Source: Candidatus Omnitrophota bacterium (lineage in GTDB: Bacteria; Omnitrophota; Gorgyraeia; Zapsychrales; JAKLDJ01). From it: a DNA stretch of 64,000 nucleotides. Below, piece by piece: positions 1-64,000 of the stretch. Position numbers and translations under genes: made by a program. The notes beneath the pieces were generated by a model. That model was not told the origin of the DNA. It searched no databases and was given only the letters and a program-made list of their open reading frames with translations. Positions within the stretch are counted from its first letter, which is position 1. Each line of letters starts with the position of its first letter. The stretch covers positions 5,353-69,352 of the forward strand of contig JAKLDJ010000005.1 of NCBI GenBank assembly GCA_022703585.1, written 5' to 3'.

Positions 1-3000
1 AGTCTTTACGGATTCCAGTTCGCGCCCCAAATCATCATATTGGCTGAAACGTGTCTTGTCGCTTAAGGAATATTCCGCCTGGGTCAAGCGGCCCTTGGAA
101 CCAGGGACAGCATCATCATCGTAGGTATAGTCAACGTTGAAATTGCCGCCGTCGTTTTTATTCGTGAGGCGGTTAAGGGCATCGTAGTGAAATTCCATGA
201 CCTGATTTTTGGCGTCTGTTTGCTGAGTAAGATTTCCGGCCGCATCATAACCGTATTGCCAAAAACCCATGTCCGGGTCATTCATGGACACCTTGCGCCC
301 CAAATAATCATAGGTAATGGTGGTGATATTGCCGTGGGCGTCTTGGGTTTGGGTCAAATTGCCCTCGGAATCATAAGCGTATAGCGTCGTAGCGTATAGC
401 GTATAGGAAGAAGCAGGATAATGCGGGCTGCGGCCATCGGTTCCGAAGTATTCTTCCTTTTTAATCAGACGGCCGTAAGCATCAGCGTAGGATTTTTGTT
501 TGTGTCCGTTTTCATCAATCGTTGTACTTGTCCAATCGTCGTAAATGGCAGTCACATAGGTTCCGTCAGAATTAGTGGTTTGAATCGCGCGGCCCATGGC
601 ATCATAGGTAATTGTTGCATGGGGGTTATTTGGGTTTATTGGGTCTATTGAGTTTATTGGGTTGGTTGAGAAAAACGGAAAATACTTTTTTACCGGCAGG
701 CCACGGGAATTATATTCCGTCTGGCCACCGACCGTAAACTCTCCCGGCGTCGCGGATTCGGACTTGGTTTGAATAAGCCGGCCCAAACCGTCATAAAATT
801 GCACCGAGTCAATGGTGCCGACCTGGCCACTTTTCTCTCGTTGGTGCGTCGTCACCATGGCATGATCGTCGCTAAACTGGTATTCCACAGTCGATGTAGG
901 ATATTCAATAGAATCCAGGGGCGAAACCGTGGCTACGACACGCCCAAACACGTCGTATGATTTTCGCCCCTTTTTGTTATTCGGATCGGTAGTACTCTTC
1001 AACTGGCCCCAAAGCCCATGAAAACCGTCACCGCTATCCAGCGGAACGCCGTTGACACCGTAATATTCGTTAACCGCTTGATGGTTGAGCGCATTGGTTA
1101 CGGCCAAAGGAAACATATGATAATCAGAATCATAATCAGTCGTGGTTACATGCTGGAGGGCATCGCTTGTCGAGATGAGATTTCCGTATTCATCGTATGC
1201 AAAACTCACTGTGGGGTTCACGTTTGAACCTGACCAGTCTGTCTTTTTTGTCAAAAAACCCTTCACAGGTAAATCGTCAATATTCTGGTGACCGTCATAA
1301 TAAAACCGGGACTGGCGAACCATTTCTCCGGAATGATTCTTAACCGTAACCTGCTTAGGCAAACCGTTAATCCAATTCGAATCATTACCGAGATACTCGG
1401 TTTCAACGCTACGGCTGTCGCTGGCAACGTCCTCCCCTGTATCCAGGTCCACTTCACCTAAGGAAACTGCTTTTGTGAGATTGCCGTTTTGCGGGGACTC
1501 CTCGTAGAAATACTGCTCCTGGGTTCTCTTGCCGGTTATATCGCCATCATAAATAAAATTATCTTTTTGCTGCAAGAAAACAAAATTAATACCCGGAGCA
1601 ATCTCCTGATAATCCCAAGAGTTGACGACCTTCCCGTAGAGATTTCCGTTCATATCATAGCTTTCCTGACGCTCGACCCTTCCTTTATAAATGTCGTCCT
1701 GGAGAAAGTAGGTGTTCGAATAATTACCCTCATCATCTTGTACGCGCACAAACCCGAACCCGCGGAATTCCCTCTCTTGTGTGTTCCAAAGGCCGTTGGC
1801 ATACACATAGTGAGTGATGTACGAATGCCCGAAACCGTCACTGAGTGTCGTTGTTTTAACGGTTTGTATCGGAAATGGCAGAAAATCATTTTGATAATGT
1901 GTGGAGGGTTCATATTCGATTGAGGTCATCGCCCCCGCGCCGTTATGTGCCTCAACCAGTAAGTCCGGAGCTTTGCCTTTATTGATATACATTTGGGGCG
2001 TATTTCCGTTCCAATGAATAATAAAATCCGCCATGCCGTCAGCATTGGCATCCAAAAGGCGCGTGCCATAATTCTTGAAATTTGCGCCTCCGGTCAAATC
2101 CCATCCCGAATCCCGTATCCAGCCGTGCCCGGTATTGATGAGCGTCACATGCTGGGTATCAGTGGCAATGATAAGATCGCTTAGGCCATCACCGTTGATA
2201 TCTGCGAATTGAGTAGAACCGTCGACTAAATCGCCGTAGCCAAAGGTATCTTCCCAGGAAGAACCCAGGCCCCCGGCCCAGCCGGCCCCGGTATTGATAT
2301 AGACCGCCGCGGTTCCGTCTTTTCGGTAAAAAATATCCAAGAGGCCGTCTCCATTTAAGTCGACCAAGGTTGAGCCTCTTTCAAAATCTGCGTAAACGCT
2401 AACCGGAGTATCCCAGGTAGAGTTTCTCTGCCAGCCCTTGCTGCCGCCTGGCATGGCATTTAAAAAAGTATAGTGGGATGAATATCCGGCATCTTCCTTG
2501 GAGCGAATGAAATCCTCATAACCATCGGCGTTAACATCAGCCAATACACTGCCCCAAAATTCATGATATCCATAGACGGGTTGGCCTCGCTCCAAAGTAA
2601 TCGGTAAAGGGTCATACCAGGGATCCTGGGGAGGATTTTGGCGATAGGGCATCATCCAGTCAGGATCATAAACCCAGCCGTTACTTTTATTACTGATATA
2701 AACTTCGTTGGAAACCTGTATCCCTCCCCAATAGGGATCCCGCTGAAAATACCGCACCAGGTCCACCCAGCCGTCCCCGTTGATATCCGCGACACGCACA
2801 CCCCATTCGCGGTCTATTTCCCCCGAGGTATTTTGAAACACTGCGAGGTTTCCGGGAAAATTCCAATCGCCTGATTGAACCCAAGCCTTATCTTTATTAT
2901 GTAAAAATGTTTTTCGTGTTTGAGGGCCGCCGTTATATTCATGATATTTCAAGATATCCGGATAGCCGTCCGCGTTAACGTCAGCGATTCTGACGCCCAA

Positions 3001-4197
3001 ATCCGCCCCTCGGCCTCCGCTCTGCTGTTCGGCAAATCGCGCGTCCGCAGGAATATCCCAGGAAGAATCCAATTCAAAACCTTTCGTACCGTCCTGGTAA
3101 GTAAATGTCGTCTCCGGCAATGCCGTAACCCCATCTGCACCGTACTGTCGGACTGATGTCAACAACGTCCGGCCGGTTACGCCGCTATAGCTATATCCTA
3201 AAACATAACGTCCTTGCAAAACCTCTCCGACATACGATGAGATTTGGGAGATTCTTTTGCGCGTTCCAACAAGAAAACGAGTCCGGTAAGACGACACCAA
3301 ATCATTTCTGTCTTCGAGGTCAAACCGGAGGCTGGCAAAAGGCTGCAGCCCCGTGGCGGAATTGCCGGTATAATCAATGCGCTGCGGATAAAGTTGCTGC
3401 TGGTCCTTAAGATACGTAACCGTCATATAATTACCGCTTAGATCCTCCACTCTGTCTAAACACCACTTAAAAATATGACTGCTGTCTGCCGGATCTGCCT
3501 GCCGCGAATCATCGCTCTGCCCAAAATAATATTTAACCCCTTTTTTATCGGTAATAACCCAGCCGCCGGACAATAATTCTATTTTCATAAATGCGCCTTC
3601 GATCTTTGTCCGGTAAAAACCAGACGCCGTGTCGTAAACCAATTCCTGCATTGAGCCGGCCTGCGTGAGCACAAAGGTATCCGAGGCATTATATTGGGGT
3701 GCGCCCTTTTTCGTCGAGCGCTGGATATTGCCAAGTTCCAGAATCCATCCCATGCCGAGCAAGCCGCTGGAACTCGCGGAGCTGTAAAAAAGATTGACGC
3801 TGGGCTGAATACCTGCCCGGCCCGCGGGCACAGCAATCGGGACCGACAAGGCAGCACTTCCGGTTGAAGAATCGACCTCGACACGGCTGGTTGAGGCAAA
3901 GAGAGCGCGAAAATCGATCGCCGCGTTCTGTGCTGAGGCCGGAATTACACCGGATTGCGAGCTCTCCGCAGCCTGACCTTCCTGAGAAACAGCATTATTA
4001 GAAGAAGATAGAACTTCTTCGGATGCCTGTTGCGAATCTCTGTCAGGATTAACAGTTTTTGTATGCGAATCAGGGCTTTCTTTTTGAATTAGTCCCGGGG
4101 GTTCTTCGGCGCACAGTACAGGCAGATGACAAAACGGAAAATTTAATAAGAATAACGAAAGAAATAGTCCGGATACAGAAAATATTCTTCGGCGCAT
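1..4197 (-). CDS. RHS/YD-repeat toxin-like protein (Tc-toxin TcB/TcC-like architecture), N-terminal ~1399 aa; C-terminus lies beyond window start
   Basis: Manual translation of the minus strand gives a continuous ORF from ATG at 4197 to the window edge. It has an N-terminal signal peptide (MRRRIFSVSGLFLSLFLL). A SpvB-like segment follows (PSVNLFYSSASSSGLLGMGWILELGNIQRSTKKGAPQY). Then come several FG-GAP/VCBS-like repeats (DVNADGYPD, DINGDGWVD, DLNGDGLLD, DINGDGLSD, DANADGMADF), then classic YD repeats (YDAMGRAIQTT, YDYLGRKV, YDALNRLT, YDDDAVPGSKGRLTQAEY). It is absent from the ORF track only because it lacks a stop within the window. Confidence 0.85.
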   Translation of the reverse strand, partial: MRRRIFSVSGLFLSLFLLNFPFCHLPVLCAEEPPGLIQKESPDSHTKTVNPDRDSQQASEEVLSSSNNAVSQEGQAAESSQSGVIPASAQNAAIDFRALFASTSRVEVDSSTGSAALSVPIAVPAGRAGIQPSVNLFYSSASSSGLLGMGWILELGNIQRSTKKGAPQYNASDTFVLTQAGSMQELVYDTASGFYRTKIEGAFMKIELLSGGWVITDKKGVKYYFGQSDDSRQADPADSSHIFKWCLDRVEDLSGNYMTVTYLKDQQQLYPQRIDYTGNSATGLQPFASLRFDLEDRNDLVSSYRTRFLVGTRKRISQISSYVGEVLQGRYVLGYSYSGVTGRTLLTSVRQYGADGVTALPETTFTYQDGTKGFELDSSWDIPADARFAEQQSGGRGADLGVRIADVNADGYPDILKYHEYNGGPQTRKTFLHNKDKAWVQSGDWNFPGNLAVFQNTSGEIDREWGVRVADINGDGWVDLVRYFQRDPYWGGIQVSNEVYISNKSNGWVYDPDWMMPYRQNPPQDPWYDPLPITLERGQPVYGYHEFWGSVLADVNADGYEDFIRSKEDAGYSSHYTFLNAMPGGSKGWQRNSTWDTPVSVYADFERGSTLVDLNGDGLLDIFYRKDGTAAVYINTGAGWAGGLGSSWEDTFGYGDLVDGSTQFADINGDGLSDLIIATDTQHVTLINTGHGWIRDSGWDLTGGANFKNYGTRLLDANADGMADFIIHWNGNTPQMYINKGKAPDLLVEAHNGAGAMTSIEYEPSTHYQNDFLPFPIQTVKTTTLSDGFGHSYITHYVYANGLWNTQEREFRGFGFVRVQDDEGNYSNTYFLQDDIYKGRVERQESYDMNGNLYGKVVNSWDYQEIAPGINFVFLQQKDNFIYDGDITGKRTQEQYFYEESPQNGNLTKAVSLGEVDLDTGEDVASDSRSVETEYLGNDSNWINGLPKQVTVKNHSGEMVRQSRFYYDGHQNIDDLPVKGFLTKKTDWSGSNVNPTVSFAYDEYGNLISTSDALQHVTTTDYDSDYHMFPLAVTNALNHQAVNEYYGVNGVPLDSGDGFHGLWGQLKSTTDPNNKKGRKSYDVFGRVVATVSPLDSIEYPTSTVEYQFSDDHAMVTTHQREKSGQVGTIDSVQFYDGLGRLIQTKSESATPGEFTVGGQTEYNSRGLPVKKYFPFFSTNPINSIDPINPNNPHATITYDAMGRAIQTTNSDGTYVTAIYDDWTSTTIDENGHKQKSYADAYGRLIKKEEYFGTDGRSPHYPASSYTLYATTLYAYDSEGNLTQTQDAHGNITTITYDYLGRKVSMNDPDMGFWQYGYDAAGNLTQQTDAKNQVMEFHYDALNRLTNKNDGGNFNVDYTYDDDAVPGSKGRLTQAEYSLSDKTRFSQYDDLGRELESVKT

Positions 4198-4310
4198 GAC
4201 CAAACCCTCTGTTTGAACTTTTGGGTTGAAATGGGCTTTTGTTTGCTTCGCCCAAGCGCTTCATGTGCGCTTTATCTGGGGACAGACCCCGCCATAACCA
4301 ACATAGGCTT

Positions 4311-5000
4311 AGGGACGCTCTTTTGGCGCTATTGAAGTCTGTCCCATCCTTCAGATACTGGGGACAGACTTCCGATCAACCGAAAGAGCGTCCCTGATCC
4401 CAATGAGCCCTGGAACATCCAGCGAATTTAAAAGCTCGTCATAAACACCCGATACTCTCAGTCGATAACTACTCCATTGATAATCTGATGCTGATTGAAC
4501 AATTTCGGCCCGTACGGGATTCTGCTCGATATACTCAATGCAACCCAGAAAATAGTCCTCCGAACTTATTGCCATACTTTTGAAACGTCCCTGCCATAGA
4601 TGGCCGCAGGTATGATGTCGGGCATTAAAATATAATGCGTAAGACTGATCCAATCCTTGCATAAATTTTGGTAGATCCCTGACGACACATGGTTTCACCA
4701 ATAAATGGACATGATTTGGCATCAGACAATAGCCAAATAGAAGAACTTTAAACTTCATCTTATATCTTCTCAGCAATCTCAGGTAAACCTCATAATCTTG
4801 GCTAACCTTAAATACATTTTGTTTCTGGTTACCCCTGGACATAATGTGATAGAAATTATTTTCGGGTAAAAATCGTGCAGTCCTCGGCATAACTTCTCCT
4901 CTGTATTCTTCAGGGACGCTCTTTTGGCGCTATTGAAGCCTGTCCCATCCTTCAGATACTAGGGACAGACTTCTGTTCAGCATAAAGAACGTCCCTGATA
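4311..5000 (-). mobile_element. IS200/IS605-like REP-RAYT unit: tyrosine transposase flanked by two ~88 bp near-identical structured repeats
   Basis: Near-identical direct repeats at 4311-4398 and 4912-5000 (AGGGACGCTCTTTTGGCGCTATTGAAG..CTGTCCCATCCTTCAGATACT.GGGACAGACTTC...AAGA.CGTCCCTGAT). Each contains nested palindromes (GGGACGCTCTTT/AAAGAGCGTCCC and GTCTGTCCC/GGGACAGAC). They bracket a Y1-HUH transposase gene. Confidence 0.7.
4351..4890 (-). CDS. REP-associated tyrosine transposase (RAYT) / IS200-family TnpA-like Y1 HUH transposase
   Basis: 179 aa. It has the HUH motif (NHVHLLV) and a downstream conserved Tyr region (QWSSYR), typical of the IS200/RAYT family. The 3' end of the ORF lies inside the flanking repeat. 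Confidence 0.7.
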   Translation of the reverse strand: MPRTARFLPENNFYHIMSRGNQKQNVFKVSQDYEVYLRLLRRYKMKFKVLLFGYCLMPNHVHLLVKPCVVRDLPKFMQGLDQSYALYFNARHHTCGHLWQGRFKSMAISSEDYFLGCIEYIEQNPVRAEIVQSASDYQWSSYRLRVSGVYDELLNSLDVPGLIGIRDALSVDRKSVPSI

Positions 5001-5014
5001 GAGATTTGGCATTT

Positions 5015-5290
5015 CTACGCACCCGCCCCGCTCTCATAACCTTCCAAAACACATTGCGTAATCTGCGCGCGGACATCATCTGACATACAGCGAATGGTGT
5101 CATACCATTTCTTGTCCTTGCCCTGCTCCTGCGGCATGGAGACAAAAAGTCCGTTGGGCCCCTCAATAATCTTAAGACCCCGGATCACCAACGCGTCGCC
5201 CACATTCATATCCACAAACGCCTTAATCCGGCCGCCGGTTGTTAATTTGTAAATTCTCGCCACCTTAAAACTCAAAGTCTGTTCTAACAT
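5015..5290 (-). CDS. spoVG: SpoVG family septation/regulatory protein
   Basis: 91 aa; the segment IRGLKIIEGPNGLFVSMPQEQGKDKKWYDTI is closely similar to the conserved SpoVG core (VIDGNNGLFVAMPS...). Confidence 0.75.
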   Translation of the reverse strand: MLEQTLSFKVARIYKLTTGGRIKAFVDMNVGDALVIRGLKIIEGPNGLFVSMPQEQGKDKKWYDTIRCMSDDVRAQITQCVLEGYESGAGA

Positions 5291-5348
5291 TGCCTTTTCC
5301 TTTCTTTTTTGTTTTTACTAATAGCTGCAGATTAATACGTTAACTGTT

Positions 5349-5633
5349 TTACTTTGCTGAATTCTTGCTTTTCTTGCTCGAGGCAACCTGTTTTGTGTCT
5401 TTGCTAACCGCCGATGATGTTTCCTGCTTAAAACATCTCCCGCACGGCTCCAGCCCCTCCTTAACCGCCCCTTCTTTATCAATTTTCTGAGTGTTCCGGT
5501 TTTGAATAAGACGGCAGTCTTCCTTGTGATATTTCTTTCCGTTCTCAGTCCGATAAACATCCTCGGCAAAAACAGTCACCGCCACGGATAAAAAAACCAC
5601 GCACAAACCTGCTGCAATTGCTTTCTTTACCAT
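5349..5633 (-). CDS. Small secreted hypothetical protein (signal peptide; CxxC-like CGRC), bracketed by a perfect 17-bp inverted repeat
   Basis: 94 aa with an N-terminal hydrophobic signal (MVKKAIAAGLCVVFLSVAVTVFA). It is flanked by TTTACTAATAGCTGCAG (5306-5322) and CTGCAGCTATTAGTAAA (5661-5677). Confidence 0.45.
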   Translation of the reverse strand: MVKKAIAAGLCVVFLSVAVTVFAEDVYRTENGKKYHKEDCRLIQNRNTQKIDKEGAVKEGLEPCGRCFKQETSSAVSKDTKQVASSKKSKNSAK

Positions 5634-5713
5634 CGCTCCCTACCTCCTTTTTTGGTTGGCCTGCAGCTATTAGTAAATTATTAGTCGCCTGGCACCAGTG
5701 ACCAGTCGCCAGT

Positions 5714-6067
5714 TTATAGCTTTTTAATAAGACTCAAAATCATCCGCATCTCATAAATTACAGAATCCACTAATGGTCTGCTATTAACTTCGGACAAATA
5801 CTGCCGTTTTCCTGAAAGAATAATCTGGGTTTCAAGCTCAGCGCAGGATCCCAAAGAAATATACAGAAACTGTGTATACTCCTTCGTGTGATGACGCACA
5901 AAACCCTCGGCAATATTCGACGGGATTGAAACGGCTGCCCGACGCATTTGAGTCGTTAAGATAAATAGCTCGCTTTTGGGATATTGATCAGTAAAAAAAT
6001 AGATTTTTTCAGCAATCTCTATTCCTTTTTGCCAAATTTTTAAATCTTTGTAATCCTTAACTTTCAT
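5714..6067 (-). CDS. Four-helix-bundle protein, Avd-like / 23S rRNA intervening-sequence protein family (TIGR02436/PF05635-like)
   Basis: 117 aa. It carries the family core LKIWQKGIEIAEKIY...QMRRAAVSIPSNIAEGF...FLYISLGSCAELETQII. It is flanked by inverted repeats at 5681-5713 and 6088-6117. Confidence 0.8.
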   Translation of the reverse strand: MKVKDYKDLKIWQKGIEIAEKIYFFTDQYPKSELFILTTQMRRAAVSIPSNIAEGFVRHHTKEYTQFLYISLGSCAELETQIILSGKRQYLSEVNSRPLVDSVIYEMRMILSLIKKL

Positions 6068-6084
6068 TGTTTTCCTTCCATTTT

Positions 6085-7680
6085 TTACTGGTCACTGGCA
6101 ACCGGCGACTGGCGACACACCTCAATTCTTCTCGAAAACTCCCCACCCGTAAACCCGTCAATCAAAGCCGTTAACTCCTCAACCCGCATTTCTTTATCCT
6201 CGCGCTCCTGGGTCCCAAGAGAGAGATCCCGGACAAGATCGGCCTGCAACCGGCGCCGTTCAAAATAAAGCCTCGTCACTTGGTCTAAAATGTCTTCCCT
6301 TAACTCAACCATCAATTTCGAGCGCGAATCAATAGACGTTTGTTCAGAGCTCCAAACCAATTCCGCTATATCCCATTTAAGGTTAACTCCCCAATCCTGA
6401 GGCCCAATAGCCGTCCGGTCATAAGTCGATCCCAGCGCCGTCGTCACCGTCTTATCAAAATCCAAACTGACCTCGGGCATCAAGGCCCTGGCCTGCGCCA
6501 ATCGCCTCCAATTCCGTATCTTATCGGCACCCACTTCCGCATACGCGATTGCCATTCTGTGAACCTCGCGAATAGACGGTTCATCCGCCCAATACGCATT
6601 CGCCGGACTTGTCATTGCCGCTACGCCGTCGGGCAACGTTTTCTTCGGCTTCATTAGAAAAATCCCTTTATCTGTCGCGGCATATAAATGATTTTCTTCA
6701 TCACACGCCAAAAAATTGACCTTACTTGTTTCCATCCCTCCATAGATATGTTCCCATCCGTCCTCCGTTTCTATGAAGACTCCTTTTTGCGTGCCCAAAA
6801 CAATCTCGCCTTCCCTTAAAACCGTCAAGGATGTCGCGCTTTCAAGCGGCAGGCCGTCGACATCAATCTCTTCCCAGAATTTTCCTTGGTTGGAGCTGTA
6901 AAAAATCCCTTTTGTTGTCGCCACATACAACTCAGATTTCCTTTTATTGGTCGCAACCAGGGAGAGAATTTGCTTTTTATAGATTGAGGCATCTTCTCCT
7001 TCAGTCTCTTGGGTCTCGGCGCCATTGCCGTTAAGCTCGCCTCCCATAACGCTAAAAATCTCCAAAATTTCCTGGCTCTTCGGGTCTATCCGGAAAATTT
7101 TGTTTTCTGTCGCCGCGTAAATATACGTTCCATCTTCAGCTAAAAAGGCGACGGCTTTACTGTTTAAATCACCTTGGGCCCTGCTCCAAACCGGGCCGTC
7201 AATGGTTTTGTAAAAAAGACCCCCGGCTGTTGCCAGATAAACCGTGTTTTCATCCTCAATAACCCACAGACAGCGGCGTTCACGGCTATCATTGGAGAAC
7301 AATATTCTTTTCCATGCCCCGCCGTCATTCGTGCTTAGAAACAGACCGGAATCGGTCGCGGCATAAATGACAGAATCCCTGACCGGGCTCGCATAAAGAT
7401 AATTAACTCTGCGGGAAGCCCCAGATGCCTGCAGAAGCGCTTGCGCCACGCTTCCTTTATATGGAGATAAAACCCGGTACGCCGACTTTGTCGTGCCGAC
7501 AAACATGCCCTGAGGGCGGCCCTTCGGGCCGCCCTCAGGCGCAAACGCCACACACGTCACCTCCGGCTCGGCAATACCCGACCCGATCTTTTCCCATTCA
7601 TAATGACTCCAGGCGAAATTCAGATTCAACACCCCCAGCACCAAAATCATCCCTACTTTAAGACCGCCATACTTATCCAT
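6085..7680 (-). CDS. Secreted BNR/Ycf48-like beta-propeller repeat protein with C-terminal coiled-coil
   Basis: 531 aa with an N-terminal signal-like segment. It has repeated motifs YAATDSGLFLSTNDGGAW, YAATENKIF and YAATDKGIF, typical of BNR/Ycf48-like repeats. Confidence 0.55.
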   Translation of the reverse strand: MDKYGGLKVGMILVLGVLNLNFAWSHYEWEKIGSGIAEPEVTCVAFAPEGGPKGRPQGMFVGTTKSAYRVLSPYKGSVAQALLQASGASRRVNYLYASPVRDSVIYAATDSGLFLSTNDGGAWKRILFSNDSRERRCLWVIEDENTVYLATAGGLFYKTIDGPVWSRAQGDLNSKAVAFLAEDGTYIYAATENKIFRIDPKSQEILEIFSVMGGELNGNGAETQETEGEDASIYKKQILSLVATNKRKSELYVATTKGIFYSSNQGKFWEEIDVDGLPLESATSLTVLREGEIVLGTQKGVFIETEDGWEHIYGGMETSKVNFLACDEENHLYAATDKGIFLMKPKKTLPDGVAAMTSPANAYWADEPSIREVHRMAIAYAEVGADKIRNWRRLAQARALMPEVSLDFDKTVTTALGSTYDRTAIGPQDWGVNLKWDIAELVWSSEQTSIDSRSKLMVELREDILDQVTRLYFERRRLQADLVRDLSLGTQEREDKEMRVEELTALIDGFTGGEFSRRIEVCRQSPVASDQ

Positions 7681-7951
7681 GTTCTTCGATCTCCCGGTAT
7701 ATTTTGTCCACGTTGATATTTTTTAAAGCTGTTGTAACCGCGTTTTTCATCTGCGGATTGTGCGCGCCGATAATCGAAACATACTTCTCAAGATATTCCA
7801 GCATCGCCTCCAACCCCAGGCGCAACCGCATTTCCATTAAAACACATAAGACCGTATACACCGCGACAATACTGTCTCTTGAAAAAATAAGATTTTCCGG
7901 CCTCGGCATATGCTCACTTCCAAAGTTCTTGTCGCAATTATTTTCTTCCAT
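7673..7951 (-). CDS. Hypothetical protein
   Basis: 92 aa ORF co-directional with the downstream gene. I recognise no motif. Confidence 0.3.
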   Translation of the reverse strand: MEENNCDKNFGSEHMPRPENLIFSRDSIVAVYTVLCVLMEMRLRLGLEAMLEYLEKYVSIIGAHNPQMKNAVTTALKNINVDKIYREIEEHG

Positions 7952-8120
7952 CTTTTTCTCCTATCTTCAACCGCTACAAGAATAACATCTGTTTGATTTT
8001 TCGTCAAGTTATATTTGATGTTATATCAATCCTGTAAGTATTGTAAATGCTTGTAGTAGAAAAGCTTACATATCGCATAAATCTTTTTAAAAAATTATTC
8101 AAATAAAAGTGAAATATCGT

Positions 8121-8152
8121 TGACAATTAATCAATTTATGCTACTCTATTCT
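8121..8152 (+). promoter_or_regulatory. Putative sigma70-type promoter for XRE-cupin regulator gene
   Basis: TTGACA at 8121-8126, followed at ~16-17 bp by a TA-rich -10-like hexamer (TATGCT/TACTCT), ~60 bp upstream of the ATG at 8210. Confidence 0.4.
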
Positions 8153-8209
8153 TGATGATTCTGAAAGAAAACAAGTCCATCTTAAAATAGCGAACAAAAG
8201 GAAAACTCC

Positions 8210-8761
8210 ATGCTCATCGGACAAAAACTAAAAGAATTGCGTTTGCAGGCAAAAATGTCTTTAACCGAACTCTCCGAGCAAAGTGGTGTTCAACTCGCCA
8301 CCTTAAGCCGCATGGAAAACTTAAAAATGACCGGCACGCTTGAATCCCACATCGCTATTACAAAAGCCCTGGGGGTGAGCTTAACAGATCTTTACAAAGA
8401 CATCGCAGTTGAGGAAAAAAGAATCGAAGTACGAAAATCGCAGACGCCCAACGATGTATTTGTCCATAGCGATAAATCATCCTACGAAATACTCACCGGA
8501 AAAGTCATGTCGAAGAAGATGATGCCGATCCTCCTTAAGATAGAGCCCGGAGGAAAAACAAACACCGAACAAAATGTTCCGGGAACCGAGAAATTCGTTT
8601 TTGTCCTGGAGGGCACTATCGAGATACATATTAAGGAAGAGACCTACCCCCTTTCAAAGCACAACACCCTTTATTTTGACGCAGCTTTACCGCATTATTT
8701 TGTGAATAAGGCAAAGGCTCCGGCACGAGTCATTTGCGTGATTACGCCGGTGGCGTTGTAG
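8210..8761 (+). CDS. XRE-family HTH transcriptional regulator with C-terminal cupin domain
   Basis: 183 aa. The N-terminal HTH_3-like segment is LKELRLQAKMSLTELSEQSGVQLATLSRMEN. The C-terminus is a cupin-like beta-rich domain. Confidence 0.7.
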   Translation: MLIGQKLKELRLQAKMSLTELSEQSGVQLATLSRMENLKMTGTLESHIAITKALGVSLTDLYKDIAVEEKRIEVRKSQTPNDVFVHSDKSSYEILTGKVMSKKMMPILLKIEPGGKTNTEQNVPGTEKFVFVLEGTIEIHIKEETYPLSKHNTLYFDAALPHYFVNKAKAPARVICVITPVAL

Positions 8762-8811
8762 GCAAATTTAAGGGTAGTACGGGTTGGAGGGGGCATTAAG
8801 GGTTAGTAGGG

Positions 8812-9225
8812 GTGAGACGGAACAACCATTGGCTCGGAGACACAACGGAAAAAATGGAAAAAGAACCGGGATATAAAAATCTCATCGTTTGGAAGAATAC
8901 ACGCACATTAAGAGGTCTCATTTACCAGATGTGCAAAGGGTTTCCTCAGGCAGAGATGAGACGTTCAAGCCAGATGAGAGATTCGGCGAGATCGGTCAAA
9001 CAGAATATTCAAGAAGGTTACGTAAAATCACTGCCTTCCTACATCAATCATCTCAATATTGCCATGGGTTCGCTGTCGGAATTGCGAGGCGACATCGACG
9101 ATTGTCTTGAAGATAGGTTGATTACCAAAGAAAATTTCTTGTCTATTAATGAATTGGCCGGAAAGACAGAATATCTTTTAAAACGGTTGATTCAATCATT
9201 GATTCGAAAGAGGGATAGTCGATGA
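8812..9225 (+). CDS. Four-helix-bundle protein, Avd-like / 23S rRNA IVS protein family; true start probably the internal Met near 8854
   Basis: It carries NLIVWKNTRTLRGLIYQMCKGFPQAEMRRSSQMRDSARSVKQNIQEGY...SLSELRG, matching the family pattern. The first ~14 codons of the annotated ORF lie inside the upstream inverted repeat. Confidence 0.7.
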   Translation: MRRNNHWLGDTTEKMEKEPGYKNLIVWKNTRTLRGLIYQMCKGFPQAEMRRSSQMRDSARSVKQNIQEGYVKSLPSYINHLNIAMGSLSELRGDIDDCLEDRLITKENFLSINELAGKTEYLLKRLIQSLIRKRDSR

Positions 9226-9271
9226 ATTTCAAACCCATACTAACCCCTACTATCCCATTTTACCCCCTTCT

Positions 9272-9311
9272 GCCCCCTTCTGCCCCCTTCTGCCCCCTTC
9301 TAACCCCTAAA
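9272..9311. repeat. Tandem decamer CCCCCTTCTG x4 inside the right inverted-repeat arm of the Avd cassette
   Basis: Direct reading: cccccttctgcccccttctgcccccttctgcccccttct. Confidence 0.9.
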
Positions 9312-9346
9312 CTTTTATCTCTCAAACCCATAGTCAAGGAGCCAGT

Positions 9347-9709
9347 ATGAAAAAACCAAAAGTCCTAATTTGCGATGATGAAGAGGGAATTCGCGAGTCT
9401 TTGAAGTTAATCCTAAGCGACCACTACGATCTCATATTAACCGAAAGCGGTGAGCAGTGCTTAGAGTGTATCGCGAACGCAAAAGATATCGGGCTCGTCC
9501 TTATCGATATCAAGATGCCCAAAGTAAGCGGCCTGGAGATTCTGCAGAAGATCAAGGAGAAACGCCCGGATCTAAAAGTTATCGTCGTCACCGGCTATAA
9601 AAGCGTCGAGACGGCAACCGAGGCGGTGAAGCTTGGTGCGGCGGGATATATTGTTAAGCCCTTCAAATCGAATGAAATACTCGCTGCGGTTCAAAATAAT
9701 ATAAAGTAA
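9347..9709 (+). CDS. Single-domain response regulator (CheY-like receiver)
   Basis: 120 aa. It has VLICDDEEGIRESL, the conserved Asp context LIDIKMPKVSG, and KVIVVTGY...GAAGYIVKPF. Confidence 0.85.
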   Translation: MKKPKVLICDDEEGIRESLKLILSDHYDLILTESGEQCLECIANAKDIGLVLIDIKMPKVSGLEILQKIKEKRPDLKVIVVTGYKSVETATEAVKLGAAGYIVKPFKSNEILAAVQNNIK

Positions 9710-9789
9710 TCGATTGGCTAACACTGAGGCCTGCTTTAAAAGGCCGAACGTGTGAAACCTTTTAAGTCACAAGAAATATTAAAGACGGT

Positions 9790-9990
9790 TAAATCACTTA
9801 TATAGAAACATAAGGTTATTGTGTTTATTGGGTTCCTTGAGTTTATAGGGTTCCCGTCTAAAACATTTTACTGCGCGTAATAACTCAATGAACCCAACCC
9901 AATGAGTTCAAATAACCCAAAGAACTCAATAAACCCAATAGCCCAATAAACTCAATGGACTCAACAAACCCAACAACCATCCAAAGACCA
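9790..9990. repeat. Cluster of short dispersed repeats of the AACCCAATAAAC/TCAAT family, both orientations
   Basis: GTTTATTGGGTT ... GTTTATAGGGTT ... AACCCAACCCAATGAGTTCAAATAACCCAAAGAACTCAATAAACCCAATAGCCCAATAAACTCAATGGACTCAACAAACCCAACAACC. The same family occurs at 600-660 and 42340-42460. Confidence 0.8.
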
Positions 9991-11675
9991 TGATTCACTT
10001 AAATCCGTTTGCGATCGCAAACCTTATTATCGCTATTACATATTTTCCGCTTTTCATACTTATTGCCATCAAAGGGAAAACAAGAATAGCAAGAGTCTAT
10101 TCCCTTCACATTCTCGCGATATGCCTCTGGGGTATCGGCGCTTTCCTGGGTGGCATAAACCAGAACCAAGCAATTTCGATTAATCTATGGAAATTTGCAT
10201 ATTCCGCAGTAATCTTTATACCCATTTTCTTTCTTCACTCTGTATTGATTTTAACAAAAAGAAATTCGAGATTCTTGATTACGCTAATATATATTCAAGC
10301 CATTTACTTTCTTTGGGAAGCCCAGAGCGGTGGCATGTTTTCTTCTGTAAGACTTGTTTTTAATTCATTCTATTACGTTAATGGAAAAATCATCTATCTT
10401 TACTCATTTATCTCTTGGGTAGTTACAGTTTCATTCGCTCACCTGCTACTTATTCAATATTATAAAACTAGCTATCCGGGACAAAAAGAACAAATTGCCT
10501 CTTTAATACTCGCAATCATAGGTTTCTTAGGCGGTGCCATGAACTTCTTGCCAGGCTTCAATATAAATATCTACCCACACGGGAATCTTCTTGTGCCCAT
10601 CCATTCGATTATCGTTACCTACGCAATTCTAAAACACCAATTATTAGATATCATCGTCGTAATCAAGAAAAGTCTAATTTATTCAATTCTAATCACCTCG
10701 ATTACGGTCACTTACTTAATTTTAGTTATTTTATCAGAGAGACTACTCCAGGGAACCATCGGCTATCAATCACTCCTCGTAAGTGTTGGCATCGCTTTCT
10801 TAATCGGACTTGTATTTAGTCCCCTGCGAAATAAAATTCAATATTTCGTTGATAAATACTTCTTTAAAGGCACCCAAGCCCAAATCGCAGAGGAAAATGA
10901 ACGCCTGCGACAAGAAGTTGCCCAGGCTGAGAAGCTTAAAACCGTCGCCACCTTGGCCAGCGGCATGGCTCACGAAATAAAAAATCCGCTGACGGCGATA
11001 AAAACTTTCGTCGAATACCTGCCCGAGCGAAAAGACAACCCCGAATTTCTCGATAAATTCACACGGATCGTCGGAGCAGAAGTTGACAGGATTGACGGCC
11101 TGGTTCACCAATTGCTGGAATTTGCCAAGCCCTCTCCTCTTGCCTTAAAAGAAACTAATATCCATCAATTAATAGACGAAACCTTAAGCCTTCTTAATAA
11201 TCAACTTGTTCAGCATAAAATTGATTTAATCCGAGACTATAATGCCGACCGCGACCAGACATTAAATATTGACCCCAATCAAATACGTCAGGCGCTTTTG
11301 AATATTTTTCTAAATGCGATCGAGGCGATGAAATACGGCGGGACGCTTCGCGTGCAGACTGAAGACTACAGACTAAAGACTAAAGACCAAAGCTCGCAGA
11401 AGTCTTTGGTCTCTGGTCTTCAGTCTGGGGTCCATAAAGGCTTCTTAAAGATAACAATTTCCGACACCGGCTCCGGCATACACCCTAAGGACCTGCCTCA
11501 CGTTTTCGATCCCTTCTTCTCAAAAAAAGATCACGGCACCGGCTTAGGGTTAGCCATTACGCACGGGATTATTCAGGAGCATGGGGGGAAAATTAAAGTT
11601 GAGAGTGAGTTGGGGAAAGGAACAGAAGCTATTCTAGAGTTGCCGATAATTGGCAGTGAAGAAAATAAGGGATAG
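9990..11675 (+). CDS. Sensor histidine kinase with N-terminal 7TM sensor domain (HisKA_7TM-like), HisKA and HATPase_c
   Basis: 561 aa. Multiple TM helices carry the motif YAILKHQLLDI shared with the two other kinases. H-box MAHEIKNPLTAI; N/G boxes NIFLNAIEAM, ISDTGSGI, GTGLGL. Confidence 0.85.
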   Translation: MIHLNPFAIANLIIAITYFPLFILIAIKGKTRIARVYSLHILAICLWGIGAFLGGINQNQAISINLWKFAYSAVIFIPIFFLHSVLILTKRNSRFLITLIYIQAIYFLWEAQSGGMFSSVRLVFNSFYYVNGKIIYLYSFISWVVTVSFAHLLLIQYYKTSYPGQKEQIASLILAIIGFLGGAMNFLPGFNINIYPHGNLLVPIHSIIVTYAILKHQLLDIIVVIKKSLIYSILITSITVTYLILVILSERLLQGTIGYQSLLVSVGIAFLIGLVFSPLRNKIQYFVDKYFFKGTQAQIAEENERLRQEVAQAEKLKTVATLASGMAHEIKNPLTAIKTFVEYLPERKDNPEFLDKFTRIVGAEVDRIDGLVHQLLEFAKPSPLALKETNIHQLIDETLSLLNNQLVQHKIDLIRDYNADRDQTLNIDPNQIRQALLNIFLNAIEAMKYGGTLRVQTEDYRLKTKDQSSQKSLVSGLQSGVHKGFLKITISDTGSGIHPKDLPHVFDPFFSKKDHGTGLGLAITHGIIQEHGGKIKVESELGKGTEAILELPIIGSEENKG

Positions 11676-11760
11676 CAGGGGCTAGTAGGGGGCAGTACGG
11701 GATAGTAGGGGTTTAAGAAATCCCTTCCTAACCCCTCCTATCCCTTTCTACCCCTTCCCA
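11676..11760. repeat. Cargo-less inverted-repeat pair related to the 8762-9260 Avd-cassette ends
   Basis: GCTAGTAGGGGGCAGTACGGGATAGTAGGGGTT ... AACCCCTCCTATCCC. The arms are adjacent with no gene between them. The sequence resembles GGGTAGTACGGG..GGGTTAGTAGGGG at 8772-8816. Confidence 0.6.
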
Positions 11761-11782
11761 CCCCTTTGATAACAATACTCAC

Positions 11783-12961
11783 TTAAATCCTCCCCGCCTC
11801 ACGCAACTCCACAATCGCCCTTACAGCAAGCGGATTAAACTGTAGCCCCGAATTTCTTTTAATCTCTTCCATCGCCACTTCCTTCGGTAACGCCGCCCGG
11901 TAAGGCCGATCGGTGGTCATGGCATCAAAGGTATCCGCGACCGCGATAATGGCGGCGGCAATCGGAATATCCTCAGCTTTTAGCCCATACGGATAACCCT
12001 TACCGTCGTAGCGCTCGTGATGATATCTGACACCGTCTAGGGCATCCTTAAACTCAGCGATATGCTTTAATATCTCAAGGCCCCGTTGGGGGTGTTGCTT
12101 CATAATAGTGTATTCCTCATCGGTTAATTTCCCCGCCTTCCTCAAGATGATCTCGGGGATACCGATTTTTCCGATATCATGCAAAAGGGCGGCATTCTGC
12201 AGGTTCTCAAAAAACTTATGCGGAAAACGGGCGGTCTGATTGGCATTCATCTGATGGGCGATTGCTAAAGAAAATTGTGTCACCCGCTCAGTATGGCCCC
12301 GGGTATATTCGTCTTTGGCTTCAATAGCCGAGGTAAGCGCTAAGGTTGTCGAAATAAACAGCTGACGGTTACGCTCGGCCTCTTTCTTTAAGTCCTCAAT
12401 AAGCTGCGCGTTTTTAATCGCCATTGCCGTATCCGAGGCCAGTGCCGAGAAAAAGTCCAACTCCTCCTGATCAAAACCCGTTCCGTCACTTTTTTCTCCC
12501 AGCAGCAAAAGCGCCAAAAGCGTATCCCTAAAATACGCCGGCACGCAGGCAACAGCATTAAACATATGCATCTGCTCGTTAACCTTGTGCAAAAGATCCC
12601 GAACATCCTCGCCGTTACTAATAATGCTCTCCTGCCAAATCATGGTCTGGATATCCGTCGACATCAGCGCTGAATGGTTGGGCGGTAAATTCTTATATTT
12701 CACATGGGAAAATAACTTGATCAACGGACTGTCTTTGCCAAAACGCGCAAAACCCGCAGGGATCTTAACCCCCATCTCTCCGTGCGAAATCGAGACAACA
12801 TAGCCGTCCTTATGAGGGTCATAGAGAATCATCGCCGCGTGCTTAATCTGGACTTTACGCACAATCATGCGGACGATAAGCTTGATCAGCGTCTTGGGGT
12901 CATGAATAAGGATCATGCCCTTGCTGGCGCCTTCGAGTTCTTTTTTGTAGTTCAGTTGCAT
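11783..12961 (-). CDS. GAF domain-containing HD-GYP phosphodiesterase (cyclic-di-GMP)
   Basis: 392 aa. The C-terminal HD-GYP signatures are LLHDIGKIGIP and HHERYDGKGYPYGL. The N-terminal half is GAF-like. Confidence 0.8.
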   Translation of the reverse strand: MQLNYKKELEGASKGMILIHDPKTLIKLIVRMIVRKVQIKHAAMILYDPHKDGYVVSISHGEMGVKIPAGFARFGKDSPLIKLFSHVKYKNLPPNHSALMSTDIQTMIWQESIISNGEDVRDLLHKVNEQMHMFNAVACVPAYFRDTLLALLLLGEKSDGTGFDQEELDFFSALASDTAMAIKNAQLIEDLKKEAERNRQLFISTTLALTSAIEAKDEYTRGHTERVTQFSLAIAHQMNANQTARFPHKFFENLQNAALLHDIGKIGIPEIILRKAGKLTDEEYTIMKQHPQRGLEILKHIAEFKDALDGVRYHHERYDGKGYPYGLKAEDIPIAAAIIAVADTFDAMTTDRPYRAALPKEVAMEEIKRNSGLQFNPLAVRAIVELREAGRI

Positions 12962-13022
12962 GGAATTTTACCGTTAATCAACACAGATTAACACAAATTG
13001 AAACAGATTTTCACAGATAAAA

Positions 13023-13415
13023 TCACTCGCATCGATCATAGATGCGCCGTCTGATATCTATAGATTCATTGCCGAAGTTAACCAAATAGCCTAGCTTGTA
13101 CTCTGTGCCGCTTAAGTAATAGAAAAGCTGTTTTTCAAATACTTTCGGAAGATTCAGCAAGGATTTAATTTCAACAATAATTTTGTCATCGATGACAAAA
13201 TCCGGCTCATAAACACCTACATGTTTCCCGTGAAATCGGATTTTAATTCTCGGCTTATCAACATATTTTATCCCACGTTCTTCAAAGCATATTTTGAGAG
13301 ATTCGTGATAAATTTGCTCCTTATGTGCCGGACCGAGCTCGTTATAAACATCATAAAAACACCCAACCAGCTTATACGACAATTCCTTATGCGGAAAATG
13401 CTCTACTTTTGCCAT
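13023..13415 (-). CDS. GxxExxY family protein (PD-(D/E)XK-like, TIGR04256-like)
   Basis: 130 aa. It has the GxxExxY signature YNELGPAHKEQIYHESL followed by EPDFVIDDKIIVEIK (a PD-ExK-like DxxxxEIK). It is flanked by long inverted repeats at 12973-13018 and 13420-13464. Confidence 0.65.
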   Translation of the reverse strand: MAKVEHFPHKELSYKLVGCFYDVYNELGPAHKEQIYHESLKICFEERGIKYVDKPRIKIRFHGKHVGVYEPDFVIDDKIIVEIKSLLNLPKVFEKQLFYYLSGTEYKLGYLVNFGNESIDIRRRIYDRCE

Positions 13416-13492
13416 AGTAATTATCTGCGAAAATCTGTTTAGATCTGTGAATATCTGTGTTAGTTAACGCTTCAATTTAAAACTTAACACAC

Positions 13493-13852
13493 TCAGCGTT
13501 TTAGTTCAGCAAGGACAACCTTCTCCAATTCCTCCAAAACCAGCGGCTTGTGGACATATCCAAGAACACCCAAATCATTGGCTTCCTTGATCGATTCTCC
13601 GTTTTCGACGCCCGTGACCATGATTACCTTAACGGAATTACTTTTGGCGCGCAAATCCCTCAAAACCTCGAGGCCGGTCATCTCTTCCATACGCACATCT
13701 AAAAGCACTAGGTCGGGTTTTTCCTTTTCGATGATCCCAATCGCCTCTTTGCCGCCGGAGGCGGTCAGGACATCAATATTGCGCTTCCTAAAGAAATTCT
13801 TGGCAAATTCACGGATATCAACCTCATCATCGACAATAAGCAATTTAGACAT
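13493..13852 (-). CDS. Single-domain response regulator (CheY-like receiver)
   Basis: 119 aa; it has LLIVDDEVDIREF, LLDVRMEEMTG and KVIMVTGV...GYVHKPL. Confidence 0.85.
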   Translation of the reverse strand: MSKLLIVDDEVDIREFAKNFFRKRNIDVLTASGGKEAIGIIEKEKPDLVLLDVRMEEMTGLEVLRDLRAKSNSVKVIMVTGVENGESIKEANDLGVLGYVHKPLVLEELEKVVLAELKR

Positions 13853-13882
13853 GTTTATTCCTTAGGGTATAGGGGTTAGGGT

Positions 13883-14266
13883 TTAGCGTTTAGAGTCCAT
13901 CTTGTTCTGTAATCGCAAAATCATGGCACTCAGCATTTTCAGTATTTCTGTAAGTAAATTATCAATCCGTTGATAATCTGCAGCAACAATAAATTCCAGA
14001 CGCTTTGCTATAATCAATTGCGTCTCAAGCTCAGAGGCAGAACCTTTTGCGATATATAAAAATTGAATATATTCTTTTCGATGATTGCGCTGATAGCCTT
14101 CCGCAATATTTGAAGATATCGCAACAGCTGAACGACGCATTTGCGAAACAAGACCGTATAGTTCATCATGTGGCAATTGCCGCGTTAGCCTATACACATC
14201 TAAGACTAATTCGACCGATTTCTGCCATACAATTAAATCTTTATGCGACTGAATTTTCTCGCTCAT
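13883..14266 (-). CDS. Four-helix-bundle protein, Avd-like / 23S rRNA IVS protein family
   Basis: 127 aa. It carries LIVWQKSVELVLDVYRLTRQLPHDELYGLVSQMRRSAVAISSNIAEGYQRNHRKEYIQFLYIAKGSASELETQLIIA. It is flanked by inverted repeats at 13861-13882 and 14286-14314. Confidence 0.85.
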   Translation of the reverse strand: MSEKIQSHKDLIVWQKSVELVLDVYRLTRQLPHDELYGLVSQMRRSAVAISSNIAEGYQRNHRKEYIQFLYIAKGSASELETQLIIAKRLEFIVAADYQRIDNLLTEILKMLSAMILRLQNKMDSKR

Positions 14267-14317
14267 TACCCTTAATTCCCTGATCTCTTCTGTCCCCTAA
14301 ACCCTATACCCTATCCC

Positions 14318-16492
14318 CTAACTGACTATCGGCAATATAATCGTAATCAACGTCCCGGTCATATACTCCGATGACATCGCTACTTTTCCTTTGTGGTTCT
14401 CTTCGATGAGTTTCTGGATCACGTAAAGCCCTAAACCCGTTCCTTTTTTGCTGGAAAGTTTGGTGGTAAAAAAGGGCGTGAATATTTTGTCCTGATCATT
14501 GTCTTTTACTCCGATGCCATTGTCGAGGACACTAATCTGCAATATCCCCTCTTTCTTCTCGGCCGCAATTCTTAAGGTGGGCTTATAATTGGGTTCATTC
14601 TTTTCATTCTTGCGCTGCATAAGGGCATCATGGGCATTATCAATAAGGTTAAAGAAGACTTCCTGCAGCTGGGTAAAATTGCCATGGATTTTGGGAAGCA
14701 TCTGGGCGGAATAATCTTTGACAATAGTAATCTGTTCCAGCTTAACCTTATATTGGGCCATTTCGATGGAAGCGTTGACAAGTTGATCAAAATCAACCGG
14801 GCCAAAACCGGCCTCACCTTTGCGAGTGTACTTTAAAAGCCCCTGGACAACTTCTCCGCCCTGCTTAACATTATCCTGGATTCTTACCAAAGCGCGCTGC
14901 ACCTCGTCGATAAGCTCTTTGGCTTCAGGAGAAACAACTGTCCCTCCTTTTAGCTTAATAGAGTCCAACGCATCGCCGGCAATAAACCCGAGCGCATGCA
15001 GGCGATTGTTGATCTGATGCGAAAGTCCGTCGGCCATGGTACCAATGGTAGCCATTTTTTCGGCTTGAAAAAGCTGCTCCTGGGTGCGCTTGACGTCCTC
15101 GTAAAACTGGGCATTCTCGATTGCCAACGCCGCCTGATTAGCCAGAATGGAGAAAACGGACAGATCGTCTTCGCTATATAATTTACCCGATAGTTTGCGG
15201 CCGAGCACAACAATAGCCAGAAGTTTTTGCTCGATAAAGCTTGGAACCACAACCGCGGCGTCAAGTTCGCGCAAAGCAGATTCCACCAGAATCAGTTCCT
15301 GGTCCCGATAGTCCTGGGTGCGTTGCTTGATTTCTTCATAGACAATAGGCTCTTTCACCTTAAAGAGATACCTGGTCAAAGGCGAGGTGTACTCAACGGC
15401 GCCTTTACTCTTTGGCTTGCCTCTGTTTCGGGACGCCTCAATAAAATATTTCTTTTCAGAATCATCATAAAGATAAATCGAACTGTGCTCCAGGTGAACG
15501 GTGCGGGTCACGATATAGACAATCAAATTCATCAATTTCTTTAAATCTTTAACCCTGCCCATACCCAAAGAAGCCTGGCGCAAGGTTGCCTGGTAACGCT
15601 TTTGCTCCTGGAGAAGCCGGTTTTCTGCTTTTTTCTGAATGTACAAATAAATAAACGGCCCGGCGGTGGCGAGAACGGTGGAGCTGACGAGGGGAACAAT
15701 CCACCACTTTTCTCCAATTAAAGCTGCTAACCATTGTTGGCAACCGAAAGCTAGAGCAAAGGGAATGCCGAGGACAACACCGTAAACTGCGACAAAAATG
15801 CCCGTACGAGTAATGGCAACTGAAATATCTAGAAGTCGATATTTAATAATCGCATATGTGAAAACAAAAACAACACAAATCATATTAATATATCCAAAGG
15901 GATATATTTCAAAACCATATTTACCAAAATAATCCACACTGGCTCCCGAGCCAATTAAATAAGCGATAAAAACATATTTAAGCTGATTCCGTTTCAGCAA
16001 AGTTAAGGTTTTATTGTTTTTTAAAGTAAAGAAAACAAGAAGGCTGGCATAAGAATATACTCCGAAGAAATAAATTAAGAAGGGATGGTAAAGAATTGCT
16101 GCCTGGGGATAATACCCCCAAAAGTACTTATGTACATGAGAAAAAAACAAGTCAGTCCTGCTTAAAATTAAGAATATTCCTGCCAAAACATAAAAAAAGG
16201 TCAAAGTTTTTGGTTTCTTTAAGTTTAAAAGACTTATTGCAATCTGGAAGTTAGCGATTGGGATAAAAATAATTCCGAAATAACTAGTCCTGGCCCAGAA
16301 AATGGCTTCATCAGGATTACGAGCCGAATAACATGCGGAATATGAGTAATGCCATATAGCAATGCATAGACATAAGCCCGCGAGCGAGAAATTTGAGAAT
16401 GATCTTTTAATTCTAAATGAAACAAAGAAACCTAAGAATAGCGATAGAGTCGCAGCAACAGAAGGCAATAAATAATATATTGAATTAACCAT
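14318..16492 (-). CDS. Sensor histidine kinase: 7TM sensor domain + GAF + HisKA + HATPase_c
   Basis: 724 aa. The 7TM N-terminus has YAIIKYRLLDI. The central part is GAF-like. H-box LSHQINNRL; N/G boxes NLIDNAHDA, DNGIGV, GTGLGL. Confidence 0.85.
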   Translation of the reverse strand: MVNSIYYLLPSVAATLSLFLGFFVSFRIKRSFSNFSLAGLCLCIAIWHYSYSACYSARNPDEAIFWARTSYFGIIFIPIANFQIAISLLNLKKPKTLTFFYVLAGIFLILSRTDLFFSHVHKYFWGYYPQAAILYHPFLIYFFGVYSYASLLVFFTLKNNKTLTLLKRNQLKYVFIAYLIGSGASVDYFGKYGFEIYPFGYINMICVVFVFTYAIIKYRLLDISVAITRTGIFVAVYGVVLGIPFALAFGCQQWLAALIGEKWWIVPLVSSTVLATAGPFIYLYIQKKAENRLLQEQKRYQATLRQASLGMGRVKDLKKLMNLIVYIVTRTVHLEHSSIYLYDDSEKKYFIEASRNRGKPKSKGAVEYTSPLTRYLFKVKEPIVYEEIKQRTQDYRDQELILVESALRELDAAVVVPSFIEQKLLAIVVLGRKLSGKLYSEDDLSVFSILANQAALAIENAQFYEDVKRTQEQLFQAEKMATIGTMADGLSHQINNRLHALGFIAGDALDSIKLKGGTVVSPEAKELIDEVQRALVRIQDNVKQGGEVVQGLLKYTRKGEAGFGPVDFDQLVNASIEMAQYKVKLEQITIVKDYSAQMLPKIHGNFTQLQEVFFNLIDNAHDALMQRKNEKNEPNYKPTLRIAAEKKEGILQISVLDNGIGVKDNDQDKIFTPFFTTKLSSKKGTGLGLYVIQKLIEENHKGKVAMSSEYMTGTLITIILPIVS

Positions 16493-16497
16493 AATAT

Positions 16498-17601
16498 TTA
16501 AATTTTACTATTTTTTAGATAAATAGATTTGATATTTTGCAAATCTTCTTCTGAGTAAGCATAATTACCGAAGTAAAACGGAGATGTTTTGAATCCGTGC
16601 TTCAGAGCAATGCTTTCAATTTCATGAATTTTATCCTCCGTAATACTGCCTCGACCAATCGAGTAATTCTCTATCTTTTCTTCTAAGGCTAATAACATTG
16701 CTTCTGCAAGGCAACCAAAAACGATACCATCAGGAAATAAAGAGTGCCACTTCTCACCAATTATCGATTCGAAATTTGGTAATTTTGCTTTACCTCCATC
16801 AAAAATTAAGACGTCGTTCCTAAAATTATTAATCTTCTTCGGAATTGCAGGAGGAATGGAAACGTCACAAAAGATGCTTCCAGGCTTTAGGATTGCAACA
16901 TCAAACAATGGTATGGCCGAACTTGTAACACTTAAAATTACATCTCCGTCCGAAATCGCTTTGCTTGGATTTCGTTCAATTCTTACATCTTTCTTACTTG
17001 ACAAAGAAACTACGAGTTTGTCAAGTTTGTCACGACTACGGGCCACAAGAACTATTCTCGTAAATATTCTAGAAAGAATTTTTGTACAGATTGAACCTAT
17101 GTCACCAGTTGCACCAAGCACAACAAGTTTTGCGTTATTAGTATTAAAACCAAGTATATTTATCGCTTTTAAAACTGAGTCAACGGCAAGAAAAGCTGTA
17201 TATGTGTTTCCTGAAGTTACTGCAACATCAACATTCTTTGATATAGCTTCCCCTTCATTGCCAATAACCGAAGTAAAAGCAGCTAATCCAATAATATCGG
17301 CCTTAAGCAGTTTCGCTTTCGCGCAACACTTGATAATTTTATTTAATATTGTCGCTTCATTAAAATAATAAAACTGCTCAGGTAATAACGGGCACATGAT
17401 GGCATGTCCTTCAGTTACACTACCAGCATAAGAAGTTACGTTCCTGGCAGATATTACCACATGGGGAGGAAGGCGGGGAATTAACCTCTTTATCCATATT
17501 AATGGAATAAATTTTAAAACTACGGAAAAAAAAGGATAATATATAAAGTTTTCACGCGAATCAAGACCAGTGAAATGAGTTATCATGGCAAAACGTTTCA
17601 T
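16498..17601 (-). CDS. Long-chain acyl-ACP reductase (AAR)-like NAD(P)-dependent reductase
   Basis: 367 aa. It shows collinear similarity to cyanobacterial AAR: AMITHFTGLD vs GLIGHLTSLE; FTSVIGNEGEAI vs FTSIIFENFDL; TSGNTYTAF vs TTGNTHTAY; the Rossmann segment VLGATGDIGSICTKIL vs VVGATGDIGSAVCRWL; CLAEAMLLALEE vs CFAEAMLLEFEG. Confidence 0.65.
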   Translation of the reverse strand: MKRFAMITHFTGLDSRENFIYYPFFSVVLKFIPLIWIKRLIPRLPPHVVISARNVTSYAGSVTEGHAIMCPLLPEQFYYFNEATILNKIIKCCAKAKLLKADIIGLAAFTSVIGNEGEAISKNVDVAVTSGNTYTAFLAVDSVLKAINILGFNTNNAKLVVLGATGDIGSICTKILSRIFTRIVLVARSRDKLDKLVVSLSSKKDVRIERNPSKAISDGDVILSVTSSAIPLFDVAILKPGSIFCDVSIPPAIPKKINNFRNDVLIFDGGKAKLPNFESIIGEKWHSLFPDGIVFGCLAEAMLLALEEKIENYSIGRGSITEDKIHEIESIALKHGFKTSPFYFGNYAYSEEDLQNIKSIYLKNSKI

Positions 17602-17620
17602 GCAAGATTTCCTTATCGTC

Positions 17621-18460
17621 TCAACTAATGCACTTTAGATTATCAAGAAAATATTCATTCGTTATGCCGACCCCCCCATCAACTGTAATAATTTGCCCTG
17701 TAATGTTATTTGATAAATCAGAAGCAAGAAACAACGCTACGTTTGTTATGTCTGAAAGAGGGATAAAACTCCCTAAGGGTATTTTCTTTTCCATTTCAAT
17801 TAAATTGCTTCTCTTGTTATTCCCCTTTATCCTCAAAAGTCTAGTATACGCATGGACAAAATTCTTGGTTAAAACTGGTCCGGGACAAATAGAATTGACT
17901 AAAATTCCATATTCACTCCATTCAATGGCTAAAGTTCGAGTTAGAGCATCAAGCCCCGCCTTACAAGCGTGAAAATGTGAAAATCCAGGGTATGCTTTAC
18001 CACCCGAGTATGCGGTAATGTTGATTATCTTCTTCCGTCCGCGTTGTTTTATCATGTGATTTCCAACCAAAACTGACAAGTATAAATGCCCCTTCAAATT
18101 TGTATCGATTGACAAATCGATCATATTGGGAAGTAGCTTCTCTGCTTGAATCATAAAATTTATCGATGCATTATTGAGTAAAACATCAATTCGCCTAAAT
18201 TTTTTTACAATCTCGCCAATTGTTTGTTTTAATTCTTGATAATCCCTTATATCACTTTTATACAAAAAGAGCGGCTTGCTCATATATGATTTATTATTAA
18301 AAGATTTCCTAAGATTACCCAGGTCCCTGCCAAGCACTATTACGCAGGCGCCTTGCTCTAAAAACTCGTCAGTAATAGCCCGGCCTATTCCGGTGCGACC
18401 ACCTGTCACAACGCAGATTTTCTTAGATAATATTCTTTTGACAAAATTTATTTTCATCAC
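17621..18460 (-). CDS. SDR family oxidoreductase
   Basis: 279 aa. It has the TGGRTGIGRA glycine motif and a YSGGKAYPGFSHFHACK YxxxK-like active-site region. Confidence 0.75.
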   Translation of the reverse strand: MMKINFVKRILSKKICVVTGGRTGIGRAITDEFLEQGACVIVLGRDLGNLRKSFNNKSYMSKPLFLYKSDIRDYQELKQTIGEIVKKFRRIDVLLNNASINFMIQAEKLLPNMIDLSIDTNLKGHLYLSVLVGNHMIKQRGRKKIINITAYSGGKAYPGFSHFHACKAGLDALTRTLAIEWSEYGILVNSICPGPVLTKNFVHAYTRLLRIKGNNKRSNLIEMEKKIPLGSFIPLSDITNVALFLASDLSNNITGQIITVDGGVGITNEYFLDNLKCIS

Positions 18461-18542
18461 ATTCTCCTCGCTCTTCAGATTTAAGAAAATTTGGGCAGAA
18501 TTAAAAATACTTCATTTCCAAATACCTAATATTTTTCTAATC

Positions 18543-20234
18543 TCAGTTCTTTGGCAACTCAATGGTAAACTTCGTCCCTTCACCCAATTTACTTTCCGCC
18601 GCTATTGTTCCACCGTGTAATTTAATAATCTCCTGCGTAATACTAAGTCCTAAGCCGATACCGTCTCGTTTGGTCGTATGGAATGGCTCAAAAAGTTTCT
18701 TGAGGTTTTCGGGAGAAATGCCGCAGCCATTGTCAGCAATTATTATCCTGACATAATCTCTGCGGACTTGAGACTCAAGACCAAAGACTAAAGACTTTTG
18801 GTCTGCGCTCGTTGGTTTTTGGTCTTTAGTCTCTGGTCTCTGGTCTGTGGTCTGAACAAAAAGCTCTCCACCCTCACCCATCGCCTGGATAGCATTAAGG
18901 AACAAATTTAAGAAAACCTGCTTGAGCTGTTCTTCATCTCCCTGAATAAGACCGTCAGGATCCTGATAGTCCTTTTTAATACTGATTTTCTTAAGAGCGA
19001 AGCTGTCCTGCAGCAATGTCAGGGTTGAGTCAATCAAAGCACAGACGTTAACCGGCTTTAAATCAACCTGCCGGGGCTTGGCGAGATTTAATAGTTGATT
19101 AATGACCTTCTCTATCCGTTCCACTTCTTTGGGGATTAACGTGTTAAATTTCTGCCTGAATTCTGCATCATGGTATTTTTGCGGTAGATAATCGAGATGT
19201 GTCTTAATAGCAGTTAAAGGATTCCTGATTTCATGGACAATTGAGCTGGCCAGTTGTCCCACATAGGCGAGTTTCTCTTTGTGAAAGAGCTCCTGCTGAA
19301 GCCGACACCGTTCCTGGTCAAGGCTTTCTAGGGTGCCCTGAAAAAACCGCTTATCTAGTATGTGCTGGATCCAATCTCGCAATGGATAAAGCAATGCTGC
19401 AATAATAAACACGGCAAATAAATTAGAAAAAAACGATTGATAGCCAACCATGCCTTGAAATAATTTTCCTACGCTAACAACAAAGATGAGATAACCTGCT
19501 GTAATAATCGCTAGCAACGCCGAATAAACCAATCCTTTCTTAATAATAATGTTAATATCCATCAGCTGATGCTGCATTATTGCATAAGTTATAATCAAAG
19601 GATATACTGCAAGAAAGAAATACGGGTAGGGATACACCTCAATCCTAAACGCAGAGGGAAAAAAACTATGCGGACCAATCCATCCAATTATCGATGCAAT
19701 AATAAAGTATTTCATTTGCATCCGCCTTATTCCTGAGCTATGTCTGAAATCAACAAGCATGAGAAATAACGTGTACAAAAGTAGAATCCAGTAAAAACCT
19801 ATATAAAAAACTAAAAAGATCGGACTTTTATACTTAGGCCAATCGAAACAGTAGAATTGCCCAAAAACTAATCTTAAGTCTCCGAAAAATAGCTCCCTTT
19901 TCGTAAGAATAATCGCAAAGAAAAAGAATGCCAGAGCATAAACTAAAGCAATTAAATTCTTTTTCTTAAGATTGATGAATTTGCAAATAAAATGAAAAAA
20001 TATAGCCGGACAAAAAACTCCACCGATATATGCAAATTGCCACCAGAAGAAAGCTATTTCCTTAGATTGCGTTGTAGAAAATTTGTATGCTCCAAATCCC
20101 CAAATTGCACTGCCTATGCTCATTAAAATCCATGTTTTTGTTAGTTTTCGATCGCCACTCTTAAAAAGCATTAACACTGCCATCATTAAATTAGCAATAA
20201 AAATCAATATAGACGAAATCGCAAAGGCGTTCAT
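18543..20234 (-). CDS. Sensor histidine kinase with 7TM sensor domain; likely starts at Met 20234, overlapping the fabF stop as ATGA
   Basis: 7TM region with YAIMQHQLMDI; H-box VHEIRNPLTAI; NLFLNAIQAM, DNGCGI, GIGLGL. The ORF track start at 20258 would overlap fabF by 28 nt. The internal ATG at 20232-20234 overlaps the fabF TGA at 20231-20233. Confidence 0.8.
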   Translation of the reverse strand: MNAFAISSILIFIANLMMAVLMLFKSGDRKLTKTWILMSIGSAIWGFGAYKFSTTQSKEIAFFWWQFAYIGGVFCPAIFFHFICKFINLKKKNLIALVYALAFFFFAIILTKRELFFGDLRLVFGQFYCFDWPKYKSPIFLVFYIGFYWILLLYTLFLMLVDFRHSSGIRRMQMKYFIIASIIGWIGPHSFFPSAFRIEVYPYPYFFLAVYPLIITYAIMQHQLMDINIIIKKGLVYSALLAIITAGYLIFVVSVGKLFQGMVGYQSFFSNLFAVFIIAALLYPLRDWIQHILDKRFFQGTLESLDQERCRLQQELFHKEKLAYVGQLASSIVHEIRNPLTAIKTHLDYLPQKYHDAEFRQKFNTLIPKEVERIEKVINQLLNLAKPRQVDLKPVNVCALIDSTLTLLQDSFALKKISIKKDYQDPDGLIQGDEEQLKQVFLNLFLNAIQAMGEGGELFVQTTDQRPETKDQKPTSADQKSLVFGLESQVRRDYVRIIIADNGCGISPENLKKLFEPFHTTKRDGIGLGLSITQEIIKLHGGTIAAESKLGEGTKFTIELPKN

Positions 20235-21457
20235 TTGTAGTCCTTCAATACCAAACACGCATTATTCCCCCCAAACGCCTGGGAATTATTCAGCACCACG
20301 CTAGCTTTATGCTTGCGCCCTTTATTCGCCACGCAATCAATCTCGCACTCCGGGTCCTGCTCTTCTAAATTAATCGTCGGTGGAATCTCTTGTTTCTGAA
20401 TCGCCAAACAACAGGCAATGGCTTCCAATGCCGCTGCCGCACCCATAGTATGACCGAGCATAGATTTTATCGAGCTTGTAGGGATTTTTTGCGCACGGCT
20501 ACCAAAAACTTTCGCAATTGCCTTACATTCTACCCCATCATTTTCGGGCGTACCCGTACCATGAGCACTAATATAATCTACCGCACCAATATCCGCTCCG
20601 AGATTCTTAATCGACCGCATAATAGCACAAGCGACACCTTCAATTGAGGGAGTAGTCATATTCTGGGCGTCACAAGATAATCCATACCCTAAAACCTCGG
20701 CGTAAATATGAGCCTTGCGCTTTTGTGCACTTTCCAAAGCCTCCAACAAAAGAATACCCGCGCCTTCACCCAAGATCATGCCTTTGCGGTTTTTATCGAA
20801 AGGCTGACATTTTTCGGGAGCCATAGCAAATAAACGGCCGAATCCGGTAAAGGCAATCCTTGATAATGCGTCAACTCCACCAGCCAGCATAAAATCAGCC
20901 TTATTAGAACGAATCAAATCAAACGCCCTCCCAATCGCATAATTTCCTGCCGCGCAAGCGTTGGCAAAAATAATATTTTCTCCTTTAATATTTAACTCAT
21001 GCGATACATTTGTCGAAATAGAGTTTGCCGGATACGCTAACGCTAATATGCCCTGCACACTTATACGTTCCAACTTGGTATTATTCTCAATAATATTTTC
21101 AATTACGCGAGATTCACCCATTGTAGTACCCATGCAAATCCCTACCCTATAATCACGCAAGGTCTCAAATAGAATTTTAGAATCCTTAATCGCCAACCTA
21201 CTAGCCGCCACCGCCATCTGGGACGCACGGCCCATGCGAGCGACACGGCGCTTATTCATAAACTGGGTCGGGTCAAAATTCTTAATCTCGCCACCGTAAT
21301 GGCGGTCATACGCCGAGGTGTCAAAGGCTTCAATACGGCTGATGCCGGATTTGCCGGCCATCAAGTTTTTCCAGAAGAGCTCCCAACCGATGCCAAGTGA
21401 GGAAATTACGCCTAAGCCGGTAACTACAACACGTCTGTTGTTTAATAAATTTTTCAT
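20231..21457 (-). CDS. fabF: 3-oxoacyl-ACP synthase II (KAS II)
   Basis: 408 aa with an intact catalytic triad context: NACAAGNYAIG (Cys), SAHGTGTPENDGVE (His), GHTMGAAAALE (His). Confidence 0.85.
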   Translation of the reverse strand: MKNLLNNRRVVVTGLGVISSLGIGWELFWKNLMAGKSGISRIEAFDTSAYDRHYGGEIKNFDPTQFMNKRRVARMGRASQMAVAASRLAIKDSKILFETLRDYRVGICMGTTMGESRVIENIIENNTKLERISVQGILALAYPANSISTNVSHELNIKGENIIFANACAAGNYAIGRAFDLIRSNKADFMLAGGVDALSRIAFTGFGRLFAMAPEKCQPFDKNRKGMILGEGAGILLLEALESAQKRKAHIYAEVLGYGLSCDAQNMTTPSIEGVACAIMRSIKNLGADIGAVDYISAHGTGTPENDGVECKAIAKVFGSRAQKIPTSSIKSMLGHTMGAAAALEAIACCLAIQKQEIPPTINLEEQDPECEIDCVANKGRKHKASVVLNNSQAFGGNNACLVLKDYK

Positions 21458-21505
21458 AATATTGGGTTACGGTTAAGGTTACGATGCCGGTATCGTATAA
21501 AAAGG

Positions 21506-21925
21506 TTACGTTATTCGTCGCCCTTTCAATTTAAAATTATTCCATGCCTCAGATAGATTATATAATTGTCGTCCTGTTTTATCGTAAACATCAATAAGTT
21601 TCACACAAAGCTCTTTATTAATATACTGAGAATATATGTCCCGACAATGACTCAAGGAAACCACCAATTCATTGCACTCACCCATGGCATCATCGAGATA
21701 TTTCTGGAATCCTTGCCGTTGATGCTTTTTCGCATAACCTTCGGCAATCAATCTCGGGACAGATTTGCAACTGCGGCTCAGCTGGTCTTTTAAGTCATAT
21801 TTCTCTGATTCCGGTAATTTAGGAACTATCTGTGTCATGACGGTAATCGACAATTCATAGGCATTCCGATAAACCTCTAAATCATTAAAGCTTGCAATTG
21901 GCTTCTTTTTAAGAATCTCTTCCAT
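21506..21925 (-). CDS. Four-helix-bundle protein, Avd-like / 23S rRNA IVS protein family, inserted between fabZ and fabF
   Basis: 139 aa. It carries LEVYRNAYELSITVMTQIVPKLPESEKYDLKDQLSRSCKSVPRLIAEGYAKKHQRQGFQKYLDDAMGECNEL. It is flanked by GGGTTACGGTTAAGGTTACG (21463-21484) and CGTAACCTTAACC... (21931 onward). Confidence 0.75.
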   Translation of the reverse strand: MEEILKKKPIASFNDLEVYRNAYELSITVMTQIVPKLPESEKYDLKDQLSRSCKSVPRLIAEGYAKKHQRQGFQKYLDDAMGECNELVVSLSHCRDIYSQYINKELCVKLIDVYDKTGRQLYNLSEAWNNFKLKGRRIT

Positions 21926-21930
21926 GAAAC

Positions 21931-22109
21931 CGTAACCTTAACCTTTTTTAACGATACTTTGCAAACTTAACCCTAACCTTAACCTCGATTGGCTATTGCC
22001 TGCCGATAGGCAGGGTTATTGTCTCTTGGTGCTTGGCGATTATTCCCTGCGAAATTTTAATCGTAACCCTAACCTTTTTTAACGATACTTTGCAAACTTA
22101 ACCCTAACC
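21931..22109. repeat. Duplicated cassette end: ~50 bp direct repeat (21931-21987 and 22062-22109) with a hairpin (CCTGCC-GATA-GGCAGG) between
   Basis: CGTAACC(T/C)TAACCTTTTTTAACGATACTTTGCAAACTTAACCCTAACCTT occurs twice with a ~131 bp period. It has a telomere-like CCCTAA/TTAGGG content. Confidence 0.85.
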
Positions 22110-22121
22110 TTCTAAAACAAC

Positions 22122-22562
22122 TTATTCCCATCTCTTCACACTATAGATTATCTCGACTTCAGCAAGCTTTTGAGAGGCCGCTAAAACCGTAACATCCAAA
22201 TACCCACCCACATCCATCATTTTATTTGCCATCACCGTTATCGTTAGCTCGTCGCCTACCCCTCCCGATTTTATGAAATTCGCGGTTATCTTACTAGGAA
22301 AGACGCGCTCCGATTCACTCTTTTTGAGATCCGTTTTACTTAAATAATACAGCACCAACGCCGCCTGGGCAGCGGCTTCGATAATCAACACTTCGGGAAA
22401 ATGCCCTGGATCTCCAGCGTCCCCTAAAACACTCCACTCATTCGCCGTGATATTTTTTATTGCCGTTAATCGTTTTCCCTCTTCAAAATCGATAACCTTG
22501 TCGATCAAAAGAAACGGATATGCCTGAGGCAAGATTTTACGCAACTGGTTAGCATCAATCAT
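22122..22562 (-). CDS. fabZ: 3-hydroxyacyl-ACP dehydratase
   Basis: 146 aa hotdog fold. It has LPQAYPFLLIDKVIDFEEGKRLTAIKNIT and the GHFP catalytic His context. Confidence 0.75.
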   Translation of the reverse strand: MIDANQLRKILPQAYPFLLIDKVIDFEEGKRLTAIKNITANEWSVLGDAGDPGHFPEVLIIEAAAQAALVLYYLSKTDLKKSESERVFPSKITANFIKSGGVGDELTITVMANKMMDVGGYLDVTVLAASQKLAEVEIIYSVKRWE

Positions 22563-22712
22563 CTTATTCTGCCCTGGTTACGCAAAAAGATTAAAGCTGG
22601 AGTTTACCGCAACATCCAACCTAATAATATATATATCTACAAATACTATTATTTAGTATATCGAAAACTCCGGCGGGAATCAAAAGGTATTTGGCTTAAT
22701 TCAGAAAAGAGA

Positions 22713-23666
22713 CTAAAAAGAGAGGTTTTCTATATCGTCGGGATTTTGAATATTGTGGACTTTTAATGCCGGATCAATCTTGCGCATCAAACCTTTCAAA
22801 ACCGTCCCCGGTCCTATTTCGATAAATTCGGTAATCCCTTCACGCGCCATAGTGCGTACCGAGTCTTCCCAGAGAACGGATGAGGTAATTTGCAGGCTCA
22901 AATTTTGGCGGATGTCTTCGGGGTTCGTTTGAGGAAGGGCATGGACGTTGGCGATGACGGGAATGCGGGAAACATGGATTGAAACATCTTTTAAAACGGC
23001 CTTAAATTTTTCCGCCGCCGGCTGCATAAGCGAGGAATGAAAAGCCCCGGCGACATCGAGAGGAATAACGCTTTTGGCTCCCTCCCCCTTAATCAGCGCA
23101 CAAGCAGCATCAACCTTTTCGGCATGGCCGGTAATGACGATTTGTTCGGGGGAGTTGAAATTGGCGATCTCGGCTCCGGTTTCAGAGCAAATTTCTCTGA
23201 GTCGAGATTTATCTAAGCCGGAGACGGATCGCCCTTTTGGAGAAAACCCGATAATAGCGGCCATTTTACCGCTTGTAATCTTTGTGGCCTCCTCCATTAG
23301 CGCTGAACGCCGGCGCACCAAATTTATGCCGTCTTCAAACGAAAGCGCCCCAGCCGCCACCAGCGCCGAATACTCGCCTAAACTTAATCCGGCCGTAAAA
23401 CGCACATTAATATTTTTAAATTTAGGATGCGCCTCAAGCGCGCGCAAGGCAGCAATGCTGGCAGTAACAATCGCGGGCTGGCAAAAAGCGGTAGAGGTTA
23501 ATTTCTCGGCGGGCCCGTTAAAAATCACGTCCAAAAGGCCCGGCCCAAAAATTTTTTCGGCCGCGTCAAACACCTCTTTGGCCTGGGAACTGGCATCATA
23601 AAATTCCTTGCCCATGCCGACTCGCTGGGTGCCTTGGCCGGGAAAGATAAGAGCGATATTTGTCAT
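22713..23666 (-). CDS. fabD: Malonyl CoA-ACP transacylase
   Basis: 317 aa; it has FPGQGTQRVGMG and the GLSLGEYSAL active-site Ser motif. Confidence 0.85.
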   Translation of the reverse strand: MTNIALIFPGQGTQRVGMGKEFYDASSQAKEVFDAAEKIFGPGLLDVIFNGPAEKLTSTAFCQPAIVTASIAALRALEAHPKFKNINVRFTAGLSLGEYSALVAAGALSFEDGINLVRRRSALMEEATKITSGKMAAIIGFSPKGRSVSGLDKSRLREICSETGAEIANFNSPEQIVITGHAEKVDAACALIKGEGAKSVIPLDVAGAFHSSLMQPAAEKFKAVLKDVSIHVSRIPVIANVHALPQTNPEDIRQNLSLQITSSVLWEDSVRTMAREGITEFIEIGPGTVLKGLMRKIDPALKVHNIQNPDDIENLSF

Positions 23667-23745
23667 ATTTGAGCTTTCAGTCGTCAGCCATCAGCCTTCA
23701 GCATCTGTCAGCTGATAGCTGACAGCGGATAGCTGACAGCTCTTC
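23667..23745. repeat. Palindromic intergenic repeat of the GCTTTCAGC/GCTGAAAGC/CAGCTGATAGCTG family
   Basis: GAGCTTTCAGTCGTCAGCCATCAGCCTTCAGCATCTGTCAGCTGATAGCTGACAGCGGATAGCTGACAGC. Confidence 0.8.
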
Positions 23746-24740
23746 TATAATAAATGCCTCGAAACTTCTTCGATGATACTGGCGTTGATTTTATGCTCAA
23801 CTTCTCTTTTGGTCGCCCGGATGGCGTTTTTGATCGCCTTGGGGGAAGAGCGGCCGTGGCTGATCATGACAATGCCGTTAACACCCAACAGAGGCGCGCC
23901 GCCGTATTCGGAGTAATCGGCATATTTTTTGACATGATTGAGGCGGGATTTCATCAACATCGCCCCCAAAAGGGCGATGGGGCTTTTTTTAATTTCTCGG
24001 CGCAGCAGCGTTGAAGCAGACTCCATAAGGCCTTCGGAAACCTTGATCATGACGTTGCCGACAAAACCGTCGCAGACAATACAATCGCATTTGCCGGAAA
24101 ATATCTCGTTGGCTTCGACGTTTCCAATAAAATTTGATACCTGTTCGGAGAGAAGTTTATGCGCTTCTTTGACAAAATCGCTCCCCTTGCTCTCTTCCTC
24201 TCCGATATTAAGAATCCCGACAGAAGGCTCCGTAAGGCCCAAGACCTTTTGCGCGTAAGTTTTTCCCATAATGGCATACTGCAGAAGATGCGCGGGTTTG
24301 GGCTCCGTATTGGCCCCAACATCGATAAGAAAACCGAATCGTTTTAAATTTGGTAAAACAAGGCCGATGCCCGGGCGCTCAACACCCGGCAATAGCCCCA
24401 AACCTATCGTCGCGGCACACACCACCGCGCCCGTATTGCCGGCGCTAACAAAAGCGTCATACGAACTATCTTTTAAAAGATTAACGCCCAGCGTAATAGA
24501 AGAATTCTTTTTCTTGCGGATACTGACAGTGGCGTGCTCATCCATCCCGATCACTTCGGGGGCATGGATGATTTCGATCGAATCGGAAGGATACTTATAC
24601 TGGCTTAATTCTTTCTTTATCTGGTCTTCAAGTCCAATCAAGACTATTTTGACACCCAGTTCTTCAATGGCCTGAATGACACCGGCAATAACTGCCTTGG
24701 GGGCGTAATCACCGCCCATGGCATCGACGACGATTCTCAC
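23745..24740 (-). CDS. plsX: Phosphate acyltransferase
   Basis: 331 aa; MRIVVDAMGGDYAPKAVIAG ... ISHGRSSPKAIKNAI are typical PlsX ends. Confidence 0.85.
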   Translation of the reverse strand: MRIVVDAMGGDYAPKAVIAGVIQAIEELGVKIVLIGLEDQIKKELSQYKYPSDSIEIIHAPEVIGMDEHATVSIRKKKNSSITLGVNLLKDSSYDAFVSAGNTGAVVCAATIGLGLLPGVERPGIGLVLPNLKRFGFLIDVGANTEPKPAHLLQYAIMGKTYAQKVLGLTEPSVGILNIGEEESKGSDFVKEAHKLLSEQVSNFIGNVEANEIFSGKCDCIVCDGFVGNVMIKVSEGLMESASTLLRREIKKSPIALLGAMLMKSRLNHVKKYADYSEYGGAPLLGVNGIVMISHGRSSPKAIKNAIRATKREVEHKINASIIEEVSRHLL

Positions 24741-24751
24741 TTTTAACTCCT

Positions 24752-24822
24752 TTTAGCTCTCAGCTTTCAGCTATCGGCTTTCAGCAGCTTTCAGCTGATA
24801 GCTGACGACTGAAAGCTGACGA
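24752..24822. repeat. Palindromic intergenic repeat of the GCTTTCAGC/GCTGAAAGC family
   Basis: AGCTCTCAGCTTTCAGCTATCGGCTTTCAGCAGCTTTCAGCTGATAGCTGACGACTGAAAGCTGACGAC. Confidence 0.8.
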
Positions 24823-25029
24823 CTACCCAGGTCTCTTCTTCTTTTCCTTCGGGGCCGCAATTTCTACAACGAGTTTACCCTTATAATGCCCGCAATAGGC
24901 GCAGACACGATGAGGAAGAATCGCTTTCTTGCACTGAGGGCAAATCGACATGGCCGGCACCGCGATCTTCCAGTGCGTGCGGCGCTTGCGCCCTCTGCTT
25001 CTTGAATGTTGCCGTTTTGGTAAAGGCAT
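24823..25029 (-). CDS. rpmF: 50S ribosomal protein L32
   Basis: 68 aa. The N-terminus is PKRQHSRSRGRKRRTHWK and the CxxC...CxxC zinc ribbon is CPQCKK...CAYCGHYKGK. Confidence 0.85.
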   Translation of the reverse strand: MPLPKRQHSRSRGRKRRTHWKIAVPAMSICPQCKKAILPHRVCAYCGHYKGKLVVEIAAPKEKKKRPG

Positions 25030-25057
25030 AATAATTGCTCCGGTTGATGTTATTAGA

Positions 25058-25471
25058 CTACTTCTTGCTGCAGTGACATTGCTCTTTGTTTAAATTCATT
25101 CCGCACTTGGGGCAAATCCCTTTACAGTCATCCTTGCACAAAACTCTTATCGGCAGGCCAACGATCAGCTCCTGGCGAATATCCTCTCCTAAGTCAATGA
25201 ATTCCGTCGTGGGCTCAAGCAAATAATCAAACTGAAAATCCTGCACGCTGTCGTGCTCAAGAGTTTCCAGGCAGCGCGCGCAAACAAACGATAGCCTCGT
25301 TTTTATTTGCGTGCGGGCGAGCACTGTATTGCCGACCCGCTCAATATCGGCCGTCACATTAAGAGGCGAAAGACTTTTAAAATCATCCTCGGTTAATCCG
25401 ATCTCGGATGGATTAATCGTCTTTTCTAATCTTAACCCCTGAGGAAGAATTTCTTTGATGAAAACCTTCAC
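25058..25471 (-). CDS. yceD: YceD/DUF177 family protein
   Basis: 137 aa with C-terminal CxxC...CxxC; it sits in the conserved yceD-rpmF-plsX-fab context. Confidence 0.7.
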   Translation of the reverse strand: MKVFIKEILPQGLRLEKTINPSEIGLTEDDFKSLSPLNVTADIERVGNTVLARTQIKTRLSFVCARCLETLEHDSVQDFQFDYLLEPTTEFIDLGEDIRQELIVGLPIRVLCKDDCKGICPKCGMNLNKEQCHCSKK

Positions 25472-25517
25472 GACTGCTCCTCTGCGCGATGAGAAATGCT
25501 GAAACGTTTTCCCGGGG

Positions 25518-26003
25518 CTATTTTAACTTTAATTGCTCTTTAAGCTTCTTTTCGACAAAACTGGGAACAAAAGAAGAAACGTCCGCGCCCAGCGTGGCCG
25601 CTTCCTTGATAAGCTTTGAAGAAAGATAGGAATACCTCTCCGACGGCATGAGGAACACCGTTTCAATATCTTCCGCCAGCCGGCGGTTGGTCAGGGCCAT
25701 TTGAAACTCATATTCAAAATCAGAAATCATCCTTAGGCCCCGGATAATCGTACGCACCTTATTCTCGCGAGCATACTCCACCACCAAACCGTCAAAGGCT
25801 TCCACCCGCACACCCTTCATGCCGCGGGTGGCGTTTTTAACCATGGCCAGACGATCCGCAAGGCTAAACAGCGGCTGTTTGTGGGCGCTACGTGCCACCG
25901 CCACGATAACTTCACCGAAAATAAATGTAGCCCTCTTAATTAAATCAATATGCCCGTTTGTAACAGGATCAAAGCTACCCGGGTATATGGCGATTTGTTT
26001 CAT
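25518..26003 (-). CDS. coaD: Phosphopantetheine adenylyltransferase
   Basis: 161 aa; MKQIAIYPGSFDPVTNGHIDLIKRA is the hallmark N-terminus. Confidence 0.85.
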   Translation of the reverse strand: MKQIAIYPGSFDPVTNGHIDLIKRATFIFGEVIVAVARSAHKQPLFSLADRLAMVKNATRGMKGVRVEAFDGLVVEYARENKVRTIIRGLRMISDFEYEFQMALTNRRLAEDIETVFLMPSERYSYLSSKLIKEAATLGADVSSFVPSFVEKKLKEQLKLK

Positions 26004-26081
26004 CTCTATTTATGTCTACCTTTTAGGATTACAAACGCGTGATGATTGATAATGAAACTTTCGCGGGATTCTTTTGCCTTT

Positions 26082-26648
26082 TTATTCTTTTCCCTCATAG
26101 ATCGACAAGAACGAATTCCCGTATCTTCGCTGCGTAATAAGTGAAAACCTGCCTTCTTCTGCCGGCAGAGACTCCTTCTTGTCATGCTGCAGGACAATGA
26201 AACAATTGCGGTGTAATATATCACATGGGATTAGGGTTTTCAAGGTTTTTTTTGCCAGTTCCAGGCCATAGGGCGGGTCAATAAAAACAATATTGAATTT
26301 CTCCCCTCTTTTATGCATCTGCCGGATAACTGAAAAAGTATCAGAGTTGATCACAAAGAAAGGAGATTGATAAGTATCGTAACCCGTTATCTTTAATAGA
26401 GTTAGATTCTCCTGAATAACTTTTGCGCATAAGCCCTCTTTCTCAACAAAAACGACGCGCTTCGCGTTCCGTGAAATTGCCTCCAGTCCGACCGAACCGC
26501 TCCCGGCAAAAAGATCCAGAAAATCAAGCCCTTCCAGATCATGCCCCAGAATATCAAAAACAGCCCGCCGGATCAGATCCGATGTGGGCCGAATGCCTTC
26601 CGGCATATAAAAATTACGCCCATGAAGCTTGCCGCCTAAGATTTTCAT
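26082..26648 (-). CDS. rsmD: 16S rRNA (guanine966-N2)-methyltransferase RsmD-like
   Basis: 188 aa. It has the SAM-binding motif DLFAGSGSVGLEAISRNA and a DPPY motif (FIDPPYG). Confidence 0.8.
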   Translation of the reverse strand: MKILGGKLHGRNFYMPEGIRPTSDLIRRAVFDILGHDLEGLDFLDLFAGSGSVGLEAISRNAKRVVFVEKEGLCAKVIQENLTLLKITGYDTYQSPFFVINSDTFSVIRQMHKRGEKFNIVFIDPPYGLELAKKTLKTLIPCDILHRNCFIVLQHDKKESLPAEEGRFSLITQRRYGNSFLSIYEGKE

Positions 26649-26742
26649 TTATGATCCTTTTTTGTCGCTAGTCGCTCGTCTCTTGTCGCTCGAACATACT
26701 ATCTTAAAGCGAGTCACGAGTGACGAGAACCAGGTGACCGCT

Positions 26743-28827
26743 TTAGCCCGCCATCACCAGAGAAAGATAGGCAGGGTATCGTTTTTCGATCGTTGCTTTT
26801 ATTAAATGATTCGCCTTATTTTCCAATCGCGGATCCGCCTCAACTAAACCCATCGCTTCTTTGCGAGTAAGCTCCAAGATGTCAAGCTGGGTAGCCGGGT
26901 TGGCGATTTTTAATTCGTTGATTCCGTGTTGGTGGCGCCCAAAAAATTCCCCGGGCCCGCGGATCAACAAATCCTGTTCGGCAATTTTAAAACCATCCGT
27001 CGATGACAGGATAGCATCCAGCCGCGCCTTGGCTTCGGGGGTAGACGGGTCTCCGATTAAAATACAAAGAGAATCAACCGCCCCCCGCCCAATCCTGCCT
27101 CTAAGCTGATGCAACTGCGATAAGCCAAACCTGTCCGCGTGCTCAATAACCATGACCGTCGCGTTGGGGACATCGACACCAACTTCCAAAACAGTGGTCG
27201 CGATTAAGATATCGATTTCTTTATTTTTAAAACCATCCATGGCAGCCTGAGCCTCTTTACGTTTCATCTGCCCGTGGACCAATCCTATTTTAAAATCCTT
27301 AAATTCTTCCTTTTTGAAATACTCAAACATTGCCTTAGCCGCTTTCAAATCAAGTTTAGCAGATTCTTCGACAATCGGATAAACAATATACGCCTGCTGA
27401 CCTTGTTTTATTATCTCGCGTACCCGACCATAGGCCTCAGCCGCGTCATCTTCACGGAATAAAATCGTCCGGATCGATCCCCGCCCTTGCGGCAATTCAT
27501 CTAAAACAGAAATATCCAAATCTCCATACAGCGTCAGGCAAAGCGTCCGAGGAATCGGGGTCGCCGTCATGATAAGCACATCCGGATTAATACCCTTTGA
27601 AGGAAGTAACGACCGCTGGCGCACGCCGAATTTATGCTGTTCATCAATCACCACAAAGCTTAAATTCTTAAACTCCAGCCCCTCCTGTATAATCGCATGG
27701 GTGCCGATCAAAACGTCAATCTCGCCGGTCTTAACCTTTTGATACACGGCCTCCCTTTCTTTTTTTGTCATGTCACTGACCAAAAGCGCCAGGCGAACGT
27801 CTTTAAACGGGCCCTGGCGCACAATTTCGCTTAAGACATCAAAATGCTGCTTGGCCAAGATCTCCGTCGGCGCCATAAAGGCGGATTGGTTACCGTTTCT
27901 TTTAGCGGCCACGCACCCAAAGAATGCCACCAGGGTTTTTCCCGAGCCCACATCGCCCTGAAGCAAGCGGTGCATCGGACAATCCGCGCGCATATCGTCG
28001 GCAATTTCGCTGATGGCCTTCTTTTGCGCCTGCGTAAGTTCAAAAGCAAAAGAACTGAGAAATTCTTCGTAAAAACCGGGATCAATTTCATGCGCCATGC
28101 CTTTTTTCTGGACAATACTGGTCTTGCGCAAAAAGACCGATACCTGAAATAAAAAGAATTCCTCAAAAGAAATTCTTTTATAGGCTTCGGCCTGCAATTC
28201 AAAACTTTCAGGGAAATGGAGATTGAGAATGCTTTGGGTAAGATTAAGGAGTTTGTGTTTCTCGCGAAGAGTATACGGAATCGCCTCCGGGACAGTCCCG
28301 ACATGCCGGTCAAGGCAAAATTTTATGATCTTTCTTAATGACCGCTGGGTAAGCCCCCGTGTCAGCGGATACACCGGTACGATGCGGCCGATACTTAAAT
28401 TCCCCTCTTCTTCCTCTTCGATAATCTCATACTCGGGAGCGATCATTTGAATGCGGTCTTTGTAGATTTCGGCCTTGCCGTAAAAAACCGCGCGCGAATC
28501 CGGTTTAAAATAATTAGCGATATACGGCTGGTTAAACCAAACCCCCACCAATGACGTTTGACCATCAGTAATCACTACTTCCGAGACATGTTTTTTATGA
28601 TACCAGGCCTGGCGGCTGTTTTGGCTGACCACCTTGCCGGCAACCGTTTGCCACTCACCGAGCTTGATATTTGATATCGTCGTCATCTGCCGACGGTCTT
28701 CGTAGCGGCGAGGAAAGAAATACAAAAGATCCTCGACGTTTTCTATTCCCAGCTGGTTAAAAAGCTTTTTCCGGGAAGGGCCGACGCCTTTAATAAATTG
28801 AACAGAAATATCCTGCAAGTTTCTCAT
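26743..28827 (-). CDS. recG: ATP-dependent DNA helicase RecG
   Basis: 694 aa. It has an N-terminal wedge/OB region and helicase motifs GDVGSGKT, DEQHKFG, TATPIPRTL, HQLRGRIGRG. Confidence 0.85.
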   Translation of the reverse strand: MRNLQDISVQFIKGVGPSRKKLFNQLGIENVEDLLYFFPRRYEDRRQMTTISNIKLGEWQTVAGKVVSQNSRQAWYHKKHVSEVVITDGQTSLVGVWFNQPYIANYFKPDSRAVFYGKAEIYKDRIQMIAPEYEIIEEEEEGNLSIGRIVPVYPLTRGLTQRSLRKIIKFCLDRHVGTVPEAIPYTLREKHKLLNLTQSILNLHFPESFELQAEAYKRISFEEFFLFQVSVFLRKTSIVQKKGMAHEIDPGFYEEFLSSFAFELTQAQKKAISEIADDMRADCPMHRLLQGDVGSGKTLVAFFGCVAAKRNGNQSAFMAPTEILAKQHFDVLSEIVRQGPFKDVRLALLVSDMTKKEREAVYQKVKTGEIDVLIGTHAIIQEGLEFKNLSFVVIDEQHKFGVRQRSLLPSKGINPDVLIMTATPIPRTLCLTLYGDLDISVLDELPQGRGSIRTILFREDDAAEAYGRVREIIKQGQQAYIVYPIVEESAKLDLKAAKAMFEYFKKEEFKDFKIGLVHGQMKRKEAQAAMDGFKNKEIDILIATTVLEVGVDVPNATVMVIEHADRFGLSQLHQLRGRIGRGAVDSLCILIGDPSTPEAKARLDAILSSTDGFKIAEQDLLIRGPGEFFGRHQHGINELKIANPATQLDILELTRKEAMGLVEADPRLENKANHLIKATIEKRYPAYLSLVMAG

Positions 28828-29243
28828 TTTAACAAAACGACTCCCAGGACAACAAACAAGACTCCTCCGGCCTTGGCAAGGGTCAAAGGTTCTCCCAAAA
28901 ATAAAGTCCCGATCAAGAAACTAACAATAGGATACGAAGCCGCCACCGGGACAATGGTCGAGGCCTCACCTGTCTTAAGTCCCTGATAAAAAAATACCTG
29001 ACCTAAAATACTCGCCAAGAATCCGCCAGCCATCAAATAGAGCAGGCCGCTTTTACCGGTGAAAAAAGATTCCTTGATGCTGCCGAATTGAAAAAACAAA
29101 AGTAGGACAATGCCGATCAGAACCCCCAGGCAGCGGTAAAAAAGTCCTGCCATCGCCGGGACTTTTGCTAACCCTAACTTTTCCAGCGCCGGGACACAGC
29201 CCCATATCAACGATGCCAAAAGTGCCCAATAAAACGGTTTCAT
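28824..29243 (-). CDS. EamA-like (DMT superfamily) small membrane transporter
   Basis: 139 aa with four predicted TM helices and an EamA-like sequence. It overlaps the recG start by 4 nt. Confidence 0.55.
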   Translation of the reverse strand: MKPFYWALLASLIWGCVPALEKLGLAKVPAMAGLFYRCLGVLIGIVLLLFFQFGSIKESFFTGKSGLLYLMAGGFLASILGQVFFYQGLKTGEASTIVPVAASYPIVSFLIGTLFLGEPLTLAKAGGVLFVVLGVVLLK

Positions 29244-29246
29244 AAA

Positions 29247-30995
29247 TTATATCTCCTTCTTTGTGTTTTTTTCGACGAGGTACTGCAGTATTTCCAGCTC
29301 GTCTTTATCAAACCAGATAAATCCGCAAAAGATGCATTTATCGATCTCGACGTCGTAGACTAAGCTATAAAACATGCGCACCATCTTTGCCTCCAGATGC
29401 TGGCATTTCGGGCAAGACAGCAAATTCACCGTCTTTAAGTCAATTTTTCCGATAGCCCATTTCGCCTGTTCTTTTTTAATTACCCCAGCCATCTTCGCGA
29501 TCCGGTCGGAAAAAGAAAAATCCTCCCGGATCAAAATTCTATAAATATCGGTTTCGCCGACCAGGATCCCGCTACATCGGGGGCATTTTAAAACAGGCAC
29601 ACCTTCATACGAAATCTCACTTAAGGGAATGCGACACTTCGGACAATCCACCCCTGCGGCTTTAGAGCCCCGGGCTCCGTAGAGGGCCTGAAATACCCGA
29701 TTAACATCTTCGTCCTCACTGGCCATCATGATACGCCCGGTGCCAAAACATTTAATCCAGCTGTCGGGCCTAAGCCAATCAAGAGTCCCCATCTGTTCCG
29801 CGGTAAACGGCCCAAGCCAGTGTCCGTCTTTGTGCGCAATCCATTCCCGGGATACGGTTGCGTTGGTCGCACCATCAGGAAGGCCTCCCGCCATAACTCC
29901 CTGTTTCATTGGCGTCTGCGGCGAAGAAATTTGTTCCCTGCCAATCTGCTCCTCTCCGGGGTCATAAATCCTTTGTTTCGGCTTATGTTGAACCAGCCCC
30001 TTCTCGAGAGTAGCCACATCACTGTGGGCCATACCCAAAAGCACATCCAATCGCTGATTGACCGGCGGATGCGTCGAAAAGAGATCCGAAAACCATCCCC
30101 TCCCTTCGTCTAATCTGCTGTACGACGGGTTAACGATAAATATGGCCTTGATTTCTTCTCCCGGAATGCCACCGCCGCGCCAACGGTTTGAAATGGCGTA
30201 AAGCGCCTCGGCCAAACTCAAGGGATCTCGTGTCAAGCGAACAGCTACGGCATCCGCCCGCAGTTCCCTCTGCCTGGAAATAAACATATTCAAAAGATAG
30301 CTAACGTTAGTCACCAACCAAATAATTCCATATAGAATCGCGACATAGCCACCCCCGCGTCCGCTCGAACGGCCGTCCACGCCCTTTGCCAGTTGTTTCA
30401 TCCGAGACAACATAGTCGCATAGACTTCGAACAGCGAAACCGCTACGGTTGTATTTAAACAATCCCCGGAAACAACATGGGCCGCTTCATGCCCGACAAC
30501 CGCTTCAATCTGCGCCCGGGAAAGCCGTGTCAGCAGCCCCTCGGTTACCCCGATGACAGCCTGCCCTTCGAAATCAGCTATGGCAAAGGCATTCATCGCC
30601 CCCGTAGGGATAACTACCCCGCGGATCTTCCTGCCTCCGGTCGCGATCGAAACCTCGTCAATAATATTCTGAAACATCTGGTGGTACGTGTCTTTTGGAT
30701 TAAGCGCTTCTGCCTGGAGGGCGCCACAAAGCCTGGGGATCAAATTAGCGGTTGCCAGAAACCAGTGTGTTAGTCCGATAAAAAAGGCAATGCCTAAAAC
30801 TGCGAGAGTTTCCGAGGCGCTTACGGAAAAGGCCGCGGCATAATGCGCATAATGTTCGCCTTCGGATAGAAAATAAACTTTCGAAACAAAGTATATAATC
30901 CATGCCGCCAGAAAATAGAGAATGATCAAAAAAACAAAGACAAAACCGATTGTCCTGGTTTTGTCTTGTTCGATTTTTGTAAATGAATAAGGCAT
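29247..30995 (-). CDS. M48 family zinc metalloprotease (HtpX-like) with C-terminal zinc-ribbon domains
   Basis: 582 aa with N-terminal TM helices. It has the HExxH motif VGHEAAHVVSGD. The C-terminus has several CxxC pairs (CPKCRIP...CPRCSG; CPKCQH...CIFCGF). Confidence 0.7.
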   Translation of the reverse strand: MPYSFTKIEQDKTRTIGFVFVFLIILYFLAAWIIYFVSKVYFLSEGEHYAHYAAAFSVSASETLAVLGIAFFIGLTHWFLATANLIPRLCGALQAEALNPKDTYHQMFQNIIDEVSIATGGRKIRGVVIPTGAMNAFAIADFEGQAVIGVTEGLLTRLSRAQIEAVVGHEAAHVVSGDCLNTTVAVSLFEVYATMLSRMKQLAKGVDGRSSGRGGGYVAILYGIIWLVTNVSYLLNMFISRQRELRADAVAVRLTRDPLSLAEALYAISNRWRGGGIPGEEIKAIFIVNPSYSRLDEGRGWFSDLFSTHPPVNQRLDVLLGMAHSDVATLEKGLVQHKPKQRIYDPGEEQIGREQISSPQTPMKQGVMAGGLPDGATNATVSREWIAHKDGHWLGPFTAEQMGTLDWLRPDSWIKCFGTGRIMMASEDEDVNRVFQALYGARGSKAAGVDCPKCRIPLSEISYEGVPVLKCPRCSGILVGETDIYRILIREDFSFSDRIAKMAGVIKKEQAKWAIGKIDLKTVNLLSCPKCQHLEAKMVRMFYSLVYDVEIDKCIFCGFIWFDKDELEILQYLVEKNTKKEI

Positions 30996-31034
30996 GGCCC
31001 TTGCTACTGATGGATCGCCTTAAGAAACGGCGAC

Positions 31035-31592
31035 TTAGAATTTTACGGCCGGGGGTTCTTTTTGCGCCTTATCTTCAATCTCGAAGAATTCGTAGGATTT
31101 AAATCCCGCCATGCCGGCAACAATATTATTAGGGATAGTCTGCACTGTTGTGTTGAACCGTGCGGCTTCGTCATTGTAGTATTGCCGGGCAAAGGCAATC
31201 TTGTTTTCGGTCGAGGTCAACTCCTCTTGAAGCTTTAGCATATGCTGGTCGGCTTTTAGATTCGGATAATTCTCCACAACCGCAAAAAGGCTGCGCAGGG
31301 TTTGGCTCAAGAAATTCTCCGCTTGCTGTTTGTCTTTAAGCCCACTGGCGTCAACCGCCTGCTGCCTGGCCTTAACCACCGCTTCCAGCGTCCCTCGTTC
31401 ATGGGCAATATAACCCTTGGCAACCTCAATCAGGTTCGGGATCAGATCATGCCGCCTTTTAAGCTGGACGTCGATTTGAGACCAGCCGTTTTCAACATTT
31501 TGTTTTAAGCCGATAATCCGGTTGTAGACACCGACAAACCATAGCGCCAGAAACACAATTACGCCGAGAATAATCACCAAGGTCATTGTCAT
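31035..31592 (-). CDS. lemA: LemA family protein
   Basis: 185 aa with an N-terminal TM and the LemA core GLKQNVENGWSQIDVQLKRRHDLIPNLIEVAKGY...LFAVVENYPNLKA. Confidence 0.8.
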   Translation of the reverse strand: MTMTLVIILGVIVFLALWFVGVYNRIIGLKQNVENGWSQIDVQLKRRHDLIPNLIEVAKGYIAHERGTLEAVVKARQQAVDASGLKDKQQAENFLSQTLRSLFAVVENYPNLKADQHMLKLQEELTSTENKIAFARQYYNDEAARFNTTVQTIPNNIVAGMAGFKSYEFFEIEDKAQKEPPAVKF

Positions 31593-31646
31593 CTCAACTG
31601 TCTCCTTTCAGTTCTTAATAATACAGTGCTCCTGCGCTCATTCTAG

Positions 31647-32045
31647 CTAGATAGAACGCATGCGGCTTAATCGCTTTTCCAGGCGGCGTTTATAGCCTTC
31701 CTGGAAGGTATCATGGAGATCGAAACCGTTCCGAAAGCTTTCAATGGTGTCTTCTTCGGTCTTGCTTAAAACCTTATTTTCGACAAGATTAAAAACGATA
31801 TTTCCGAAATCCTCGGTGCTTTTTATCCCCCAATGCTTAAGCACGGACAATGTCATGGGGCCGAATTTTTCCATCAAGAGCTCTCTAATGCCGGCCAAAA
31901 GCTCTTCCCCGGTTACATGTTTTACGCGCCGAAATTTCTTCTGGGTAAAGCTTAAGGCCTCCATAACCAACTCATAGGCATCGGCTTTGTACCGGGAGTC
32001 TTTTTCGATAATACCGTCGATGATCACATCAAACTGGCGATTCAT
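31647..32045 (-). CDS. Hypothetical protein
   Basis: 132 aa ORF with good coding character; I recognise no family. Confidence 0.35.
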   Translation of the reverse strand: MNRQFDVIIDGIIEKDSRYKADAYELVMEALSFTQKKFRRVKHVTGEELLAGIRELLMEKFGPMTLSVLKHWGIKSTEDFGNIVFNLVENKVLSKTEEDTIESFRNGFDLHDTFQEGYKRRLEKRLSRMRSI

Positions 32046-32113
32046 TCTTTAACTTTCCTCATTTCTTGTCGATAACAACTCTGCGCCCCAGGCGGACTCG
32101 CCCGACAGAGAAA

Positions 32114-32401
32114 TTACATATTTGCCTTCAGTTTATTTTCCCTGGCCTGAAACCATGCCAAGACAAACGCCGTCAGCGAAGAAAGCCCGAGAATAAAAGC
32201 AATATCAAATCTCCCGGAAATCTGGATTGACCAATAACTGAAAAGGAGAAAATAAATACCCCAGACAATCTTTCTTAAGGGATGCAACCCAAACCCGTCG
32301 CAAAAAGAAAAATAGACATACCAGACATAGACCGACAGCGGGAGCAACTCCTTTAAGAAGATATCCTGAATAAAAACTTTATCGAGGGCCGAGACACACA
32401 T
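32114..32401 (-). CDS. Hypothetical small membrane protein
   Basis: 95 aa, strongly hydrophobic (2-3 TM). Confidence 0.3.
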   Translation of the reverse strand: MCVSALDKVFIQDIFLKELLPLSVYVWYVYFSFCDGFGLHPLRKIVWGIYFLLFSYWSIQISGRFDIAFILGLSSLTAFVLAWFQARENKLKANM

Positions 32402-32634
32402 AATAGGCTCCTTTTCTTAATCAAATATGTTTAAATGCCCGGAAGCATAATTGCAAAAACAACATTTTTATGATAACGCAAAATGGCCCCGAAATCAAAA
32501 AAATTATGGAAATTCGTCGGGATTGGCCTTGAACACAAATTTTTCATGCAGAAATAATTACCGCCGATACCGTTTGGCAAGAACAACAAAGAAATCCGGA
32601 TTGCACATTAAAAAAGCTATGCGATAATAATAAT

Positions 32635-33075
32635 ATGAATTTACGGGGAATTTTCTGGAAAATCTATTTGATCCTTTATGCGCCTTTTGCAGTCGATGCA
32701 TTCTTCAACATCGCATCCAAAGAATCGGCACCCTACATCTACTATCATACGCTGGGCGCATTCAGCAAAAATCTCGTTTTTAACTATTACCTAAGCGCTG
32801 CCTGTGGTTTTGTCAATCTTGTTTGCCTGCTGCCCATCTTCATGCTTGCTTTTAACATCCGAAGCACGCGGCCCGATATCTGGAAATGGCTTTTTACCTT
32901 GCGCATTGCACTTGACGTCACCGGCCACGCGTACGAGATAAGCGTTATACGGGCCATGCTGAATACAGATTTTTGGTACGGTTTTCAAGCGATTATCGCC
33001 TCAACGGTTTTTCTGGCGCCTTCCTACGCCGCTTGTTTTCAGTACGCGTTCCCAAATAAGAAAATAATCAAATAA
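32635..33075 (+). CDS. Hypothetical membrane protein
   Basis: 146 aa with about four predicted TM helices. It is the only clear plus-strand gene in this region. Confidence 0.4.
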   Translation: MNLRGIFWKIYLILYAPFAVDAFFNIASKESAPYIYYHTLGAFSKNLVFNYYLSAACGFVNLVCLLPIFMLAFNIRSTRPDIWKWLFTLRIALDVTGHAYEISVIRAMLNTDFWYGFQAIIASTVFLAPSYAACFQYAFPNKKIIK

Positions 33076-33089
33076 AGAATTTCCTAAAA

Positions 33090-33122
33090 ACAAAAGGGGC
33101 TCGCATTATTCATGCGAGCCCC
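33090..33122. terminator. Bidirectional rho-independent terminator (rrn operon end, and 3' of the plus-strand gene)
   Basis: AAAAGGGGCTCGCATTATTCATGCGAGCCCCT forms a GC-rich stem. It is flanked by A-run/T-run on both strands: minus strand GGGGCTCGCAT..ATGCGAGCCCCTTTTGTTTTT. Confidence 0.7.
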
Positions 33123-33132
33123 TAGAAATTAA

Positions 33133-33246
33133 CCGGTAACTTTCTACTCTCCCATAGCCTCGCGGCCATAGTACCATCGACCTCGAAGGGCTTAACTTCC
33201 GTATTCGGAATGGGAACGGGTGTTGCCCCTTCGGCAATGTTACCGG
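33133..33246 (-). rRNA. rrf: 5S ribosomal RNA
   Basis: The reverse complement reads ...GGCCGCGAGGCTATGGGAGAGTAGAAAGTTACCGG, with conserved 5S motifs (CCGAATACGGAAGTTAAGCCC, GAGAGTAG). Confidence 0.8.
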
Positions 33247-33364
33247 AATAGCTTTGAATATTGGCTATTGCGCGCCCAGCTTTCGCTGGGCGCGCACTAG
33301 CACGACAATTACGTCATTGAAAGATAAACTTCAACCAAAAAAATCATAATAATGTATAAGATGA

Positions 33365-36337
<2,973 letters not shown>

Positions 36338-36489
36338 ACATTATATTGCCGTTATTAACCAATTTCTTGGCGCTTAACCGGACTGATTCTCGATTTGATT
36401 GTAGTTTGTCTACCTATGACGTAATTGTCAAAGAACATACTTGCGCGCCAGAGGCGCGCAAAGAAATGTTAAAAATTTTATTGCCTTTT

Positions 36490-36565
36490 TGGTGGAGCTG
36501 AGGAGGATCGAACTCCTGACCCCCTGCTTGCAAAGCAGGTGCTCTCCCAGCTGAGCTACAGCCCC
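36490..36565 (-). tRNA. tRNA-Ala (anticodon TGC), CCA encoded
   Basis: Reverse complement: GGGGCTGTAGCTCAGCTGGGAGAGCACCTGCTTTGCAAGCAGGGGGTCAGGAGTTCGATCCTCCTCAGCTCCACCA. Confidence 0.9.
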
Positions 36566-36568
36566 TTC

Positions 36569-36648
36569 TAGCTTTCAGTCGTCAGTCATCAGCTTTCAGC
36601 ATTACTGCTCATCTATGCTGATAGCTGAAGGCTGATGGCTGATAGCAT
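36569..36648. repeat. Palindromic GCTTTCAGC/GCTGAAAGC-family repeat inserted in the tRNA-Ala/tRNA-Ile spacer of the rRNA operon
   Basis: TAGCTTTCAGTCGTCAGTCATCAGCTTTCAGCATTACTGCTCATCTATGCTGATAGCTGAAGGCTGATGGCTGATAGC. Confidence 0.8.
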
Positions 36649-36652
36649 AAAA

Positions 36653-36728
36653 TGGTGGGCCCAAGTGGACTTGAACCACTCACCCCCGCGTTATCAGCAC
36701 GGTGCTCTGCCAGATGAGCTATGGGCCC
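36653..36728 (-). tRNA. tRNA-Ile (anticodon GAT), CCA encoded
   Basis: Reverse complement: GGGCCCATAGCTCATCTGGCAGAGCACCGTGCTGATAACGCGGGGGTGAGTGGTTCAAGTCCACTTGGGCCCACCA. Confidence 0.9.
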
Positions 36729-37037
36729 AAAGCATCTTCGGTAATACCGAAAATCGGGGCCCGTAGCAAAGCCTTTAGAAGACAGGGGTGCTTGTCAGAC
36801 CCCCAAAAAAATAAATGCCAAGTCATCATGAAAAGCTGAACTGCTCATGATCATTTCATTTGTTACGTTTGTTGCTGTTGCTGGTTTTTCTTTTCCTTTG
36901 TGAAAAGAATCCTGGTTGCGTGCGTTAGAAAAAGCAATATTGCTATCACTTATCCCTACGCTTCGCTCCGGGATTATTTTTCTTAACGCTTACGTTCGCC
37001 CTTACGGGCTCCGTAAGCGTAACGAAAAATAAAAAGA

Positions 37038-38620
<1,583 letters not shown>

Positions 38621-38797
38621 TAATGACTTGGCTTTAAAACATTTAAACAGGCAATAAAATTTTCAAAGAGCAAAAAAAATTCAGGCGGCATGCCTTGCGG
38701 CATGCCGCAGAATTTGGAGAATACGTTTTAAATGATTAAGATCGAAGTGGTTCTTGAATTACTTCTCGCTGAAGTGTTCCTTCGTTGAGGTGGCACA

Positions 38798-38826
38798 AGA
38801 ATAACAGACCGCAAATACTTTGTCAA
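38798..38826 (-). promoter_or_regulatory. Putative sigma70 promoter of the rRNA operon
   Basis: The minus strand reads TTGACA-aagtatttgcggtctgt-TATTCT with 17 bp spacing and an upstream A/T-rich tract. It lies ~180 bp upstream of the 16S 5' end. Confidence 0.5.
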
Positions 38827-38924
38827 GTATTTTTTTTATGTTTCTAAGTGCTTGGAAAGGCGCGAGTTTAAGGCGGGTAAAGAGTGCTTGGGGCGGGCGG
38901 GCTGGGCGCGCCCGCCCTTGCTTT

Positions 38925-39836
38925 TCACGCAAAAATCCTCTGGAAATTCTCGCAGAAAATAAGATTTTTTTGCTCAGCCGTCAGCGGCGAAACGACAAGC
39001 ACGCCTATGGATTCTCCGATATTCTGGTTAGCCGGATAATCACTGCCCCAAAGCACATGCCCAGCATCCGCCAACTCTAGCGCGCAGGCCAAGGCAGCCG
39101 GCGATTTAGAACCGCTCACATCAAAATATAAGTTTTTAAAATATTCGCTGGGAAGCTTCGAAAGATCTTTTACAAAATTACGTTTTAAAAGCATCTGATA
39201 CGTATTATCGAATCGTTCTTTGACAAACGGCAGCACCCCGCCGTAATGGGCAAATATAAATTTAACTTTTGGAAATTTCAGGAACGTCCCTTCCATCATC
39301 ATTTTACCGATGCACATGGAAACATCAAAGACGTATTCAAGGACGGGCGACAAAAGCGGGTCGCGAACGCGGTCTTCGCCAATCGGATTGATAATCTGCG
39401 GATGGACGTGGATGGGGAAATTTTTTTCCCCCGCGAATTCCCAGGCAGGGAAAAAAATTTCCCCATCCAGATATTTCCCCTCATAACTCGACGCTATCGA
39501 AATGGCTTTGAGCCCCAAGCCTTCGATGCGTTTCAGTTCTTCTTTAAGCGCCTGCGCATTATCCACCGGCACAATCCCGGCGCCGACAAATCGGTCTTTG
39601 TGCTTTTTGACAACTGCGGCAACGCCTTCGTTATAGATCCGGCAAACATTTCCCCATCCGCCCATGTTAAGGTGCGCATCGGTGCTTGGATAAAGCAAAA
39701 GAGCCTTCTCGATACCATGCGCATCCATGCTTTTAAGCTGCGCCTCGGCATCAGACCAGAAGACCTTAAAGAACGCCGTATTCTTGGCGACTTCGGGTGG
39801 GATGTAGTGGGAATGGGAATCGAAGATTTTGGGCAT
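38925..39836 (-). CDS. Amidohydrolase-2 family (TIM-barrel metal-dependent hydrolase, ACMSD-like)
   Basis: 303 aa. It has the N-terminal metal-binding motif IFDSHSHY, then AHYGG and GSDYP near the C-terminus. Confidence 0.65.
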   Translation of the reverse strand: MPKIFDSHSHYIPPEVAKNTAFFKVFWSDAEAQLKSMDAHGIEKALLLYPSTDAHLNMGGWGNVCRIYNEGVAAVVKKHKDRFVGAGIVPVDNAQALKEELKRIEGLGLKAISIASSYEGKYLDGEIFFPAWEFAGEKNFPIHVHPQIINPIGEDRVRDPLLSPVLEYVFDVSMCIGKMMMEGTFLKFPKVKFIFAHYGGVLPFVKERFDNTYQMLLKRNFVKDLSKLPSEYFKNLYFDVSGSKSPAALACALELADAGHVLWGSDYPANQNIGESIGVLVVSPLTAEQKNLIFCENFQRIFA

Positions 39837-39880
39837 AATTTAGTGTCTCGTCTCTCGTCGCTCGTGGTTCGTTTATGAAT

Positions 39881-40651
39881 TTAGGTGCGTGCCTCCGAAG
39901 ATTTATCCTTGACTTCGGGAGCGATTTTATCTTTCAATAATTTAGTTAATTCTTCTTTTTCAGACTTAAATTCTTCAGAATCAATTTCATCTATTAGGTC
40001 AACTAACTCTTTTATGTCATCAGGGTCAGTGATTGCTTCAGTTGCGTTTAGTGATTTCTTAAAAAACCATAAATTTGTTTTAATCCATTTTTTATCAGAA
40101 CCACAGCGTATGAATTCTTTTAACCCACGTCCAAACCAAAGAACCGCAGTGTTGGACTGACCCGCAGTCTCGTGAATCCTCCCTAATGCATTATAAATAT
40201 AGCCGAAAGAGTTTCTTCTGCCGTATAAATATTTTTCCTCCATCGTCTTAAATTTAGTGTCTGTATCAGTTTTGATACCCGCTACCAATTTTTTTGTGTG
40301 CTCAGAAAATTCTTGCCTAATTTCATCCCTAACTTTATTCACATCTCTTTTTAAATCATTTTTTATTACCACAATCTGAAGCAGGCCGCTAACTGCAATA
40401 AAAAAGAAAGTTAAAGCAATGAATACGCTGACGTTAACAGAATAGCTATGTTCCAACGCTACTAGAATATCGCTATTGTTTCTCTCGCGAAGCTCAAATT
40501 TTTCTTCTATCCCAGATATTTTATCTTGAAGCAATGTGATCTTAGCCATAGATAATTCGCTAGCGTTTAATTCTTTCTTGGGCTCAGCATAAGAGAGAGT
40601 CGAAAATAGCATAGATAACAAAATAGCTAACGCAATCTTTTTCATATTCAT
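39881..40651 (-). CDS. Hypothetical secreted/membrane-anchored coiled-coil protein
   Basis: 256 aa with a signal peptide (MNMKKIALAILLSMLFSTLSYA), one internal TM helix and K/E-rich helical segments. Confidence 0.4.
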   Translation of the reverse strand: MNMKKIALAILLSMLFSTLSYAEPKKELNASELSMAKITLLQDKISGIEEKFELRERNNSDILVALEHSYSVNVSVFIALTFFFIAVSGLLQIVVIKNDLKRDVNKVRDEIRQEFSEHTKKLVAGIKTDTDTKFKTMEEKYLYGRRNSFGYIYNALGRIHETAGQSNTAVLWFGRGLKEFIRCGSDKKWIKTNLWFFKKSLNATEAITDPDDIKELVDLIDEIDSEEFKSEKEELTKLLKDKIAPEVKDKSSEART

Positions 40652-40952
40652 TCCTTTCCAAAAAATTATTCAGACCGTTTCTCACTATCACCTACGCTCA
40701 AAAAAAACGTGCCAGGCACTTTTTGGGGACAGGTACCTTTTCTCTAGGGACCCGGTCCCCACAACCCTTTACGCTAAATCACTTTACAACTGACCTGTCC
40801 CCATTAGGCTGCTTTTGGGGCGCTGGTATCGCAGAATGCGATACCAGCGCCCTGTATAAATCAACCTTCGGAACCCGTCTTCGTCCCGCACTTTCGGGCG
40901 GGACTTCGCCGAGGCAATCCGTCCGCAAAGCTAACACTTGAGCGAAAACCAA

Positions 40953-41480
40953 TCAAGACGGATTGAACCCGATCTTTCCTTTCGGCCTATCAGGTTCTTT
41001 AAATTTCTCGAGAAGTTCTTTTATCGCAGCAAACACAATCTGAAACTTCCCGTCGTATTTCTTTTCCATGTCCTCAATTTTCTGCCTTAAATCTTTATGC
41101 GTCGCCATAATCTCACGCAACTTAGTAAAAGTCCTCATAATGGCAATGTTCACCTGAATCGCCCGTTCGCTGTTTAAGACGCTTGAAAGCATAGCCACAC
41201 CTTGCTCGGTAAATGCATACGGCAGATATCTTCTTCCGCCCCATCTTGAGGTCGCATTTTGCGACCTCAAACTCAAAAGCATCGAAAACTCATCCTCAGT
41301 CAATTGAAACATAAAATCATCAGGAAATCTTTTAACATTTCGTCTTACCTGTTCATTTAATCTTTTGGTTGAAACACCATAAAGGCCGGCCAAATCCTTA
41401 TCTAGCATAACTTTCATTCCTCGCACCATAAAAATCTTTTGTTCAATCACCTCAACCGCAATAACTTTACTCATTTCCAC
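40953..41480 (-). CDS. ORF6N domain protein (KilA-N-related, phage antirepressor-like)
   Basis: 175 aa. It matches the ORF6N family consensus closely: IFMVRGMKVMLDKDLAGLYGVSTKRLNEQVRRNVKRFPDDFMFQLT...SRWGGRRYLPYAFTEQGVAMLSSVLNSERAIQVNIAIMRTF. Confidence 0.85.
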   Translation of the reverse strand: MEMSKVIAVEVIEQKIFMVRGMKVMLDKDLAGLYGVSTKRLNEQVRRNVKRFPDDFMFQLTEDEFSMLLSLRSQNATSRWGGRRYLPYAFTEQGVAMLSSVLNSERAIQVNIAIMRTFTKLREIMATHKDLRQKIEDMEKKYDGKFQIVFAAIKELLEKFKEPDRPKGKIGFNPS

Positions 41481-41580
41481 TTCCTTTCCGATATATCTGT
41501 ACAGTTGGAAAGGGTCAGAATTGACCAGTGGAGAAATTTAACGGCCCGCTTGCGCAAAAACGCTTTAGCGTTTTTGCACC

Positions 41581-41814
41581 TTACAACATCCTGTTCTCTT
41601 TTAAAACCTTTTCAACTTCCAGGATCGCCTCTTTCAATTCTGCCAAGTGAGTAATGTTCATGGAAACACCCTTGGCAGTAGGAACCATTTCAGTGGCCCC
41701 TTGGGTCATCGTCCAGGTGCGGATATCGACGAGGTCATTGCCCTTAAACTCGCGAATCCCGACCCGGATCTCCTGGAATTTGTTTTTTTGAAACGTTTTA
41801 ATGGTTTTGTCCAT
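41581..41814 (-). CDS. PC4/YdbC-like ssDNA-binding protein
   Basis: 77 aa; KFQEIRVGIREFKGNDLVDIRTWTM resembles the bacterial PC4-like (YdbC) core. Confidence 0.55.
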   Translation of the reverse strand: MDKTIKTFQKNKFQEIRVGIREFKGNDLVDIRTWTMTQGATEMVPTAKGVSMNITHLAELKEAILEVEKVLKENRML

Positions 41815-41936
41815 ACCTCTCCTCCTATTGACCTATCCTGACGATACAAAACTTTCAAATACGCTGCGCATCTATTTTTTCGACTGCCTGAAGCAATCGG
41901 ATAAAATCAATAAGAAGATTAAACAATTCTCGTTTA

Positions 41937-42329
41937 TTACAATTTCCGGATAATACTTGCCAAAATCGATTCAGCCAATTGAGTATTGGGCAGCATATTT
42001 TTCCGCGCCGAGACTTTAATATCAACAGTGCGATCAGTCAGCCGGGAAATCTTTATCTGAACCGTGGAGCCTTCCACCGTCGCCCTTATCTCGCCTATCT
42101 TTTGAAACGATTTATCGATTGTGCCGAATTTTTTAAGCTGATCATTCGCCACGGCCCAGGCGCGCTGAAAACTCGTGTCAATAGACGTGGTAGCAAAATC
42201 CTGTGATACCACAATCGCGCCACCCACGGCCGCGCCGCCGATCAATGCCGCAACACAGCCGCCCATCGAGAAAATCAACACAACAAAAGAGAGATAGACA
42301 AAAAAATATTTTTTGACGGCTCGTATCAT
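41937..42329 (-). CDS. Hypothetical lipoprotein (DUF3568-like)
   Basis: 130 aa; signal peptide with a lipobox-like FSMGGC. Confidence 0.45.
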   Translation of the reverse strand: MIRAVKKYFFVYLSFVVLIFSMGGCVAALIGGAAVGGAIVVSQDFATTSIDTSFQRAWAVANDQLKKFGTIDKSFQKIGEIRATVEGSTVQIKISRLTDRTVDIKVSARKNMLPNTQLAESILASIIRKL

Positions 42330-42339
42330 AAATTCCCAT

Positions 42340-42460
42340 TAAGTATCGGGTTTTTTGGGTTATTGAGTTCATTGAGTTCATTGAGTTGGGCCGTTCAACC
42401 CTAAACCCAAAAACCCTAGAAACCCAATAAACCCAAAGAACCCAACAAGCTCAATAAACC
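42340..42460. repeat. Short dispersed repeats of the AACCCAATAAAC/TCAAT family, both orientations
   Basis: GGGTTATTGAGTTCATTGAGTTCATTGAGTTGGG ... AACCCTAAACCCAAAAACCCTAGAAACCCAATAAACCCAAAGAACCCAACAAGCTCAATAAACCC. Confidence 0.8.
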
Positions 42461-43234
42461 CTATTTCGCCATTTTCTGATCATAATCAATAACCGGCTTT
42501 GTCCAAGGCGTTTGCTGATTAATCACCGCCAATTCCAGCGGACAAGAATTAGCCGGCACGGAAAGCGCGAACATCACCATATCGGCAACCGTCTCGGGAG
42601 ACATCAAACGTTCTTTTTGTTCCTGGGTAATATTCGCCAAGTGGTCAGTTAAGTCGCTGTCGACCACGCCGGGAAGGATCGAGGTAATCTTGATCCCCCG
42701 GTCGCGCATTTCCCAGAAAAGCCCTTTTAAAAATGCCCTCAATCCCACCTTAAGCGAACTATAGGTTAAAAATGTTTTCGGCAGCGGATCACATAACGTC
42801 GAACCAGAAACCATATTAATAATCGCCCCTTCTTTTCGCTCGATCATGTGGTTGATAACCAAACGAATCAGGCGCACATAGCCCAAATAATTGGTGTGGG
42901 CGAGTTTTTCGATATCCTCCAGCGGCTGTTTTTCAAACGGGTATTGACTGGAAACACCGGCATTATTAATAAGGATATCAATATTCTTAAATTCCTTGAT
43001 CGCCGTATCAACCAGATTCTTTAAATCATCTAACTTGCTGACATCGGTCGGAACGCCGATGACTTTAACTTTATACTTTGAAGAAAGTTCTTTTGCGGTT
43101 TCATCCAAAGTTTCTTTGGTGCGCGCCGCCAAAACCAGATTAACCCCGGCCTGTGCCAAGCGTACCGCCACCGCCTTGCCTATCCCGCGACTGGCGCCGG
43201 TAATAATTGCGCATTTTCCTTTGAGATTTGACAT
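42461..43234 (-). CDS. SDR family oxidoreductase (FabG-like ketoreductase)
   Basis: 257 aa; it has TGASRGIGKAVAV, NNAG and YSSLKVGLRAF (YxxxK). Confidence 0.8.
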   Translation of the reverse strand: MSNLKGKCAIITGASRGIGKAVAVRLAQAGVNLVLAARTKETLDETAKELSSKYKVKVIGVPTDVSKLDDLKNLVDTAIKEFKNIDILINNAGVSSQYPFEKQPLEDIEKLAHTNYLGYVRLIRLVINHMIERKEGAIINMVSGSTLCDPLPKTFLTYSSLKVGLRAFLKGLFWEMRDRGIKITSILPGVVDSDLTDHLANITQEQKERLMSPETVADMVMFALSVPANSCPLELAVINQQTPWTKPVIDYDQKMAK

Positions 43235-43256
43235 GCATAACTCCTTTGATTTAAAT

Positions 43257-44396
43257 TTACGTTTCTTCCGGAATAATTTTCTTTAAGAACAACGCTAAAA
43301 CCAGCATTAAAATTCCGATCACCAAAAACGTGATCCCAAAACTCTTTTCAACAAATACCCCGCTAATAAAAACGCCGATCCCTCCAGCGACAAACCGCAA
43401 ACTTGAATTTAAACTCGCCAGCTCGGAGCGGTATTGTTCGGGAAAATCGGTCAGCACGGTTGAAATCCCGTTATGCCCAATACTCCAACCGGCCGCGAAT
43501 ACGACAAAAATAACGGCGACCGCCTTGGCCGGAAGCATTGCCGATAACGCAATCGTGGCCGCCGCTAGCATCACGATTCCGGCCTGGCAAGACTTAATAC
43601 GTCCCTTTTTGTCTGTCAAATAACCGCCCACATTCTGCCCCACGGCACCGCTAACAGCAATTAAAGCAAATAATAAGCTAATAGTCAACTGATTAAAATG
43701 ATACATCCTGGACAGAAAAACCCCCAGCCAGCGGTCCACGCTATGATATAGTAGACTTATTATTAATATAAAGATAAATATATGTAGAATCTTCCTTTCC
43801 TTAAAAAGAATTGAATAATCTACATTTCCTTGCACCCTTCCTAAATAATCACCCCTGTCAATAAAAAGACATCCCGCGGCTACCAGCCCAATCAAGGATG
43901 GAACCAAAAAGAGCCACCGCCAAGAGGCAAAACCGCTTAGAATGATCCCGCTTAAGGCCGCGACAAAGCTAAAGCTAAAGAATAGCCCTACCACCCGGCC
44001 CCGGACGTGGTTTTCATATAATTTTCCGATTAAAATAAGTCCCAAAGGAACCACCCCTGCCCCGGCGATACCCGTAATAATGCGTAGTATCAAGATCGGC
44101 TCAATGGCATTTGCTTTGGCGCACAGAAAATTTGCCAACGAGAATACGACCATACTCGTCACCATGATCGTTTTAATGGAAAATCGTTTTGCCAGAGGCG
44201 CATAAAGGAGGGCACCCAGGCCGTAAGGAATCATGTAAAAGGGGATGATTTTTGAGGCGACGAGATCGAGAATGCCCAAGTCGTTGCTGATGGATGGAAT
44301 GGTGGCGGTTAACGCCGAGACATTAAAGGAAATAGCCGCGTTTTGCAGGCAGAGAAGAAAAAGGATAAATTTTTTGTGGTTGATTTTGAACCTCAC
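43257..44396 (-). CDS. MFS transporter
   Basis: 379 aa with ~12 predicted TM helices and an MFS-like loop motif. Confidence 0.7.
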   Translation of the reverse strand: MRFKINHKKFILFLLCLQNAAISFNVSALTATIPSISNDLGILDLVASKIIPFYMIPYGLGALLYAPLAKRFSIKTIMVTSMVVFSLANFLCAKANAIEPILILRIITGIAGAGVVPLGLILIGKLYENHVRGRVVGLFFSFSFVAALSGIILSGFASWRWLFLVPSLIGLVAAGCLFIDRGDYLGRVQGNVDYSILFKERKILHIFIFILIISLLYHSVDRWLGVFLSRMYHFNQLTISLLFALIAVSGAVGQNVGGYLTDKKGRIKSCQAGIVMLAAATIALSAMLPAKAVAVIFVVFAAGWSIGHNGISTVLTDFPEQYRSELASLNSSLRFVAGGIGVFISGVFVEKSFGITFLVIGILMLVLALFLKKIIPEET

Positions 44397-44483
44397 TGAA
44401 AGCTATCAGTCGTCAGTCTTCAGCTTTCAGCAACTATCAGCTGAAGGCTGCTGAAAGCTGACGGCTGATAGCTGAGAGCCAAG
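44393..44483. repeat. Palindromic intergenic repeat of the GCTTTCAGC/GCTGAAAGC family
   Basis: TGAAAGCTATCAGTCGTCAGTCTTCAGCTTTCAGCAACTATCAGCTGAAGGCTGCTGAAAGCTGACGGCTGATAGCTGAGAGC. Confidence 0.8.
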
Positions 44484-44487
44484 GAAG

Positions 44488-44940
44488 TTATTTCTTTGCG
44501 GCCAAACCCGCTTCTTTTTCAATCACTTCCTTAAAGATCTGCATATTCTTTGTGGAATGTTGATTAACAAACCCCTCCACTTTCTCGTCGTTAAATTTGG
44601 CCTTGGGGTCCATGGCAAAATCCTGAATCCAGACCATCTCAACACCGTCGGGAGTTTCATTATAAAGCCAGATGATTTTCATATACTTAAACGGAAACAT
44701 CGGCTCCCAGCGTGAAGCGTAAGCAAATTTCAAATCCTTGTACAGCCAGCGCTTGGAAACCCATGATTTATTCTCGTCGTCGGTTAAGCGAAATGTGATT
44801 TCGTTCCCCTTCTTTTCCAAAACTTCGGCTTTGACATATTCCTTGCCGAAGAGCGAACTCCATCTCGGAATGTCATTCGAAATATCAAAAACTAAGCTGT
44901 ACGGAGCGTTGATAGTAATAACGTTTCTGGTGTGGCCCAT
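44488..44940 (-). CDS. SRPBCC superfamily protein (polyketide cyclase/dehydrase-like)
   Basis: 150 aa with a Bet v1-like profile (N-terminal beta strands, long C-terminal helix). The family assignment rests on overall pattern only. Confidence 0.5.
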   Translation of the reverse strand: MGHTRNVITINAPYSLVFDISNDIPRWSSLFGKEYVKAEVLEKKGNEITFRLTDDENKSWVSKRWLYKDLKFAYASRWEPMFPFKYMKIIWLYNETPDGVEMVWIQDFAMDPKAKFNDEKVEGFVNQHSTKNMQIFKEVIEKEAGLAAKK

Positions 44941-44961
44941 TTTTTATCCTTTCTTTGTAAA

Positions 44962-45882
44962 TTATAGTTTCTTATGCCGCCAAATCAAAAAGACTCCAAT
45001 CGCAGAAAAAGCCGCGAGCCCGACGATAAGCCAAAAAGAGGCACCCGACAGCTCCTGCTCCAAGGGCAATTTTACATTCATGGAAAAAACGCTGATAATC
45101 AAGGTGGGAAGCATGATGCAAATCATGACCAGGGTCAATTTCTTGATCAAGATATTCAGATTATTACTGACGACAGATACCCAGGCATCCATCATGCTGG
45201 AAAGAACCTGTGAATGCGTATTGGCCTGCTCGTAACACTGGCTGTTCTCGATAGCGACATCATCCAAGTATTCTATGTCTTCGGGATTAAAATTGAATTT
45301 GGCCACATTGGCTTTGATTTTTTCAATCACTTTTGAGTTGGAGCTGATCGATTTCAAGTAATAAACCAGGCTCTTCTCGAGATTAAACATGTTATGCAAA
45401 TGTTTATTTTCCATGGAGGTATTGATCTTTTCTTCCAACTCATCCGAAATCGCCTGGATAACCCTCAAATGTTCCTCAAAATGCGAAATGCAGCGGTGAA
45501 TAACTTTTAACAGGATATTTTGAATCGACCGGACTTTGATAAATTGCCGTCCGTCAAAGATAGGGGCATCCTCGGCTAAAAGAATAATCAATTTATCCGG
45601 GAAAATAAACAGGCCCATCGAAGATATCTTGAGTAAAAAATTGTCGTCGGAGCAATAACGTTTGGGCTGTTTGATAATGAGCATGGTATGCCCTTCGTCA
45701 AATTCCATCCGTCCGATCTCGTTCGGGTCCAAAGCCGAGGTGATATTGTACTGGTCGATTTTTAGCTCTTCGATCAGATATTTTTTTTCTCCTTCATCAG
45801 GAGCGATATACACCAGCACAGGGCATTCGCTTGAATCATTTTCTACAAGTTTACCGTCGATCAATTTAAACTTTTTTAACAT
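44962..45882 (-). CDS. CorA-like divalent cation transporter
   Basis: 306 aa. It has a cytoplasmic N-domain and two C-terminal TM helices with a GMN-like motif (FSMNVKLP). Confidence 0.65.
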   Translation of the reverse strand: MLKKFKLIDGKLVENDSSECPVLVYIAPDEGEKKYLIEELKIDQYNITSALDPNEIGRMEFDEGHTMLIIKQPKRYCSDDNFLLKISSMGLFIFPDKLIILLAEDAPIFDGRQFIKVRSIQNILLKVIHRCISHFEEHLRVIQAISDELEEKINTSMENKHLHNMFNLEKSLVYYLKSISSNSKVIEKIKANVAKFNFNPEDIEYLDDVAIENSQCYEQANTHSQVLSSMMDAWVSVVSNNLNILIKKLTLVMICIMLPTLIISVFSMNVKLPLEQELSGASFWLIVGLAAFSAIGVFLIWRHKKL

Positions 45883-45962
45883 GGCGCCCTCTTTTTTCGG
45901 ATTACCTTAAAAAAATTCTCAATTCTTTAAATTCTAGAAACAAATTCTGCAAACACCTTTCC

Positions 45963-46766
45963 TTATTCTACCATGGCAACGACTCTGGTCCAGCCCGCCC
46001 CAGCGTTTCTTACCTTCACGGGAAAGCAACTTACGGTAAATCCGTAATCCTTGGGGATCGCGCCTAAATTTCCCATGCGCTCCATATGGCAATATTCCCG
46101 TCGCCGGCCCAAGAAATGCGAAGGCCATATCTTCGACTTATCTTTCGTGCTTAAAAATTCTTTAAACATATTAAAGCATGGGCGGTCAAGGCCGATGGTA
46201 TCGATCCCCATCATCTTCACGCCCTGGTCTAAAATATATTCTACCGCATCCGGCATCATCCCGACATACTTATTGACATAATCATCCGTTCCTAGCAATT
46301 TGTCCCCATTGGTCCAGATGAGCACGATGTCCATCGGTTTTATTTTGTAATTAATTTTCTTAAGGGCCTCCTCGACCTGCTTTTTGTCGATAACATCCGG
46401 ATATTTTAGGTGGGTAAAATCAAGCCGCACGCCGTTACCGTAGCACCACTCCAGCGGTACATCCATAATCTGTTTGGCGGGCTTGCCCTCGCATTTACTT
46501 CCGTAATGAAACGGGGCATCCACGTGAGTGCCCATGTGCACCGAGGCATTAACAATTTCGAGAGAGAGCATTTCTCCGTCGGGAATCTCGCTGGATTTGG
46601 CCACACGTTCGCCCTTGTCAAATTTTTCCTGGCCCTGGGGCTGTTTACTCATCACCACCCAGTTAAAGTGCTCTACCCCTTCCTGGTGGCTGATGCGGTC
46701 GATCTTTGCGGCATGGGTTTCCAGAAGCGTGTCGTCAATGGGAAGACTGAGGTCGATGATTTTCAT
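45963..46766 (-). CDS. Putative cyclase family protein (kynurenine formamidase-like, PF04199-like)
   Basis: 267 aa; HMGTHVDAPFHY matches the HxGTHxDxPxH metal-binding signature of the family. Confidence 0.65.
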   Translation of the reverse strand: MKIIDLSLPIDDTLLETHAAKIDRISHQEGVEHFNWVVMSKQPQGQEKFDKGERVAKSSEIPDGEMLSLEIVNASVHMGTHVDAPFHYGSKCEGKPAKQIMDVPLEWCYGNGVRLDFTHLKYPDVIDKKQVEEALKKINYKIKPMDIVLIWTNGDKLLGTDDYVNKYVGMMPDAVEYILDQGVKMMGIDTIGLDRPCFNMFKEFLSTKDKSKIWPSHFLGRRREYCHMERMGNLGAIPKDYGFTVSCFPVKVRNAGAGWTRVVAMVE

Positions 46767-46851
46767 TTTGAGCTTTCAGCTTTCAGCTCTCAGCTTTCAG
46801 CAGCTGTCAGCTAATGCTTTTGCTGGCTGCTGAAGGCTGCTGACTGACAGC
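46767..46851. repeat. Palindromic intergenic repeat of the GCTTTCAGC/GCTGAAAGC family
   Basis: GAGCTTTCAGCTTTCAGCTCTCAGCTTTCAGCAGCTGTCAGCTAATGCTTTTGCTGGCTGCTGAAGGCTGCTGACTGACAGC. Confidence 0.8.
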
Positions 46852-47088
46852 TTAATTTACCCCTTTCGCTTTTAAAATGCTAATAATCTCATTAAACGTA
46901 TGCGTCTTTTTAACCTCGTTGTCGGCCAGCGGGATACCAAACTCTTTCTTGAGCCCGACGGAAATCTCCACCATTTCAGTCGAGTCAATCCCCAGCGCCT
47001 GGTCGAGCTTGACGTCCGGCTTTATCTCATTGGGGTTAACATCCAGGACTTTCTTAAAAATGCCTTTTGCTCTATCTTCAACACTCAT
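46852..47088 (-). CDS. Acyl carrier protein
   Basis: 78 aa; LGIDSTEMVE is the phosphopantetheine-attachment motif (DS(L/T)). Confidence 0.8.
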   Translation of the reverse strand: MSVEDRAKGIFKKVLDVNPNEIKPDVKLDQALGIDSTEMVEISVGLKKEFGIPLADNEVKKTHTFNEIISILKAKGVN

Positions 47089-47112
47089 CTATAAACCTCC
47101 TTTTAAAATATT

Positions 47113-48345
47113 TTATGGCTTCTCAACAATTAATGCGCAGTTAATCCCTCCGCGGCCTCGGGAGATAATCAGCGCTTTTTTAATTTCCTTAGCCTGCGCC
47201 TTATTCGGACAGTAATCGAGATCACATTCCGGGTCAGACGTCGAATAGTTGATCGTCGGCGGAACCAGGCTGTTTTCCATCGCCAGAATCGTGGTAATAA
47301 GATCCAGCGCGCCGGAAGCCCCCAGAAGATTTCCAAACATCGATTTAGGCGCCGAGACGGGAATTTTTTTGGCATGACTGTTAAACGCCAGCTTGATCCC
47401 CTTAGTCTCGGTCGTGTCCCCAATCTTTGTTCCTGCCCCGTCCGCACAAATGTAATCAATTTCAGAAGGGCTTACTCCCGCATCATCAAGGGCTATCTTA
47501 ATGGCACGGCCCAGCTCTTTGCCGTCGGAAGCCGGTTCAATGTGGTCCACGCCGTCGGTGGTCGTGCCGTAGCCGATAATATTAGCGTACACACGGGCAT
47601 TTTTTTGTTTAACCCGTTCGCGCGACTCTAAGATCAAAATACCCGCCCCTTCACCGATCGCAAATCCGTCGCGGGTTTTATCAAAAGGCCGATAGGCGCT
47701 TTGGGGTAAATGATTGCGCTTGGTCAGCATCCCTGAGGTATTGCAGCACAAAAGCGCATACGGCGACACCGGAGCCTCCATGCCTCCGGCTAAAATAAAA
47801 TCATTCTTGCCGTGATTAAGATTTTTTGCGGCATAGGCAATCGCCATTAAAGAACTTGCCCGGTCGGAAACAACGGTCTTGCTGTAACCCTTGATACCGT
47901 ACTGAATCGAAATTTGCCCCTGCGGCGCCGCCGGAAACCAGGCTGAAGCCATAAATGGACTCACCCCTTCACGGCCCTCCAAATACATATCACGCAGTTC
48001 GGTTTCGGCATACAGCCAGCCGCCGATCGCGTTACCCGCAAAGATCCCGACGCGCTTTAAATCTTCCTTGGTCATATCAAGCTTGGCATCTTGAATCGCC
48101 ATTTCGGAAGCCACCAGCGCCATATGCGAAAAAAGGTCGATCTTCTTTAAAAGTCTCGATGAGACCTGGCTGTAAACTTCCAGCTCCTTGACCTGACCGG
48201 CAATATGCGACGGATAAAGCGATGACTCAAACCGATCGATATTGCTCACCATTGAGTGCCCGGATTTGATATTGGCCCAAAAGACCCTTTTGTCAATACC
48301 GCTCGGGGACACAACCCCCAAACCTGTAATCGCTATTTTTTCCAT
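47113..48345 (-). CDS. Chain-length-factor-like beta-ketoacyl synthase paralogue (KS-beta) with all three catalytic residues substituted
   Basis: It has the KAS fold throughout. The Cys position reads SDRASSL (no Cys). The His positions read CADGAGTKIGD (His to Asp) and FGNLLGASGA (His to Asn). The likely start is Met 48345 (MEKIAITGLGVV), preceded by RBS AAGGAAGG. The ORF-track start at 48429 would overlap the upstream KS by 73 nt. Confidence 0.7.
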   Translation of the reverse strand: MEKIAITGLGVVSPSGIDKRVFWANIKSGHSMVSNIDRFESSLYPSHIAGQVKELEVYSQVSSRLLKKIDLFSHMALVASEMAIQDAKLDMTKEDLKRVGIFAGNAIGGWLYAETELRDMYLEGREGVSPFMASAWFPAAPQGQISIQYGIKGYSKTVVSDRASSLMAIAYAAKNLNHGKNDFILAGGMEAPVSPYALLCCNTSGMLTKRNHLPQSAYRPFDKTRDGFAIGEGAGILILESRERVKQKNARVYANIIGYGTTTDGVDHIEPASDGKELGRAIKIALDDAGVSPSEIDYICADGAGTKIGDTTETKGIKLAFNSHAKKIPVSAPKSMFGNLLGASGALDLITTILAMENSLVPPTINYSTSDPECDLDYCPNKAQAKEIKKALIISRGRGGINCALIVEKP

Positions 48346-48356
48346 TTGCCTTCCTT

Positions 48357-49616
48357 TTATTTTTCGAACCTTCTTAGAACCATCGACGAATGCACGCCGG
48401 AAAAACCGCTTGAGGTCTTCAGCATGCAATTGATTTTCTTGTTTCTCGCCTTATTGGGAATATAATCCAAGTCGCACTCGGGATCGGGAAATTCCTGATT
48501 GATTGTCGGAGGCAATATATTGCGCTCGAAAATAAGAGCGCAAACCGCCAGCTCCACCCCATTAGCCGCCGCCAAGGGGTGGCCAATCATTGATTTTAGA
48601 GAACTAATCGGAATCTTGTAGGCGTATTCCCCGAGCGCTTGTTTATAGGCATTGGTTTCAAAGACATCGTTTTGCCGCGTCGAAGAACCGTGGGCATTAA
48701 TATAATCAAGGTCTTCGGGTTTAACATTCGCGTCTTTAAGAGCGAGCAAAATCGAGTCACGCATGGCATCGCCTTCGGATGGCAAATCCGTCATATGAAA
48801 GGCATTGCAGGTCGTACCGAATCCTAAAACCTCACAATAGATCCGTGCCCCGCGGTTTAACGCATGCTGGAGTTCTTCCAAGATTAGAATCCCGCAGCCC
48901 TCGGACGCCACAAAACCGTTTCTCTTGGCATCAAACGGCCTCGAGGCCTTTTCCGGCATATCATTGTGCACCGATAAAACGTTGACCACATCAAAAGCCC
49001 CCAGCGTAATCGGAGTAATCGGCGCTTCACTGGCCCCCGCGATCATAACATCGGCGTCCCCGTCCTGGATTGCTTCTAATGAAAACCCAACCGCATCCGT
49101 TCCGGCGGTGCAACCGGTTGAAATCGTATTACAAACACCCTTTAAGCCATACTTAGCGGAAATTTCGCTTGACGGCGTATTAAACATCGCGGCATCGTAG
49201 AGATCCGGCCTTACGCCCTTAGGGTCAATGGGTAATTTGCCGCTGTCCGTCACCAAAGCAAATTCTTCTTCCATGTATTTCGTTCCGCAAATTGCGTTGG
49301 CTAATGAAATACCCATTCGCTCTTTGTTCACTTTTGATAAATCCAATTTTGCATCCTCCAGTGCCTCGCGTGCCGCCACCATGGCAAACTGGACATAGCG
49401 ATCCATACGGACGACCTCGTCGGAATTAAGCCCCGATTTAAACGGGTCGAAATCCCTGACCTGGGCGGCAATTTTTGTATTAAACATCGAGACATCAAAT
49501 TCGGTCACCCGTTTAACGCCCGAGACACCGTTGATCATCCCCTTCCAGCAGGCCTCGTTTCCGACGCCATTAGGGGAAATAAGCCCTACCCCTGTTACCA
49601 CCACTCTTCTTTTCAT
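48357..49616 (-). CDS. Beta-ketoacyl-ACP synthase (active KS-alpha-like)
   Basis: 419 aa with catalytic Cys (ISTGCTAGTDA) and both His (NAHGSSTRQND; IGHPLAAANG). Confidence 0.85.
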   Translation of the reverse strand: MKRRVVVTGVGLISPNGVGNEACWKGMINGVSGVKRVTEFDVSMFNTKIAAQVRDFDPFKSGLNSDEVVRMDRYVQFAMVAAREALEDAKLDLSKVNKERMGISLANAICGTKYMEEEFALVTDSGKLPIDPKGVRPDLYDAAMFNTPSSEISAKYGLKGVCNTISTGCTAGTDAVGFSLEAIQDGDADVMIAGASEAPITPITLGAFDVVNVLSVHNDMPEKASRPFDAKRNGFVASEGCGILILEELQHALNRGARIYCEVLGFGTTCNAFHMTDLPSEGDAMRDSILLALKDANVKPEDLDYINAHGSSTRQNDVFETNAYKQALGEYAYKIPISSLKSMIGHPLAAANGVELAVCALIFERNILPPTINQEFPDPECDLDYIPNKARNKKINCMLKTSSGFSGVHSSMVLRRFEK

Positions 49617-50279
49617 TTATTTTCTCCGTTTCAGTTTCTTTGCTTTAGAAATCTTTGATTTTGCACCGACCGCTTTTTTATTTTTTTGCGCCCCCAAAAC
49701 TCCTTCGAGGCGTTCGAGCTTAAACCGGTTTCCCCCCATGGGACAGGTAAGCGTATTGATCTGATTTTGCGGATTCATATGTTTATAATTGGCGCCATGA
49801 TACAAGGCATACACCGCCGGAAACATCATGGCATAGGCCGTGGCACAAAAGTTCGCAGGTGTTTTTAATCCGTCGATCTCGAAGGTTTGCCCCAGTTTGT
49901 AACCGCAGGTGCAACCCTTTCCCATAACCTCATAGATGCTGGCCCGCAATTTTGGCTTCTTGTTTTTATCCGCCTGATTCTTTTTCGTTACTACCACATT
50001 GCCGTCTGCATTCAAAAGCTCGACCAAGAACTTCATCTTGGCGTGATCCGGACAGGTCACGATCGCGGACGAGGCATTCTCTAAATCGTTAAATTGCGCC
50101 CCAAAGGTTAGCGCGTACAAGGTGGGAAAGACATTCTGCGCGATTCCTAAACAAAAATGTTTGGGGGCATGGGTAAAATCATCCAGAATAAATTGCTGCC
50201 CGACAAAATAGTCGTGGTAGCAATAACCGCTATTCTCGACGATTGTTAGCCTTAATTTTGGAAATATACCTGGGGCCAT
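49617..50279 (-). CDS. Tandem-duplicated TIGR04076-like domain protein
   Basis: 220 aa with two homologous halves. The first is KLRLTIVENSGYCYHDYFVGQQFILDD...CLGIAQNVFPTLYALTFGAQF. The second is KLRASIYEVMGKGCTCGYKLGQTFEIDGL...FCATAYAMMFPAVYALYHGANY. The family call is from memory of the TIGR04076 pattern and is tentative. Confidence 0.45.
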   Translation of the reverse strand: MAPGIFPKLRLTIVENSGYCYHDYFVGQQFILDDFTHAPKHFCLGIAQNVFPTLYALTFGAQFNDLENASSAIVTCPDHAKMKFLVELLNADGNVVVTKKNQADKNKKPKLRASIYEVMGKGCTCGYKLGQTFEIDGLKTPANFCATAYAMMFPAVYALYHGANYKHMNPQNQINTLTCPMGGNRFKLERLEGVLGAQKNKKAVGAKSKISKAKKLKRRK

Positions 50280-50290
50280 TTTTCTTCCTC

Positions 50291-51289
50291 TTAAATAAGA
50301 TTAAATTCTTTCTTTATTTCTTCGACTGAAAAAAACTTTCCGGAATTTTCAACCTCATGGACCATCTCAACGACCTTGCGGTTTAGCGGGACTTTAAGCC
50401 CGCTATGCTTCGCCAAAAGAACTATTTCGCCGTTAATATAATCGATCTCACTCACCTTTTTACGCAGAATGCTTTGTAAAATCGAGCCGTAGAGCGGCTC
50501 TTTGCTTAAAGTCGTCATTGTCTTGTTGATAATCCCCGCCGCTTGGTCAACCGGCATAGTTACCAGCCCCAGTATTCGCTCGACGGGGAAGTGCGGCAAA
50601 GAAACAAGCCCGACACCGACATTGTGCACAGCCTCAACGCCTTCTTTGAGCAATAAAACGCTCAAACGGCACAAATGCATATCCGCATAAGTTTCCTGCA
50701 TCGGCTTACCGGTTAACGCCGGCAGGCAGTTGTTGAAATTAACAAAAAGTTTCAGCCATTTCATGCCCATGATATCGGGCGCGATAACAACCGCGAATGC
50801 CTTGCGCACAATTTCATAAATGTCCGAAACGACATGATCATTCATTGAAAACGGTTTTCCGATAACCCAGTCACCCTCAAAGTTAAACGTCACTTCGCCG
50901 GGATTGGTGTAGGTTGCCCCAAACATAACAATGCTGGATACAATCTTTTCCTTTTCTAAATGCCCGCTTAAAATATTGTCCGCCTGAACACCGTTTTGGG
51001 TAGTCAGAATAATTGCATTATCCAGAAACTCGCAATTGTCCGTGTAAGCAGTCTCAAGGTCCTGGGTCTTAACCGTAAAAATAACCAAATCGTACTCGCG
51101 GTCAAGCCGCACCAAGCTGTTTAAATGAAAAACCTCCTCGCCTCGGACACCTTTAATACGCAAACCGCTGCTGCGGATCGCCTGCACCTGTTGCGGCTTA
51201 CCGATCAAGGCAACGTCTTCTCCTGCCTTGGATAAATACGCCGCCACCACCGACCCGATGGCCCCCGCTCCGATAACAGCAATTTTCAT
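50291..51289 (-). CDS. 2-dehydropantoate 2-reductase (ketopantoate reductase/ApbA) family oxidoreductase
   Basis: 332 aa; it has the N-terminal Rossmann motif MKIAVIGAGAIGS and an overall KPR-like length. Confidence 0.6.
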   Translation of the reverse strand: MKIAVIGAGAIGSVVAAYLSKAGEDVALIGKPQQVQAIRSSGLRIKGVRGEEVFHLNSLVRLDREYDLVIFTVKTQDLETAYTDNCEFLDNAIILTTQNGVQADNILSGHLEKEKIVSSIVMFGATYTNPGEVTFNFEGDWVIGKPFSMNDHVVSDIYEIVRKAFAVVIAPDIMGMKWLKLFVNFNNCLPALTGKPMQETYADMHLCRLSVLLLKEGVEAVHNVGVGLVSLPHFPVERILGLVTMPVDQAAGIINKTMTTLSKEPLYGSILQSILRKKVSEIDYINGEIVLLAKHSGLKVPLNRKVVEMVHEVENSGKFFSVEEIKKEFNLI

Positions 51290-51834
51290 TGCTCTTTTAA
51301 TTCCTTTTCTTTCTTGACCGCATAGTCTCTTAGCGCTGCCAAGATCATCTTAATATTGCTATCATGAAGCTTTTTAAATAAAACCGGCCACAAAATCTTG
51401 TTAACAATTCCCTGGATCTGACAGTCCATGTAATAATCAACCCGGGTGCCGTTCAACCGCTCATCAATCACCACCCACTCTTTGCCCTTAAACATGCCGT
51501 CCAAGAAGGTGCGCTCGATTTCGCGGTTCGGCACTAATTTTGTTACCTCGACTTTCCAATGAGGGCCTAGCGGCAGCAGCACTTTTTGCTCAAACTGCGT
51601 TCCCACACGCAATTCCCCCTCGGTCAGCCGGGTAAATTTCATCGCGCATTTTTTTGGCCACCAGGACGATTCACCCCAAAGGATAACCTCTGGCGCCACA
51701 ATGCTCTCCGGCACCTCGATAAAAACAAAATGATGATTGATGTTGTCGTGTTTTGTTTTTTTAAACATAAAAAATCTTTCCGGCTGCTCAATCTTACCTG
51801 GTCTCGTATTTCTTGTAATCAAATCCCGCATCAC
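51286..51834 (-). CDS. SRPBCC-like protein (possible polyketide cyclase/aromatase-type)
   Basis: 182 aa. It overlaps the downstream gene by 4 nt. The Bet v1-like assignment is by pattern only. Confidence 0.35.
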   Translation of the reverse strand: MMRDLITRNTRPGKIEQPERFFMFKKTKHDNINHHFVFIEVPESIVAPEVILWGESSWWPKKCAMKFTRLTEGELRVGTQFEQKVLLPLGPHWKVEVTKLVPNREIERTFLDGMFKGKEWVVIDERLNGTRVDYYMDCQIQGIVNKILWPVLFKKLHDSNIKMILAALRDYAVKKEKELKEQ

Positions 51835-52081
51835 CTAACAGCTTAACCATAAGGCTGTAAAACGCGATAGGCACTTCGGTAAAAAAAGCCCGCACGATAT
51901 CCTGCTCCTCGACGAGCTTGGCACTGCGTTCGCGGGCGTTGATCTCGGCTTTTTTGTAGACAACATTACGGGCAATATCCCGGTGAAAAAGCGGCAGCCG
52001 CGCAATAACATTTTCAAATTTCTTACGCGCCTCGCTATCCCAGGGAGATTGTTGGGAAGCATTTGCTTGCGTATTCGGCAT
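51794..52081 (-). CDS. PCP_red (protochlorophyllide reductase subunit-B C-terminal-like) domain protein
   Basis: 95 aa; WDSEARKKFENVIARLPLFHRDIARNVVYKKAEINARERSAKLVEEQDIVRAFF matches the W..EA...L..IP.F.R..AR...E..ARE consensus of the PCP_red domain. Confidence 0.55.
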   Translation of the reverse strand: MPNTQANASQQSPWDSEARKKFENVIARLPLFHRDIARNVVYKKAEINARERSAKLVEEQDIVRAFFTEVPIAFYSLMVKLLGDAGFDYKKYETR

Positions 52082-52122
52082 AAAAGAATTCCTTTCCTAT
52101 GGCTCAATAAAACTAATTCAAA

Positions 52123-53592
52123 TTATACGTACAGGTCTTTCTTGGTCGAGGTGGCCTCAAACTTTGATATATTACTCATAAAATCCTGCACGCAAAGTTT
52201 GGCTAAATTGTCATAATCGCTTTCCATAATCCGGTGAATGCGTTCAGGCTTTGAGTAAAATTCACGCATGCACCAGCTGCCCAAACGCCCCACGTCTTCT
52301 ATAGATAAATGTTTTGTGGGGATTACAGGATGAAGAAAATCCCATTCCTTAAGATTGATCTTGCGCGGATTGACCCAGCCGTTATCAATGGCCCTCTTCC
52401 AGAGAACCGAACCCGGGACCGGAGTCACGTAATCCAGCGCCAGGATATCCGGATCGATTTGGTCGGCGACATGCGCGCGCTCTTTAATAGATGCTTCGGT
52501 GTCGTTTTCCATGCCGATCAAAACCGTGCCCACCGTCGCGATATTGTTTTCGCGTAATTTATCGATTGTGGTTTTAATCTGCTGGAGCGTAACCTTCTTA
52601 CCGATTTTCTGTAATTCCGCGTCCGAGGACACCTCCACCCCCACCAAACCCATGAAAAGACCGGCCTTGGCCATTAAGGGATACAGGTCCAGTTGGTTCG
52701 TCCAGTCGTCGGCCCTCCCTAAACAAACCCATTTGATCTTGATGCCTCTTTTAATTTTTTCTTCGCAAAATTCTTTCATGACCTCACGGCTGACGTTAAA
52801 GGCATCATCTTGGATAACGACAACCTTAACACCGTATTTCTTTTCGAGCAATTCCAGCTCATCAACGATTCTTTGGGCCGAATGCCCGCGCCAGGAAGTA
52901 AAATCCTTTTTACTCGAACGCGGATCATACAGGCTCCATTCATAACAGAAATTGCATCCCCCCGGACATCCGCGTGACGTCATAAGTTCCGCAAACGGTT
53001 TCCAGTAAGTATGCCCGACGTAGCGGTCCATGGGAAATAAATCGTACGCCGGCATCGGCAGGACATCAATATTAGGAATAAGCGAACGATGCGGCCCGAC
53101 GACGACCTTTCCGCCTTCTCGCGAGGCCAAACCCGGAATATCCTTAAATTCCCGGGTTTTGTTTTTGTGATTTGAAATCAGATCCGCGAGAGTTAATTCT
53201 CCTTCGCCGATCAAAATATGGTCGATTTGAGGATAATCCTCCATGCATTCAACGTAAAATGCCGAATACCACAAGCCGCCCATAACCGTGATCGTCTTGG
53301 GTAAAACCTCTTTGATGCGCTTCGCGGTTTCATTAAAATGCCACAGGACCGCGAGACCGCCGGTCGAATGCAGCAGATCGCCAAAAACAGCAAAATCCGG
53401 CTTTATCTTTTTAACCTCGTCGATCATTTGATCGTAGGTCAAGTCAAGCGCCTTGGCATCCAGGACCGCAACTTCGGCCAGGCCTTTTTCTCTGATATAG
53501 GCCGCGAGCTGGGCATAGAATTGGTTAGCTGCTTTATGATTGCCGTGCGTTACCCATGAACCCATCGGTGGGGTAATAAATAAAACTTTCAT
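52123..53592 (-). CDS. B12-binding domain radical SAM enzyme
   Basis: 489 aa. The N-terminus is a cobalamin-binding Rossmann-like region. The radical SAM cluster motif is SRGCPGGCNFC (CxxxCxxC). Confidence 0.8.
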   Translation of the reverse strand: MKVLFITPPMGSWVTHGNHKAANQFYAQLAAYIREKGLAEVAVLDAKALDLTYDQMIDEVKKIKPDFAVFGDLLHSTGGLAVLWHFNETAKRIKEVLPKTITVMGGLWYSAFYVECMEDYPQIDHILIGEGELTLADLISNHKNKTREFKDIPGLASREGGKVVVGPHRSLIPNIDVLPMPAYDLFPMDRYVGHTYWKPFAELMTSRGCPGGCNFCYEWSLYDPRSSKKDFTSWRGHSAQRIVDELELLEKKYGVKVVVIQDDAFNVSREVMKEFCEEKIKRGIKIKWVCLGRADDWTNQLDLYPLMAKAGLFMGLVGVEVSSDAELQKIGKKVTLQQIKTTIDKLRENNIATVGTVLIGMENDTEASIKERAHVADQIDPDILALDYVTPVPGSVLWKRAIDNGWVNPRKINLKEWDFLHPVIPTKHLSIEDVGRLGSWCMREFYSKPERIHRIMESDYDNLAKLCVQDFMSNISKFEATSTKKDLYV

Positions 53593-53675
53593 CTTCGAGA
53601 ACTCCTTATCTGATTTTTAAAGATCGAAATAACCTTAGTCATGATAAAAATAATCGCTGCACGCGGGCTTTTTAG

Positions 53676-55154
53676 TCAAAACCAGCTGGCGGCCAACGGC
53701 ATGCCACCCGGGGTTTTATCGACGCAAACATGTTTCACTTGCGTGTATTCAAAGAGCCCTTCCAGGCCCAATTCCCGCCCCATGCCGCTTTGTTTATAAC
53801 CGCCAAACGGCGCCTCATTATAAAAACCGCCGTAGGTGTTTACCCAAACCGTCCCGGCCTTGATTTTCTTTGCCACACGGTTTGCTTTGTCTAAATCCCT
53901 GGACCAAACACATGCCGCGAGGCCAAATTTTGTATCGTTGGCGATTTTGACCGCCTCGTCTTCGCCGGAGAATTTGATAACAGCCAAGACCGGCCCAAAT
54001 ATTTCCTCCTGGGCAATCGCCATAGAATTATCAACGTCAGCAAAGATGGTCGGCTCGATGTAAAAACCTTTTTCTCTTCCCTGAACAACCGCGCGTTTCC
54101 CTCCGCACATCAATTTAGCCCCTTGCGCGGATCCTTTTTGTACAAAATTTAATACGTTTTGCAACTGTTGCTCATTGGCCAAGGGCCCAAAATCCGTCGA
54201 GTAATCGCGCGCATCGCCTACTTTTAACTTCTTGGTTCGCTCAACCAGGGCGAGCAAAAACTTATCATAAATTTTATCTTCCAGCAAAAGTCTGGAGCCG
54301 GCCGTGCACATTTGTCCCTGATTCATAAAAATAGCGGACATGGTACCGCCTAAGGCAGCGTCAAAATCACAATCGGCAAAAACGATGTTGGGCGATTTGC
54401 CGCCTAGTTCCAGAGTTAACTTTTTTGTATTCAGGGCGGCAAATCGCATGACCTCTTTGCCGGTTTCGGTGCCGCCGGTAAAACTGATCTTATCTACCAA
54501 GGTGCTGCTGATTAATTCAGCGGTTACATTGTGGTCACGGCTGGTAATAAAATTAAAAACGCCTTTAGGCAATCCGGTTTCGTTTATAATTTCCGCCAGC
54601 CGTGCCGTCGACACACTCGCCTGCGACGAAGGCTTAAAAATAACCGTGTTTCCGGCTATTAACGCCGGGGCTACCTTCCAGCCAAACATAATTAAAGGAT
54701 AATTCCAGGGGATAATACAACCGACCACCCCCACCGGCTCGCGCAGCAAAGTACTTTTAACCGGAGCGGCCACGTTAATTTCTTTTTCTAAATCTAAAGC
54801 AATATTGCCGAAATATTCAAATGTATCGGCGCAGGTGGGGACATCGATAAAGGTCGCGTGCTTTGTCGTCTTGCCGACGTCTAAAGTTTCCAATTCGGCT
54901 AATTCTTTTGAATATTCGCGGATTTTTTGCGCTATCGAAATTAAATATTTTCCCCGCTCTTTGACCGATAGCCGGGACCAGGCGCCGTGATCAAATGATG
55001 CACGCGCAACCTCAATCGCTGTCTTCATATCGGCAACCGTCGCATCGGCCACTTGTGCAAAGACTTCCCCGTCCGAAGGATTAACAGCATCAAAATATTT
55101 ATTGCTGCCGGATGCCTTTATTTCACCGTTAATAAACAGTTGATATTTTTTCAT
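53676..55154 (-). CDS. NAD(P)-dependent aldehyde dehydrogenase
   Basis: 492 aa; it has an ALDH glutamate region (LELGGKSP) and the catalytic Cys region (NQGQMCTAGSR). Confidence 0.85.
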   Translation of the reverse strand: MKKYQLFINGEIKASGSNKYFDAVNPSDGEVFAQVADATVADMKTAIEVARASFDHGAWSRLSVKERGKYLISIAQKIREYSKELAELETLDVGKTTKHATFIDVPTCADTFEYFGNIALDLEKEINVAAPVKSTLLREPVGVVGCIIPWNYPLIMFGWKVAPALIAGNTVIFKPSSQASVSTARLAEIINETGLPKGVFNFITSRDHNVTAELISSTLVDKISFTGGTETGKEVMRFAALNTKKLTLELGGKSPNIVFADCDFDAALGGTMSAIFMNQGQMCTAGSRLLLEDKIYDKFLLALVERTKKLKVGDARDYSTDFGPLANEQQLQNVLNFVQKGSAQGAKLMCGGKRAVVQGREKGFYIEPTIFADVDNSMAIAQEEIFGPVLAVIKFSGEDEAVKIANDTKFGLAACVWSRDLDKANRVAKKIKAGTVWVNTYGGFYNEAPFGGYKQSGMGRELGLEGLFEYTQVKHVCVDKTPGGMPLAASWF

Positions 55155-55157
55155 TAA

Positions 55158-56177
55158 TTATTCAATTCCTGCGTTGGTCCAAACTTCAAAAATCCGGCTG
55201 CAGGGCGCGTACCATTTTGAGATCCTGGCAAAATCGCCGCGCAGATTCATTTTCTTCTGCGTCGTCGCTACAAAGGGATCGATTTCGCGGTTAAATACAG
55301 CCCGCCACACACCCTCGGAAGCCGAAATCAGAAATTCGGCATTTTCGTCGCTGCCGGTTTTTATGATCCGTCCGTCTTTAAAACTAAAGCTGTATACCTG
55401 GCCGGTTTCGTTGAGCTTAACCGCCAAATCCATGGTCATTTGCGTCTTTTGGCCGAGTTCTTTAAGCGGTGCGTCATTATTGACAAGTTTTACAATTTCA
55501 TCCATCTGCTCTTTTGAAAAGAGTTTGTACTTCTTGGTTTGCGACCCCTGGCCCGTCGCCTGGTGACTGACGGCTGGTGACTGTTGACTGACGGCTGTTG
55601 ACTCCGCCTTATACAATCGGCTTATCACGTCAATCTTCACCGCCTCTTCAAGTCCCTGGATAAGCAGAAAACAGTCAAAAAGAGTGTTCCCCATCGCCAC
55701 AGCTCCGTGATTGCGTAAAACCATAATGCTATTTTTCTTAAGCGCCGCGATAACCGGAGCAACATCCGTGACTGACGGCGTATGCTGCTCGACCGATTCA
55801 ATCTTTCCCAAATAAAGCCTCGCCTCAAAGGTCGACGGTGTTAATTCGACATTGACACTATAAAATGCATTTGTATACGTTGTGTGAGTATGGATAATGG
55901 CTTTTGCATCGGGAAAATTATTATAGATTTCTGTATGTAGCGGTTTCTCGCTTGAAGGCTTACCCTCACCGATAACATTGCCTTTAAGGTCAAGCAGGAC
56001 AATCTCGTCCGCGCTTAATCTCCCCAGGCAGGTATTGCGCCCGGTTAAAAGAATTTTATCCCCATCAACGCGGCAGCTGATGTTGCCGTTTAAACCTGTT
56101 GCCAGATTCTTATCCCAGAGAAGTTTCCCGGCTTCGATCATGTCATTCTTTAATTGCAGAATTGATTTTTCGCTCAT
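55158..56177 (-). CDS. Class II aldolase/adducin-family protein (MtnB/fuculose-phosphate-aldolase-like) fused to a C-terminal SCP2-like domain
   Basis: The N-terminal half has the class II aldolase metal-binding HTH (AIIHTHTTY). The C-terminal ~110 aa is SCP2-like (DENAEFLISASEGVWRAVFNREIDPF...LRGDFARISKW). The likely start is Met 56177 (MSEKSILQ), overlapping the upstream stop as ATGA. Confidence 0.65.
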   Translation of the reverse strand: MSEKSILQLKNDMIEAGKLLWDKNLATGLNGNISCRVDGDKILLTGRNTCLGRLSADEIVLLDLKGNVIGEGKPSSEKPLHTEIYNNFPDAKAIIHTHTTYTNAFYSVNVELTPSTFEARLYLGKIESVEQHTPSVTDVAPVIAALKKNSIMVLRNHGAVAMGNTLFDCFLLIQGLEEAVKIDVISRLYKAESTAVSQQSPAVSHQATGQGSQTKKYKLFSKEQMDEIVKLVNNDAPLKELGQKTQMTMDLAVKLNETGQVYSFSFKDGRIIKTGSDENAEFLISASEGVWRAVFNREIDPFVATTQKKMNLRGDFARISKWYAPCSRIFEVWTNAGIE

Positions 56178-56656
56178 TGATAAATCCTCGTTATGTAAAC
56201 CTGCGGAACCCATTCGACCAAAGGAACGTATCCCTTAATTCCTTTGGGGGCTACCCGTGTACCGTTAAAGTACAATATCTCCTCACTTTTCCCCACCGAA
56301 ACAGTTTTACGGCGAGAAGTAACGAGATTAACCGCTACTTTGTGCCGCTTGGCCAAGACCGCCAAAATAAGAGATCCGATATCGCAGGTGGCGCCATTTT
56401 TATAACAAGCCTGACAACCGATCCAGACTTCTTTAACCAGACCTTTAAAAAACAGAAATCCCGCCATGTTATCCGCGATAACAACCGGTTTGATCTTTCG
56501 TTTGAGCAACTCTTGAGATAAAATCTTTGCCCCTTCCAGGCGCGGCCTCGACTCCAGGATAAAAACCGATTTAGCCCCCTTTTTCTTAAATTGATCCAAG
56601 AGAGAACCTTCCACAAGGCCGTGAACAAGAATAATCGATTTTTTCTTAATTAACAT
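56174..56656 (-). CDS. Truncated eIF-2B/MtnA (e2b2) family paralogue (C-terminal domain only)
   Basis: 160 aa. It matches the e2b2 C-domain pattern: VHGLVEGS...ILESRPRLEGAKILSQEL...VVIADNMAGFL...VWIGCQACYKNGATCDIGSLILAVLAKRH. Confidence 0.55.
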   Translation of the reverse strand: MLIKKKSIILVHGLVEGSLLDQFKKKGAKSVFILESRPRLEGAKILSQELLKRKIKPVVIADNMAGFLFFKGLVKEVWIGCQACYKNGATCDIGSLILAVLAKRHKVAVNLVTSRRKTVSVGKSEEILYFNGTRVAPKGIKGYVPLVEWVPQVYITRIYQ

Positions 56657-57626
56657 TGATCGCTATGGGTTGTGTGATCAGCTCATGGGGTACAACATCA
56701 AATCCGGGATAGAAACCTTCCACCCCTGGAGACACAACTTTCTTCCCGGAAAAACTCAGCAATTCTTCCGGGTCTCTTATTTCAATAGGGATATCCTCCC
56801 CACGCGCAATCTTTTTTGACGGCTGCGTCAGGGCATGAAAGGGAATACCAAACTCCTTAGCTAAAACCGCGATTTGGTAGGTCCCGATTTTATTGGCAAT
56901 ATCCCCATTGGCGCAGGAACGGTCAGAACCGACGATAACCCGGTTAATCTTGTTGCCGCGTAACAAAAGCCCGACCGCATTATCGGCGACCAAGGTCACA
57001 TCCGCCCCCGCCAACTTTAATTCCCAGCAGGTCAGCTTGGCCCCCTGAAAATAGGGACGGGTTTCGGTGGCAAAAAATCGCACCGTCTTTCTTTGCGCCT
57101 TGCATATCCGCGCCGCCATAGCCAGCTCACCGCTGACGTTGCAATGAGTCAGAATCGTCTCTTTATCCTGAATGACCGAGGCGATTTGTTCGACACGCTG
57201 TAATCGGCGAATCCTAATCCCCATTAAAAAACCGTTAATATTCTGGCAAAGGAATCCTACTAAATCTTTTTTCTGCGCTACCGCCTGATGCGCCCAGCCT
57301 ACAACCATAGCCGTCACTTCAGAAAAAGGAAATGTAGGCCGGCTGGCGTTTAAGGCTGTGGCGGTTTTTTGTAAAACTTTTAGCAATACTTTTGGGGAAC
57401 TCTTTTTATTTTTATCCAGTACCAGCAAAAACGTATTTAAAACCACCAAAAATTGCCCGAAGGCACGCGTCTTCATCTGGCGGATACATGCAACAGCCTG
57501 CTTGGTATTTCTTACCTTGACGTAGACTAGCCGCCCGGGCAAAAGGGTTTCATCAATGACCCAAAGGGTATTGCCCTTTAACTGCGCCGGCCAAAAGAGA
57601 GGAGATTCCCAAACCTTTTTTTGCAT
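56646..57626 (-). CDS. e2b2 family sugar-phosphate isomerase (methylthioribose-1-P / 5-deoxyribose-1-P isomerase-like, MtnA-like)
   Basis: 326 aa. It has ILTHCNVSGELAMAARI...ATETRPYFQGAKLTCWEL and the signature GSDRSCANGDIANKIGTYQIAVLAKEFGIPFH. Confidence 0.7.
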   Translation of the reverse strand: MQKKVWESPLFWPAQLKGNTLWVIDETLLPGRLVYVKVRNTKQAVACIRQMKTRAFGQFLVVLNTFLLVLDKNKKSSPKVLLKVLQKTATALNASRPTFPFSEVTAMVVGWAHQAVAQKKDLVGFLCQNINGFLMGIRIRRLQRVEQIASVIQDKETILTHCNVSGELAMAARICKAQRKTVRFFATETRPYFQGAKLTCWELKLAGADVTLVADNAVGLLLRGNKINRVIVGSDRSCANGDIANKIGTYQIAVLAKEFGIPFHALTQPSKKIARGEDIPIEIRDPEELLSFSGKKVVSPGVEGFYPGFDVVPHELITQPIAINVN

Positions 57627-57630
57627 CCGA

Positions 57631-58395
57631 TTACTTCCCTTCCAATTTCTTGATTAAATTAAGTGCAATGGAAATCATCGAGCCCTCAGCCATATAATAC
57701 ATCGGATTCATAAAGCCCATTTCTCCGGTCATAACATTGTCACTGACCGCTAAGATAACCGCCGCCCGCACCTTATACAGCTGGGCAATGGTTAGAAAAG
57801 TCGAGGTCACCATATCGACTGCGATCGCGCCTTTTTGTGCTGCCTTACCCACATGCTCGCGGGTCTCGCGCAAGATCGCATCCGTCGACCAGGCCTTGCC
57901 TTGATGAATAGTCTGTCCAGTTGCCTTGGCAACTTCTAAAAGAGATTCGGTTAAACCCTTGTCAGCCACCGTCTCAAATTTTTCATCCACATAGTACGGC
58001 GTAACCCCGTCGCCGCGTAACGCACTATCGGCAACAATCAAATCACCGACTTTAATATCTTCAGATAACGCGCCGCAACTGCCGATACGGATCATGCAAT
58101 TGGCCTGCGCATTACAAAGAATCTCAGTGGTAATAGCCGTATCCGCGGAAAAACGCCCGCCGTTAATCGCCGTCACCTTCGTGCCTTCGAAAGTTCCGGT
58201 GAACATCGAATATTCCATAAAGCTAAAATTCTTTATCGGATTCTCGATTTTCTTTAAAAGACTGTCCAACCGCTCTTTTGGGCCCGGAACAATAGCGTAT
58301 TTTCCGATATCGCTGGGCCGAAGCTGAACCATGCCCATCAGATCACGGCCGGTTAAATGAACATCTTTTTTCATAACATGAGGCGCGCTGGACAT
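57631..58395 (-). CDS. PNP_UDP_1 family nucleoside phosphorylase (purine/MTA/5'-deoxyadenosine phosphorylase-like)
   Basis: 254 aa; IRIGSCGAL resembles the GTCGA motif of DeoD/MtnN-type enzymes. The fold-family assignment is by pattern. Confidence 0.65.
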   Translation of the reverse strand: MSSAPHVMKKDVHLTGRDLMGMVQLRPSDIGKYAIVPGPKERLDSLLKKIENPIKNFSFMEYSMFTGTFEGTKVTAINGGRFSADTAITTEILCNAQANCMIRIGSCGALSEDIKVGDLIVADSALRGDGVTPYYVDEKFETVADKGLTESLLEVAKATGQTIHQGKAWSTDAILRETREHVGKAAQKGAIAVDMVTSTFLTIAQLYKVRAAVILAVSDNVMTGEMGFMNPMYYMAEGSMISIALNLIKKLEGK

Positions 58396-58419
58396 AGACT
58401 ATTTCCTTTCGCTTTGGTT

Positions 58420-59946
58420 TTAATTTTCTTTAACAGAATCTTTTTCGCTGATTTGCTTTAATAATTCTTTATCGATCTTTCCCACCCGGTTCTTAGCCAA
58501 GTCCTCGACGATCACGATCGAATGCGGTACCTTAAAATGCGCCAAATGCTCCCGCGCAAAATATCTTAGATCCTCCGCCGTCATGCTATCTTTTTGCTTC
58601 AAAACAACGAAGGCCTTAACCGCCTCCCCTCTTACCTTGTCCGGAACTCCGATCACCGCTACTTCGGCAACCGCCTCATGCTTGTGCAGTGCCGCCTCGA
58701 CTTCCGGCGCGTAAACAATTTGCCCGCCGACTTTAATCATCTCTTTCTTGCGCCCAACGATAAACAAAAACCCTTCCCCATCAAAACGACCCAAATCACC
58801 AGTATGAAACCAGCCATTACGTTTTAATTCATTGGTAGCTTCCGGGTCTTTATAATACCCTTCCATCACGGTCCAGCCACGGATGACAATTTCACCGATC
58901 TCGCCTGCGGCGACTTCGCGGTCATCTTCGTCAAAAATCTTAATCTCGCAGTGGGGTGATGGTTTGCCGACACTAGCGATTTTATCACTGCCCAGCGGTG
59001 TAACCGTGTTCGGCGGGCAGGTCTCAGTCATACCCCATCCGTTTAGGAAATGCGCGTTGGGGCAATACTGATGAAACCGTTTTAATATATCCGGCGAGCT
59101 CGGAGCGCCAAATACAACAATCCACCGCAAGGAAGATAGATTGAATTTCTCTATTTCTTTTAGCGATAAGAATGCCATGTACATCGCCGGGACAACATGA
59201 AAACAGGTAACTTTATACCGCTCGACATTACGCATAAATTCAATCGGATTAAAGCGGTCCATTAAAACTAAGGTGATGCCGAAGATAATACAGTTTTGAA
59301 CATAGATAAGCCCGGCAATATGGCTCAAAGGAAGAGCGCAAAGCTTTACATCTTTTTCTGTCAAATCCACAAAATATTCCATCGCCTTCGGCGAACCTTC
59401 GAGATGTTTGTAATTAAGCAAAATCCCCTTGGGCTTCCCGGTTGTGCCGGAGGTGTACATAATTAAGGAGAGATCACTATCGTTAACTTGCGCCTTCGGC
59501 GGTTGGGCGCTTGCCTTTGAGATAATTTCTTGATACGAAACCATCCCTGGCTCCTGCCCCTGAAGGAGAATCACCGTCTTAAGAGAAGAAACCGATTGCT
59601 TGATTAAAGAAAGCGCCAGGCCTTCTCGGGGCATGGCAATAAGATACTTCGTCTCCGAATGACTAAGGCAGGAAATAAGTTCATCTTCTTTGAGCATAAA
59701 ATCAAGAGGAACGCCCACCGCGCCCAGACAGAAAATCGCGAGATAGCTATAAATATATTCAGGGCAGTTCGGCAGATAAATCGCGACCTTATCGGATTTC
59801 TTAACACCGCAGTCAGCCAATGCATTGGCAAGCCGAAACACGTTCTCCTTAAGCCGGGAGAACGAAATTTCCGTTTCCTTGAAGACAATTGCCGTTTTTG
59901 ACGAGAAACGGTTTGACGTATCTTCTAGTAAATGCTTGATTTCCAT
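58420..59946 (-). CDS. AMP-dependent synthetase/ligase (acyl-CoA or acyl-ACP ligase)
   Basis: 508 aa. It has the AMP-binding motif MYTSGTTGKPKG, the GWGMTE motif, and the C-terminal GWFHTGDLGRFDGEGFLFIVGRKKEMIKVGG. Confidence 0.85.
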   Translation of the reverse strand: MEIKHLLEDTSNRFSSKTAIVFKETEISFSRLKENVFRLANALADCGVKKSDKVAIYLPNCPEYIYSYLAIFCLGAVGVPLDFMLKEDELISCLSHSETKYLIAMPREGLALSLIKQSVSSLKTVILLQGQEPGMVSYQEIISKASAQPPKAQVNDSDLSLIMYTSGTTGKPKGILLNYKHLEGSPKAMEYFVDLTEKDVKLCALPLSHIAGLIYVQNCIIFGITLVLMDRFNPIEFMRNVERYKVTCFHVVPAMYMAFLSLKEIEKFNLSSLRWIVVFGAPSSPDILKRFHQYCPNAHFLNGWGMTETCPPNTVTPLGSDKIASVGKPSPHCEIKIFDEDDREVAAGEIGEIVIRGWTVMEGYYKDPEATNELKRNGWFHTGDLGRFDGEGFLFIVGRKKEMIKVGGQIVYAPEVEAALHKHEAVAEVAVIGVPDKVRGEAVKAFVVLKQKDSMTAEDLRYFAREHLAHFKVPHSIVIVEDLAKNRVGKIDKELLKQISEKDSVKEN

Positions 59947-60078
59947 CGTTCCTCCAAATATAGTTAAATTTTACTAGTTAGATTTTATTACAGAAACGAG
60001 GTTTGTCAAGAAATTATTGAAAATTTTATTTAAAATAAAAACTGAAGGATTGACTTTCGAAGATGTGGATTACAGCAG

Positions 60079-64000: not shown

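Follow-up and report, generated by a model that had tools for sequence, protein, structure and literature searches.

What does a homologue of the cyanobacterial acyl-ACP reductase (AAR) do in a fatty-acid synthesis (FAS) operon of a Candidatus Omnitrophota bacterium? We analysed a stretch of 64,000 nucleotides of contig JAKLDJ010000005.1 (the window). The homologue is an enzyme of the AAR/PigE N-terminal thioester-reductase superfamily that stands beside fabF in the Omnitrophota FAS operon and is followed by a signalling module; probably, though by no means certainly, it releases fatty aldehyde from acyl-ACP. The features are summarized in Table 1, and the open reading frames match the gene order (fabF, kinase, SDR, AAR homologue) and coordinates of an earlier sequence-only reading.

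Table 1 Features of the AAR-like locus, in window coordinates.
Feature	Position	Strand	Basis
rpmF (ribosomal protein L32), operon head	24823..25029	-	68-aa ORF
plsX, phosphate acyltransferase	23745..24740	-	TIGR00182, 348 bits (cut-off 243); PF02504
fabD, malonyl-CoA:ACP transacylase	22713..23666	-	TIGR00128, 313 bits (cut-off 261)
Divergent FabZ/FabA-like dehydratase	22122..22562	-	PF07977 FabA; FabZ models 79 bits (cut-off 113)
Four-helix-bundle (23S rRNA IVS-type) small gene, between fabZ-like and fabF	21506..21925	-	PF05635/TIGR02436; GC 0.376
fabF-type beta-ketoacyl-ACP synthase II (KS1)	20231..21457	-	NF005589, 402 bits (cut-off 387)
HK1, orphan 7TM sensor histidine kinase	18543..20234 (ATG) or from 20258 (GTG)	-	HisKA_7TM, HisKA, HATPase_c
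DECR/PECR-type short-chain reductase (SDR)	17621..18457 (start 18460/18457)	-	adh_short/adh_short_C2
AAR-like NADPH-dependent acyl-thioester reductase (predicted aldehyde-forming)	16498..17601	-	367 aa; NF053554, TIGR04058
HK2, 7TM-GAF sensor histidine kinase	14318..16492	-	HisKA_7TM, GAF, HATPase_c
Second four-helix-bundle small gene, between HK2 and response regulator	13883..14266	-	PF05635, 141 bits; TIGR02436
Single-domain response regulator (REC only)	13493..13852	-	119 aa, REC-type matches alone
PD-(D/E)XK_3 small gene, between REC and HD-GYP genes	13023..13415	-	PF13366
Predicted c-di-GMP phosphodiesterase (GAF-HD-GYP), last gene of conserved block	11783..12961	-	PF13487 HD_5, PF01966 HD, GAF
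HK3, 7TM histidine kinase, convergent with operon, HK1 paralogue	9990..11675	+	kinase-family matches
REC-only response regulator upstream of HK3	9347..9709	+	

On the minus strand the genes run in the order rpmF, plsX, fabD, FabZ-like, small four-helix-bundle gene, fabF, HK1, SDR, AAR-like, HK2, second four-helix-bundle gene, REC, PD-(D/E)XK gene and GAF-HD-GYP. This region forms the distal half of the Omnitrophota type II FAS operon, rpmF-plsX-(fabH)-fabD-fabZ-like-fabF. The rpmF ORF shares 65% identity with the L32p gene (PF01783) in the same position in locus L081. The FabZ-like translation carries GHFP and EAAAQ motifs, and its gene is kept at the corresponding position in L015, L073 and L081. 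The fabF product scored 417 bits against TIGR03150, under the cut-off of 494, and contains the Cys-His-His motifs ACAAG, HGTGT and GHTMGAA. In L081, neither four-helix-bundle gene has a counterpart at its site and the PD-(D/E)XK_3 gene is missing. The sequence-only reading had called the locus a core FAS operon; the gene does lie in a plsX-fab operon, but fabH, fabG and acpP are not present in it. That reading noticed neither this absence nor the second 7TM kinase after the AAR-like gene.

The intergenic distances across fabF-HK1-SDR-AAR-like-HK2 are tight (− 4, 85, 19, and 5 nt), and no terminator-like sites above chance expectation were found between the operon genes. The fabF, SDR, and AAR-like genes are predicted to be co-transcribed. 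The GC3 of the SDR and AAR-like genes (0.27–0.35) is well under that of the flanking genes (0.45–0.58), which could reflect a foreign origin and a function apart from housekeeping FAS.

Among curated models, the AAR-like protein scored highest with the PigE N-terminal model NF053554, at 174 bits (E 4e-51, model positions 49–360), and matched the AAR model TIGR04058 with 120 bits (E 1e-34, positions 38–336 of 339). The corresponding PDB sequence matches were PigE 4PPM (E 3e-29) and AAR 6JZQ (E 1e-25). These nearly full-length matches, with E values far beyond chance, bear out the previously reported collinearity with AAR. A Foldseek search with the AF2 model (pLDDT 92.3) returned AAR 6JZU (E 5e-26, TM 0.78/0.83), and the top matches were all AAR chains (TM 0.78–0.84). 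The residues defining AAR are 162-GATGDIG-168, C294, and R189/R193/R314 (PMC7089970). The AAR-like protein retains the GATGDIG loop, the 2′-phosphate arginines, and the acyl-accepting cysteine; its C297 aligns with AAR C294 (FGCLAEAMLL/FACFAEAMLL). C297, G163/G166/G169, and R188 are invariant in 35 homologues, and R317 is near-invariant. By fold and AAR-specific catalytic residues, the protein is a true member of the AAR superfamily.

The cyanobacterial AAR equivalog is ruled out by the score of 120 bits against the equivalog cut-off of 449.7 bits and by the lack of an aldehyde-deformylating oxygenase (ADO). As identity to AAR is only 25–27% and the score lies far below this cut-off, the substrate and chain length of AAR are not transferable. 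Counted as clusters at 50% identity (E ≤ 1e-10), the AAR-like family comprises 1,659 clusters. Separately, its presence was established in 475 or more genomes at species level, from Omnitrophota, Bacillota, Chloroflexota, Planctomycetota, Armatimonadota and further phyla. Restricted distribution applies only to the cyanobacterial equivalog, and the description of the enzyme as rare outside cyanobacteria finds no support. The protein belongs to a widespread, uncharacterised branch of aldehyde-forming thioester reductases; a 100% identical sequence is annotated in a Candidatus Omnitrophota MAG. PigE's N-terminal domain is a thioester reductase of AAR-like type and has Cys296 (PMC8341465), and aldehyde release of ACP-bound polyketides has been proposed for the COG5322 domain of KecF (PMC6498172). 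Among the 150 best representatives of the family, fusions to SRPBCC (lipid-binding; 13), PilZ (3), and GAF (1) domains were found.

The most likely function of the AAR-like protein, by homology with AAR, is NADPH-dependent release of fatty aldehyde, with acyl-ACP as the presumed substrate. The acyl chain would move from acyl-ACP onto Cys297; NADPH, held via GATGDIG, R188, K192, and R317, would then reduce the acyl-enzyme thioester, and the enzyme would free the fatty aldehyde. A tblastn search of all 64 kb with an approximate ADO query gave no match better than E 0.33, in agreement with the absence of a nearby ADO noted earlier, so alkane would not be made. Annotation covered every larger ORF of the window and revealed no ferritin-like protein, aminotransferase, WS/DGAT or PlsA-like protein; no aldehyde-consuming enzyme was found adjoining the AAR-like gene. 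The onward route of the aldehyde, which may lead to an alcohol, ether lipid, wax ester, amine or another product, is thus not encoded in the window.

The SDR is not supported as an aldehyde-to-alcohol step. Its best NCBIfam match was PRK07677 2,4-dienoyl-CoA reductase (167 bits, cut-off 318), and its PDB matches were 3IMF (B. anthracis), DECR1 7UCW/1W6U, PECR 1YXM, and DECR2 4FC6, at about 30–35% identity. In its motif NITAYSGGKAYPGFSHFHACKAG, the classical Ser and Tyr are replaced by Ala and Phe, and the position of DECR Tyr199 is matched by a Tyr; the Lys of the SDR catalytic set is kept. The SDR is predicted to be an enoyl/dienoyl-thioester C=C reductase. An aldehyde reductase role is unlikely because the protein is of this C=C-reducing type, and an acyl-thioester C=C bond rather than an aldehyde is its most likely substrate. 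Orthologues in L081 and L082 are 66–72% identical. In this lineage the SDR gene comes before that of the reductase.

Nearly every Omnitrophota locus has fabF and the AAR-like gene as neighbours. In 14 loci a ketosynthase (KS) gene immediately precedes the AAR-like gene, and in the remaining ones only an SDR, kinase or FAD oxidoreductase gene stands between them. L015, L073, L055, and L081 match the window in the order recG-rsmD-coaD-yceD-rpmF-plsX-fabH-fabD-fabZ-KS-...-AAR-like.

The junction of fabF and HK1 (20231–20240) reads ...AAG GAC TAC AAA TGA ACG CC. The fabF TGA stop (20233–20231) and the HK1 ATG (20234–20232) form a 4-nt ATGA overlap, in agreement with the sequence-only reading, and a Shine-Dalgarno-like AAGGA motif is located 6 nt upstream of the ATG. 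HK1 is 39% identical to HK3 over the full length versus 28–29% to HK2, and is apparently a lineage-specific insertion, paralogous to the neighbouring HK3. HK3 corresponds to a syntenic opposite-strand block (HK1-like, REC, HTH-cupin) in L014, L015, L024, and L073. HK2 starts 5 nt past the AAR-like stop and is 63% identical to its L081 orthologue. Of the 16 Omnitrophota loci that allowed a judgement, 15 have the HK2-REC-HD-GYP module after the KS/AAR-like cluster, and the gene upstream of HK2 varies with the layout (AAR-like, KS or FAD oxidoreductase). This repeated association suggests that membrane-sensing kinases and c-di-GMP signalling may be coupled to this lipid-synthesis branch; it could also be inherited synteny.

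The reading of HK1 and HK2 as neighbours by genome history alone, uninvolved in lipid regulation and with ATGA reflecting compact packing, has a real chance of being right, about one in three in our judgement. HK1 is missing from the two nearest relatives, L081 and L082, where fabF-SDR-AAR-like has no intervening kinase, and the signalling block of the operon contains no DNA-binding response regulator. Four small selfish-looking genes are inserted in the same operon, which indicates that the stretch tolerates insertions. On the other hand, HK2-REC-HD-GYP stays with the cluster despite differing internal gene order. In L084, a separate lineage, KS and the AAR-like gene also flank a kinase of the HK1/HK3 family (TAGATG junction), and in L008 such a kinase is found directly upstream of KS. 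The PilZ and GAF fusions point in the same direction, as do Chloroflexota loci with a REC and apparently degenerate GGDEF gene directly 3′ of the AAR-like gene, as judged by reading the sequence. The proposed link of a kinase to the lipid operon is backed by comparison of the loci for HK2-REC-HD-GYP and the recurring HK1/HK3-family kinases, but not for HK1 as a fixed part.

For the enzyme itself, public annotations of many homologues ('shikimate dehydrogenase', 'predicted amino acid dehydrogenase') would make it a shikimate, quinate or amino-acid dehydrogenase or glutamyl-tRNA reductase (GluTR). The sole Pfam match is indeed PF01488 Shikimate_DH (30 bits, residues 151–262), but it spans the Rossmann domain alone, and Shikimate_dh_N was not found. 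hemA scored 23 bits against a cut-off of 210, shikimate dehydrogenase models about 18 bits against 196–295, and both folds gave only TM ~0.3 versus ~0.8 for AAR; profile scores, PDB sequence matches, and fold comparison contradict this identity, which we regard as extremely improbable. Chemistry other than net thioester reduction at the Cys/NAD(P) site, such as amidation in the manner of a terminal amidation domain (TAD) or transfer of the acyl group to some other acceptor, is improbable. Carmabin TAD domains are the second-best structural relatives (9E4S, E 3e-21), and their equivalent site may serve amidation rather than simple reduction (bioRxiv 10.1101/2024.10.28.620694). However, AAR is much closer (TM 0.78–0.84, 27% identity) than TAD (TM about 0.7/0.63, 17%), TAD binds NAD via Asp whereas the AAR-like protein keeps the NADPH 2′-phosphate arginines, and the latter is stand-alone rather than an NRPS terminal domain. 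It is also rather unlikely that the enzyme off-loads a specialised type II PKS/FAS product instead of a bulk membrane-lipid precursor, with the adjoining fab genes partly specialised. PigE, TamH, and KecF pair reductive release with a subsequent transamination that yields an alkylamine or alkaloid. The higher score on the PigE domain than on AAR favours such a role, as do the low GC3, the class III aminotransferase and SRPBCC neighbours in L036, L037, L045, and L070, and the second KS clade, dedicated ACP, and CrtI-like FAD oxidoreductase within the AAR-like cluster of many Omnitrophota loci, which resemble kuste3603-3608. Against it, no aminotransferase or other tailoring enzyme was found in the window, and in the KS tree KS1 clusters with Omnitrophota KS located after FabG-ACP, i.e., in the fabF position. 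Moreover, four independent loci place the gene inside the rpmF-plsX-fabD housekeeping operon, and it is retained across deeply diverged Omnitrophota (32–60% identity). Aldehyde release from acyl-ACP is our preferred reading.

Compared with cyanobacterial AAR (6JZQ/6JZU), the AAR-like protein has the same three-part fold (TM about 0.8; 367 versus 341 aa), an identical GATGDIGS loop, the catalytic Cys in an (F/G)C(L/F)AEAMLL helix, and the NADPH-phosphate Arg/Lys. Both are stand-alone and adjoin fatty-acid synthesis genes. It differs in its low identity, the missing ADO partner, and the location of its gene within a plsX-fab operon, and falls in a clade apart from cyanobacterial AAR in a neighbour-joining tree. 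The host phylum is non-photosynthetic, unlike the hosts of cyanobacterial AAR, and is reportedly mostly anaerobic.

With the N- or C-terminal reductase domains of PigE, TamH, and KecF, the protein shares the conserved Cys (PigE C296), a type II KS/ACP context, and, as predicted here, reductive aldehyde release. In contrast, a class III aminotransferase is neither fused nor adjacent, the canonical GATGDIG is kept where PigE has GYPGSIC, and the gene lies in a housekeeping operon rather than in a pigment or alkaloid cluster (prodigiosin, tambjamine, koreenceine). The TAD of the CarI/VatR PKS-NRPS (9E4S) has the AAR-like two-domain fold and an invariant Cys by the nicotinamide site, but is a 400-aa C-terminal megasynthase domain that binds NAD, not NADP, at ~17% identity. 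The SDR resembles DECR1 1W6U, PECR 1YXM, and 3IMF in that the classical catalytic Ser and Tyr are likewise replaced; its substrate would be an ACP thioester, unlike the CoA thioesters of DECR/PECR.

The anammox candidate ladderane cluster kuste3603-3608 encodes ACP, FabZ, FabF, a non-canonical FabF, a CrtI-like desaturase, and a radical SAM protein (PMC4790861). The CrtI-like gene is missing from the window. Many Omnitrophota relatives resemble that cluster in the arrangement KS-AAR-like-FabG-ACP/FabZ-like-KS-CrtI-like FAD oxidoreductase. They lack the radical SAM gene, and an AAR-like gene is not listed in kuste3603-3608; both combine two types of KS with a dedicated ACP, a divergent FabZ, and a CrtI-like enzyme in a PVC-group host.

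The ORFs, the coordinates and the ATGA overlap of the fabF stop with the kinase start were all confirmed for the string proposed in the sequence-only reading (fabF, a sensor kinase, a short-chain reductase and an acyl-ACP-reductase homologue). The genes that it listed were present, but it had overlooked HK2, the second 7TM histidine kinase, and the absence of fabH, fabG and acpP from the fab operon, as judged within the 64-kb window. An AAGGA motif is located 6 nt upstream of the overlap, and the spacing from fabF through HK1 (the kinase following fabF), the short-chain reductase (SDR) and the AAR-like gene to HK2 was −4, 85, 19 and 5 nt. A promoter and terminator scan of 11.5–25.2 kb gave counts at or below the shuffled expectation and has no bearing on transcription units. 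The recG-fab string is preceded, at a distance of 5 kb, by a complete rRNA operon (16S, tRNA-Ile, tRNA-Ala, 23S and 5S; 33131-38624, minus strand) on its upstream side.

Features of the fab/kinase gene string in the window
Feature	Coordinates	Strand	Remark
recG	28827-26743	minus	
rsmD	26648-26082	minus	
coaD	26003-25518	minus	
yceD	25471-25058	minus	
rpmF	25029-24823	minus	
plsX	24740-23745	minus	
fabD	23666-22713	minus	
Divergent FabZ/FabA-like dehydratase	22562-22122	minus	
Four-helix-bundle (23S IVS-type) small gene	21925-21506	minus	TIGR02436; GC within 0.37-0.41
KS1, fabF-type ketosynthase	21457-20231	minus	
HK1, 7TM histidine kinase	20234-18543	minus	
SDR	18457-17621	minus	
AAR-like protein	17601-16498	minus	
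HK2, 7TM-GAF histidine kinase	16492-14318	minus	
Second four-helix-bundle gene	14266-13883	minus	
REC-only regulator	13852-13493	minus	
PD-(D/E)XK_3 small gene	13415-13023	minus	
GAF-HD-GYP protein	12961-11783	minus	

The two four-helix-bundle genes in the table are joined by two more of the same kind (23S rRNA IVS protein/TIGR02436) at 5714-6067 (minus) and 8812-9225 (plus). All four and the PD-(D/E)XK_3 gene are low in GC (0.37-0.41), and their mutual identity is merely 27–44%. Three of the five, namely both tabulated four-helix-bundle genes and the PD-(D/E)XK_3 gene, interrupt the fab/kinase operon; they are absent from the operon of L081, a contig carrying one of the nearest relatives, where the same sites are empty. 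They resemble small genes able to insert themselves into operons. Near the window ends, an ORF of at least 1,420 codons (1-4260, minus) with a signal-peptide-like N-terminus and YD/RHS-type repeats leaves the left end, and probably encodes a giant toxin- or adhesin-like protein. It adjoins a REP-associated tyrosine transposase gene (4351-4890, minus), and a FecR/pretoxin-HINT protein is encoded at 61471-62895 (minus).

We assigned the AAR-like protein by profile, PDB and fold searches. Its sole Pfam match was PF01488 (30 bits, residues 151-262, the Rossmann part). In NCBIfam, it matched the N-terminal reductase domain of the PigE model NF053554 (174 bits over positions 49-360 of the 837 in the model; threshold 850 bits) and TIGR04058, the model of cyanobacterial long-chain acyl-ACP reductase (AAR), over positions 38-336 of 339 (120.1 bits, E 1.2e-34; equivalog cut-off 449.7 bits), reaching neither threshold. 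Sequence search of the PDB returned PigE (4PPM, E 3e-29) and AAR (6JZQ/6JZU, E 1e-25), and the score against S. elongatus AAR was 94 bits. The AlphaFold2 model, built with 35 homologues, had a pLDDT of 92.3 and a pTM of 0.92, and contained the N-terminal, middle Rossmann and C-terminal domains of the AAR fold. The top 7 PDB matches of this model in Foldseek were all AAR chains (E 5e-26 to 8e-22, TM 0.74-0.84, 25–27% identity), followed by carmabin TAD domains.

AAR is defined by 162-GATGDIG-168, the acyl-accepting C294, and R189, R193 and R314, which form the 2′-phosphate pocket for NADPH specificity (PMC7089970). The AAR-like counterparts are GATGDIGS (identical), C297 (= C294), R188, K192 and R317. 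C297, three glycines and R188 were invariant in the 35 homologues, R317 was near-invariant, and C297 was kept across clades of the family. PigE's N-terminal domain acts as an AAR-like thioester reductase, with Cys296 as the equivalent residue (PMC8341465), and KecF has a COG5322 domain for which release of a polyketide from ACP in aldehyde form has been proposed (PMC6498172). Thus, the full-length profile, PDB and fold matches, together with the AAR residues, place the AAR-like protein in the AAR/PigE N-terminal-domain thioester-reductase superfamily. By analogy, it is predicted to be an NADPH-dependent reductase that converts an acyl thioester to an aldehyde. Following the ping-pong mechanism of AAR, the acyl group would be moved onto the Cys, the acyl-enzyme would be reduced by NADPH, and the aldehyde would then be released.

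The earlier claim of an AAR homologue therefore stands for superfamily membership, fold and catalytic residues, but not at the level of the AAR equivalog. The score is far under the equivalog cut-off, aldehyde-deformylating oxygenase (ADO) is absent, and the protein falls in a separate clade of a crude neighbour-joining tree. A PigE-type bifunctional reductase/aminotransferase is suggested by the NF053554 match, and a class III PLP aminotransferase adjoins the reductase in a few distant relatives; the 174 bits against 850 and the lack of an aminotransferase in the window speak against it. The placement as a shikimate/quinate dehydrogenase or glutamyl-tRNA reductase failed on profile and fold. 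The first is indicated by the PF01488 match only, with no Shikimate_dh_N substrate domain found, and the aroE models scored about 18 bits against cut-offs of 196–295; for the second, the hemA model (TIGR01035) scored 23 bits against 209.6, with a Foldseek TM of 0.31-0.34. Shikimate dehydrogenase and amino-acid dehydrogenases likewise aligned with the AAR-like model at a TM of only about 0.3.

The genomic context was compared in 80 fetched loci, in which ORFs were called by our own script and clustered; trees were constructed by neighbour-joining. Two layouts were recognized in Omnitrophota. Layout A, KS(II)-AAR-like-FabG-ACP or FabZ-like-KS(I)-CrtI-like FAD oxidoreductase-HK2-REC-REC-HD-GYP, is exemplified by L002, L004, L006, L009, L011 and L013, with variants in L007, L012 and L018. 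Layout B, recG-rsmD-coaD-yceD-rpmF-plsX-fabH-fabD-FabZ-like-KS(I)-AAR-like-HK2-REC-HD-GYP, is exemplified by L015, L073 and L055, and the window has this layout with some changes. In 14 loci, the AAR-like gene is immediately preceded by a KS gene, and elsewhere only an SDR, kinase or FAD oxidoreductase gene intervenes. Of the 16 loci whose sequence extends far enough downstream, all but L008 (15 of 16) have HK2-REC-(HD-GYP) after the cluster. The gene just upstream of HK2 varies by layout and the linkage nevertheless holds, which suggests that inheritance of the gene order is not the whole explanation. In many Omnitrophota clusters (L002, L004, L006, L009, L011, L013, L018 and L083-L085), the AAR-like gene is accompanied by genes for a KS of a second clade, a dedicated ACP and a CrtI/amine-oxidase-like FAD oxidoreductase.

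KS1 scored 402 bits against NF005589 (cut-off 387) and 417 bits against TIGR03150 (cut-off 494), and Cys-His-His active-site motifs are visible in its translation. In the KS tree, it groups with the KS of layout B and with the KS located after FabG-ACP in layout A. Because this group holds the canonical fabG-acpP-fabF position, KS1 may be regarded as the FabF of Omnitrophota, although it is below the TIGR03150 cut-off. The best matches of the SDR were 2,4-dienoyl-CoA reductases (PRK07677; PDB 3IMF, DECR1 7UCW/1W6U, PECR 1YXM and DECR2 4FC6). As its score against PRK07677 was 167 bits (cut-off 318), it appears to be a relative of DECR/PECR and not an equivalog. Its active-site segment, NITAYSGGKAYPGFSHFHACKAG (NITAYSGG...FSHFHACKAG), has Ala at the classical Ser site and Phe at the Tyr site; one Tyr aligns with Y199, a catalytic residue of DECR, and the Lys is retained. 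This motif is common to the orthologues of L081 and L082, the nearest relatives. The layout-A SDRs are classical FabG with the motif NISSxxG...NYxASKAG; the SDR of the window does not keep the catalytic Ser...Tyr-x-x-x-Lys set, and we rejected its assignment as FabG or another classical SDR. The same Ala/Phe replacement and DECR/PECR type speak against an aldehyde-to-alcohol step. The SDR is instead predicted to reduce a C=C bond of an enoyl or dienoyl thioester. In L083-L085, a CrtI-like FAD oxidoreductase fills the slot beside the AAR-like gene that the SDR takes in the window. This family also acts on C=C bonds, which hints, speculatively, at a functional replacement for the SDR.

The SDR and AAR-like genes differ from their neighbours in GC3 (0.35 and 0.27; flanking genes 0.45-0.58). 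The same dip was found in L081 (9148-11092; 0.28 and 0.27; flanks 0.42-0.50), where protein identity is about 60–66%, and a recent horizontal transfer of the pair, which low GC3 could have indicated, was therefore rejected. The low GC3 of the pair is a long-standing anomaly of composition that has been maintained. It may stem from an ancient acquisition whose codon bias has persisted, or from low expression.

HK1 matched PF16927 (58 bits), PF00512 (45 bits) and PF02518 (90 bits), and HK2 matched PF16927 (55 bits), GAF and PF02518 (74 bits); judged by these domains, both are two-component sensor kinases with HisKA_7TM input. A recent duplication of HK2 does not account for HK1, as the two are only 28–29% identical; HK1 is a paralogue of HK3 (9990-11675, plus strand), with 39% identity over the full length. 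HK3 with a REC and an HTH-cupin gene is a convergent syntenic block of L014, L015, L024 and L073. The operon of L081 (60% identical homologue) reads plsX-fabH-fabD-FabA/Z-KS-SDR-AAR-like-HK2-REC-HD-GYP, with the fabH that is missing from the window's copy, and L082 (63% identical homologue) contains KS-SDR-AAR-like. Since no kinase lies between fabF and the SDR in either contig, HK1 represents an insertion specific to the lineage of the window. The L083-L085 lineage (57% identical homologue) encodes a 582-aa 7TM kinase, 43% identical to HK3 and 34% to HK1, that is placed between KS and the AAR-like gene and has a TAGATG junction, and L008 has an HK1-like kinase directly upstream of KS. Kinases of the HK1/HK3 family have thus been placed inside or against the fabF-AAR-like unit at least three times. 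This repetition supports the proposed kinase-lipid link better than the lone ATGA overlap does, but HK1 itself is lineage-specific.

An exhaustive HMMER search covered 1.84 billion representatives at 50% identity and gave 2,509 matches at E ≤ 1e-3; of these, 1,659 reached E ≤ 1e-10 and 260 reached E ≤ 1e-30. The best 150 of the 2,509 each scored at least 147 bits. Scanning one genome per GTDB species gave at least 475 relatives in Omnitrophota, Bacillota (Limnochordia, Clostridia), Chloroflexota (Anaerolineae), Planctomycetota, Armatimonadota and others; these taxon labels are those of MAG records, and binning errors may account for some of those reading 'Planctomycetales' or 'Rhodocyclaceae'. 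Rarity outside cyanobacteria, as first supposed, holds for the AAR equivalog alone but not for the family. Close homologues are nearly all in Omnitrophota metagenome bins, whose records give their product name as 'shikimate dehydrogenase' or as 'predicted amino acid dehydrogenase'.

Fusion proteins accounted for 30 of the 150 best representatives. In 13, an N-terminal 308-aa domain, designated c1, precedes the reductase (e.g. P0160, P0199, P0209, P0234 and P0247; about 700 aa). In Bacillota, c1 is likewise conserved as a neighbour on the upstream side of the reductase (L016-L035 and others; pyrG-rho-dus-...-c1-reductase-greA-lysS). It had no match in Pfam, NCBIfam or PDB, and appears to be an obligate partner domain of the reductase. 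Thirteen of the best 150 have a Pfam SRPBCC/START-like lipid-binding domain, and BLAST with a neighbouring SRPBCC protein suggests two more; these fusions fit a hydrophobic substrate or product. Three SRPBCC fusions (P0163, P0169 and P0181) have an N-terminal PilZ domain (PilZ-SRPBCC-reductase), and one of the 150 (P0260) has a C-terminal GAF domain. Directly downstream of the reductase, Chloroflexota have a gene for REC and an apparent degenerate GGDEF (GGDDF, read from the translation), and after it genes for a large kinase and a further REC. The HD-GYP neighbour in Omnitrophota, the REC-apparent GGDEF neighbour in Chloroflexota and the PilZ fusions tie the family to c-di-GMP/two-component signalling in three ways, and this putative link recurs across phyla. 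In Anaerolineae (L049-L077), the reductase lies between a DUF4388-like/small GTPase/hydrolase/V4R/hexapeptide-repeat set and the REC-apparent GGDEF gene, with the DUF4388-like, GTPase, hydrolase and GGDEF labels taken from sequence reading.

Partners that would act on an aldehyde were searched for in the window. No ADO-like sequence was found in the 64 kb by tblastn with an ADO query sequence (best E 0.33), and the neighbours are all annotated otherwise, in agreement with the earlier statement that none is nearby; alkane synthesis was rejected on this basis. Annotation of every window ORF of at least 130 aa revealed no aminotransferase, WS/DGAT or PlsA/PlsR-type gene. An ALDH gene (53676-55154, minus; PF00171, 576 bits) and a B12-binding radical SAM gene (52123-53592, minus) are 35 kb from the AAR-like gene and unlinked to it. 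The surrounding region (52123-58395, minus) also holds methionine-salvage-like genes: Aldolase_II, two of the IF-2B family (one apparently split) and PNP_UDP_1. A second lipid-/polyketide-like group (42461-48429, minus) contains KS2 (438 aa, fabF-like yet below the cut-off) adjoining a divergent ACP (47088-46852, minus; KS2/ACP span 48429-46852), a FabG-like SDR (43234-42461), a cyclase/arylformamidase-like protein, CorA, an SRPBCC protein (44488-44940) and an MFS transporter. In the literature, we found no paper naming both acyl-ACP reductase and Omnitrophica, and none among those listed that dealt with ether lipids, fatty alcohols or plasmalogens in Omnitrophota. Titles and abstracts on Omnitrophota and fatty acid biosynthesis contained nothing relevant to the AAR-like gene, and COG5322 led only to the papers on koreenceine and to a review of transaminase fusions.

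AAR enzymes that form aldehydes are known in the synthesis of alkanes by cyanobacteria and, in the form of fused domains, in a small number of pathways to pigments and alkaloids. The AAR-like gene of the window is an uncharacterised variant of this known kind of enzyme, in a conserved, previously undescribed operon context. A stand-alone branch of the AAR family is a conserved part of the primary fatty-acid operon across an uncultured phylum, and Bacillota and Chloroflexota commonly have related branches; all are wrongly annotated as shikimate/amino-acid dehydrogenases. This corrects the view of AAR-like enzymes as rare beyond cyanobacteria, points to a lipid or metabolite of these organisms, derived from an aldehyde or alcohol, that has gone unrecognised, and provides new candidate acyl-thioester reductases for biocatalysis. 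It also offers a testable connection between c-di-GMP/two-component signalling and lipid synthesis. One far-reaching scenario, which we consider improbable, is that membrane 7TM kinases (HK2-REC-HD-GYP, and HK1/HK3-type by fabF) and c-di-GMP turnover are hard-wired to the Omnitrophota FAS operon. They would set how much acyl-ACP the AAR-type reductase diverts to fatty aldehydes, and thence to undescribed aldehyde- or alcohol-derived (e.g. ether-linked) membrane lipids; the PilZ-SRPBCC-reductase fusions would be a one-protein version of such a c-di-GMP-controlled lipid switch.

Among known systems, AAR works with, and is encoded beside, ADO, whereas the AAR-like gene of the window has no ADO neighbour. 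The Omnitrophota clusters with two KS, ACP and CrtI-like genes recall the candidate ladderane cluster of anammox bacteria, kuste3603-3608, which comprises ACP, FabZ, two FabF and a CrtI-like protein.

Follow-up and report, generated by a model that had tools for sequence, protein, structure and literature searches.

The junction between the FabA/FabZ-like and synthase genes of a fab-type operon in Candidatus Omnitrophota holds a 139-aa PF05635/TIGR02436 gene with inverted repeats on both sides, and we consider this insert to be, with a probability of roughly 0.7, an IVS-like, promoterless, hairpin-bracketed selfish cassette that is expressed by read-through of the operon. It lies on the minus strand at 21458-22121 of the window, by which we mean the whole 64-kb stretch of DNA that was analysed.

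Layout of the operon and identity of the inserted gene

The preliminary description had placed one gene and its inverted repeats between fabZ and fabF of an operon with the order yceD-rpmF-plsX-fabD-fabZ-fabF, and gene and profile calls returned the same order. In the direction of the operon the features are:

25058-25471, minus strand: yceD, first gene of the fab-type operon
24823-25029, minus strand: rpmF, second gene, after yceD
23745-24740, minus strand: plsX, after rpmF
22713-23666, minus strand: fabD, after plsX
22122-22562, minus strand: FabA/FabZ-like 3-hydroxyacyl-ACP dehydratase, 146 aa, the upstream host gene (Pfam FabA, E 2.8e-10)
22059-22111, minus strand: outer (extra) copy of the 5' arm, 53 nt, 51/53 identical to the inner copy
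21981-22058, minus strand: spacer of 78 nt between the 5'-arm copies, containing a 6-bp GC hairpin at 21999-22014
21928-21980, minus strand: inner 5' arm (the 5' arm proper), the same arm being kept in cassettes L085, L086, L087 and L094
21506-21925, minus strand: gene for the 139-aa four-helix-bundle / 23S rRNA-IVS protein (PF05635, TIGR02436)
21464-21510, minus strand: 3' arm, an imperfect inverted copy of the 53-nt repeat that includes the stop codon
20231-21457, minus strand: beta-ketoacyl-ACP synthase II, 408 aa, the downstream host gene (Pfam ketoacyl-synt domains)

The dehydratase scores 78.9 bits with the NCBIfam FabZ model, below its cutoff of 113, and the synthase scores 402 bits with NF005589, above the cutoff of 387. 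From the dehydratase stop to the synthase start there are 664 nt. The inner 5' arm ends 2 nt short of the ATG region of the inserted gene, and the 3' arm ends 6 nt upstream of the synthase ATG. Read in the sense strand the 5' arm is GGTTAGGGTTAAG-TTTGCAAA-GTATCGTTAAAAAAGG-TTAAGGTTACGG and the 3' arm is ACG TAA CCTTTTTATACGATAC-CGGCAT-CGTAACCTTAACCGTAACCC. A promoter and terminator scan gave counts at background level only. The GC hairpin at 21999-22014 was considered as a terminator and rejected, because it has no U-tract in the operon sense.

The 139-aa protein scored 74.1 bits with Pfam PF05635 (cutoff 33.8) and 60.6 with TIGR02436 (cutoff 24), and its nearest solved relative by sequence similarity is the pentameric Xanthomonas protein PDB 2GSC (E 1e-5). 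The gene had been called Avd-like, which holds at the level of the superfamily: CDD cd16375 contains BPP-1 Avd together with IVS-encoded proteins, and Avd, for which Pfam has no separate family, is similar to PF05635 (PMC10053308). The term does not hold in the sense of the Avd of a diversity-generating retroelement (DGR), a reading that seems hardly credible to us in spite of this likeness and of a paralogue in the window (13883-14266) that matches Avd models weakly (27.7 bits against a cutoff of 80; PHROG 3206 at 2e-10). The 139-aa protein itself gave no match to the DGR Avd model NF033474 (cutoff 80 bits) or to the PHROG Avd family, the PHROGs and PADLOC scans were empty for it, and a scan of viral contigs with it returned nothing. 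A Pfam scan of 37 ORFs, which take in nearly all non-nested ORFs of at least 150 aa in the window, found neither a reverse transcriptase nor an integrase domain. A template/variable repeat pair, a further mark of DGRs, is absent here, the arms being the only repeats.

Homologues of the protein number more than 2000, many of them at 70-85% identity. Because synonymous sites are saturated (pS about 0.8) while pN lies at 0.09-0.15 in comparisons with homologues, the protein is, as judged from substitution patterns, under strong purifying selection. The saturation between copies also suggests that the transfers are old. The non-coding arms are better conserved than the silent sites of the gene.

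Insertion at the fabZ-synthase junction

To place the junction among relatives, 80 orthologous synthase loci from other species were gathered and their neighbouring genes mapped. In many of these loci, from Omnitrophota and Nitrospirota, the fabZ-like ORF overlaps the synthase ORF or stops within a few bases of it, and among 15 junctions read base by base an ATGA stop/start overlap was present in six (L005, L006, L017, L020, L023 and L031). In the window this overlap between the fabZ-like gene and the synthase gene is gone. The window dehydratase terminates in AAG AGA TGG GAA TAA, and L006 and L020, which share the same ...SVKR C-terminus, end in AGA TGA with the next gene's ATG overlapping; hence the old junction may still be visible in the end of the window dehydratase, its stop codon mutated.

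Since the fabZ-like stop of many relatives abuts or overlaps the synthase start, the cassette is a derived insertion relative to other species. The gene with its inverted repeats had been proposed to be an inserted unit and not ancestral synteny, and we confirm this from the touching or overlapping junctions in relatives and from the presence of the same unit at unrelated loci, as described below. The same description had termed the contiguity of fabZ and fabF nearly universal, which overstates it: the arrangement is only typical of the lineage. The best match to the host proteins among the searched genome contigs has 64% identity, and this closest relative (FabZ 64% identical) has no cassette at the junction and carries a methyltransferase gene there. 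A different small cassette is found in it between yceD and rpmF.

Within the species the insert looks fixed. The identical FabZ-like protein occurs on 19 contigs, for which four representative places stand (8, 6, 3 and 2 contigs). Three of the four, or 17 contigs, show the cassette in the same gene order, and the fourth, Logan contig L004, breaks within the outer arm copy, a short way beyond fabZ. The three places with the cassette, which stand for 17 of the 19 contigs, showed no empty-site allele within the species and so gave no sign of recent mobility. It had been suggested that the identical insert in all relatives, with no empty sites, would speak against an insertion; the fixed appearance within the species goes some way in that direction, but empty sites do occur in other species.

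The preliminary description had also raised the question of whether the duplicated segment could be a collapsed or expanded repeat. The 696-nt interval including the duplication is 100% identical in the ENA, JGI and NCBI assemblies, which come from different samples, and because these three independent assemblies agree base by base the duplication is not an assembly artefact. That the duplication or the whole insert arose from an expanded repeat or a chimeric join thus seems scarcely conceivable: short repeats of this kind do break assemblies, and L004 ends in the outer arm, but the base identity across samples and the same gene order in the three representative places speak against it.

Cassettes of other PF05635 subfamilies are found at other junctions of the same operon, and all 12 of 12 are oriented with it. 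In L044 (Nitrospirota) an independent insertion has taken place at the same fabZ|KAS junction, with unrelated arms. Similar cassettes are also seen in other operon junctions of relatives.

Arms of the cassette and the extra copy

The close homologues of the 139-aa protein reach 76-85% identity, compared with at most 64% for the host proteins. They follow HepT/MNT toxin-antitoxin, glycosyltransferase, MEDS-domain and Fic genes, are always oriented like their neighbours, and have the same arms as the window. In 80 further metagenome loci the canonical order is 5' arm, ORF and 3' arm, and the arm cores GGTTACGAAGCCCGTATCG and CGAAACGGGCATCGTAACC are mutual reverse complements. Upstream neighbours are co-oriented with the cassette in 58 of 59 loci and downstream neighbours in 44 of 53.

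In the window the arms are imperfect inverted repeats of about 45 nt that bracket the gene. The duplex between the inner 5' arm and the 3' arm has a calculated energy of -46.1 kcal/mol as RNA, and a hairpin construct of the arms only, with GAAA in place of the ORF, gives -28.6 kcal/mol with DNA parameters. In an alignment of 28 arm sequences 78% of the cells are paired, against 25-41% with slid partners, and the covariation score of 0.114 compares with 0.086 in shuffles and was reached by none of 500. Several compensatory changes and three recurrent A-A mismatch positions are present. RNAalifold returned no consensus structure for this alignment, probably because of its indels; the arm helices were set by hand and the pairs counted. 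The centre of the window 5' arm no longer follows the family consensus, which leaves an interrupted stem and counts against our main reading. Sense and antisense duplex energies gave no strand signature (39 versus 33 loci), and arm mismatches showed no bias between G-U and A-C (43 versus 50). As neither measure shows an RNA-strand bias, the complementarity of the arms could be selected at the DNA level.

Over 69 cassettes the flank inverted-repeat score had a median of 11.5 versus 7.5 in shifted controls (p 8e-11), and a score of at least 15 was obtained for 18/69 cassettes and 0/69 shifted controls. All four PF05635 genes of the window (5714-6067, 8812-9225, 13883-14266 and 21506-21925) have flanking inverted repeats of their own. 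The arms of the other three window genes and of the cassettes at synthase loci are quite different in sequence, each consisting of imperfect tandem units of about 5-8 nt. Taken over all subfamilies, and together with the ORF-less hairpins in the window, such units measure about 5-10 nt. These short tandem units may be comparable to the STRR of cyanobacteria and Beggiatoaceae. The STRR heptamer repeats differ from the present units, which come as complementary pairs that form hairpins and in some cases enclose genes. Contiguous heptamer repeats have been described near start codons in Nostoc (10.1101/2022.06.06.494920).

The direct repeat of about 50 bp with a small hairpin between its copies, as initially described, is real, and its coordinates could be refined to 21928-21980 and 22059-22111. 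The two 53-nt copies are 96% identical with a start-to-start spacing of 131 nt. A 40-nt repeat core has exactly two occurrences in the window, where shuffles predict 0. The 13-mer GGTTAAGGTTACG has nine matches with at most two mismatches, where 1.1 are expected, and seven of the nine fall within the cassette interval. A match to the arm motif at 1339-1351 was set aside as apparently due to chance.

The outer 5' arm pairs with the single 3' arm nearly as well as the inner one (-42.3 versus -46.1 kcal/mol). Additional 5' arms ahead of the ORF are found in L097, L100, L120, L126, L130, L139, L144 and L154, and an extra arm unit is found just downstream in L086, L092 and L094. In L126 there are 3.2 tandem copies of the 5' arm plus spacer with a period of 119 nt. 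Pairs of 5' and 3' arms without an ORF are common around related cassettes, where they stand in tandem with a period of about 119-131 nt, a pattern that the 131-nt arm period of the window fits. In L121 a full cassette is flanked on either side by tandem 119-nt units that lack the ORF. These units retain the first 5 and the last 17 nt of the ORF, so by sequence they are precise internal-deletion derivatives. For the 78-nt spacer of the window nothing similar was detected in any fetched locus.

Judged by these comparisons, the duplicated end belongs to the traits that recur in the cassette family and is not an insertion scar. The extra arm points to local tandem amplification or to a decayed neighbouring unit rather than to an excision scar. 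The preliminary description had attributed the duplicated end to a second insertion or excision event or to a target-site duplication, and the presence of two 53-nt copies, nearly identical and confined to one side of the element, is what might be cited for it. This part of the description we abandon as very improbable. The repeated 53 nt are the element's own conserved 5' arm, present at unrelated loci, and not target DNA from the fabZ side, so a target-site duplication does not apply. The other side of the cassette has only an inverted copy, no flanking direct repeats were found in 29 canonical family members, and more than one 5' arm precedes the ORF in the eight loci named above.

Proposed explanation and comparison with known elements

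In our main reading the cassette family is built like the ORF-containing 23S rRNA IVSs, with a promoterless PF05635 gene inside imperfect terminal inverted repeats, the start region and stop codon of the gene lying inside the innermost stem. In the lineage of this species one copy would have landed between the fabZ-like stop and the synthase start, which normally adjoin or overlap. Because the cassette points the same way as the operon, we infer that its transcription is most likely due to read-through out of fabZ. The arms of such a transcript would pair into a three-part stem of some 35-40 bp that encloses the ORF, and RNase III would presumably cleave it, as it does the stems of rRNA IVSs; such cleavage would free the cassette RNA and split the fabZ message from that of the synthase. 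The extra 5' arm may stem from local tandem amplification, or may be the remnant of a neighbouring ORF-less unit, and the outer arm would be an alternative, mutually exclusive partner for the single 3' arm.

The rRNA IVSs have been known since the 1990s. Those of Leptospira and Coxiella burnetii, with their S23p ORF, share with the fab cassette a length of about 430-760 nt, terminal inverted repeats in a long stem that encloses a PF05635 ORF, and co-transcription with the host gene, which for the fab cassette is what we would expect from read-through; they are regarded as selfish elements. The Coxiella IVS has a 28-bp stem and an S23p ORF and is excised by RNase III, and a transposon remnant or a mobile element are still listed as hypotheses for it (PMC4990558). 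The fab cassette differs in lying at the junction of a protein-coding operon and not in 23S helix 9, 25 or 45. Strong purifying selection acts on its protein, in contrast to the decaying ORF of Coxiella, and the cassette family has extra arm copies and ORF-less tandem derivatives. A true rRNA IVS was considered and rejected for it, as it lies between protein genes and not within an rRNA helix. The window's own 23S gene (33370-36337) is 2968 nt long, compared with 2925 in the model, and has no ORF-bearing insert or IVS, which likewise argues that the fab cassette is not an rRNA IVS. Rfam gave no matching family, only sub-threshold matches to miRNA hairpins on neighbouring hairpins.

The arms may instead act at the level of DNA, as terminal inverted repeats or single-stranded hairpins for a transposase acting in trans (e.g. 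Y1/RAYT, as for REP/REPIN), with the gene as cargo or helper and the RNA stem as a by-product. We find this explanation rather unlikely, though it is a serious rival. It would agree with the lack of strand bias in the arm mismatches, the lack of target-site duplications, as in IS200/IS605 and REPIN systems, the likeness of the ORF-less arm pairs to non-autonomous derivatives, and the stability of the arms-only hairpin with DNA parameters (-28.6 kcal/mol). Near a related cassette in L088, at a distance of 2 kb, there is a Y1_Tnp gene, and the window itself holds a RAYT-like Y1 transposase gene with flanking repeats:

4351-4890: RAYT-like Y1 transposase
4311-4345 and 4962-4996: inverted repeat of the RAYT-like gene, 35 nt, unrelated to the cassette arms

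Against it, this inverted repeat (GGGACGCTCTTT...) is unrelated to any cassette arm, the arms differ between PF05635 subfamilies, and the RAYT-like gene scores 73.3 with the RAYT model, below the cutoff of 80. A Y1 gene was present in one distinct locus of about 170, and the ORF-less units are tandem and not dispersed, which recombination or slippage would fit better than transposition. The cassette does resemble REP/REPIN-RAYT systems in having hairpin inverted repeats in the intergenic spaces of operons, a small bracketed gene, no target-site duplication, and a RAYT-like gene in the window. It differs in that the cassette gene is not a transposase, that the arms vary among cassettes and are not the near-identical copies of the RAYT gene's flanks that define REPINs, and that the data examined show the cassette copies in tandem and not dispersed. 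Within the 64-kb window, which is one part of the genome, the A-type arm occurs only at the cassette locus. Integron gene cassettes are likewise promoterless, co-oriented single small ORFs with imperfect palindromic boundaries that can form arrays, but they have one attC at the 3' end, whereas here one complementary half precedes the ORF and the other follows it; the ORF scan turned up neither an integrase nor an attI, and the cassettes lie inside ordinary operons. Classical IS elements and MITEs differ in that none of the 29 canonical cassettes has a target-site duplication and the duplicated 53 nt are an arm.

We consider it improbable that the arms have been co-opted for control within the operon, the two 5' arms competing for the 3' arm and thereby setting the processing, stability or translation of the synthase mRNA. 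The similar pairing energies (-46.1 and -42.3 kcal/mol) would fit such a regulatory effect, as would the loss of the stop/start overlap of the relatives, the end of the 3' arm so close (6 nt) to the synthase ATG, the apparent fixation of the insert in 17 contigs, and very stable ORF-less hairpins (z about -6) at the rpmF|plsX and plsX|fabD junctions of the same operon. This argument is one of structural inference alone, and the equivalent cassettes that adjoin unrelated genes fit indifference to the host gene better. The IVS-like reading remains the one we prefer.

The 64-kb window contains four PF05635 genes and one GxxExxY cassette. Tentatively, and with more doubt than belief, we speculate that the PF05635 cassettes, the similar-looking GxxExxY (PD-(D/E)XK) cassettes and the ORF-less hairpins of short units could be one undescribed class of hairpin-bracketed mini-elements that colonises the junctions of ordinary operons in Omnitrophota and Nitrospirota, with rRNA IVSs as a special case. 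The protein might then serve the element that encodes it, by recognising the arms specific to its subfamily in maintenance, processing or spread. In a literature search of incomplete coverage, which did find papers on rRNA IVSs, there was no account of PF05635 cassettes in protein-coding operons or of ORF-less tandem derivatives; in the papers found, "four helix bundle protein" genes appear in gene lists or incidental remarks only.

For annotation it follows that PF05635 cassette genes should not be recorded as DGR Avd, and that such cassettes break both tight operon junctions and contig assemblies. The main inference, that of an inserted element, is supported, and elements of the IVS type would accordingly be a kind that occurs outside rRNA. 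The nature and spread of IVSs have been open since their discovery, and this locus gives usable material for that question: the junction can be compared with empty sites in relatives, and full-length and ORF-less versions stand side by side. It may in this way offer a starting point for work on the biology of IVS-type elements.

Arm pairs and arm repeats of the PF05635 cassettes

Aligning the arms of 28 cassettes (alignment A2) revealed three positions of the arm stem, columns 21/148, 26/143 and 33/136, that are unpaired in 18-19 of the 28, and in the rows inspected A faces A at each of them. These three positions constitute a recurrent asymmetry between the 5' and 3' arms, which so far is explained neither by pairing at the level of RNA nor by pairing at the level of DNA.

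Arm pairs were also detected without an ORF. In L121, a locus fetched from outside the window, the full cassette is flanked by tandem arrays of ORF-less arm pairs (119-nt period, 94% match), the units of which retain the start codon along with the final 17 nt of the ORF.

Tandem arrays in L121 (coordinates of that locus)
2706-2995, 2.4 copies
3383-3761, 3.2 copies

In the window, the cassette at 8812-9225 has a 3' arm (9240-9308) that consists of 6.9 tandem copies of a C-rich 10-nt unit. A similar solitary C-rich repeat, CCCTTCCTAC, is found in 4.5 copies between two genes 2.4 kb away (11722-11766).

Hairpins at gene junctions and within genes

Hairpins built from short units were found both between and within genes of the window. 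Those of 7-9-nt tandem units occupy gene junctions, including rpmF|plsX and plsX|fabD of the fab operon, and are very stable, with z-scores of -4.8 to -6.1 for those folded. Each of the two related heptamer hairpins lies within a histidine kinase ORF, in its HATPase_c region, and leaves the reading frame intact; their motif recurs in L088, another fetched locus, upstream of a cassette.

Hairpins in the window
24760-24819, 23675-23741, 44402-44479 and 9814-9978, ORF-less, CAGCTTT/CAGTCGT type
11355-11427, AGACTAA type, z -6.0
18771-18846, AGACTAA type, z -7.6

Other loci and cassettes with a different cargo

The top NCBIfam match of the Y1 transposase is the REP-associated tyrosine transposase, at 73.3 bits and thus below the cutoff of 80, and an additional REP-like hairpin is located by its gene at 4306-4400. 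It should be noted that the 23S gene (2968 nt) of the rRNA operon is without an ORF-bearing intervening sequence, despite the four IVS-protein genes in the window. The FecR protein may belong to a polymorphic toxin locus.

Further loci in the window
4351-4890, Y1 transposase gene (179 aa), within 4311-4996, 35-nt inverted repeat on both sides
13023-13415, minus strand, GxxExxY / PD-(D/E)XK gene (130 aa), TIGR04256 104.8 bits
33131-38624, complete rRNA operon: 16S, two tRNAs, 23S and 5S
61471-62895, FecR/pretoxin-HINT domain protein (474 aa)

The GxxExxY gene is enclosed by 57-nt inverted repeats, themselves built from 10-nt tandem units, and the whole cassette spans 12964-13477. The neighbourhood of yceD and rpmF is widely conserved, and the two are a neighbour pair in the window as well as in L172, the closest relative found. 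In L172 a GxxExxY cassette (1018-1541) was observed between them that has inverted arms of its own, built from GATTRCAGAGATT units. The GxxExxY cassette of the window shares its architecture with the PF05635 cassettes but carries a different cargo protein.

What the first reader, a model, noticed from the sequence alone, without database searches (positions are those of the whole stretch)
47113..49616. KS-alpha / KS-beta pair in which the second KS has lost Cys and both His of the catalytic triad (chain-length-factor-like), overlapping a REP hairpin and translationally coupled
The upstream KS (48357-49616) retains Cys-His-His. The downstream paralogue has the same fold but reads Ser/Ala at the Cys position, Asp at the first His and Asn at the second.

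That pattern marks heterodimeric KS/CLF systems (type II PKS, aryl polyene, ladderane candidates), not FabF/FabB. The substitution set here, with no Gln at the Cys position, differs from the canonical actinomycete CLF Gln. That suggests a non-decarboxylating partner. The CLF start is preceded by AAGGAAGG directly after the KS stop.
Basis: partly seen in the sequence, partly recalled or inferred. Interest (0 to 1): 0.7.

Follow-up and report, generated by a model that had tools for sequence, protein, structure and literature searches.

The report
Type II polyketide ketosynthase/chain-length-factor pair
This is the core enzyme pair (an active ketosynthase plus a catalytically dead partner with arginine where the active-site cysteine should be) of an uncharacterised aromatic-polyketide gene cluster that is strongly conserved in uncultivated Omnitrophota bacteria; it belongs to a known kind of system rather than being a new one.

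Summary
The pair is real. On the minus strand lie a 419-aa ketosynthase (48357-49616; Cys169/His309/His346 intact) and, 11 nt further on behind an AAGGAAGG ribosome-binding site, a 410-aa paralogue (47113-48345), followed by a 78-aa ACP. Three independent alignments give the paralogue Arg162/Asp302/Asn339 at the triad positions. The "REP hairpin" lies outside the interval, at 46762-46862.

Losing both His is normal for chain length factors (act CLF is Gln/Asp/Arg). Only the Arg is non-canonical, and it is not unique. The protein falls in a clade (bootstrap 100) of Arg/Lys-type CLFs that includes the presumed clostrubin CLF of Clostridium beijerinckii/puniceum, a Ktedonobacter racemifer CLF and an Archangium CLF. 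The upstream KS groups with act KS-alpha, AntD and the KS next to the Clostridium CLF (bootstrap 100).

The neighbours complete the published "ancestral" KS-CLF-ACP-TcmN-OxyN architecture: a TcmN-type aromatase/cyclase with its pocket residues kept, and an OxyN-type cyclase. The source is a Candidatus Omnitrophota MAG. The cluster is syntenic in about 24 Omnitrophota species genomes, and Arg/Asp/Asn is invariant in 121 homologues.

Verdict: a new, uncharacterised member of a known kind. Heterodimer formation and the product are inferred, not shown.

The parts
48357..49616 (-). KS-alpha (419 aa), the catalytic ketosynthase. It has Cys169, His309, Lys341 and His346, plus the KS-alpha-type insertion DSGKLPIDPKG.
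   Evidence: Pfam PF00109 and PF02801. Best solved relatives are act KS 1tqy_A (2e-120) and AntD 6smo_B (7e-114). It sits in the KS-alpha clade with bootstrap 100. It scores below the fabF equivalog cutoff, 465.5 against 493.75.
48349..48356 (-). Shine-Dalgarno-like AAGGAAGG between the KS stop (48357-48359) and the CLF ATG (48343-48345).
   Evidence: Sequence read directly.
47113..48345 (-). CLF / KS-beta (410 aa), a catalytically dead KS paralogue with Arg162, Asp302 and Asn339 at the Cys/His/His positions. Lys334 is kept. It carries the CLF motifs GGW, AWFPAA, ADGAG and SRGRGG.
   Evidence: AF2 model: pLDDT 88, pTM 0.91, TM 0.95 to B. subtilis FabF. It is 72-79% identical across Omnitrophota orthologues.
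46852..47088 (-). Acyl carrier protein (78 aa) with the phosphopantetheine-site motif GIDSTEM (Ser36). It has its own AAAGGAGG ribosome-binding site.
   Evidence: PF00550, 1.9e-9. Sequence read directly.
46762..46862 (.). REP-like extragenic palindrome made of 7-nt GCTGAAA/GCTGATA units, between the ACP gene and the cyclase gene.
45963..46766 (-). OxyN/DpsY-type cyclase (PF04199) with the metal motif H77-x-G-T-H-x-D-x-P-x-H87.
   Evidence: It is 55-87% identical in Omnitrophota loci and 46-48% identical in the Clostridium and Desulfobacterota clusters.
44488..44940 (-). Monodomain TcmN/WhiE-type aromatase/cyclase (SRPBCC). The equivalents of TcmN Tyr35, Trp65, Ser67 and Arg69 are conserved.
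   Evidence: PDB sequence search: polyketide cyclases 3tl1/3tvr/2kf2 at about 1e-27 and TcmN 2rez at 4e-24, with alignments.
43257..44396 (-). MFS transporter, syntenic with the cluster.
42461..43234 (-). SDR-family reductase, a possible ketoreductase. It is syntenic in Omnitrophota and absent from the Desulfobacterota version.
38925..39836 (-). Amidohydro_2 family protein (a decarboxylase/hydrolase family). It follows the SDR directly in most orthologous loci. It is also present in the Clostridium and Desulfobacterota clusters.
49617..50279 (-). Tandem TIGR04076 repeat protein (220 aa). Its stop codon abuts the KS start codon. It is present in only a few orthologous loci.
50291..51289 (-). 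Ketopantoate-reductase-like (ApbA) NAD(P) oxidoreductase. It is syntenic upstream of the KS in Omnitrophota and Desulfobacterota.
52123..53592 (-). B12-binding radical SAM enzyme (BchE/HpnJ-like, below all curated cutoffs). It is syntenic with the cluster in both phyla.
53676..59946 (-). Conserved upstream block: aldehyde dehydrogenase, class II aldolase fused to SCP2, two IF-2B/MtnA-like proteins, a PNP_UDP_1 phosphorylase and a long-chain-acyl-CoA-ligase-like AMP-binding enzyme.
   Evidence: The same set, with AFOR in place of the aldehyde dehydrogenase, flanks the Desulfobacterota cluster.

Best explanation
The two genes encode the KS-alpha/CLF heterodimer of a minimal type II (iterative, aromatic) polyketide synthase of the non-actinobacterial "ancestral" clade, carried by a Candidatus Omnitrophota genome.

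Proposed mechanism:
- KS-alpha (Cys169/His309/His346) does all the chemistry. It is acylated on Cys169, decarboxylates malonyl-ACP and performs the iterative Claisen condensations on the 78-aa ACP encoded next door.
- The CLF has the same thiolase fold but no nucleophile and no His pair. Its vestigial active site is occupied by an invariant Arg162, flanked by acidic Asp161 and, in this subclade, Asp302.
- The CLF therefore serves as the obligate structural partner. It completes the dimer interface and the acyl tunnel and so sets chain length, without loading or decarboxylating substrate itself.
- The nascent poly-beta-ketone is then folded by the TcmN-type aromatase/cyclase and the OxyN-type cyclase. 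It is probably tailored by the SDR, the Amidohydro_2 protein and the B12-radical SAM enzyme, and handled by the MFS transporter.

Shown here: sequence features, family placement, conservation and synteny.
Inferred: heterodimer formation, the inertness of the CLF site, the aromatic product and the roles of the tailoring genes.
For: 1. The triad is intact in the KS and replaced by Arg/Asp/Asn in the CLF, invariant in 121 homologues.
2. In the NJ tree (200 bootstraps) the KS groups with act KS, AntD, the KS next to the Clostridium CLF and the Archangium KS (100%). The CLF groups with the Clostridium beijerinckii/puniceum CLF (presumed ClrB, 46% identity), Ktedonobacter, Archangium and Desulfobacterota CLFs (100%). 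Housekeeping FabFs, including Omnitrophota ones, fall outside.
3. Derived CLF motifs are shared with the actinorhodin CLF and absent from FabF and KS-alpha. These are an acidic residue before the Cys position, A-D-G at the first His, AWF, and [S/A]-R-G in place of the GFGG Phe.
4. KS-alpha has the KS-alpha-specific insertion.
5. The KS gene lies directly upstream of the CLF gene in all 21 orthologous loci that have enough upstream sequence. The dead CLF is about as conserved (72-79%) as the active KS (73-82%) and more so than the flanking genes.
6. The cluster has an ACP, a TcmN-type ARO/CYC with the Tyr35/Trp65/Ser67/Arg69 equivalents, and an OxyN-type cyclase with its metal motif. This matches the published KS-CLF-ACP-TcmN-OxyN ancestral architecture (PMC7693217).
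7. The AF2 model of the CLF is confident (pLDDT 88) except for residues about 110-140, the dimer-interface helix-loop-helix. The same region (residues 110-130) is disordered in the anammox FabF-mut crystallised without its partner (10.64898/2026.05.19.726425).
8. Related pairs, AntD/E and Ktedonobacter KraA/B, were expressed in E. coli as soluble heterodimers, with co-purification shown for AntD/E (PMC6638757).
Against: - No direct test of heterodimerisation was possible, because there was no multimer prediction and no coordinates to inspect.
- By raw sequence score the CLF is closer to FabF (319 bits) than to the act CLF (231 bits). Its best structural match is B. subtilis FabF.
- Monophyly of Arg-type and act-type CLFs is unresolved (12% bootstrap). 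The tree is distance-based on 32 sequences only.
- The canonical Gln is absent.
- The very high conservation across a phylum is unusual for a secondary-metabolite cluster and could point to a different kind of product, as could the association with a B12-radical SAM enzyme, an SCP2 domain and a fatty-acyl-ligase-like enzyme.
- Equating P0137 with ClrB rests on organism names and cluster content, not on an accession match.
Confidence: 0.78

Rival explanations
1. A fatty-acid-type KS/CLF-like heterodimer, analogous to the anammox amxFabF2/amxFabF-mut pair of the putative ladderane cluster. It would build an unusual lipid that the neighbouring B12-radical SAM enzyme then remodels.
For: - A B12-binding radical SAM gene is syntenic with the pair in two phyla.
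- An SCP2 lipid-binding domain and a long-chain-acyl-CoA-ligase-like enzyme lie nearby.
- antiSMASH calls "ladderane" clusters in Omnitrophota MAGs (PMC9902471).
- The anammox pair is now shown to be a KS/CLF-like heterodimer (10.64898/2026.05.19.726425).
Against: - The KS sits in the aromatic KS-alpha clade (bootstrap 100).
- TcmN-type and OxyN-type cyclases with intact motifs are conserved in the cluster.
- No FabZ or phytoene-desaturase homologue was found in the Omnitrophota cluster.
- The radical SAM enzyme scores 84 bits against the TIGR04072 (ladderane-type) cutoff of 360.
- Gene order is reversed: here the KS comes first, in anammox the mutated copy comes first. The anammox copy has Val/Thr at the Cys position.
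- The CLF scores lower against both chains of 9s5h than against FabF (254 and 206 bits against 319). I only presume 9s5h to be the anammox heterodimer, since no paper names that entry.
Confidence: 0.07
2. The CLF is not inert. Arg162, with Asp161/Asp302, forms an alternative catalytic or substrate-binding site. It might bind the malonyl carboxylate and promote decarboxylative priming (a "chain initiation factor" without Gln), or select a non-acetate starter delivered by the conserved acyl ligase.
For: - Arg162, Asp302 and Asn339 are strictly invariant in 121 sequences, and Lys334 is retained.
- Arg/Lys recurs at this position across the wider clade, often with Asp/Glu at the first His position.
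- A ligase gene is syntenic with the cluster.
Against: - Invariance is equally expected for a buried structural ion pair.
- In relatives the residue at the first His position varies (Asp, Glu, Ala, Asn, His) while Arg stays.
- Gln-less CLF-type partners (AntE with Asp, the anammox copy with Val/Thr) work with a KS that primes by itself (PMC6638757; 10.64898/2026.05.19.726425).
- No nucleophile is present.
Confidence: 0.12
3. The second gene is merely a decaying FabF duplicate (a pseudo-enzyme without function), and the KS works as an ordinary homodimeric FabF-like elongating synthase.
For: The CLF's best sequence and fold matches are FabFs. The NCBIfam subfamily model PRK07314 is passed by both proteins.
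Against: - The CLF is 72-79% identical across Omnitrophota species, as conserved as the KS, with invariant replacement residues.
- The strict KS-CLF-ACP order holds in every locus.
- Both proteins score below the fabF equivalog cutoff.
- The window has its own FAS-type KS with an intact triad at 20231-21457, next to PlsX, FabD and a FabZ-like gene.
Confidence: 0.02

Closest known systems
Presumed clostrubin type II PKS ClrA/ClrB of Clostridium beijerinckii and C. puniceum
   Same: It is the closest named relative. The CLF is 46% identical and the KS 46-48% identical. It has Arg at the Cys position within the same D-R-A-S motif. It shares the core of KS, CLF, an ACP (there the C-terminal part of a 175-aa ORF), an OxyN-type cyclase (46%), a TcmN-type cyclase (41%) and Amidohydro_2 (29%). 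It also comes from a strict anaerobe.
   Different: The Clostridium CLF keeps the second His (Arg/Glu/His against Arg/Asp/Asn here). That cluster has no B12-radical SAM, KPR-like or nucleoside-salvage-like genes and carries other tailoring genes (DUF362, DUF169, FrsA-like hydrolases). The identification of P0137 as ClrB is inferred from organism names and cluster content.
Actinorhodin KS/CLF (ActI-ORF1/ORF2, PDB 1tqy)
   Same: The KS is 45% identical and is the best solved hit (2e-120). The CLF shares the KS fold, the loss of Cys and both His, and the motifs [D/E]-x, A-D-G-A-G, AWF and R-G. The gene order is KS then CLF.
   Different: The act CLF has Gln161 where this protein has Arg162, and Arg where this has Asn339. 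The CLFs are only 31% identical. A common CLF clade is not resolved in the tree (12% bootstrap).
Non-actinobacterial KS/CLF pairs expressed in E. coli: Photorhabdus AntD/AntE (PDB 6smo/6smp) and Ktedonobacter racemifer KraA/KraB
   Same: AntD is 46% identical to the KS. The CLFs are non-canonical and lack Gln: AntE has Asp according to PMC6638757, and a K. racemifer CLF has Arg. Both pairs were expressed as soluble heterodimers, with co-purification shown for AntD/E (PMC6638757).
   Different: AntE was not aligned here, because its sequence could not be retrieved. The Ktedonobacter CLF keeps both His residues (Arg/His/His) and is 38% identical. It is not confirmed that the Ktedonobacter CLF found here (P0278) is KraB.
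Anammox amxFabF2/amxFabF-mut heterodimer (putative ladderane Cluster I)
   Same: It is an active KS paired with a triad-less paralogue that forms a KS/CLF-like heterodimer. It has a cluster-specific ACP and a cobalamin radical SAM gene nearby. The dead subunit is structurally closest to B. subtilis FabF, as here (10.64898/2026.05.19.726425).
   Different: The dead copy has Val/Thr at the Cys position and is encoded upstream of the KS. Its partners are FabZ and a phytoene-desaturase homologue rather than aromatic cyclases. Sequence similarity to the chains of 9s5h, which I presume to be this heterodimer, is lower than to FabF. The B12-radical SAM enzyme here fails the TIGR04072 cutoff.

Membership tests
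Type II PKS KS-alpha | Intact Cys-His-His catalytic triad (plus the active-site Lys) | tested here: met
   Cys169, His309, Lys341 and His346 in alignments to act KS and AntD.
Type II PKS KS-alpha | Groups with characterised KS-alpha proteins rather than FabF | tested here: met
   Clade with act KS, AntD, the KS next to the Clostridium CLF and the Archangium KS has bootstrap 100/100 (NJ, 200 replicates). Best PDB hits are 1tqy_A and 6smo_B. The protein is below the TIGR03150 fabF cutoff.
Type II PKS KS-alpha | Encoded next to a CLF and a dedicated ACP | tested here: met
   KS-CLF-ACP order in the window and in all 21 orthologous loci with enough sequence.
Chain length factor (KS-beta) | KS fold without the catalytic Cys | tested here: met
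   Full-length PF00109 and PF02801 matches. AF2 model TM 0.95 to FabF. Arg162 is at the Cys position.
Chain length factor (KS-beta) | Conserved Gln at the Cys position (canonical actinomycete CLF, Gln161 in act) | tested here: not met
   Arg162 is invariant in 121 homologues. The act CLF Gln161 was verified against 1tqy_B.
Chain length factor (KS-beta) | CLF-specific sequence motifs shared with characterised CLFs | tested here: met
   An acidic residue precedes the Cys position. A-D-G-A-G lies at the first His. AWF and [S/A]-R-G are also present. All are shared with the act CLF and absent from FabF and KS-alpha.
Chain length factor (KS-beta) | Phylogenetic placement with known CLFs | tested here: inconclusive
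   Bootstrap is 100 with the Clostridium (presumed ClrB), Ktedonobacter and Archangium CLFs. The node joining this clade to act-type CLFs has only 12% support.
Chain length factor (KS-beta) | Forms an obligate heterodimer with KS-alpha and shapes the acyl tunnel | not testable with these tools
   No multimer prediction was available. Indirect support only: strict co-occurrence, equal conservation, and a low-confidence interface segment 110-140 in the monomer model.
Ancestral non-actinomycete aromatic type II PKS cluster (KS-CLF-ACP-TcmN-OxyN; PMC7693217) | TcmN-type aromatase/cyclase with catalytic pocket residues | tested here: met
   3tl1/3tvr at about 1e-27 and 2rez at 4e-24. The Tyr35, Trp65, Ser67 and Arg69 equivalents are conserved.
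Ancestral non-actinomycete aromatic type II PKS cluster (KS-CLF-ACP-TcmN-OxyN; PMC7693217) | OxyN/DpsY-type (PF04199) cyclase | tested here: met
   PF04199 at 3.6e-29, with the motif H-x-G-T-H-x-D-x-P-x-H at residues 77-87.
Ancestral non-actinomycete aromatic type II PKS cluster (KS-CLF-ACP-TcmN-OxyN; PMC7693217) | Produces an aromatic polyketide | not testable with these tools
   The organism is uncultivated and no product data exist.
Anammox ladderane-cluster FabF2/FabF-mut pair | Dead copy encoded upstream of the KS, with Val/Thr at the Cys position | tested here: not met
   Here the KS is upstream and the Cys position is Arg. The anammox features are taken from 10.64898/2026.05.19.726425.
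Anammox ladderane-cluster FabF2/FabF-mut pair | Clustered with an anammox-type FabZ, a phytoene-desaturase homologue and the TIGR04072 B12-radical SAM enzyme | tested here: not met
   No FabZ or desaturase gene in the Omnitrophota cluster. The radical SAM enzyme scores 84 bits against a cutoff of 360.
Housekeeping FabF (KAS II) | Passes the fabF equivalog model and sits in a fab operon | tested here: not met
   KS 465.5 and CLF 404.7 bits against a cutoff of 493.75. The window's FAS-type KS is a different gene at 20231-21457, near PlsX and FabD.

The most novel reading that the evidence does not exclude
The pair may be the core of a lineage-wide, near-housekeeping pathway rather than an ordinary, sporadically distributed antibiotic cluster. 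The pathway would be shared by many Omnitrophota and, rearranged, by Desulfobacterota. In it an Arg-type type II PKS would be coupled to two things. One is a B12-radical SAM enzyme. The other is a nucleoside-derived C2/acid-forming module: phosphorylase, then MtnA-like isomerases, then an SCP2-fused class II aldolase, then an aldehyde-oxidising enzyme, then a fatty-acyl-type ligase. The Gln-less CLF would then reflect priming with a ligase-delivered, non-acetate (possibly lipidic) starter. The product would be a conserved aromatic or phenolic-lipid metabolite with a physiological role, such as redox activity or oxygen protection, in these uncultivated anaerobes.
Probability: 0.2. Interest if true: 0.75.

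Novelty: new member of a known kind. Interest (0 to 1): 0.42.

Why it matters
Type II polyketide synthases outside the actinomycetes are few. They are evolutionarily basal, and some are soluble in E. coli, which makes them useful for engineering.

This locus shows that a candidate phylum known only from metagenomes carries such a system, with three notable properties:
- Its conservation is unusual. KS, CLF and the cyclases are 70-87% identical across about two dozen species genomes, and more than 120 distinct 90%-identity clusters exist in public data.
- Its dead subunit has a fixed Arg/Asp/Asn "triad".
- Its neighbourhood (B12-radical SAM enzyme, SCP2-fused aldolase, aldehyde oxidation, acyl ligase) is conserved across two phyla.

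It also makes one point explicit. An Arg (or Lys) at the former Cys position, rather than Gln, marks the clade of non-actinobacterial CLFs sampled here. The papers I could search do not mention this. It bears on the old question of whether the CLF takes part in decarboxylative priming.

The practical value is a well-defined target for heterologous expression, since the product is unknown. As a discovery about mechanism it is incremental.

Tried and rejected
- Motif regexes to count triad residues were too strict and missed most sequences. A MAFFT column count replaced them.
- The first bootstrap run with Biopython's distance calculator timed out. It was redone with a numpy Kimura-corrected distance and NJ.
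- The 1.84-billion-protein representative search was dominated by multi-KS megasynthases because scores sum over domains. Only the 24 hits shorter than 1000 aa were examined, and only the single-domain ones were informative.
- The genome-contig scan used exact peptide patterns, so it returned only about 25 true orthologues plus ordinary FabFs. It cannot give the fraction of Omnitrophota that carry the cluster.
- AntE, Iga12, ApeC and the anammox sequences could not be retrieved for residue-level alignment. The PDB tool prints only the top five alignments, and FabFs always ranked higher. Statements on them rest on the cited papers.
- PDB entry 9s5h was not found in the literature search. Its link to the anammox preprint is a guess.
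- Ladderane-type and plain-FabF readings were considered and rejected (see rivals).
- The idea that tight KS-CLF translational coupling is a conserved feature was dropped after looking at orthologous spacers.
- Chain length was not predicted. The gatekeeper equivalents (Trp/Ala/Leu, against Phe109/Thr112/Phe116 in act) resemble the Clostridium CLF, but they lie in a poorly modelled region.

Full report
**Anatomy.** All genes of interest are on the minus strand.
- The 419-aa ORF 48357-49616 and the following ORF both carry full-length ketoacyl-synthase N- and C-terminal domains.
- The mechanical ORF list extends the second gene to a TTG at 48429, inside the first gene.
- The sequence shows the KS stop TAA at 48357-48359, then AAGGAAGG (48349-48356), then an ATG at 48343-48345. 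The gene call on the source contig also uses this ATG, giving 410 aa.
- A 78-aa ACP (46852-47088, PF00550, motif GIDSTEM) follows behind its own AAAGGAGG.
- Upstream, the stop codon of a 220-aa tandem TIGR04076 protein abuts the KS start codon.

**The catalytic positions.** The KS has Cys169, His309, Lys341 and His346. For the second protein, three independent alignments agree: Cys becomes Arg162, the first His becomes Asp302, the second His becomes Asn339, and the active-site Lys334 is kept. The alignments are phmmer against Listeria and B. subtilis FabF, MAFFT with the cognate KS and 120 homologues, and a 32-sequence L-INS-i alignment. In all 121 close homologues (75-100% identity) the three residues are invariant, so this is a selected state and not decay.

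**The hairpin.** No REP element overlaps the pair. A REP-like palindrome lies at 46762-46862, between the ACP and the next gene. It folds at -40.9 kcal/mol (z = -3.9). It is built from 7-nt GCTGAAA/GCTGATA units that recur at several other intergenic sites: 18 matches against 0.27 expected.

**Source and conservation.**
- The exact CLF protein is encoded on a 141-kb JGI metagenome contig. NCBI names it from a Candidatus Omnitrophota MAG.
- At least 120 distinct 90%-identity clusters are 75% or more identical to it.
- About 24 species-representative genomes carry the orthologue. Most are labelled Omnitrophota, and some are labelled "uncultured Planctomycetales".
- In those loci the whole neighbourhood is syntenic. 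The KS is 73-82% identical and the CLF 72-79%, both higher than the flanking genes. The KS lies directly upstream of the CLF wherever enough sequence exists.
- The KS-CLF spacer is short here and in some genomes, but reaches 120-630 nt in others. Tight coupling is therefore not a conserved property.

**What family.** The best solved relatives of the KS are the actinorhodin KS-alpha (2e-120) and Photorhabdus AntD (7e-114), ahead of any FabF. By raw score the CLF is closer to FabF (319 bits) than to the act KS (246) or the act CLF (231). Its AF2 model (pLDDT 88, pTM 0.91) superposes best on B. subtilis FabF (TM 0.95).

I verified the act CLF sequence against 1tqy_B. Its triad positions read Gln/Asp/Arg. 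Loss of both His is thus canonical for CLFs, and the A-D-G-A-G motif at the first His is shared.

Further derived motifs are shared by this protein and the act CLF but absent from FabF and KS-alpha:
- an acidic residue before the Cys position (D-R here, E-Q in act);
- AWF (ASAWFPAA here, SFAWFYAV in act);
- [S/A]-R-G in place of the Phe of the GFGG loop.

The KS has the KS-alpha-type insertion DSGKLPIDPKG.

**The Arg is not unique.** Among single-domain hits of an exhaustive representative search, the nearest relatives outside the family (37-46% identity) also have Arg or Lys at the Cys position. Cluster look-ups name them:

| Protein | Source | Triad positions | Identity to window CLF |
|---|---|---|---|
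| P0137 | Clostridium beijerinckii / C. puniceum (clostrubin producers per PMC7693217; presumably ClrB) | Arg/Glu/His | 46% |
| P0278 | Ktedonobacter racemifer | Arg/His/His | 38% |
| P0233 | Archangium violaceum | Arg/Asp/His | 39% |
| P0121 | Desulfobacterota MAGs | Arg/Asp/Asn | 59% |

Their loci are bona fide type II PKS clusters, with the KS directly upstream, a PF04199 cyclase, a Polyketide_cyc protein, an ACP and PPTases.

In an NJ tree with 200 bootstraps:
- the Arg-type CLFs form a clade with 100% support;
- the KS-alpha proteins, including the window KS, form another with 100% support;
- housekeeping FabFs, including four from Omnitrophota, lie outside;
- the node uniting Arg-type and act-type CLFs is unresolved (12%).

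**Cluster content.**
- The 150-aa SRPBCC protein (44488-44940) matches polyketide aromatase/cyclases (3tl1/3tvr at about 1e-27, TcmN at 4e-24). It keeps the equivalents of TcmN Tyr35, Trp65, Ser67 and Arg69.
- The PF04199 protein (45963-46766) keeps the H-x-G-T-H-x-D-x-P-x-H motif.

Together with KS-CLF-ACP this is the "ancestral" non-actinomycete architecture KS-CLF-ACP-TcmN-OxyN described by Ishida et al. (PMC7693217). An MFS transporter, an SDR and an Amidohydro_2 protein are also syntenic. The window separately contains FAS-type genes: PlsX, FabD, a FabZ-like gene, and a KS with an intact triad at 20231-21457. The pair is therefore not the cell's fatty-acid synthase.

**Mechanism proposed.** KS-alpha performs acyl transfer, malonyl-ACP decarboxylation and iterative condensation. 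The CLF is the obligate, catalytically inert partner that completes the interface and tunnel. Arg162, next to Asp161 and Asp302, fills the vestigial pocket. The cyclases then fold the poly-beta-ketone into an aromatic product.

Support for heterodimerisation is indirect:
- strict co-occurrence and equal conservation of the two genes;
- a monomer model that is confident everywhere except the interface helix-loop-helix, residues about 110-140. The same segment (110-130) is disordered in the anammox FabF-mut crystallised without its partner (10.64898/2026.05.19.726425);
- published expression of AntD/E and Ktedonobacter KraA/B as soluble heterodimers, with co-purification shown for AntD/E (PMC6638757).

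The absence of Gln does not by itself predict a phenotype. AntE has Asp at this position and AntD/E is used to make anthraquinones in E. coli (PMC6638757). The anammox heterodimer, whose dead subunit has Val/Thr, decarboxylates malonyl-ACP (10.64898/2026.05.19.726425).

**Rivals.**
- A ladderane/FAS-like reading draws on the syntenic B12-radical SAM gene, the SCP2 domain and antiSMASH "ladderane" calls in Omnitrophota (PMC9902471). It fails on gene order, the residue at the Cys position, partner genes, the TIGR04072 cutoff (84 against 360 bits) and the conserved aromatic cyclases.
- A catalytic role for Arg162 cannot be excluded.
- A decaying FabF copy is excluded by the conservation.

**Wider context, seen in passing.** The Omnitrophota cluster is flanked by a conserved block:
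- a PadR regulator;
- a long-chain-acyl-CoA-ligase-like enzyme;
- a PNP_UDP_1 phosphorylase;
- two MtnA-like IF-2B proteins;
- a class II aldolase fused to SCP2;
- an aldehyde dehydrogenase;
- a B12-radical SAM enzyme;
- two small ORFs;
- a KPR-like reductase.

A Desulfobacterota MAG carries the same set in a different order, with aldehyde:ferredoxin oxidoreductases in place of the dehydrogenase. A third Arg-type cluster has a B12-radical SAM enzyme fused to SCP2. This resembles a 5'-deoxyadenosine/MTA "DHAP shunt". However, the lipid-binding domain, the acid-forming step and the ligase suggest it might feed the PKS. That is untested and is stated only as the novel case.

**Novelty.** KS-CLF pairs from "Candidatus Omnitrophica" already appear in a published catalogue (PMC10132072), and the clade is known from clostrubin, dendrubin, AQ-256 and Ktedonobacter work. 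None of the papers I could search mentions the Arg signature or discusses the Omnitrophota cluster. I therefore rate it a new, uncharacterised member of a known kind. The lead is a moderately interesting one because of its conservation and context.

Noticed in passing
window 53676-60594 (minus strand); also L003-L025 and L085: A conserved block sits upstream of the PKS. It holds a PadR regulator, a long-chain-acyl-CoA-ligase-like enzyme, a PNP_UDP_1 phosphorylase, an MtnA-like IF-2B protein plus a short second IF-2B protein, a class II aldolase fused to an SCP2 lipid-binding domain, and an aldehyde dehydrogenase. It resembles a 5'-deoxyadenosine/MTA DHAP shunt. It travels with the PKS in two phyla, and in the Desulfobacterota version AFOR replaces the aldehyde dehydrogenase. 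It may supply a starter acid.
   Followed up: partly
[not shown]
   Followed up: partly
window 46762-46862, 44420-44475, 36589-36635, 24760-24819, 23691-23722, 11973-11984: A family of REP-like intergenic palindromes is built from 7-nt GCTGAAA/GCTGATA units (18 matches against 0.27 expected). Orthologous loci in other genomes carry different repeat-rich spacers, some between the KS and CLF genes.
   Followed up: partly
window 20231-24740 (minus strand): The window carries FAS-type genes: PlsX (23745-24740), FabD (22713-23666), a FabZ-like ORF and a four-helix-bundle (23S rRNA intervening-sequence type) ORF in between, and a third KS (20231-21457) with an intact Cys168/His299/His336 triad. This KS is only 34-38% identical to the PKS pair.
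   Followed up: partly
window 33131-38624 (minus strand): A complete rRNA operon (16S, tRNA-Ile, tRNA-Ala, 23S, 5S) starts about 300 nt downstream of the Amidohydro_2 gene that ends the conserved cluster.
   Followed up: no
window 39881-41814 and 44962-45882: Two stretches look like window-specific insertions inside the otherwise syntenic cluster. One holds an ORF6N/Rha-like antirepressor, a PC4-like ORF and a 256-aa ORF, between the SDR and Amidohydro_2 genes. The other is a CorA transporter between the two cyclases, shared only with L026.
   Followed up: partly
window 61471-62895 (minus strand): A 474-aa protein combines a FecR domain with a pretoxin HINT domain.
   Followed up: no
window 14318-20258 (minus strand): Two 7TM-HisKA histidine kinases flank an SDR and a shikimate-dehydrogenase-like ORF. 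They lie in the lowest-GC stretch of the window (35-38% against about 46%).
   Followed up: no

Follow-up and report, generated by a model that had tools for sequence, protein, structure and literature searches.

Ketosynthase/chain-length-factor (KS-CLF) pairs of Omnitrophica have already been catalogued (PMC10132072), and antiSMASH 'ladderane' calls have been reported in Omnitrophota (PMC9902471). In Bilophila, a TIGR04076 gene adjoins the gene for a glycyl-radical activase (PMC8667426). [quoted passage not shown]

The window analyzed here, a stretch of 64,000 nucleotides, comes from an Omnitrophota MAG. Four genes had been flagged in the first-pass annotation, encoding a B12-radical SAM enzyme (rSAM), a small PCP_red-like protein, a ketopantoate-reductase-like enzyme (KPR) and a tandem TIGR04076-like protein. 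These genes are real and, with the corrections given below, are as described; they are not an isolated group but the middle part of a far larger, co-directional cluster of ~20 kb (Table 1). This cluster, uncharacterized and polyketide/fatty-acid-like, is conserved across the uncultivated phylum Omnitrophota. Besides the flagged genes, it contains a KS/chain-length-factor pair, an acyl carrier protein (ACP), cyclases, a short-chain dehydrogenase/reductase (SDR), a transporter and an enzyme similar to aromatic-acid decarboxylases, with a predicted 5'-deoxyadenosine disposal module additionally present in window-type clusters. Its gene content includes no acyltransferase, dehydratase of known type, enoyl reductase or thioesterase. 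Through this cluster, two orphan families of small proteins, TIGR04076 and DUF2621, become connected with a B12-dependent radical enzyme and a ketosynthase pair.

Table 1. Genes of the cluster in the window, in ascending order of position.
Feature	Position	Strand	Basis
Amidohydro_2 protein resembling aromatic-acid decarboxylases, cluster tail	38925..39836	(-)	PF04909 98.7 bits
SDR-family FabG-like ketoreductase	42461..43234	(-)	NF005806 (3-ketoacyl-ACP reductase) 171.9 bits, below cutoff; 65-81% identity in cluster loci
MFS transporter	43257..44396	(-)	PF07690 140.8 bits; kept in most architectures
SRPBCC (Polyketide_cyc2) cyclase/dehydrase-like protein	44488..44940	(-)	PF10604 32.1 bits vs cutoff 27.4; kept across cluster loci
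PF04199 'putative cyclase' / metal-dependent hydrolase-fold protein	45963..46766	(-)	PF04199 102 bits
Dedicated acyl carrier protein, GIDS motif	46852..47088	(-)	PF00550 38.1 bits; under AcpP equivalog cutoffs
KS2, chain-length-factor-like inactive KS	47113..48345	(-)	catalytic Cys replaced by Arg, the two His by Asp and Asn
KS1, FabF-like ketosynthase, predicted active	48357..49616	(-)	Cys-His-His triad intact; TIGR03150 465.5 bits vs cutoff 493.75
Tandem (2x) TIGR04076 protein, 220 aa, three conserved Cys per repeat	49617..50279	(-)	TIGR04076 profile, self-alignment, homologs
Ketopantoate-reductase-family NAD(P)H oxidoreductase (KPR)	50291..51289	(-)	PF02558 113 bits, PF08546 66 bits, TIGR00745 167.7 bits vs cutoff 141
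Variable SRPBCC-like protein, 160 aa	51286..51768	(-)	orthologs weakly match Polyketide_cyc2
s95, 95-aa four-helix protein, DUF2621 family, PCP_red-like N-terminal part	51794..52081	(-)	profiles, AF2 model, context
B12-binding radical SAM enzyme (rSAM)	52123..53592	(-)	PF02310 44.4 bits, PF04055 66.6 bits, both over cutoffs
NAD(P)-dependent aldehyde dehydrogenase	53676..55154	(-)	PF00171 575.7 bits; no equivalog cutoff reached
Class II aldolase (FucA/DrdA-like) with C-terminal SCP2 lipid-binding domain	55158..56213	(-)	PF00596 140 bits, PF02036 24.5 bits
Truncated second IF-2B-family protein, 160 aa	56174..56656	(-)	PF01008 71.8 bits, profile positions 103-271 only
MtnA-like (IF-2B family) 5-deoxy/5-methylthio-ribose-1-phosphate isomerase	56646..57626	(-)	PF01008 169 bits; TIGR00512 212 bits vs cutoff 279
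PNP_UDP_1 nucleoside phosphorylase, DeoD/Udp type	57631..58395	(-)	PF01048 121.5 bits
AMP-binding acyl-CoA/ACP ligase, first gene of window-type cluster	58420..59946	(-)	NF004837 (long-chain-fatty-acid--CoA ligase) 472.5 bits vs cutoff 476; kept in cluster loci

The flagged genes

The rSAM assignment holds, both domain profiles scoring above their cutoffs, and 21/21 orthologs retain the CxxxCxxC motif (C209/C213/C216) unchanged. The best family match, BchE (TIGR02026), reaches 218.9 bits where the cutoff is 481; identity with BchE was rejected on this score, and in the profile search the protein stays below every equivalog cutoff. Its orthologs fall into >120 clusters (63-77% identity, all ~490 aa), and among the matches listed the source names, where given, are all Omnitrophota/Omnitrophica. 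Orthologs with none of the other flagged genes nearby occur in L022 and in seven loci of one nested sub-clade, where adjoining NrdD/NrdG genes were confirmed in 5/7.

The 95-residue protein (s95) had been read as a PCP_red domain. By sequence this does not hold: s95 reaches only 17.5 bits on PF08369 (cutoff 32.5) and formally belongs to DUF2621 (PF11084, 29.7 bits, cutoff 27.7), which matches 12/12 orthologs, PCP_red weakly matching 6/12. A resemblance is suggested at the level of the fold, in that a Foldseek search with the four-helix AF2 model (pLDDT 84.7) returns the solved PCP_red structures 2L09 and 2KRU as matches 1 and 3 (rmsd 3.1 Å over 56-59 columns), with E values of 0.26 and 0.70 that are not significant. 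The s95 gene had also been placed directly downstream of the rSAM gene, and so it is in 11/11 rSAM-anchored cluster loci.

The 220-residue protein does consist of two homologous TIGR04076 halves, as proposed. The profile matches in two stretches (88.1 bits, cutoff 33), and the halves share 33% identity (E=8e-11; Smith-Waterman z=19 against 1000 shuffles). Rather than the Cys pair described for each half, every repeat carries three cysteines, invariant in 25 tandem homologs and characteristic of the family as a whole (36-40 of 40 sequences, single-domain members included). Nor is the tandem fusion a new architecture: in an exhaustive search with one TIGR04076 repeat as query, about one in three of 60 representative clusters had two repeats, three- and four-repeat forms were also present, and the JGI name for such proteins is already 'uncharacterized repeat protein (TIGR04076 family)'. 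Neither a structural nor a sequence relative of TIGR04076 was found in the PDB, so metal or Fe-S binding is a guess from the three conserved cysteines.

The reductase is likewise a KPR-family protein as annotated, above the TIGR00745 cutoff; among solved structures, 2-dehydropantoate 2-reductases come closest, with only 97 bits. An SRPBCC-like ORF between the s95 and KPR genes had been overlooked. Its mechanical call from a GTG at 51834 gives 182 aa (51286-51834), the probable true start being the ATG at 51768 (160 aa). Orthologs of 149-162 aa are present in L006, L008 and L028, with weak Polyketide_cyc2 matches (E=0.002-0.008).

The surrounding cluster

Pairwise alignment reveals an intact catalytic triad in KS1 and substitutions at all three positions in KS2, which probably starts at the ATG at 48345 (orthologs 410-413 aa). 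The solved structures nearest the PF04199 protein are of the kynurenine formamidase and isatin hydrolase types. Those nearest the Amidohydro_2 protein are 5-carboxyvanillate, gamma-resorcylate, 2,3-DHBA and salicylate decarboxylases together with ACMSD, and its gene is kept in L006, L007, L009, L026 and many metagenomic loci.

Upstream of the rSAM gene, the phosphorylase is a candidate 5'-deoxyadenosine (or 5'-substituted adenosine) phosphorylase. Its best NCBIfam matches, uridine phosphorylase and DeoD types with HpnG at 50 bits, are all under cutoff, and the gene occurs in cluster architectures (i), (iii) and (iv). The truncated IF-2B gene always follows the full-length isomerase gene and is kept in L006-L009, L015, L018 and L020-L022; the aldolase-SCP2 fusion likewise recurs in L006, L008, L022 and L026. 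Simple 5'-deoxyadenosine disposal needs neither the SCP2 tail of the aldolase nor a ligase of fatty-acyl type. A promoter-like site precedes the ligase gene at 60009-59982 (11/12 consensus positions, a consensus match only).

Gene-order conservation

The order of ~17-20 genes recurs in L006-L009, L012, L015, L018-L021, L024, L026 and L028. The tandem TIGR04076 gene served as anchor for 80 metagenomic loci, with denominators that differ per neighbor: the gene next to it is KPR on the upstream side in 64/69 and KS1 on the downstream side in 53/59, and the s95 gene is found upstream of the KPR-TIGR04076 pair in 45/56. A B12-rSAM gene lies within 7-8 kb, at variable positions, in 15 of the 17 loci with full flanks; since most of these matches are 51-66% identical to the rSAM of the window, they are taken as orthologs. 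Outside the PKS-type cluster, a different B12-rSAM is encoded within ~2 kb of the tandem TIGR04076 gene in five of nine distinct contexts (L001, L003, L074, L089, L092). The proposed link between the small proteins and the rSAM is sustained as a strongly conserved co-location, whereas the tightest block is formed by s95, KPR, the tandem TIGR04076 protein, KS1 and KS2 rather than by adjacency to the rSAM. A role as accessory partners of the rSAM is plausible. Chance juxtaposition of unrelated genes has almost no credibility and is in effect refuted by these conservation statistics, as gene order is kept over dozens of loci whose proteins are only 40-80% identical.

Proposed pathway and alternatives

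We consider the cluster to be an orphan type II PKS/FAS-like pathway (probability roughly 0.55) with the flagged genes as core members, the B12-rSAM as a tailoring enzyme, and s95 and the tandem TIGR04076 protein as pathway-specific accessories. In the predicted scheme, the active KS1 and the catalytically dead KS2 would elongate a chain on the dedicated ACP, the SDR and the KPR-family enzyme would reduce keto groups, and the PF04199 cyclase with one or two SRPBCC proteins would direct folding or dehydration of the chain. The Amidohydro_2 enzyme would then remove a carboxylate, leaving the transporter to export what is probably a phenolic or lipid-like polyketide. The B12-rSAM may act on an unactivated carbon, by methylation or by BchE-like oxidation/cyclization. 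The two Cys3 modules of the tandem TIGR04076 protein would most likely hold a metal or Fe-S center for the redox needs of the radical enzyme, and the helical s95 could be an adaptor. For the 5'-deoxyadenosine released by the rSAM, window-type clusters would have a disposal route made up of the upstream-encoded phosphorylase, the MtnA-like isomerases, the class II aldolase and the aldehyde dehydrogenase.

A tentative and rather unlikely alternative is that s95, KPR and the tandem TIGR04076 protein work with the ketosynthases and ACP, the rSAM being an independent tailoring enzyme. The three could, for example, make or present a 2-hydroxy- or 2-oxo-acid starter, 2-oxo acids being what KPR-family enzymes (PanE/ApbA) reduce, or could process an ACP-bound chain. 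The fixed block from s95 to KS2 is consistent with such a partnership, given that the rSAM gene has three or more alternative locations within the cluster, as are the abutting stop codon of the tandem TIGR04076 gene (49617) and start codon of KS1 (49616), the 4-nt overlap of the KPR and tandem TIGR04076 genes in L108, and the rSAM orthologs of L022 and the NrdD/NrdG sub-clade, which have none of the three genes nearby. It is at odds with L003, where the tandem TIGR04076 protein and an s95 paralog accompany a different B12-rSAM without KS or KPR, with the B12-rSAM genes beside the tandem TIGR04076 gene in the non-PKS loci L001, L074, L089 and L092, and with the position of s95 right after the rSAM in every window-type locus (11/11).

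The product might instead be an unusual fatty acid or membrane lipid, the B12-rSAM modifying the acyl chain by analogy with anammox 'Cluster I', which we regard as unlikely. FabF is the nearest family of both KS proteins, accA adjoins the cluster in L008 and L108, the SCP2 domain, the ligase of long-chain type and, in L022, MMPL/LolA-like genes are further hints of a lipid, and both the 'ladderane' calls in Omnitrophota and the gene theme of anammox Cluster I point in the same direction. The cluster, however, has neither a FabZ/FabA-type dehydratase nor an enoyl reductase, the ladderane-type model TIGR04072 gives the rSAM only 84 bits (cutoff 360), and the PF04199 cyclase, the SRPBCC proteins and the aromatic-acid-decarboxylase-like Amidohydro_2 protein are all conserved. 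Far more speculative, and highly improbable, is the use of SAM as a C2 donor: the rSAM would add a 5'-deoxyadenosyl group to a lipid or polyketide alkene, and the phosphorylase, MtnA-like isomerases, aldolase-SCP2, aldehyde dehydrogenase and ligase would trim the adduct to an acyl thioester two carbons longer that primes KS/CLF. The genes for these enzymes accompany the rSAM gene both in the divergent L022 and in clusters of the window type, the aldolase bears a lipid-binding SCP2 domain, the ligase is of fatty-acyl type and the phosphorylase has weak HpnG similarity; precedents exist in HpnH/HpnG adenosylhopane chemistry and in the fluoroacetaldehyde route of S. cattleya. Against it, the isomerase, aldolase and aldehyde dehydrogenase are absent from the commoner cluster architectures, we know of no B12-domain rSAM that adenosylates a substrate, and 5'-deoxyadenosine disposal alone fully explains the trio.

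Comparison with known systems

The Omnitrophota cluster shares with anammox Cluster I the theme of a FabF and a dead FabF together with an ACP and an rSAM, and the loss of the catalytic triad in KS2, here read from sequence, parallels the anammox FabF2/FabF-mut KS/CLF heterodimer (bioRxiv 10.64898/2026.05.19.726425).

Gene content of the cluster

A protein identical to one from the window is on record from a Candidatus Omnitrophota MAG. Between 58395 and 42461 every gene is encoded on the minus strand, neighbors overlapping or being separated by short gaps; promoter and terminator scans gave signal no higher than shuffled controls. In transcription order, the part 5' of the gene for the B12-binding radical SAM enzyme (rSAM) encodes a PadR regulator, a fatty-acyl-type AMP ligase, a DeoD/Udp-type phosphorylase, an MtnA-like isomerase, a truncated second IF-2B protein, a class II aldolase fused to SCP2, and an aldehyde dehydrogenase (ALDH). 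The first-pass annotation had described four genes from rSAM onward: rSAM itself, a 95-residue protein (s95), a ketopantoate-reductase-family protein (KPR) and a tandem TIGR04076 protein. All four are present, but the group holds five ORFs rather than four, an SRPBCC-like ORF having been overlooked. Its start is placed at ATG 51768 because its orthologs are 149-162 aa long; they match Polyketide_cyc2 weakly. A 164-aa gene of locus L003, which has a non-PKS context, was considered as a further ortholog of this ORF and rejected, there being no similarity between the two.

On the 3' side of the TIGR04076 gene follow an active, FabF-like ketosynthase with an intact triad (KS1), a second ketosynthase (KS2), an ACP, a PF04199 cyclase, CorA, an SRPBCC protein, an MFS transporter and an SDR. 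An Amidohydro_2 protein is encoded after the SDR, beyond a phage-like ORF6N insertion; its nearest solved relatives are the 5-carboxyvanillate, gamma-resorcylate, 2,3-dihydroxybenzoate and salicylate decarboxylases.

Positions of cluster genes and of other features in the window
Feature	Position	Strand	Remark
FecR-like/pretoxin-HINT (PT-HINT) protein	61471-62895	-	may be of polymorphic-toxin type, judging from its domains
Truncated IF-2B/MtnA-like protein	56174-56656	-	C-terminal half of the fold only; orthologs 141-181 aa; gene always after that of the full-length isomerase
Class II aldolase-SCP2	55158-56213	-	
B12-binding radical SAM enzyme (rSAM)	52123-53592	-	
DUF2621 protein (s95)	51794-52081	-	
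SRPBCC-like ORF	51286-51834	-	missed in the first pass
KPR-family protein	50291-51289	-	
Tandem TIGR04076 protein	49617-50279	-	220 aa
Its Lys-rich C-terminal tail	49617-49691	-	25 residues (196-220); predicted disordered; missing in all 24 aligned homologs
KS1	48357-49616	-	
KS2	47113-48345	-	
CorA transporter	44962-45882	-	between cyclase and SRPBCC genes; not detected in related loci
Phage-type ORF6N/Rha-like gene	40953-41480	-	between SDR and Amidohydro_2 genes; not detected in related loci
ORF without family assignment	39881-40651	-	256 aa; between SDR and Amidohydro_2 genes; not detected in related loci
rRNA operon	33131-38624	-	complete; directly downstream of the cluster tail
16S rRNA	37037-38624	-	
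tRNAs	36656-36728, 36493-36565	-	
23S rRNA	33370-36337	-	
5S rRNA	33131-33247	-	
Stand-alone beta-ketoacyl synthase	20231-21457	-	408 aa; ketoacyl-synt N- and C-domains; beside a 7TM histidine kinase gene; may be a housekeeping FabF/FabB
Histidine kinase, paralog	18543-20258	-	HisKA_7TM N-terminal region
Histidine kinase, paralog	14318-16492	-	HisKA_7TM N-terminal region
HD-GYP-like HD_5 protein	11783-12961		
Histidine kinase, paralog	9990-11675	+	HisKA_7TM N-terminal region

The B12-binding radical SAM enzyme

The first-pass call of a B12-radical-SAM enzyme is borne out: PF02310 (44.4 bits) and PF04055 (66.6 bits) both score above their cutoffs, and the CxxxCxxC motif (C209/C213/C216) is invariant in 21 of 21 orthologs. 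This domain composition places rSAM in class B (B12-binding), and cobalamin binding is predicted from it; AprD4, one of its PDB matches, reportedly does not use cobalamin, like some other family members. The best-scoring named family is BchE, the anaerobic Mg-protoporphyrin IX monomethyl ester cyclase, which likewise combines a B12-binding with a radical SAM domain, and some orthologs carry that name in the JGI annotation. The identification is ruled out by score (218.9 bits to TIGR02026 against an equivalog cutoff of 481.35) and by context. Since the organism is a non-phototroph and the genes around rSAM are PKS-like, the annotation is a misnomer. The ladderane-type model TIGR04072 also falls short of its equivalog cutoff (84.4 bits against 360). 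Homologs form more than 120 clusters at 63-77% identity, nearly all of 485-501 aa, and every source name among the matches listed is Omnitrophota or Omnitrophica.

The two small proteins

The earlier assignment of s95 to PCP_red (PF08369) does not hold at the family level. The protein scores 17.5 bits against a gathering threshold of 32.5 (E=0.0043), and six of its 12 orthologs match the profile, the best with E=4e-4. DUF2621 (PF11084), by contrast with PCP_red, is passed by s95 (29.7 against 27.7 bits) and matched by 12/12 orthologs, some of which NCBI names 'DUF2621 family protein'. The AF2 model consists of four helices (pLDDT 84.7). In a Foldseek search of the PDB, the stand-alone PCP_red protein Asr4154 (2L09) ranks first and the PCP_red domain of BchB/ChlB (2KRU) third, at non-significant E-values of 0.26 and 0.70, with an rmsd of 3.1 A and a TM-score to target of 0.50-0.52. 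These ranks make a remote, PCP_red-like homology plausible. Common to s95 and the PCP_red and DUF2621 families are the W..K..(I)P.F.R motif and a helical hairpin, whereas the sub-threshold score and an extra C-terminal helix pair set s95 apart from PCP_red. No nitrogenase-like partner was detected among the genes examined.

Membership of the 220-aa protein in TIGR04076 is clear, with 88.1 bits against a curated cutoff of 33 (E=4.1e-25) over two matched stretches. Its proposed internal duplication is equally well supported: in self-alignment the halves are 33% identical (E=8e-11, z=19 against shuffles). Conserved cysteines do occur in each repeat, as the first pass noted, but there are three rather than a pair, in the pattern G-x-C, F-C-G and C-P-D. 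These are invariant in 25 tandem homologs and are kept in 36-40 of 40 aligned TIGR04076 sequences, 38 of which are single-domain. The tandem form is not the new architecture it was taken for: searching exhaustively with a single repeat gave two-repeat proteins in about one third of the 60 representative clusters and also recovered forms with three to four repeats, and JGI already labels homologs 'uncharacterized repeat protein'. The window protein shares a score well above the cutoff and its cysteines with the single-domain family (~90 aa, anaerobes), from which it differs in being duplicated and fixed between KPR-family and ketosynthase genes; contigs recovered for single-domain members were only ~1 kb long.

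The AF2 model of the tandem protein, a confident one (pLDDT 86.7, pTM 0.81), gave nothing significant against the PDB in Foldseek, the best matches being XdhC-like proteins (E=0.2-0.75), and a profile search of PDB sequences returned zero matches. An IscU-like scaffold, which a C-G-[SA]-A motif of superficial resemblance had brought into consideration, was rejected because neither search recovered an IscU structure. To our knowledge, no TIGR04076 member has a known function, and we found no functional study of TIGR04076 or DUF2621 in the literature.

The reductase and the ketosynthase pair

KPR-family identity stands, with 113.4 bits for PF02558, 66 bits for PF08546 and 167.7 bits for TIGR00745 (cutoff 141.35). 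The protein is not recognized as a true 2-dehydropantoate 2-reductase (best equivalog NF006083, 154.5 against a cutoff of 371). This shortfall and the PKS-like context argue for a different substrate. KS1 carries the TGC, AHG and GHP motifs. At the positions of this Cys-His-His triad KS2 has Arg, Asp and Asn, which makes it chain-length-factor-like (CLF-like). A triad-bearing subunit thus adjoins a triad-less paralog, and the two are predicted to pair; classical type II PKS and the anammox amxFabF heterodimer are precedents for such a pair.

Conservation across loci

Loci anchored on rSAM reproduce the window gene order in L006-L009, L012, L015, L018-L021, L024, L026 and L028, and s95 lies directly 3' of rSAM in 11/11 cluster loci tested. 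In this sample only 4 of 14 KPR-KS1 junctions hold the tandem TIGR04076 gene, which is found elsewhere in at least two genomes, as if it were a variable add-on. A metagenome scan anchored on the TIGR04076 protein itself (279 relatives, 80 analysed) overturned that view: in most loci the order KPR, TIGR04076, KS1 is fixed. Among loci whose flanks are long enough, KPR is directly upstream in 64/69, KS1 directly downstream in 53/59, and s95 upstream in 45/56. A B12-rSAM lies within 7-8 kb in 15/17 loci, most being 51-66% identical to that of the window. Each sample is biased by its anchor, so the counts are not phylum-wide frequencies. The metagenome order counts identify s95, KPR, the tandem TIGR04076 protein, KS1 and KS2 as the invariant unit; rSAM is always part of the cluster but changes its place there. 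Among loci labelled Omnitrophota or unlabelled, rSAM is 63-77% and KS1 71-83% identical.

The commonest architecture reads PadR, s95, KPR, TIGR04076, KS1, KS2, rSAM, ACP, cyclase, SRPBCC, (MFS), SDR, with no disposal genes for 5'-deoxyadenosine; others place rSAM after the SDR and keep only the ligase and phosphorylase. Only a minority of loci have the window-type arrangement, in which phosphorylase, isomerase, aldolase and ALDH genes form a complete block. Judged by the accA-PadR synteny that the architectures share, this block appears to be inserted between PadR and s95.

Outside PKS-type clusters, a different B12-rSAM adjoins the tandem TIGR04076 protein in 5/9 distinct contexts, and in one of these non-PKS contexts (L003) an s95 paralog, 34% identical, is also present. 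Some clusters encode a second, distantly related B12-rSAM, resembling that of L001 (L026 15449-16570, L036, L041, L045, L058 and L109); its gene closes the cluster or lies immediately 5' of KPR. rSAM itself also occurs, at 70-72% identity, with no cluster genes within 10 kb (L010, L011, L013, L014, L016, L017 and L023). It adjoins a 262-aa rSAM, NrdD and NrdG in five of these seven loci (L010, L013, L014, L017, L023) and only the 262-aa rSAM in L011, while the L016 contig is too short to tell. The seven form one sub-clade nested among cluster-context orthologs.

The putative 5'-deoxyadenosine disposal module

Phosphorylase (PF01048), isomerase (PF01008) and aldolase (PF00596) domains fall in consecutive genes, the clustering that marks the DHAP shunt. 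[quoted passage not shown] The window resembles the shunt in the trio, its order, and the adjoining radical SAM enzyme predicted to make 5'-deoxyadenosine. It differs in the DeoD/Udp type of its phosphorylase, the extra truncated isomerase paralog, the fusion of the aldolase to SCP2, the ALDH that follows and the fatty-acyl-type ligase that precedes. Because the full module is present in only one cluster architecture, it appears to be an accessory.

The lipid-binding SCP2 C-terminus is found on the aldolase in every window-type cluster (L006, L008, L026), the divergent L022 included, and would have no evident purpose in an aldolase that simply acts on 5-deoxyribulose-1-phosphate. L022, whose rSAM is 48% identical, keeps the ligase, rSAM, phosphorylase, both isomerases and aldolase-SCP2; KS, KPR and s95 are absent from this locus. 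Its disposal block is followed by genes for an MMPL transporter (sterol-sensing domain), a LolA-like and a DUF1302 protein (L022 14638-19379), as well as ALDH, and the first three of these suggest lipid export to the outer membrane.

Proposed function

An orphan type II PKS/FAS-like pathway fits these data. The KS/CLF pair would work on the dedicated ACP; the reductases, cyclase- and dehydrase-like proteins, decarboxylase-like enzyme and exporter would complete the pathway, and tailoring at an unactivated carbon would fall to the B12-rSAM. Judging from the cyclases and the decarboxylase-like enzyme, the product may be phenolic and lipid-like.

The place of the small proteins in such a pathway can be read in more than one way. 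The initial proposal that they are accessory partners of rSAM survives through co-location, but their position is fixed beside KPR and KS1 rather than beside rSAM. From that fixed position comes a rival, less likely view in which s95 and the tandem TIGR04076 protein would serve the ketosynthase or the starter unit instead. For the three-cysteine modules we would guess at a function in redox chemistry or with a metal; the literature offers a single comment, which makes much the same guess about a Bilophila TIGR04076 homolog adjoining a glycyl-radical activase (PMC8667426).

A bolder proposal is that the adenosyl moiety of SAM becomes the acyl starter of the KS/CLF pair or, independently, that the DUF2621 protein, KPR and the tandem TIGR04076 protein form a dedicated reductive-activation unit for B12-rSAM enzymes; we consider both improbable. 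In window-type clusters the starter would derive from 5'-deoxyadenosine, or from a 5'-adenosylated lipid or polyketide adduct, through the phosphorylase, MtnA-like isomerases, aldolase-SCP2, ALDH and ligase, and SAM would thereby supply carbon to polyketide or lipid assembly. There is room for a more specialized role of the module, its aldolase being fused to SCP2, the preceding ligase being of the fatty-acyl type and L022 carrying lipid-export genes, and such a SAM-derived starter is one possibility. HpnH/HpnG offers an analogy for a SAM-derived fragment entering a starter unit. Another is the 5'-fluorodeoxyadenosine route (PMC6079011).

Omnitrophota are widespread and mostly uncultivated, and their chemistry is essentially unknown. 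The high conservation of the PKS/FAS-like cluster suggests that its product matters for Omnitrophota biology and is not an occasional secondary metabolite. Furthermore, the cluster for the first time ties TIGR04076 and DUF2621, on statistically solid counts, to particular genomic neighbors: a KS/CLF pair, a reductase of the KPR family and a B12-rSAM. If the small proteins are dedicated B12-rSAM partners, they would help with in vitro reconstitution, which is hard for B12-rSAM enzymes.

Comparison with known polyketide and ladderane systems

With the minimal type II PKS, the window cluster shares an active KS, a triad-less partner and a dedicated ACP, as well as SRPBCC and PF04199 'cyclase' proteins, a ketoreductase and a transporter. 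Unlike that system, both ketosynthases are FabF-like rather than actinorhodin-like, the CLF has Arg rather than Gln at the position of the active-site Cys, and a B12-rSAM, a KPR-family reductase, the tandem TIGR04076 protein and the DUF2621 protein are conserved members. A KS-CLF clade outside actinobacteria has been catalogued (PMC10132072); Omnitrophica pairs appear in that catalogue but have not been studied.

The anammox 'Cluster I', proposed for ladderane lipids, comprises amxACP, an amxFabF2/amxFabF-mut heterodimer, amxFabZ and radical SAM enzymes (bioRxiv 10.64898/2026.05.19.726425). It belongs to a related (PVC) lineage and has in common with the window the theme of a FabF beside a dead FabF, a dedicated ACP and a B12-type radical SAM enzyme. 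In contrast, the window rSAM is not a TIGR04072 protein, and the window cluster lacks FabZ and includes cyclases as well as a decarboxylase-like enzyme. Among PDB entries, ordinary FabF gives KS2 a higher score than does the anammox pair (9s5h). The component families, tandem TIGR04076 proteins, and KS-CLF pairs and 'ladderane-like' calls in bulk surveys of Omnitrophota are already known (PMC10132072, PMC9902471), whereas the phylum-wide cluster, the fixed block of s95, KPR, tandem TIGR04076 protein and KS, and the optional link to a modified disposal module are new.
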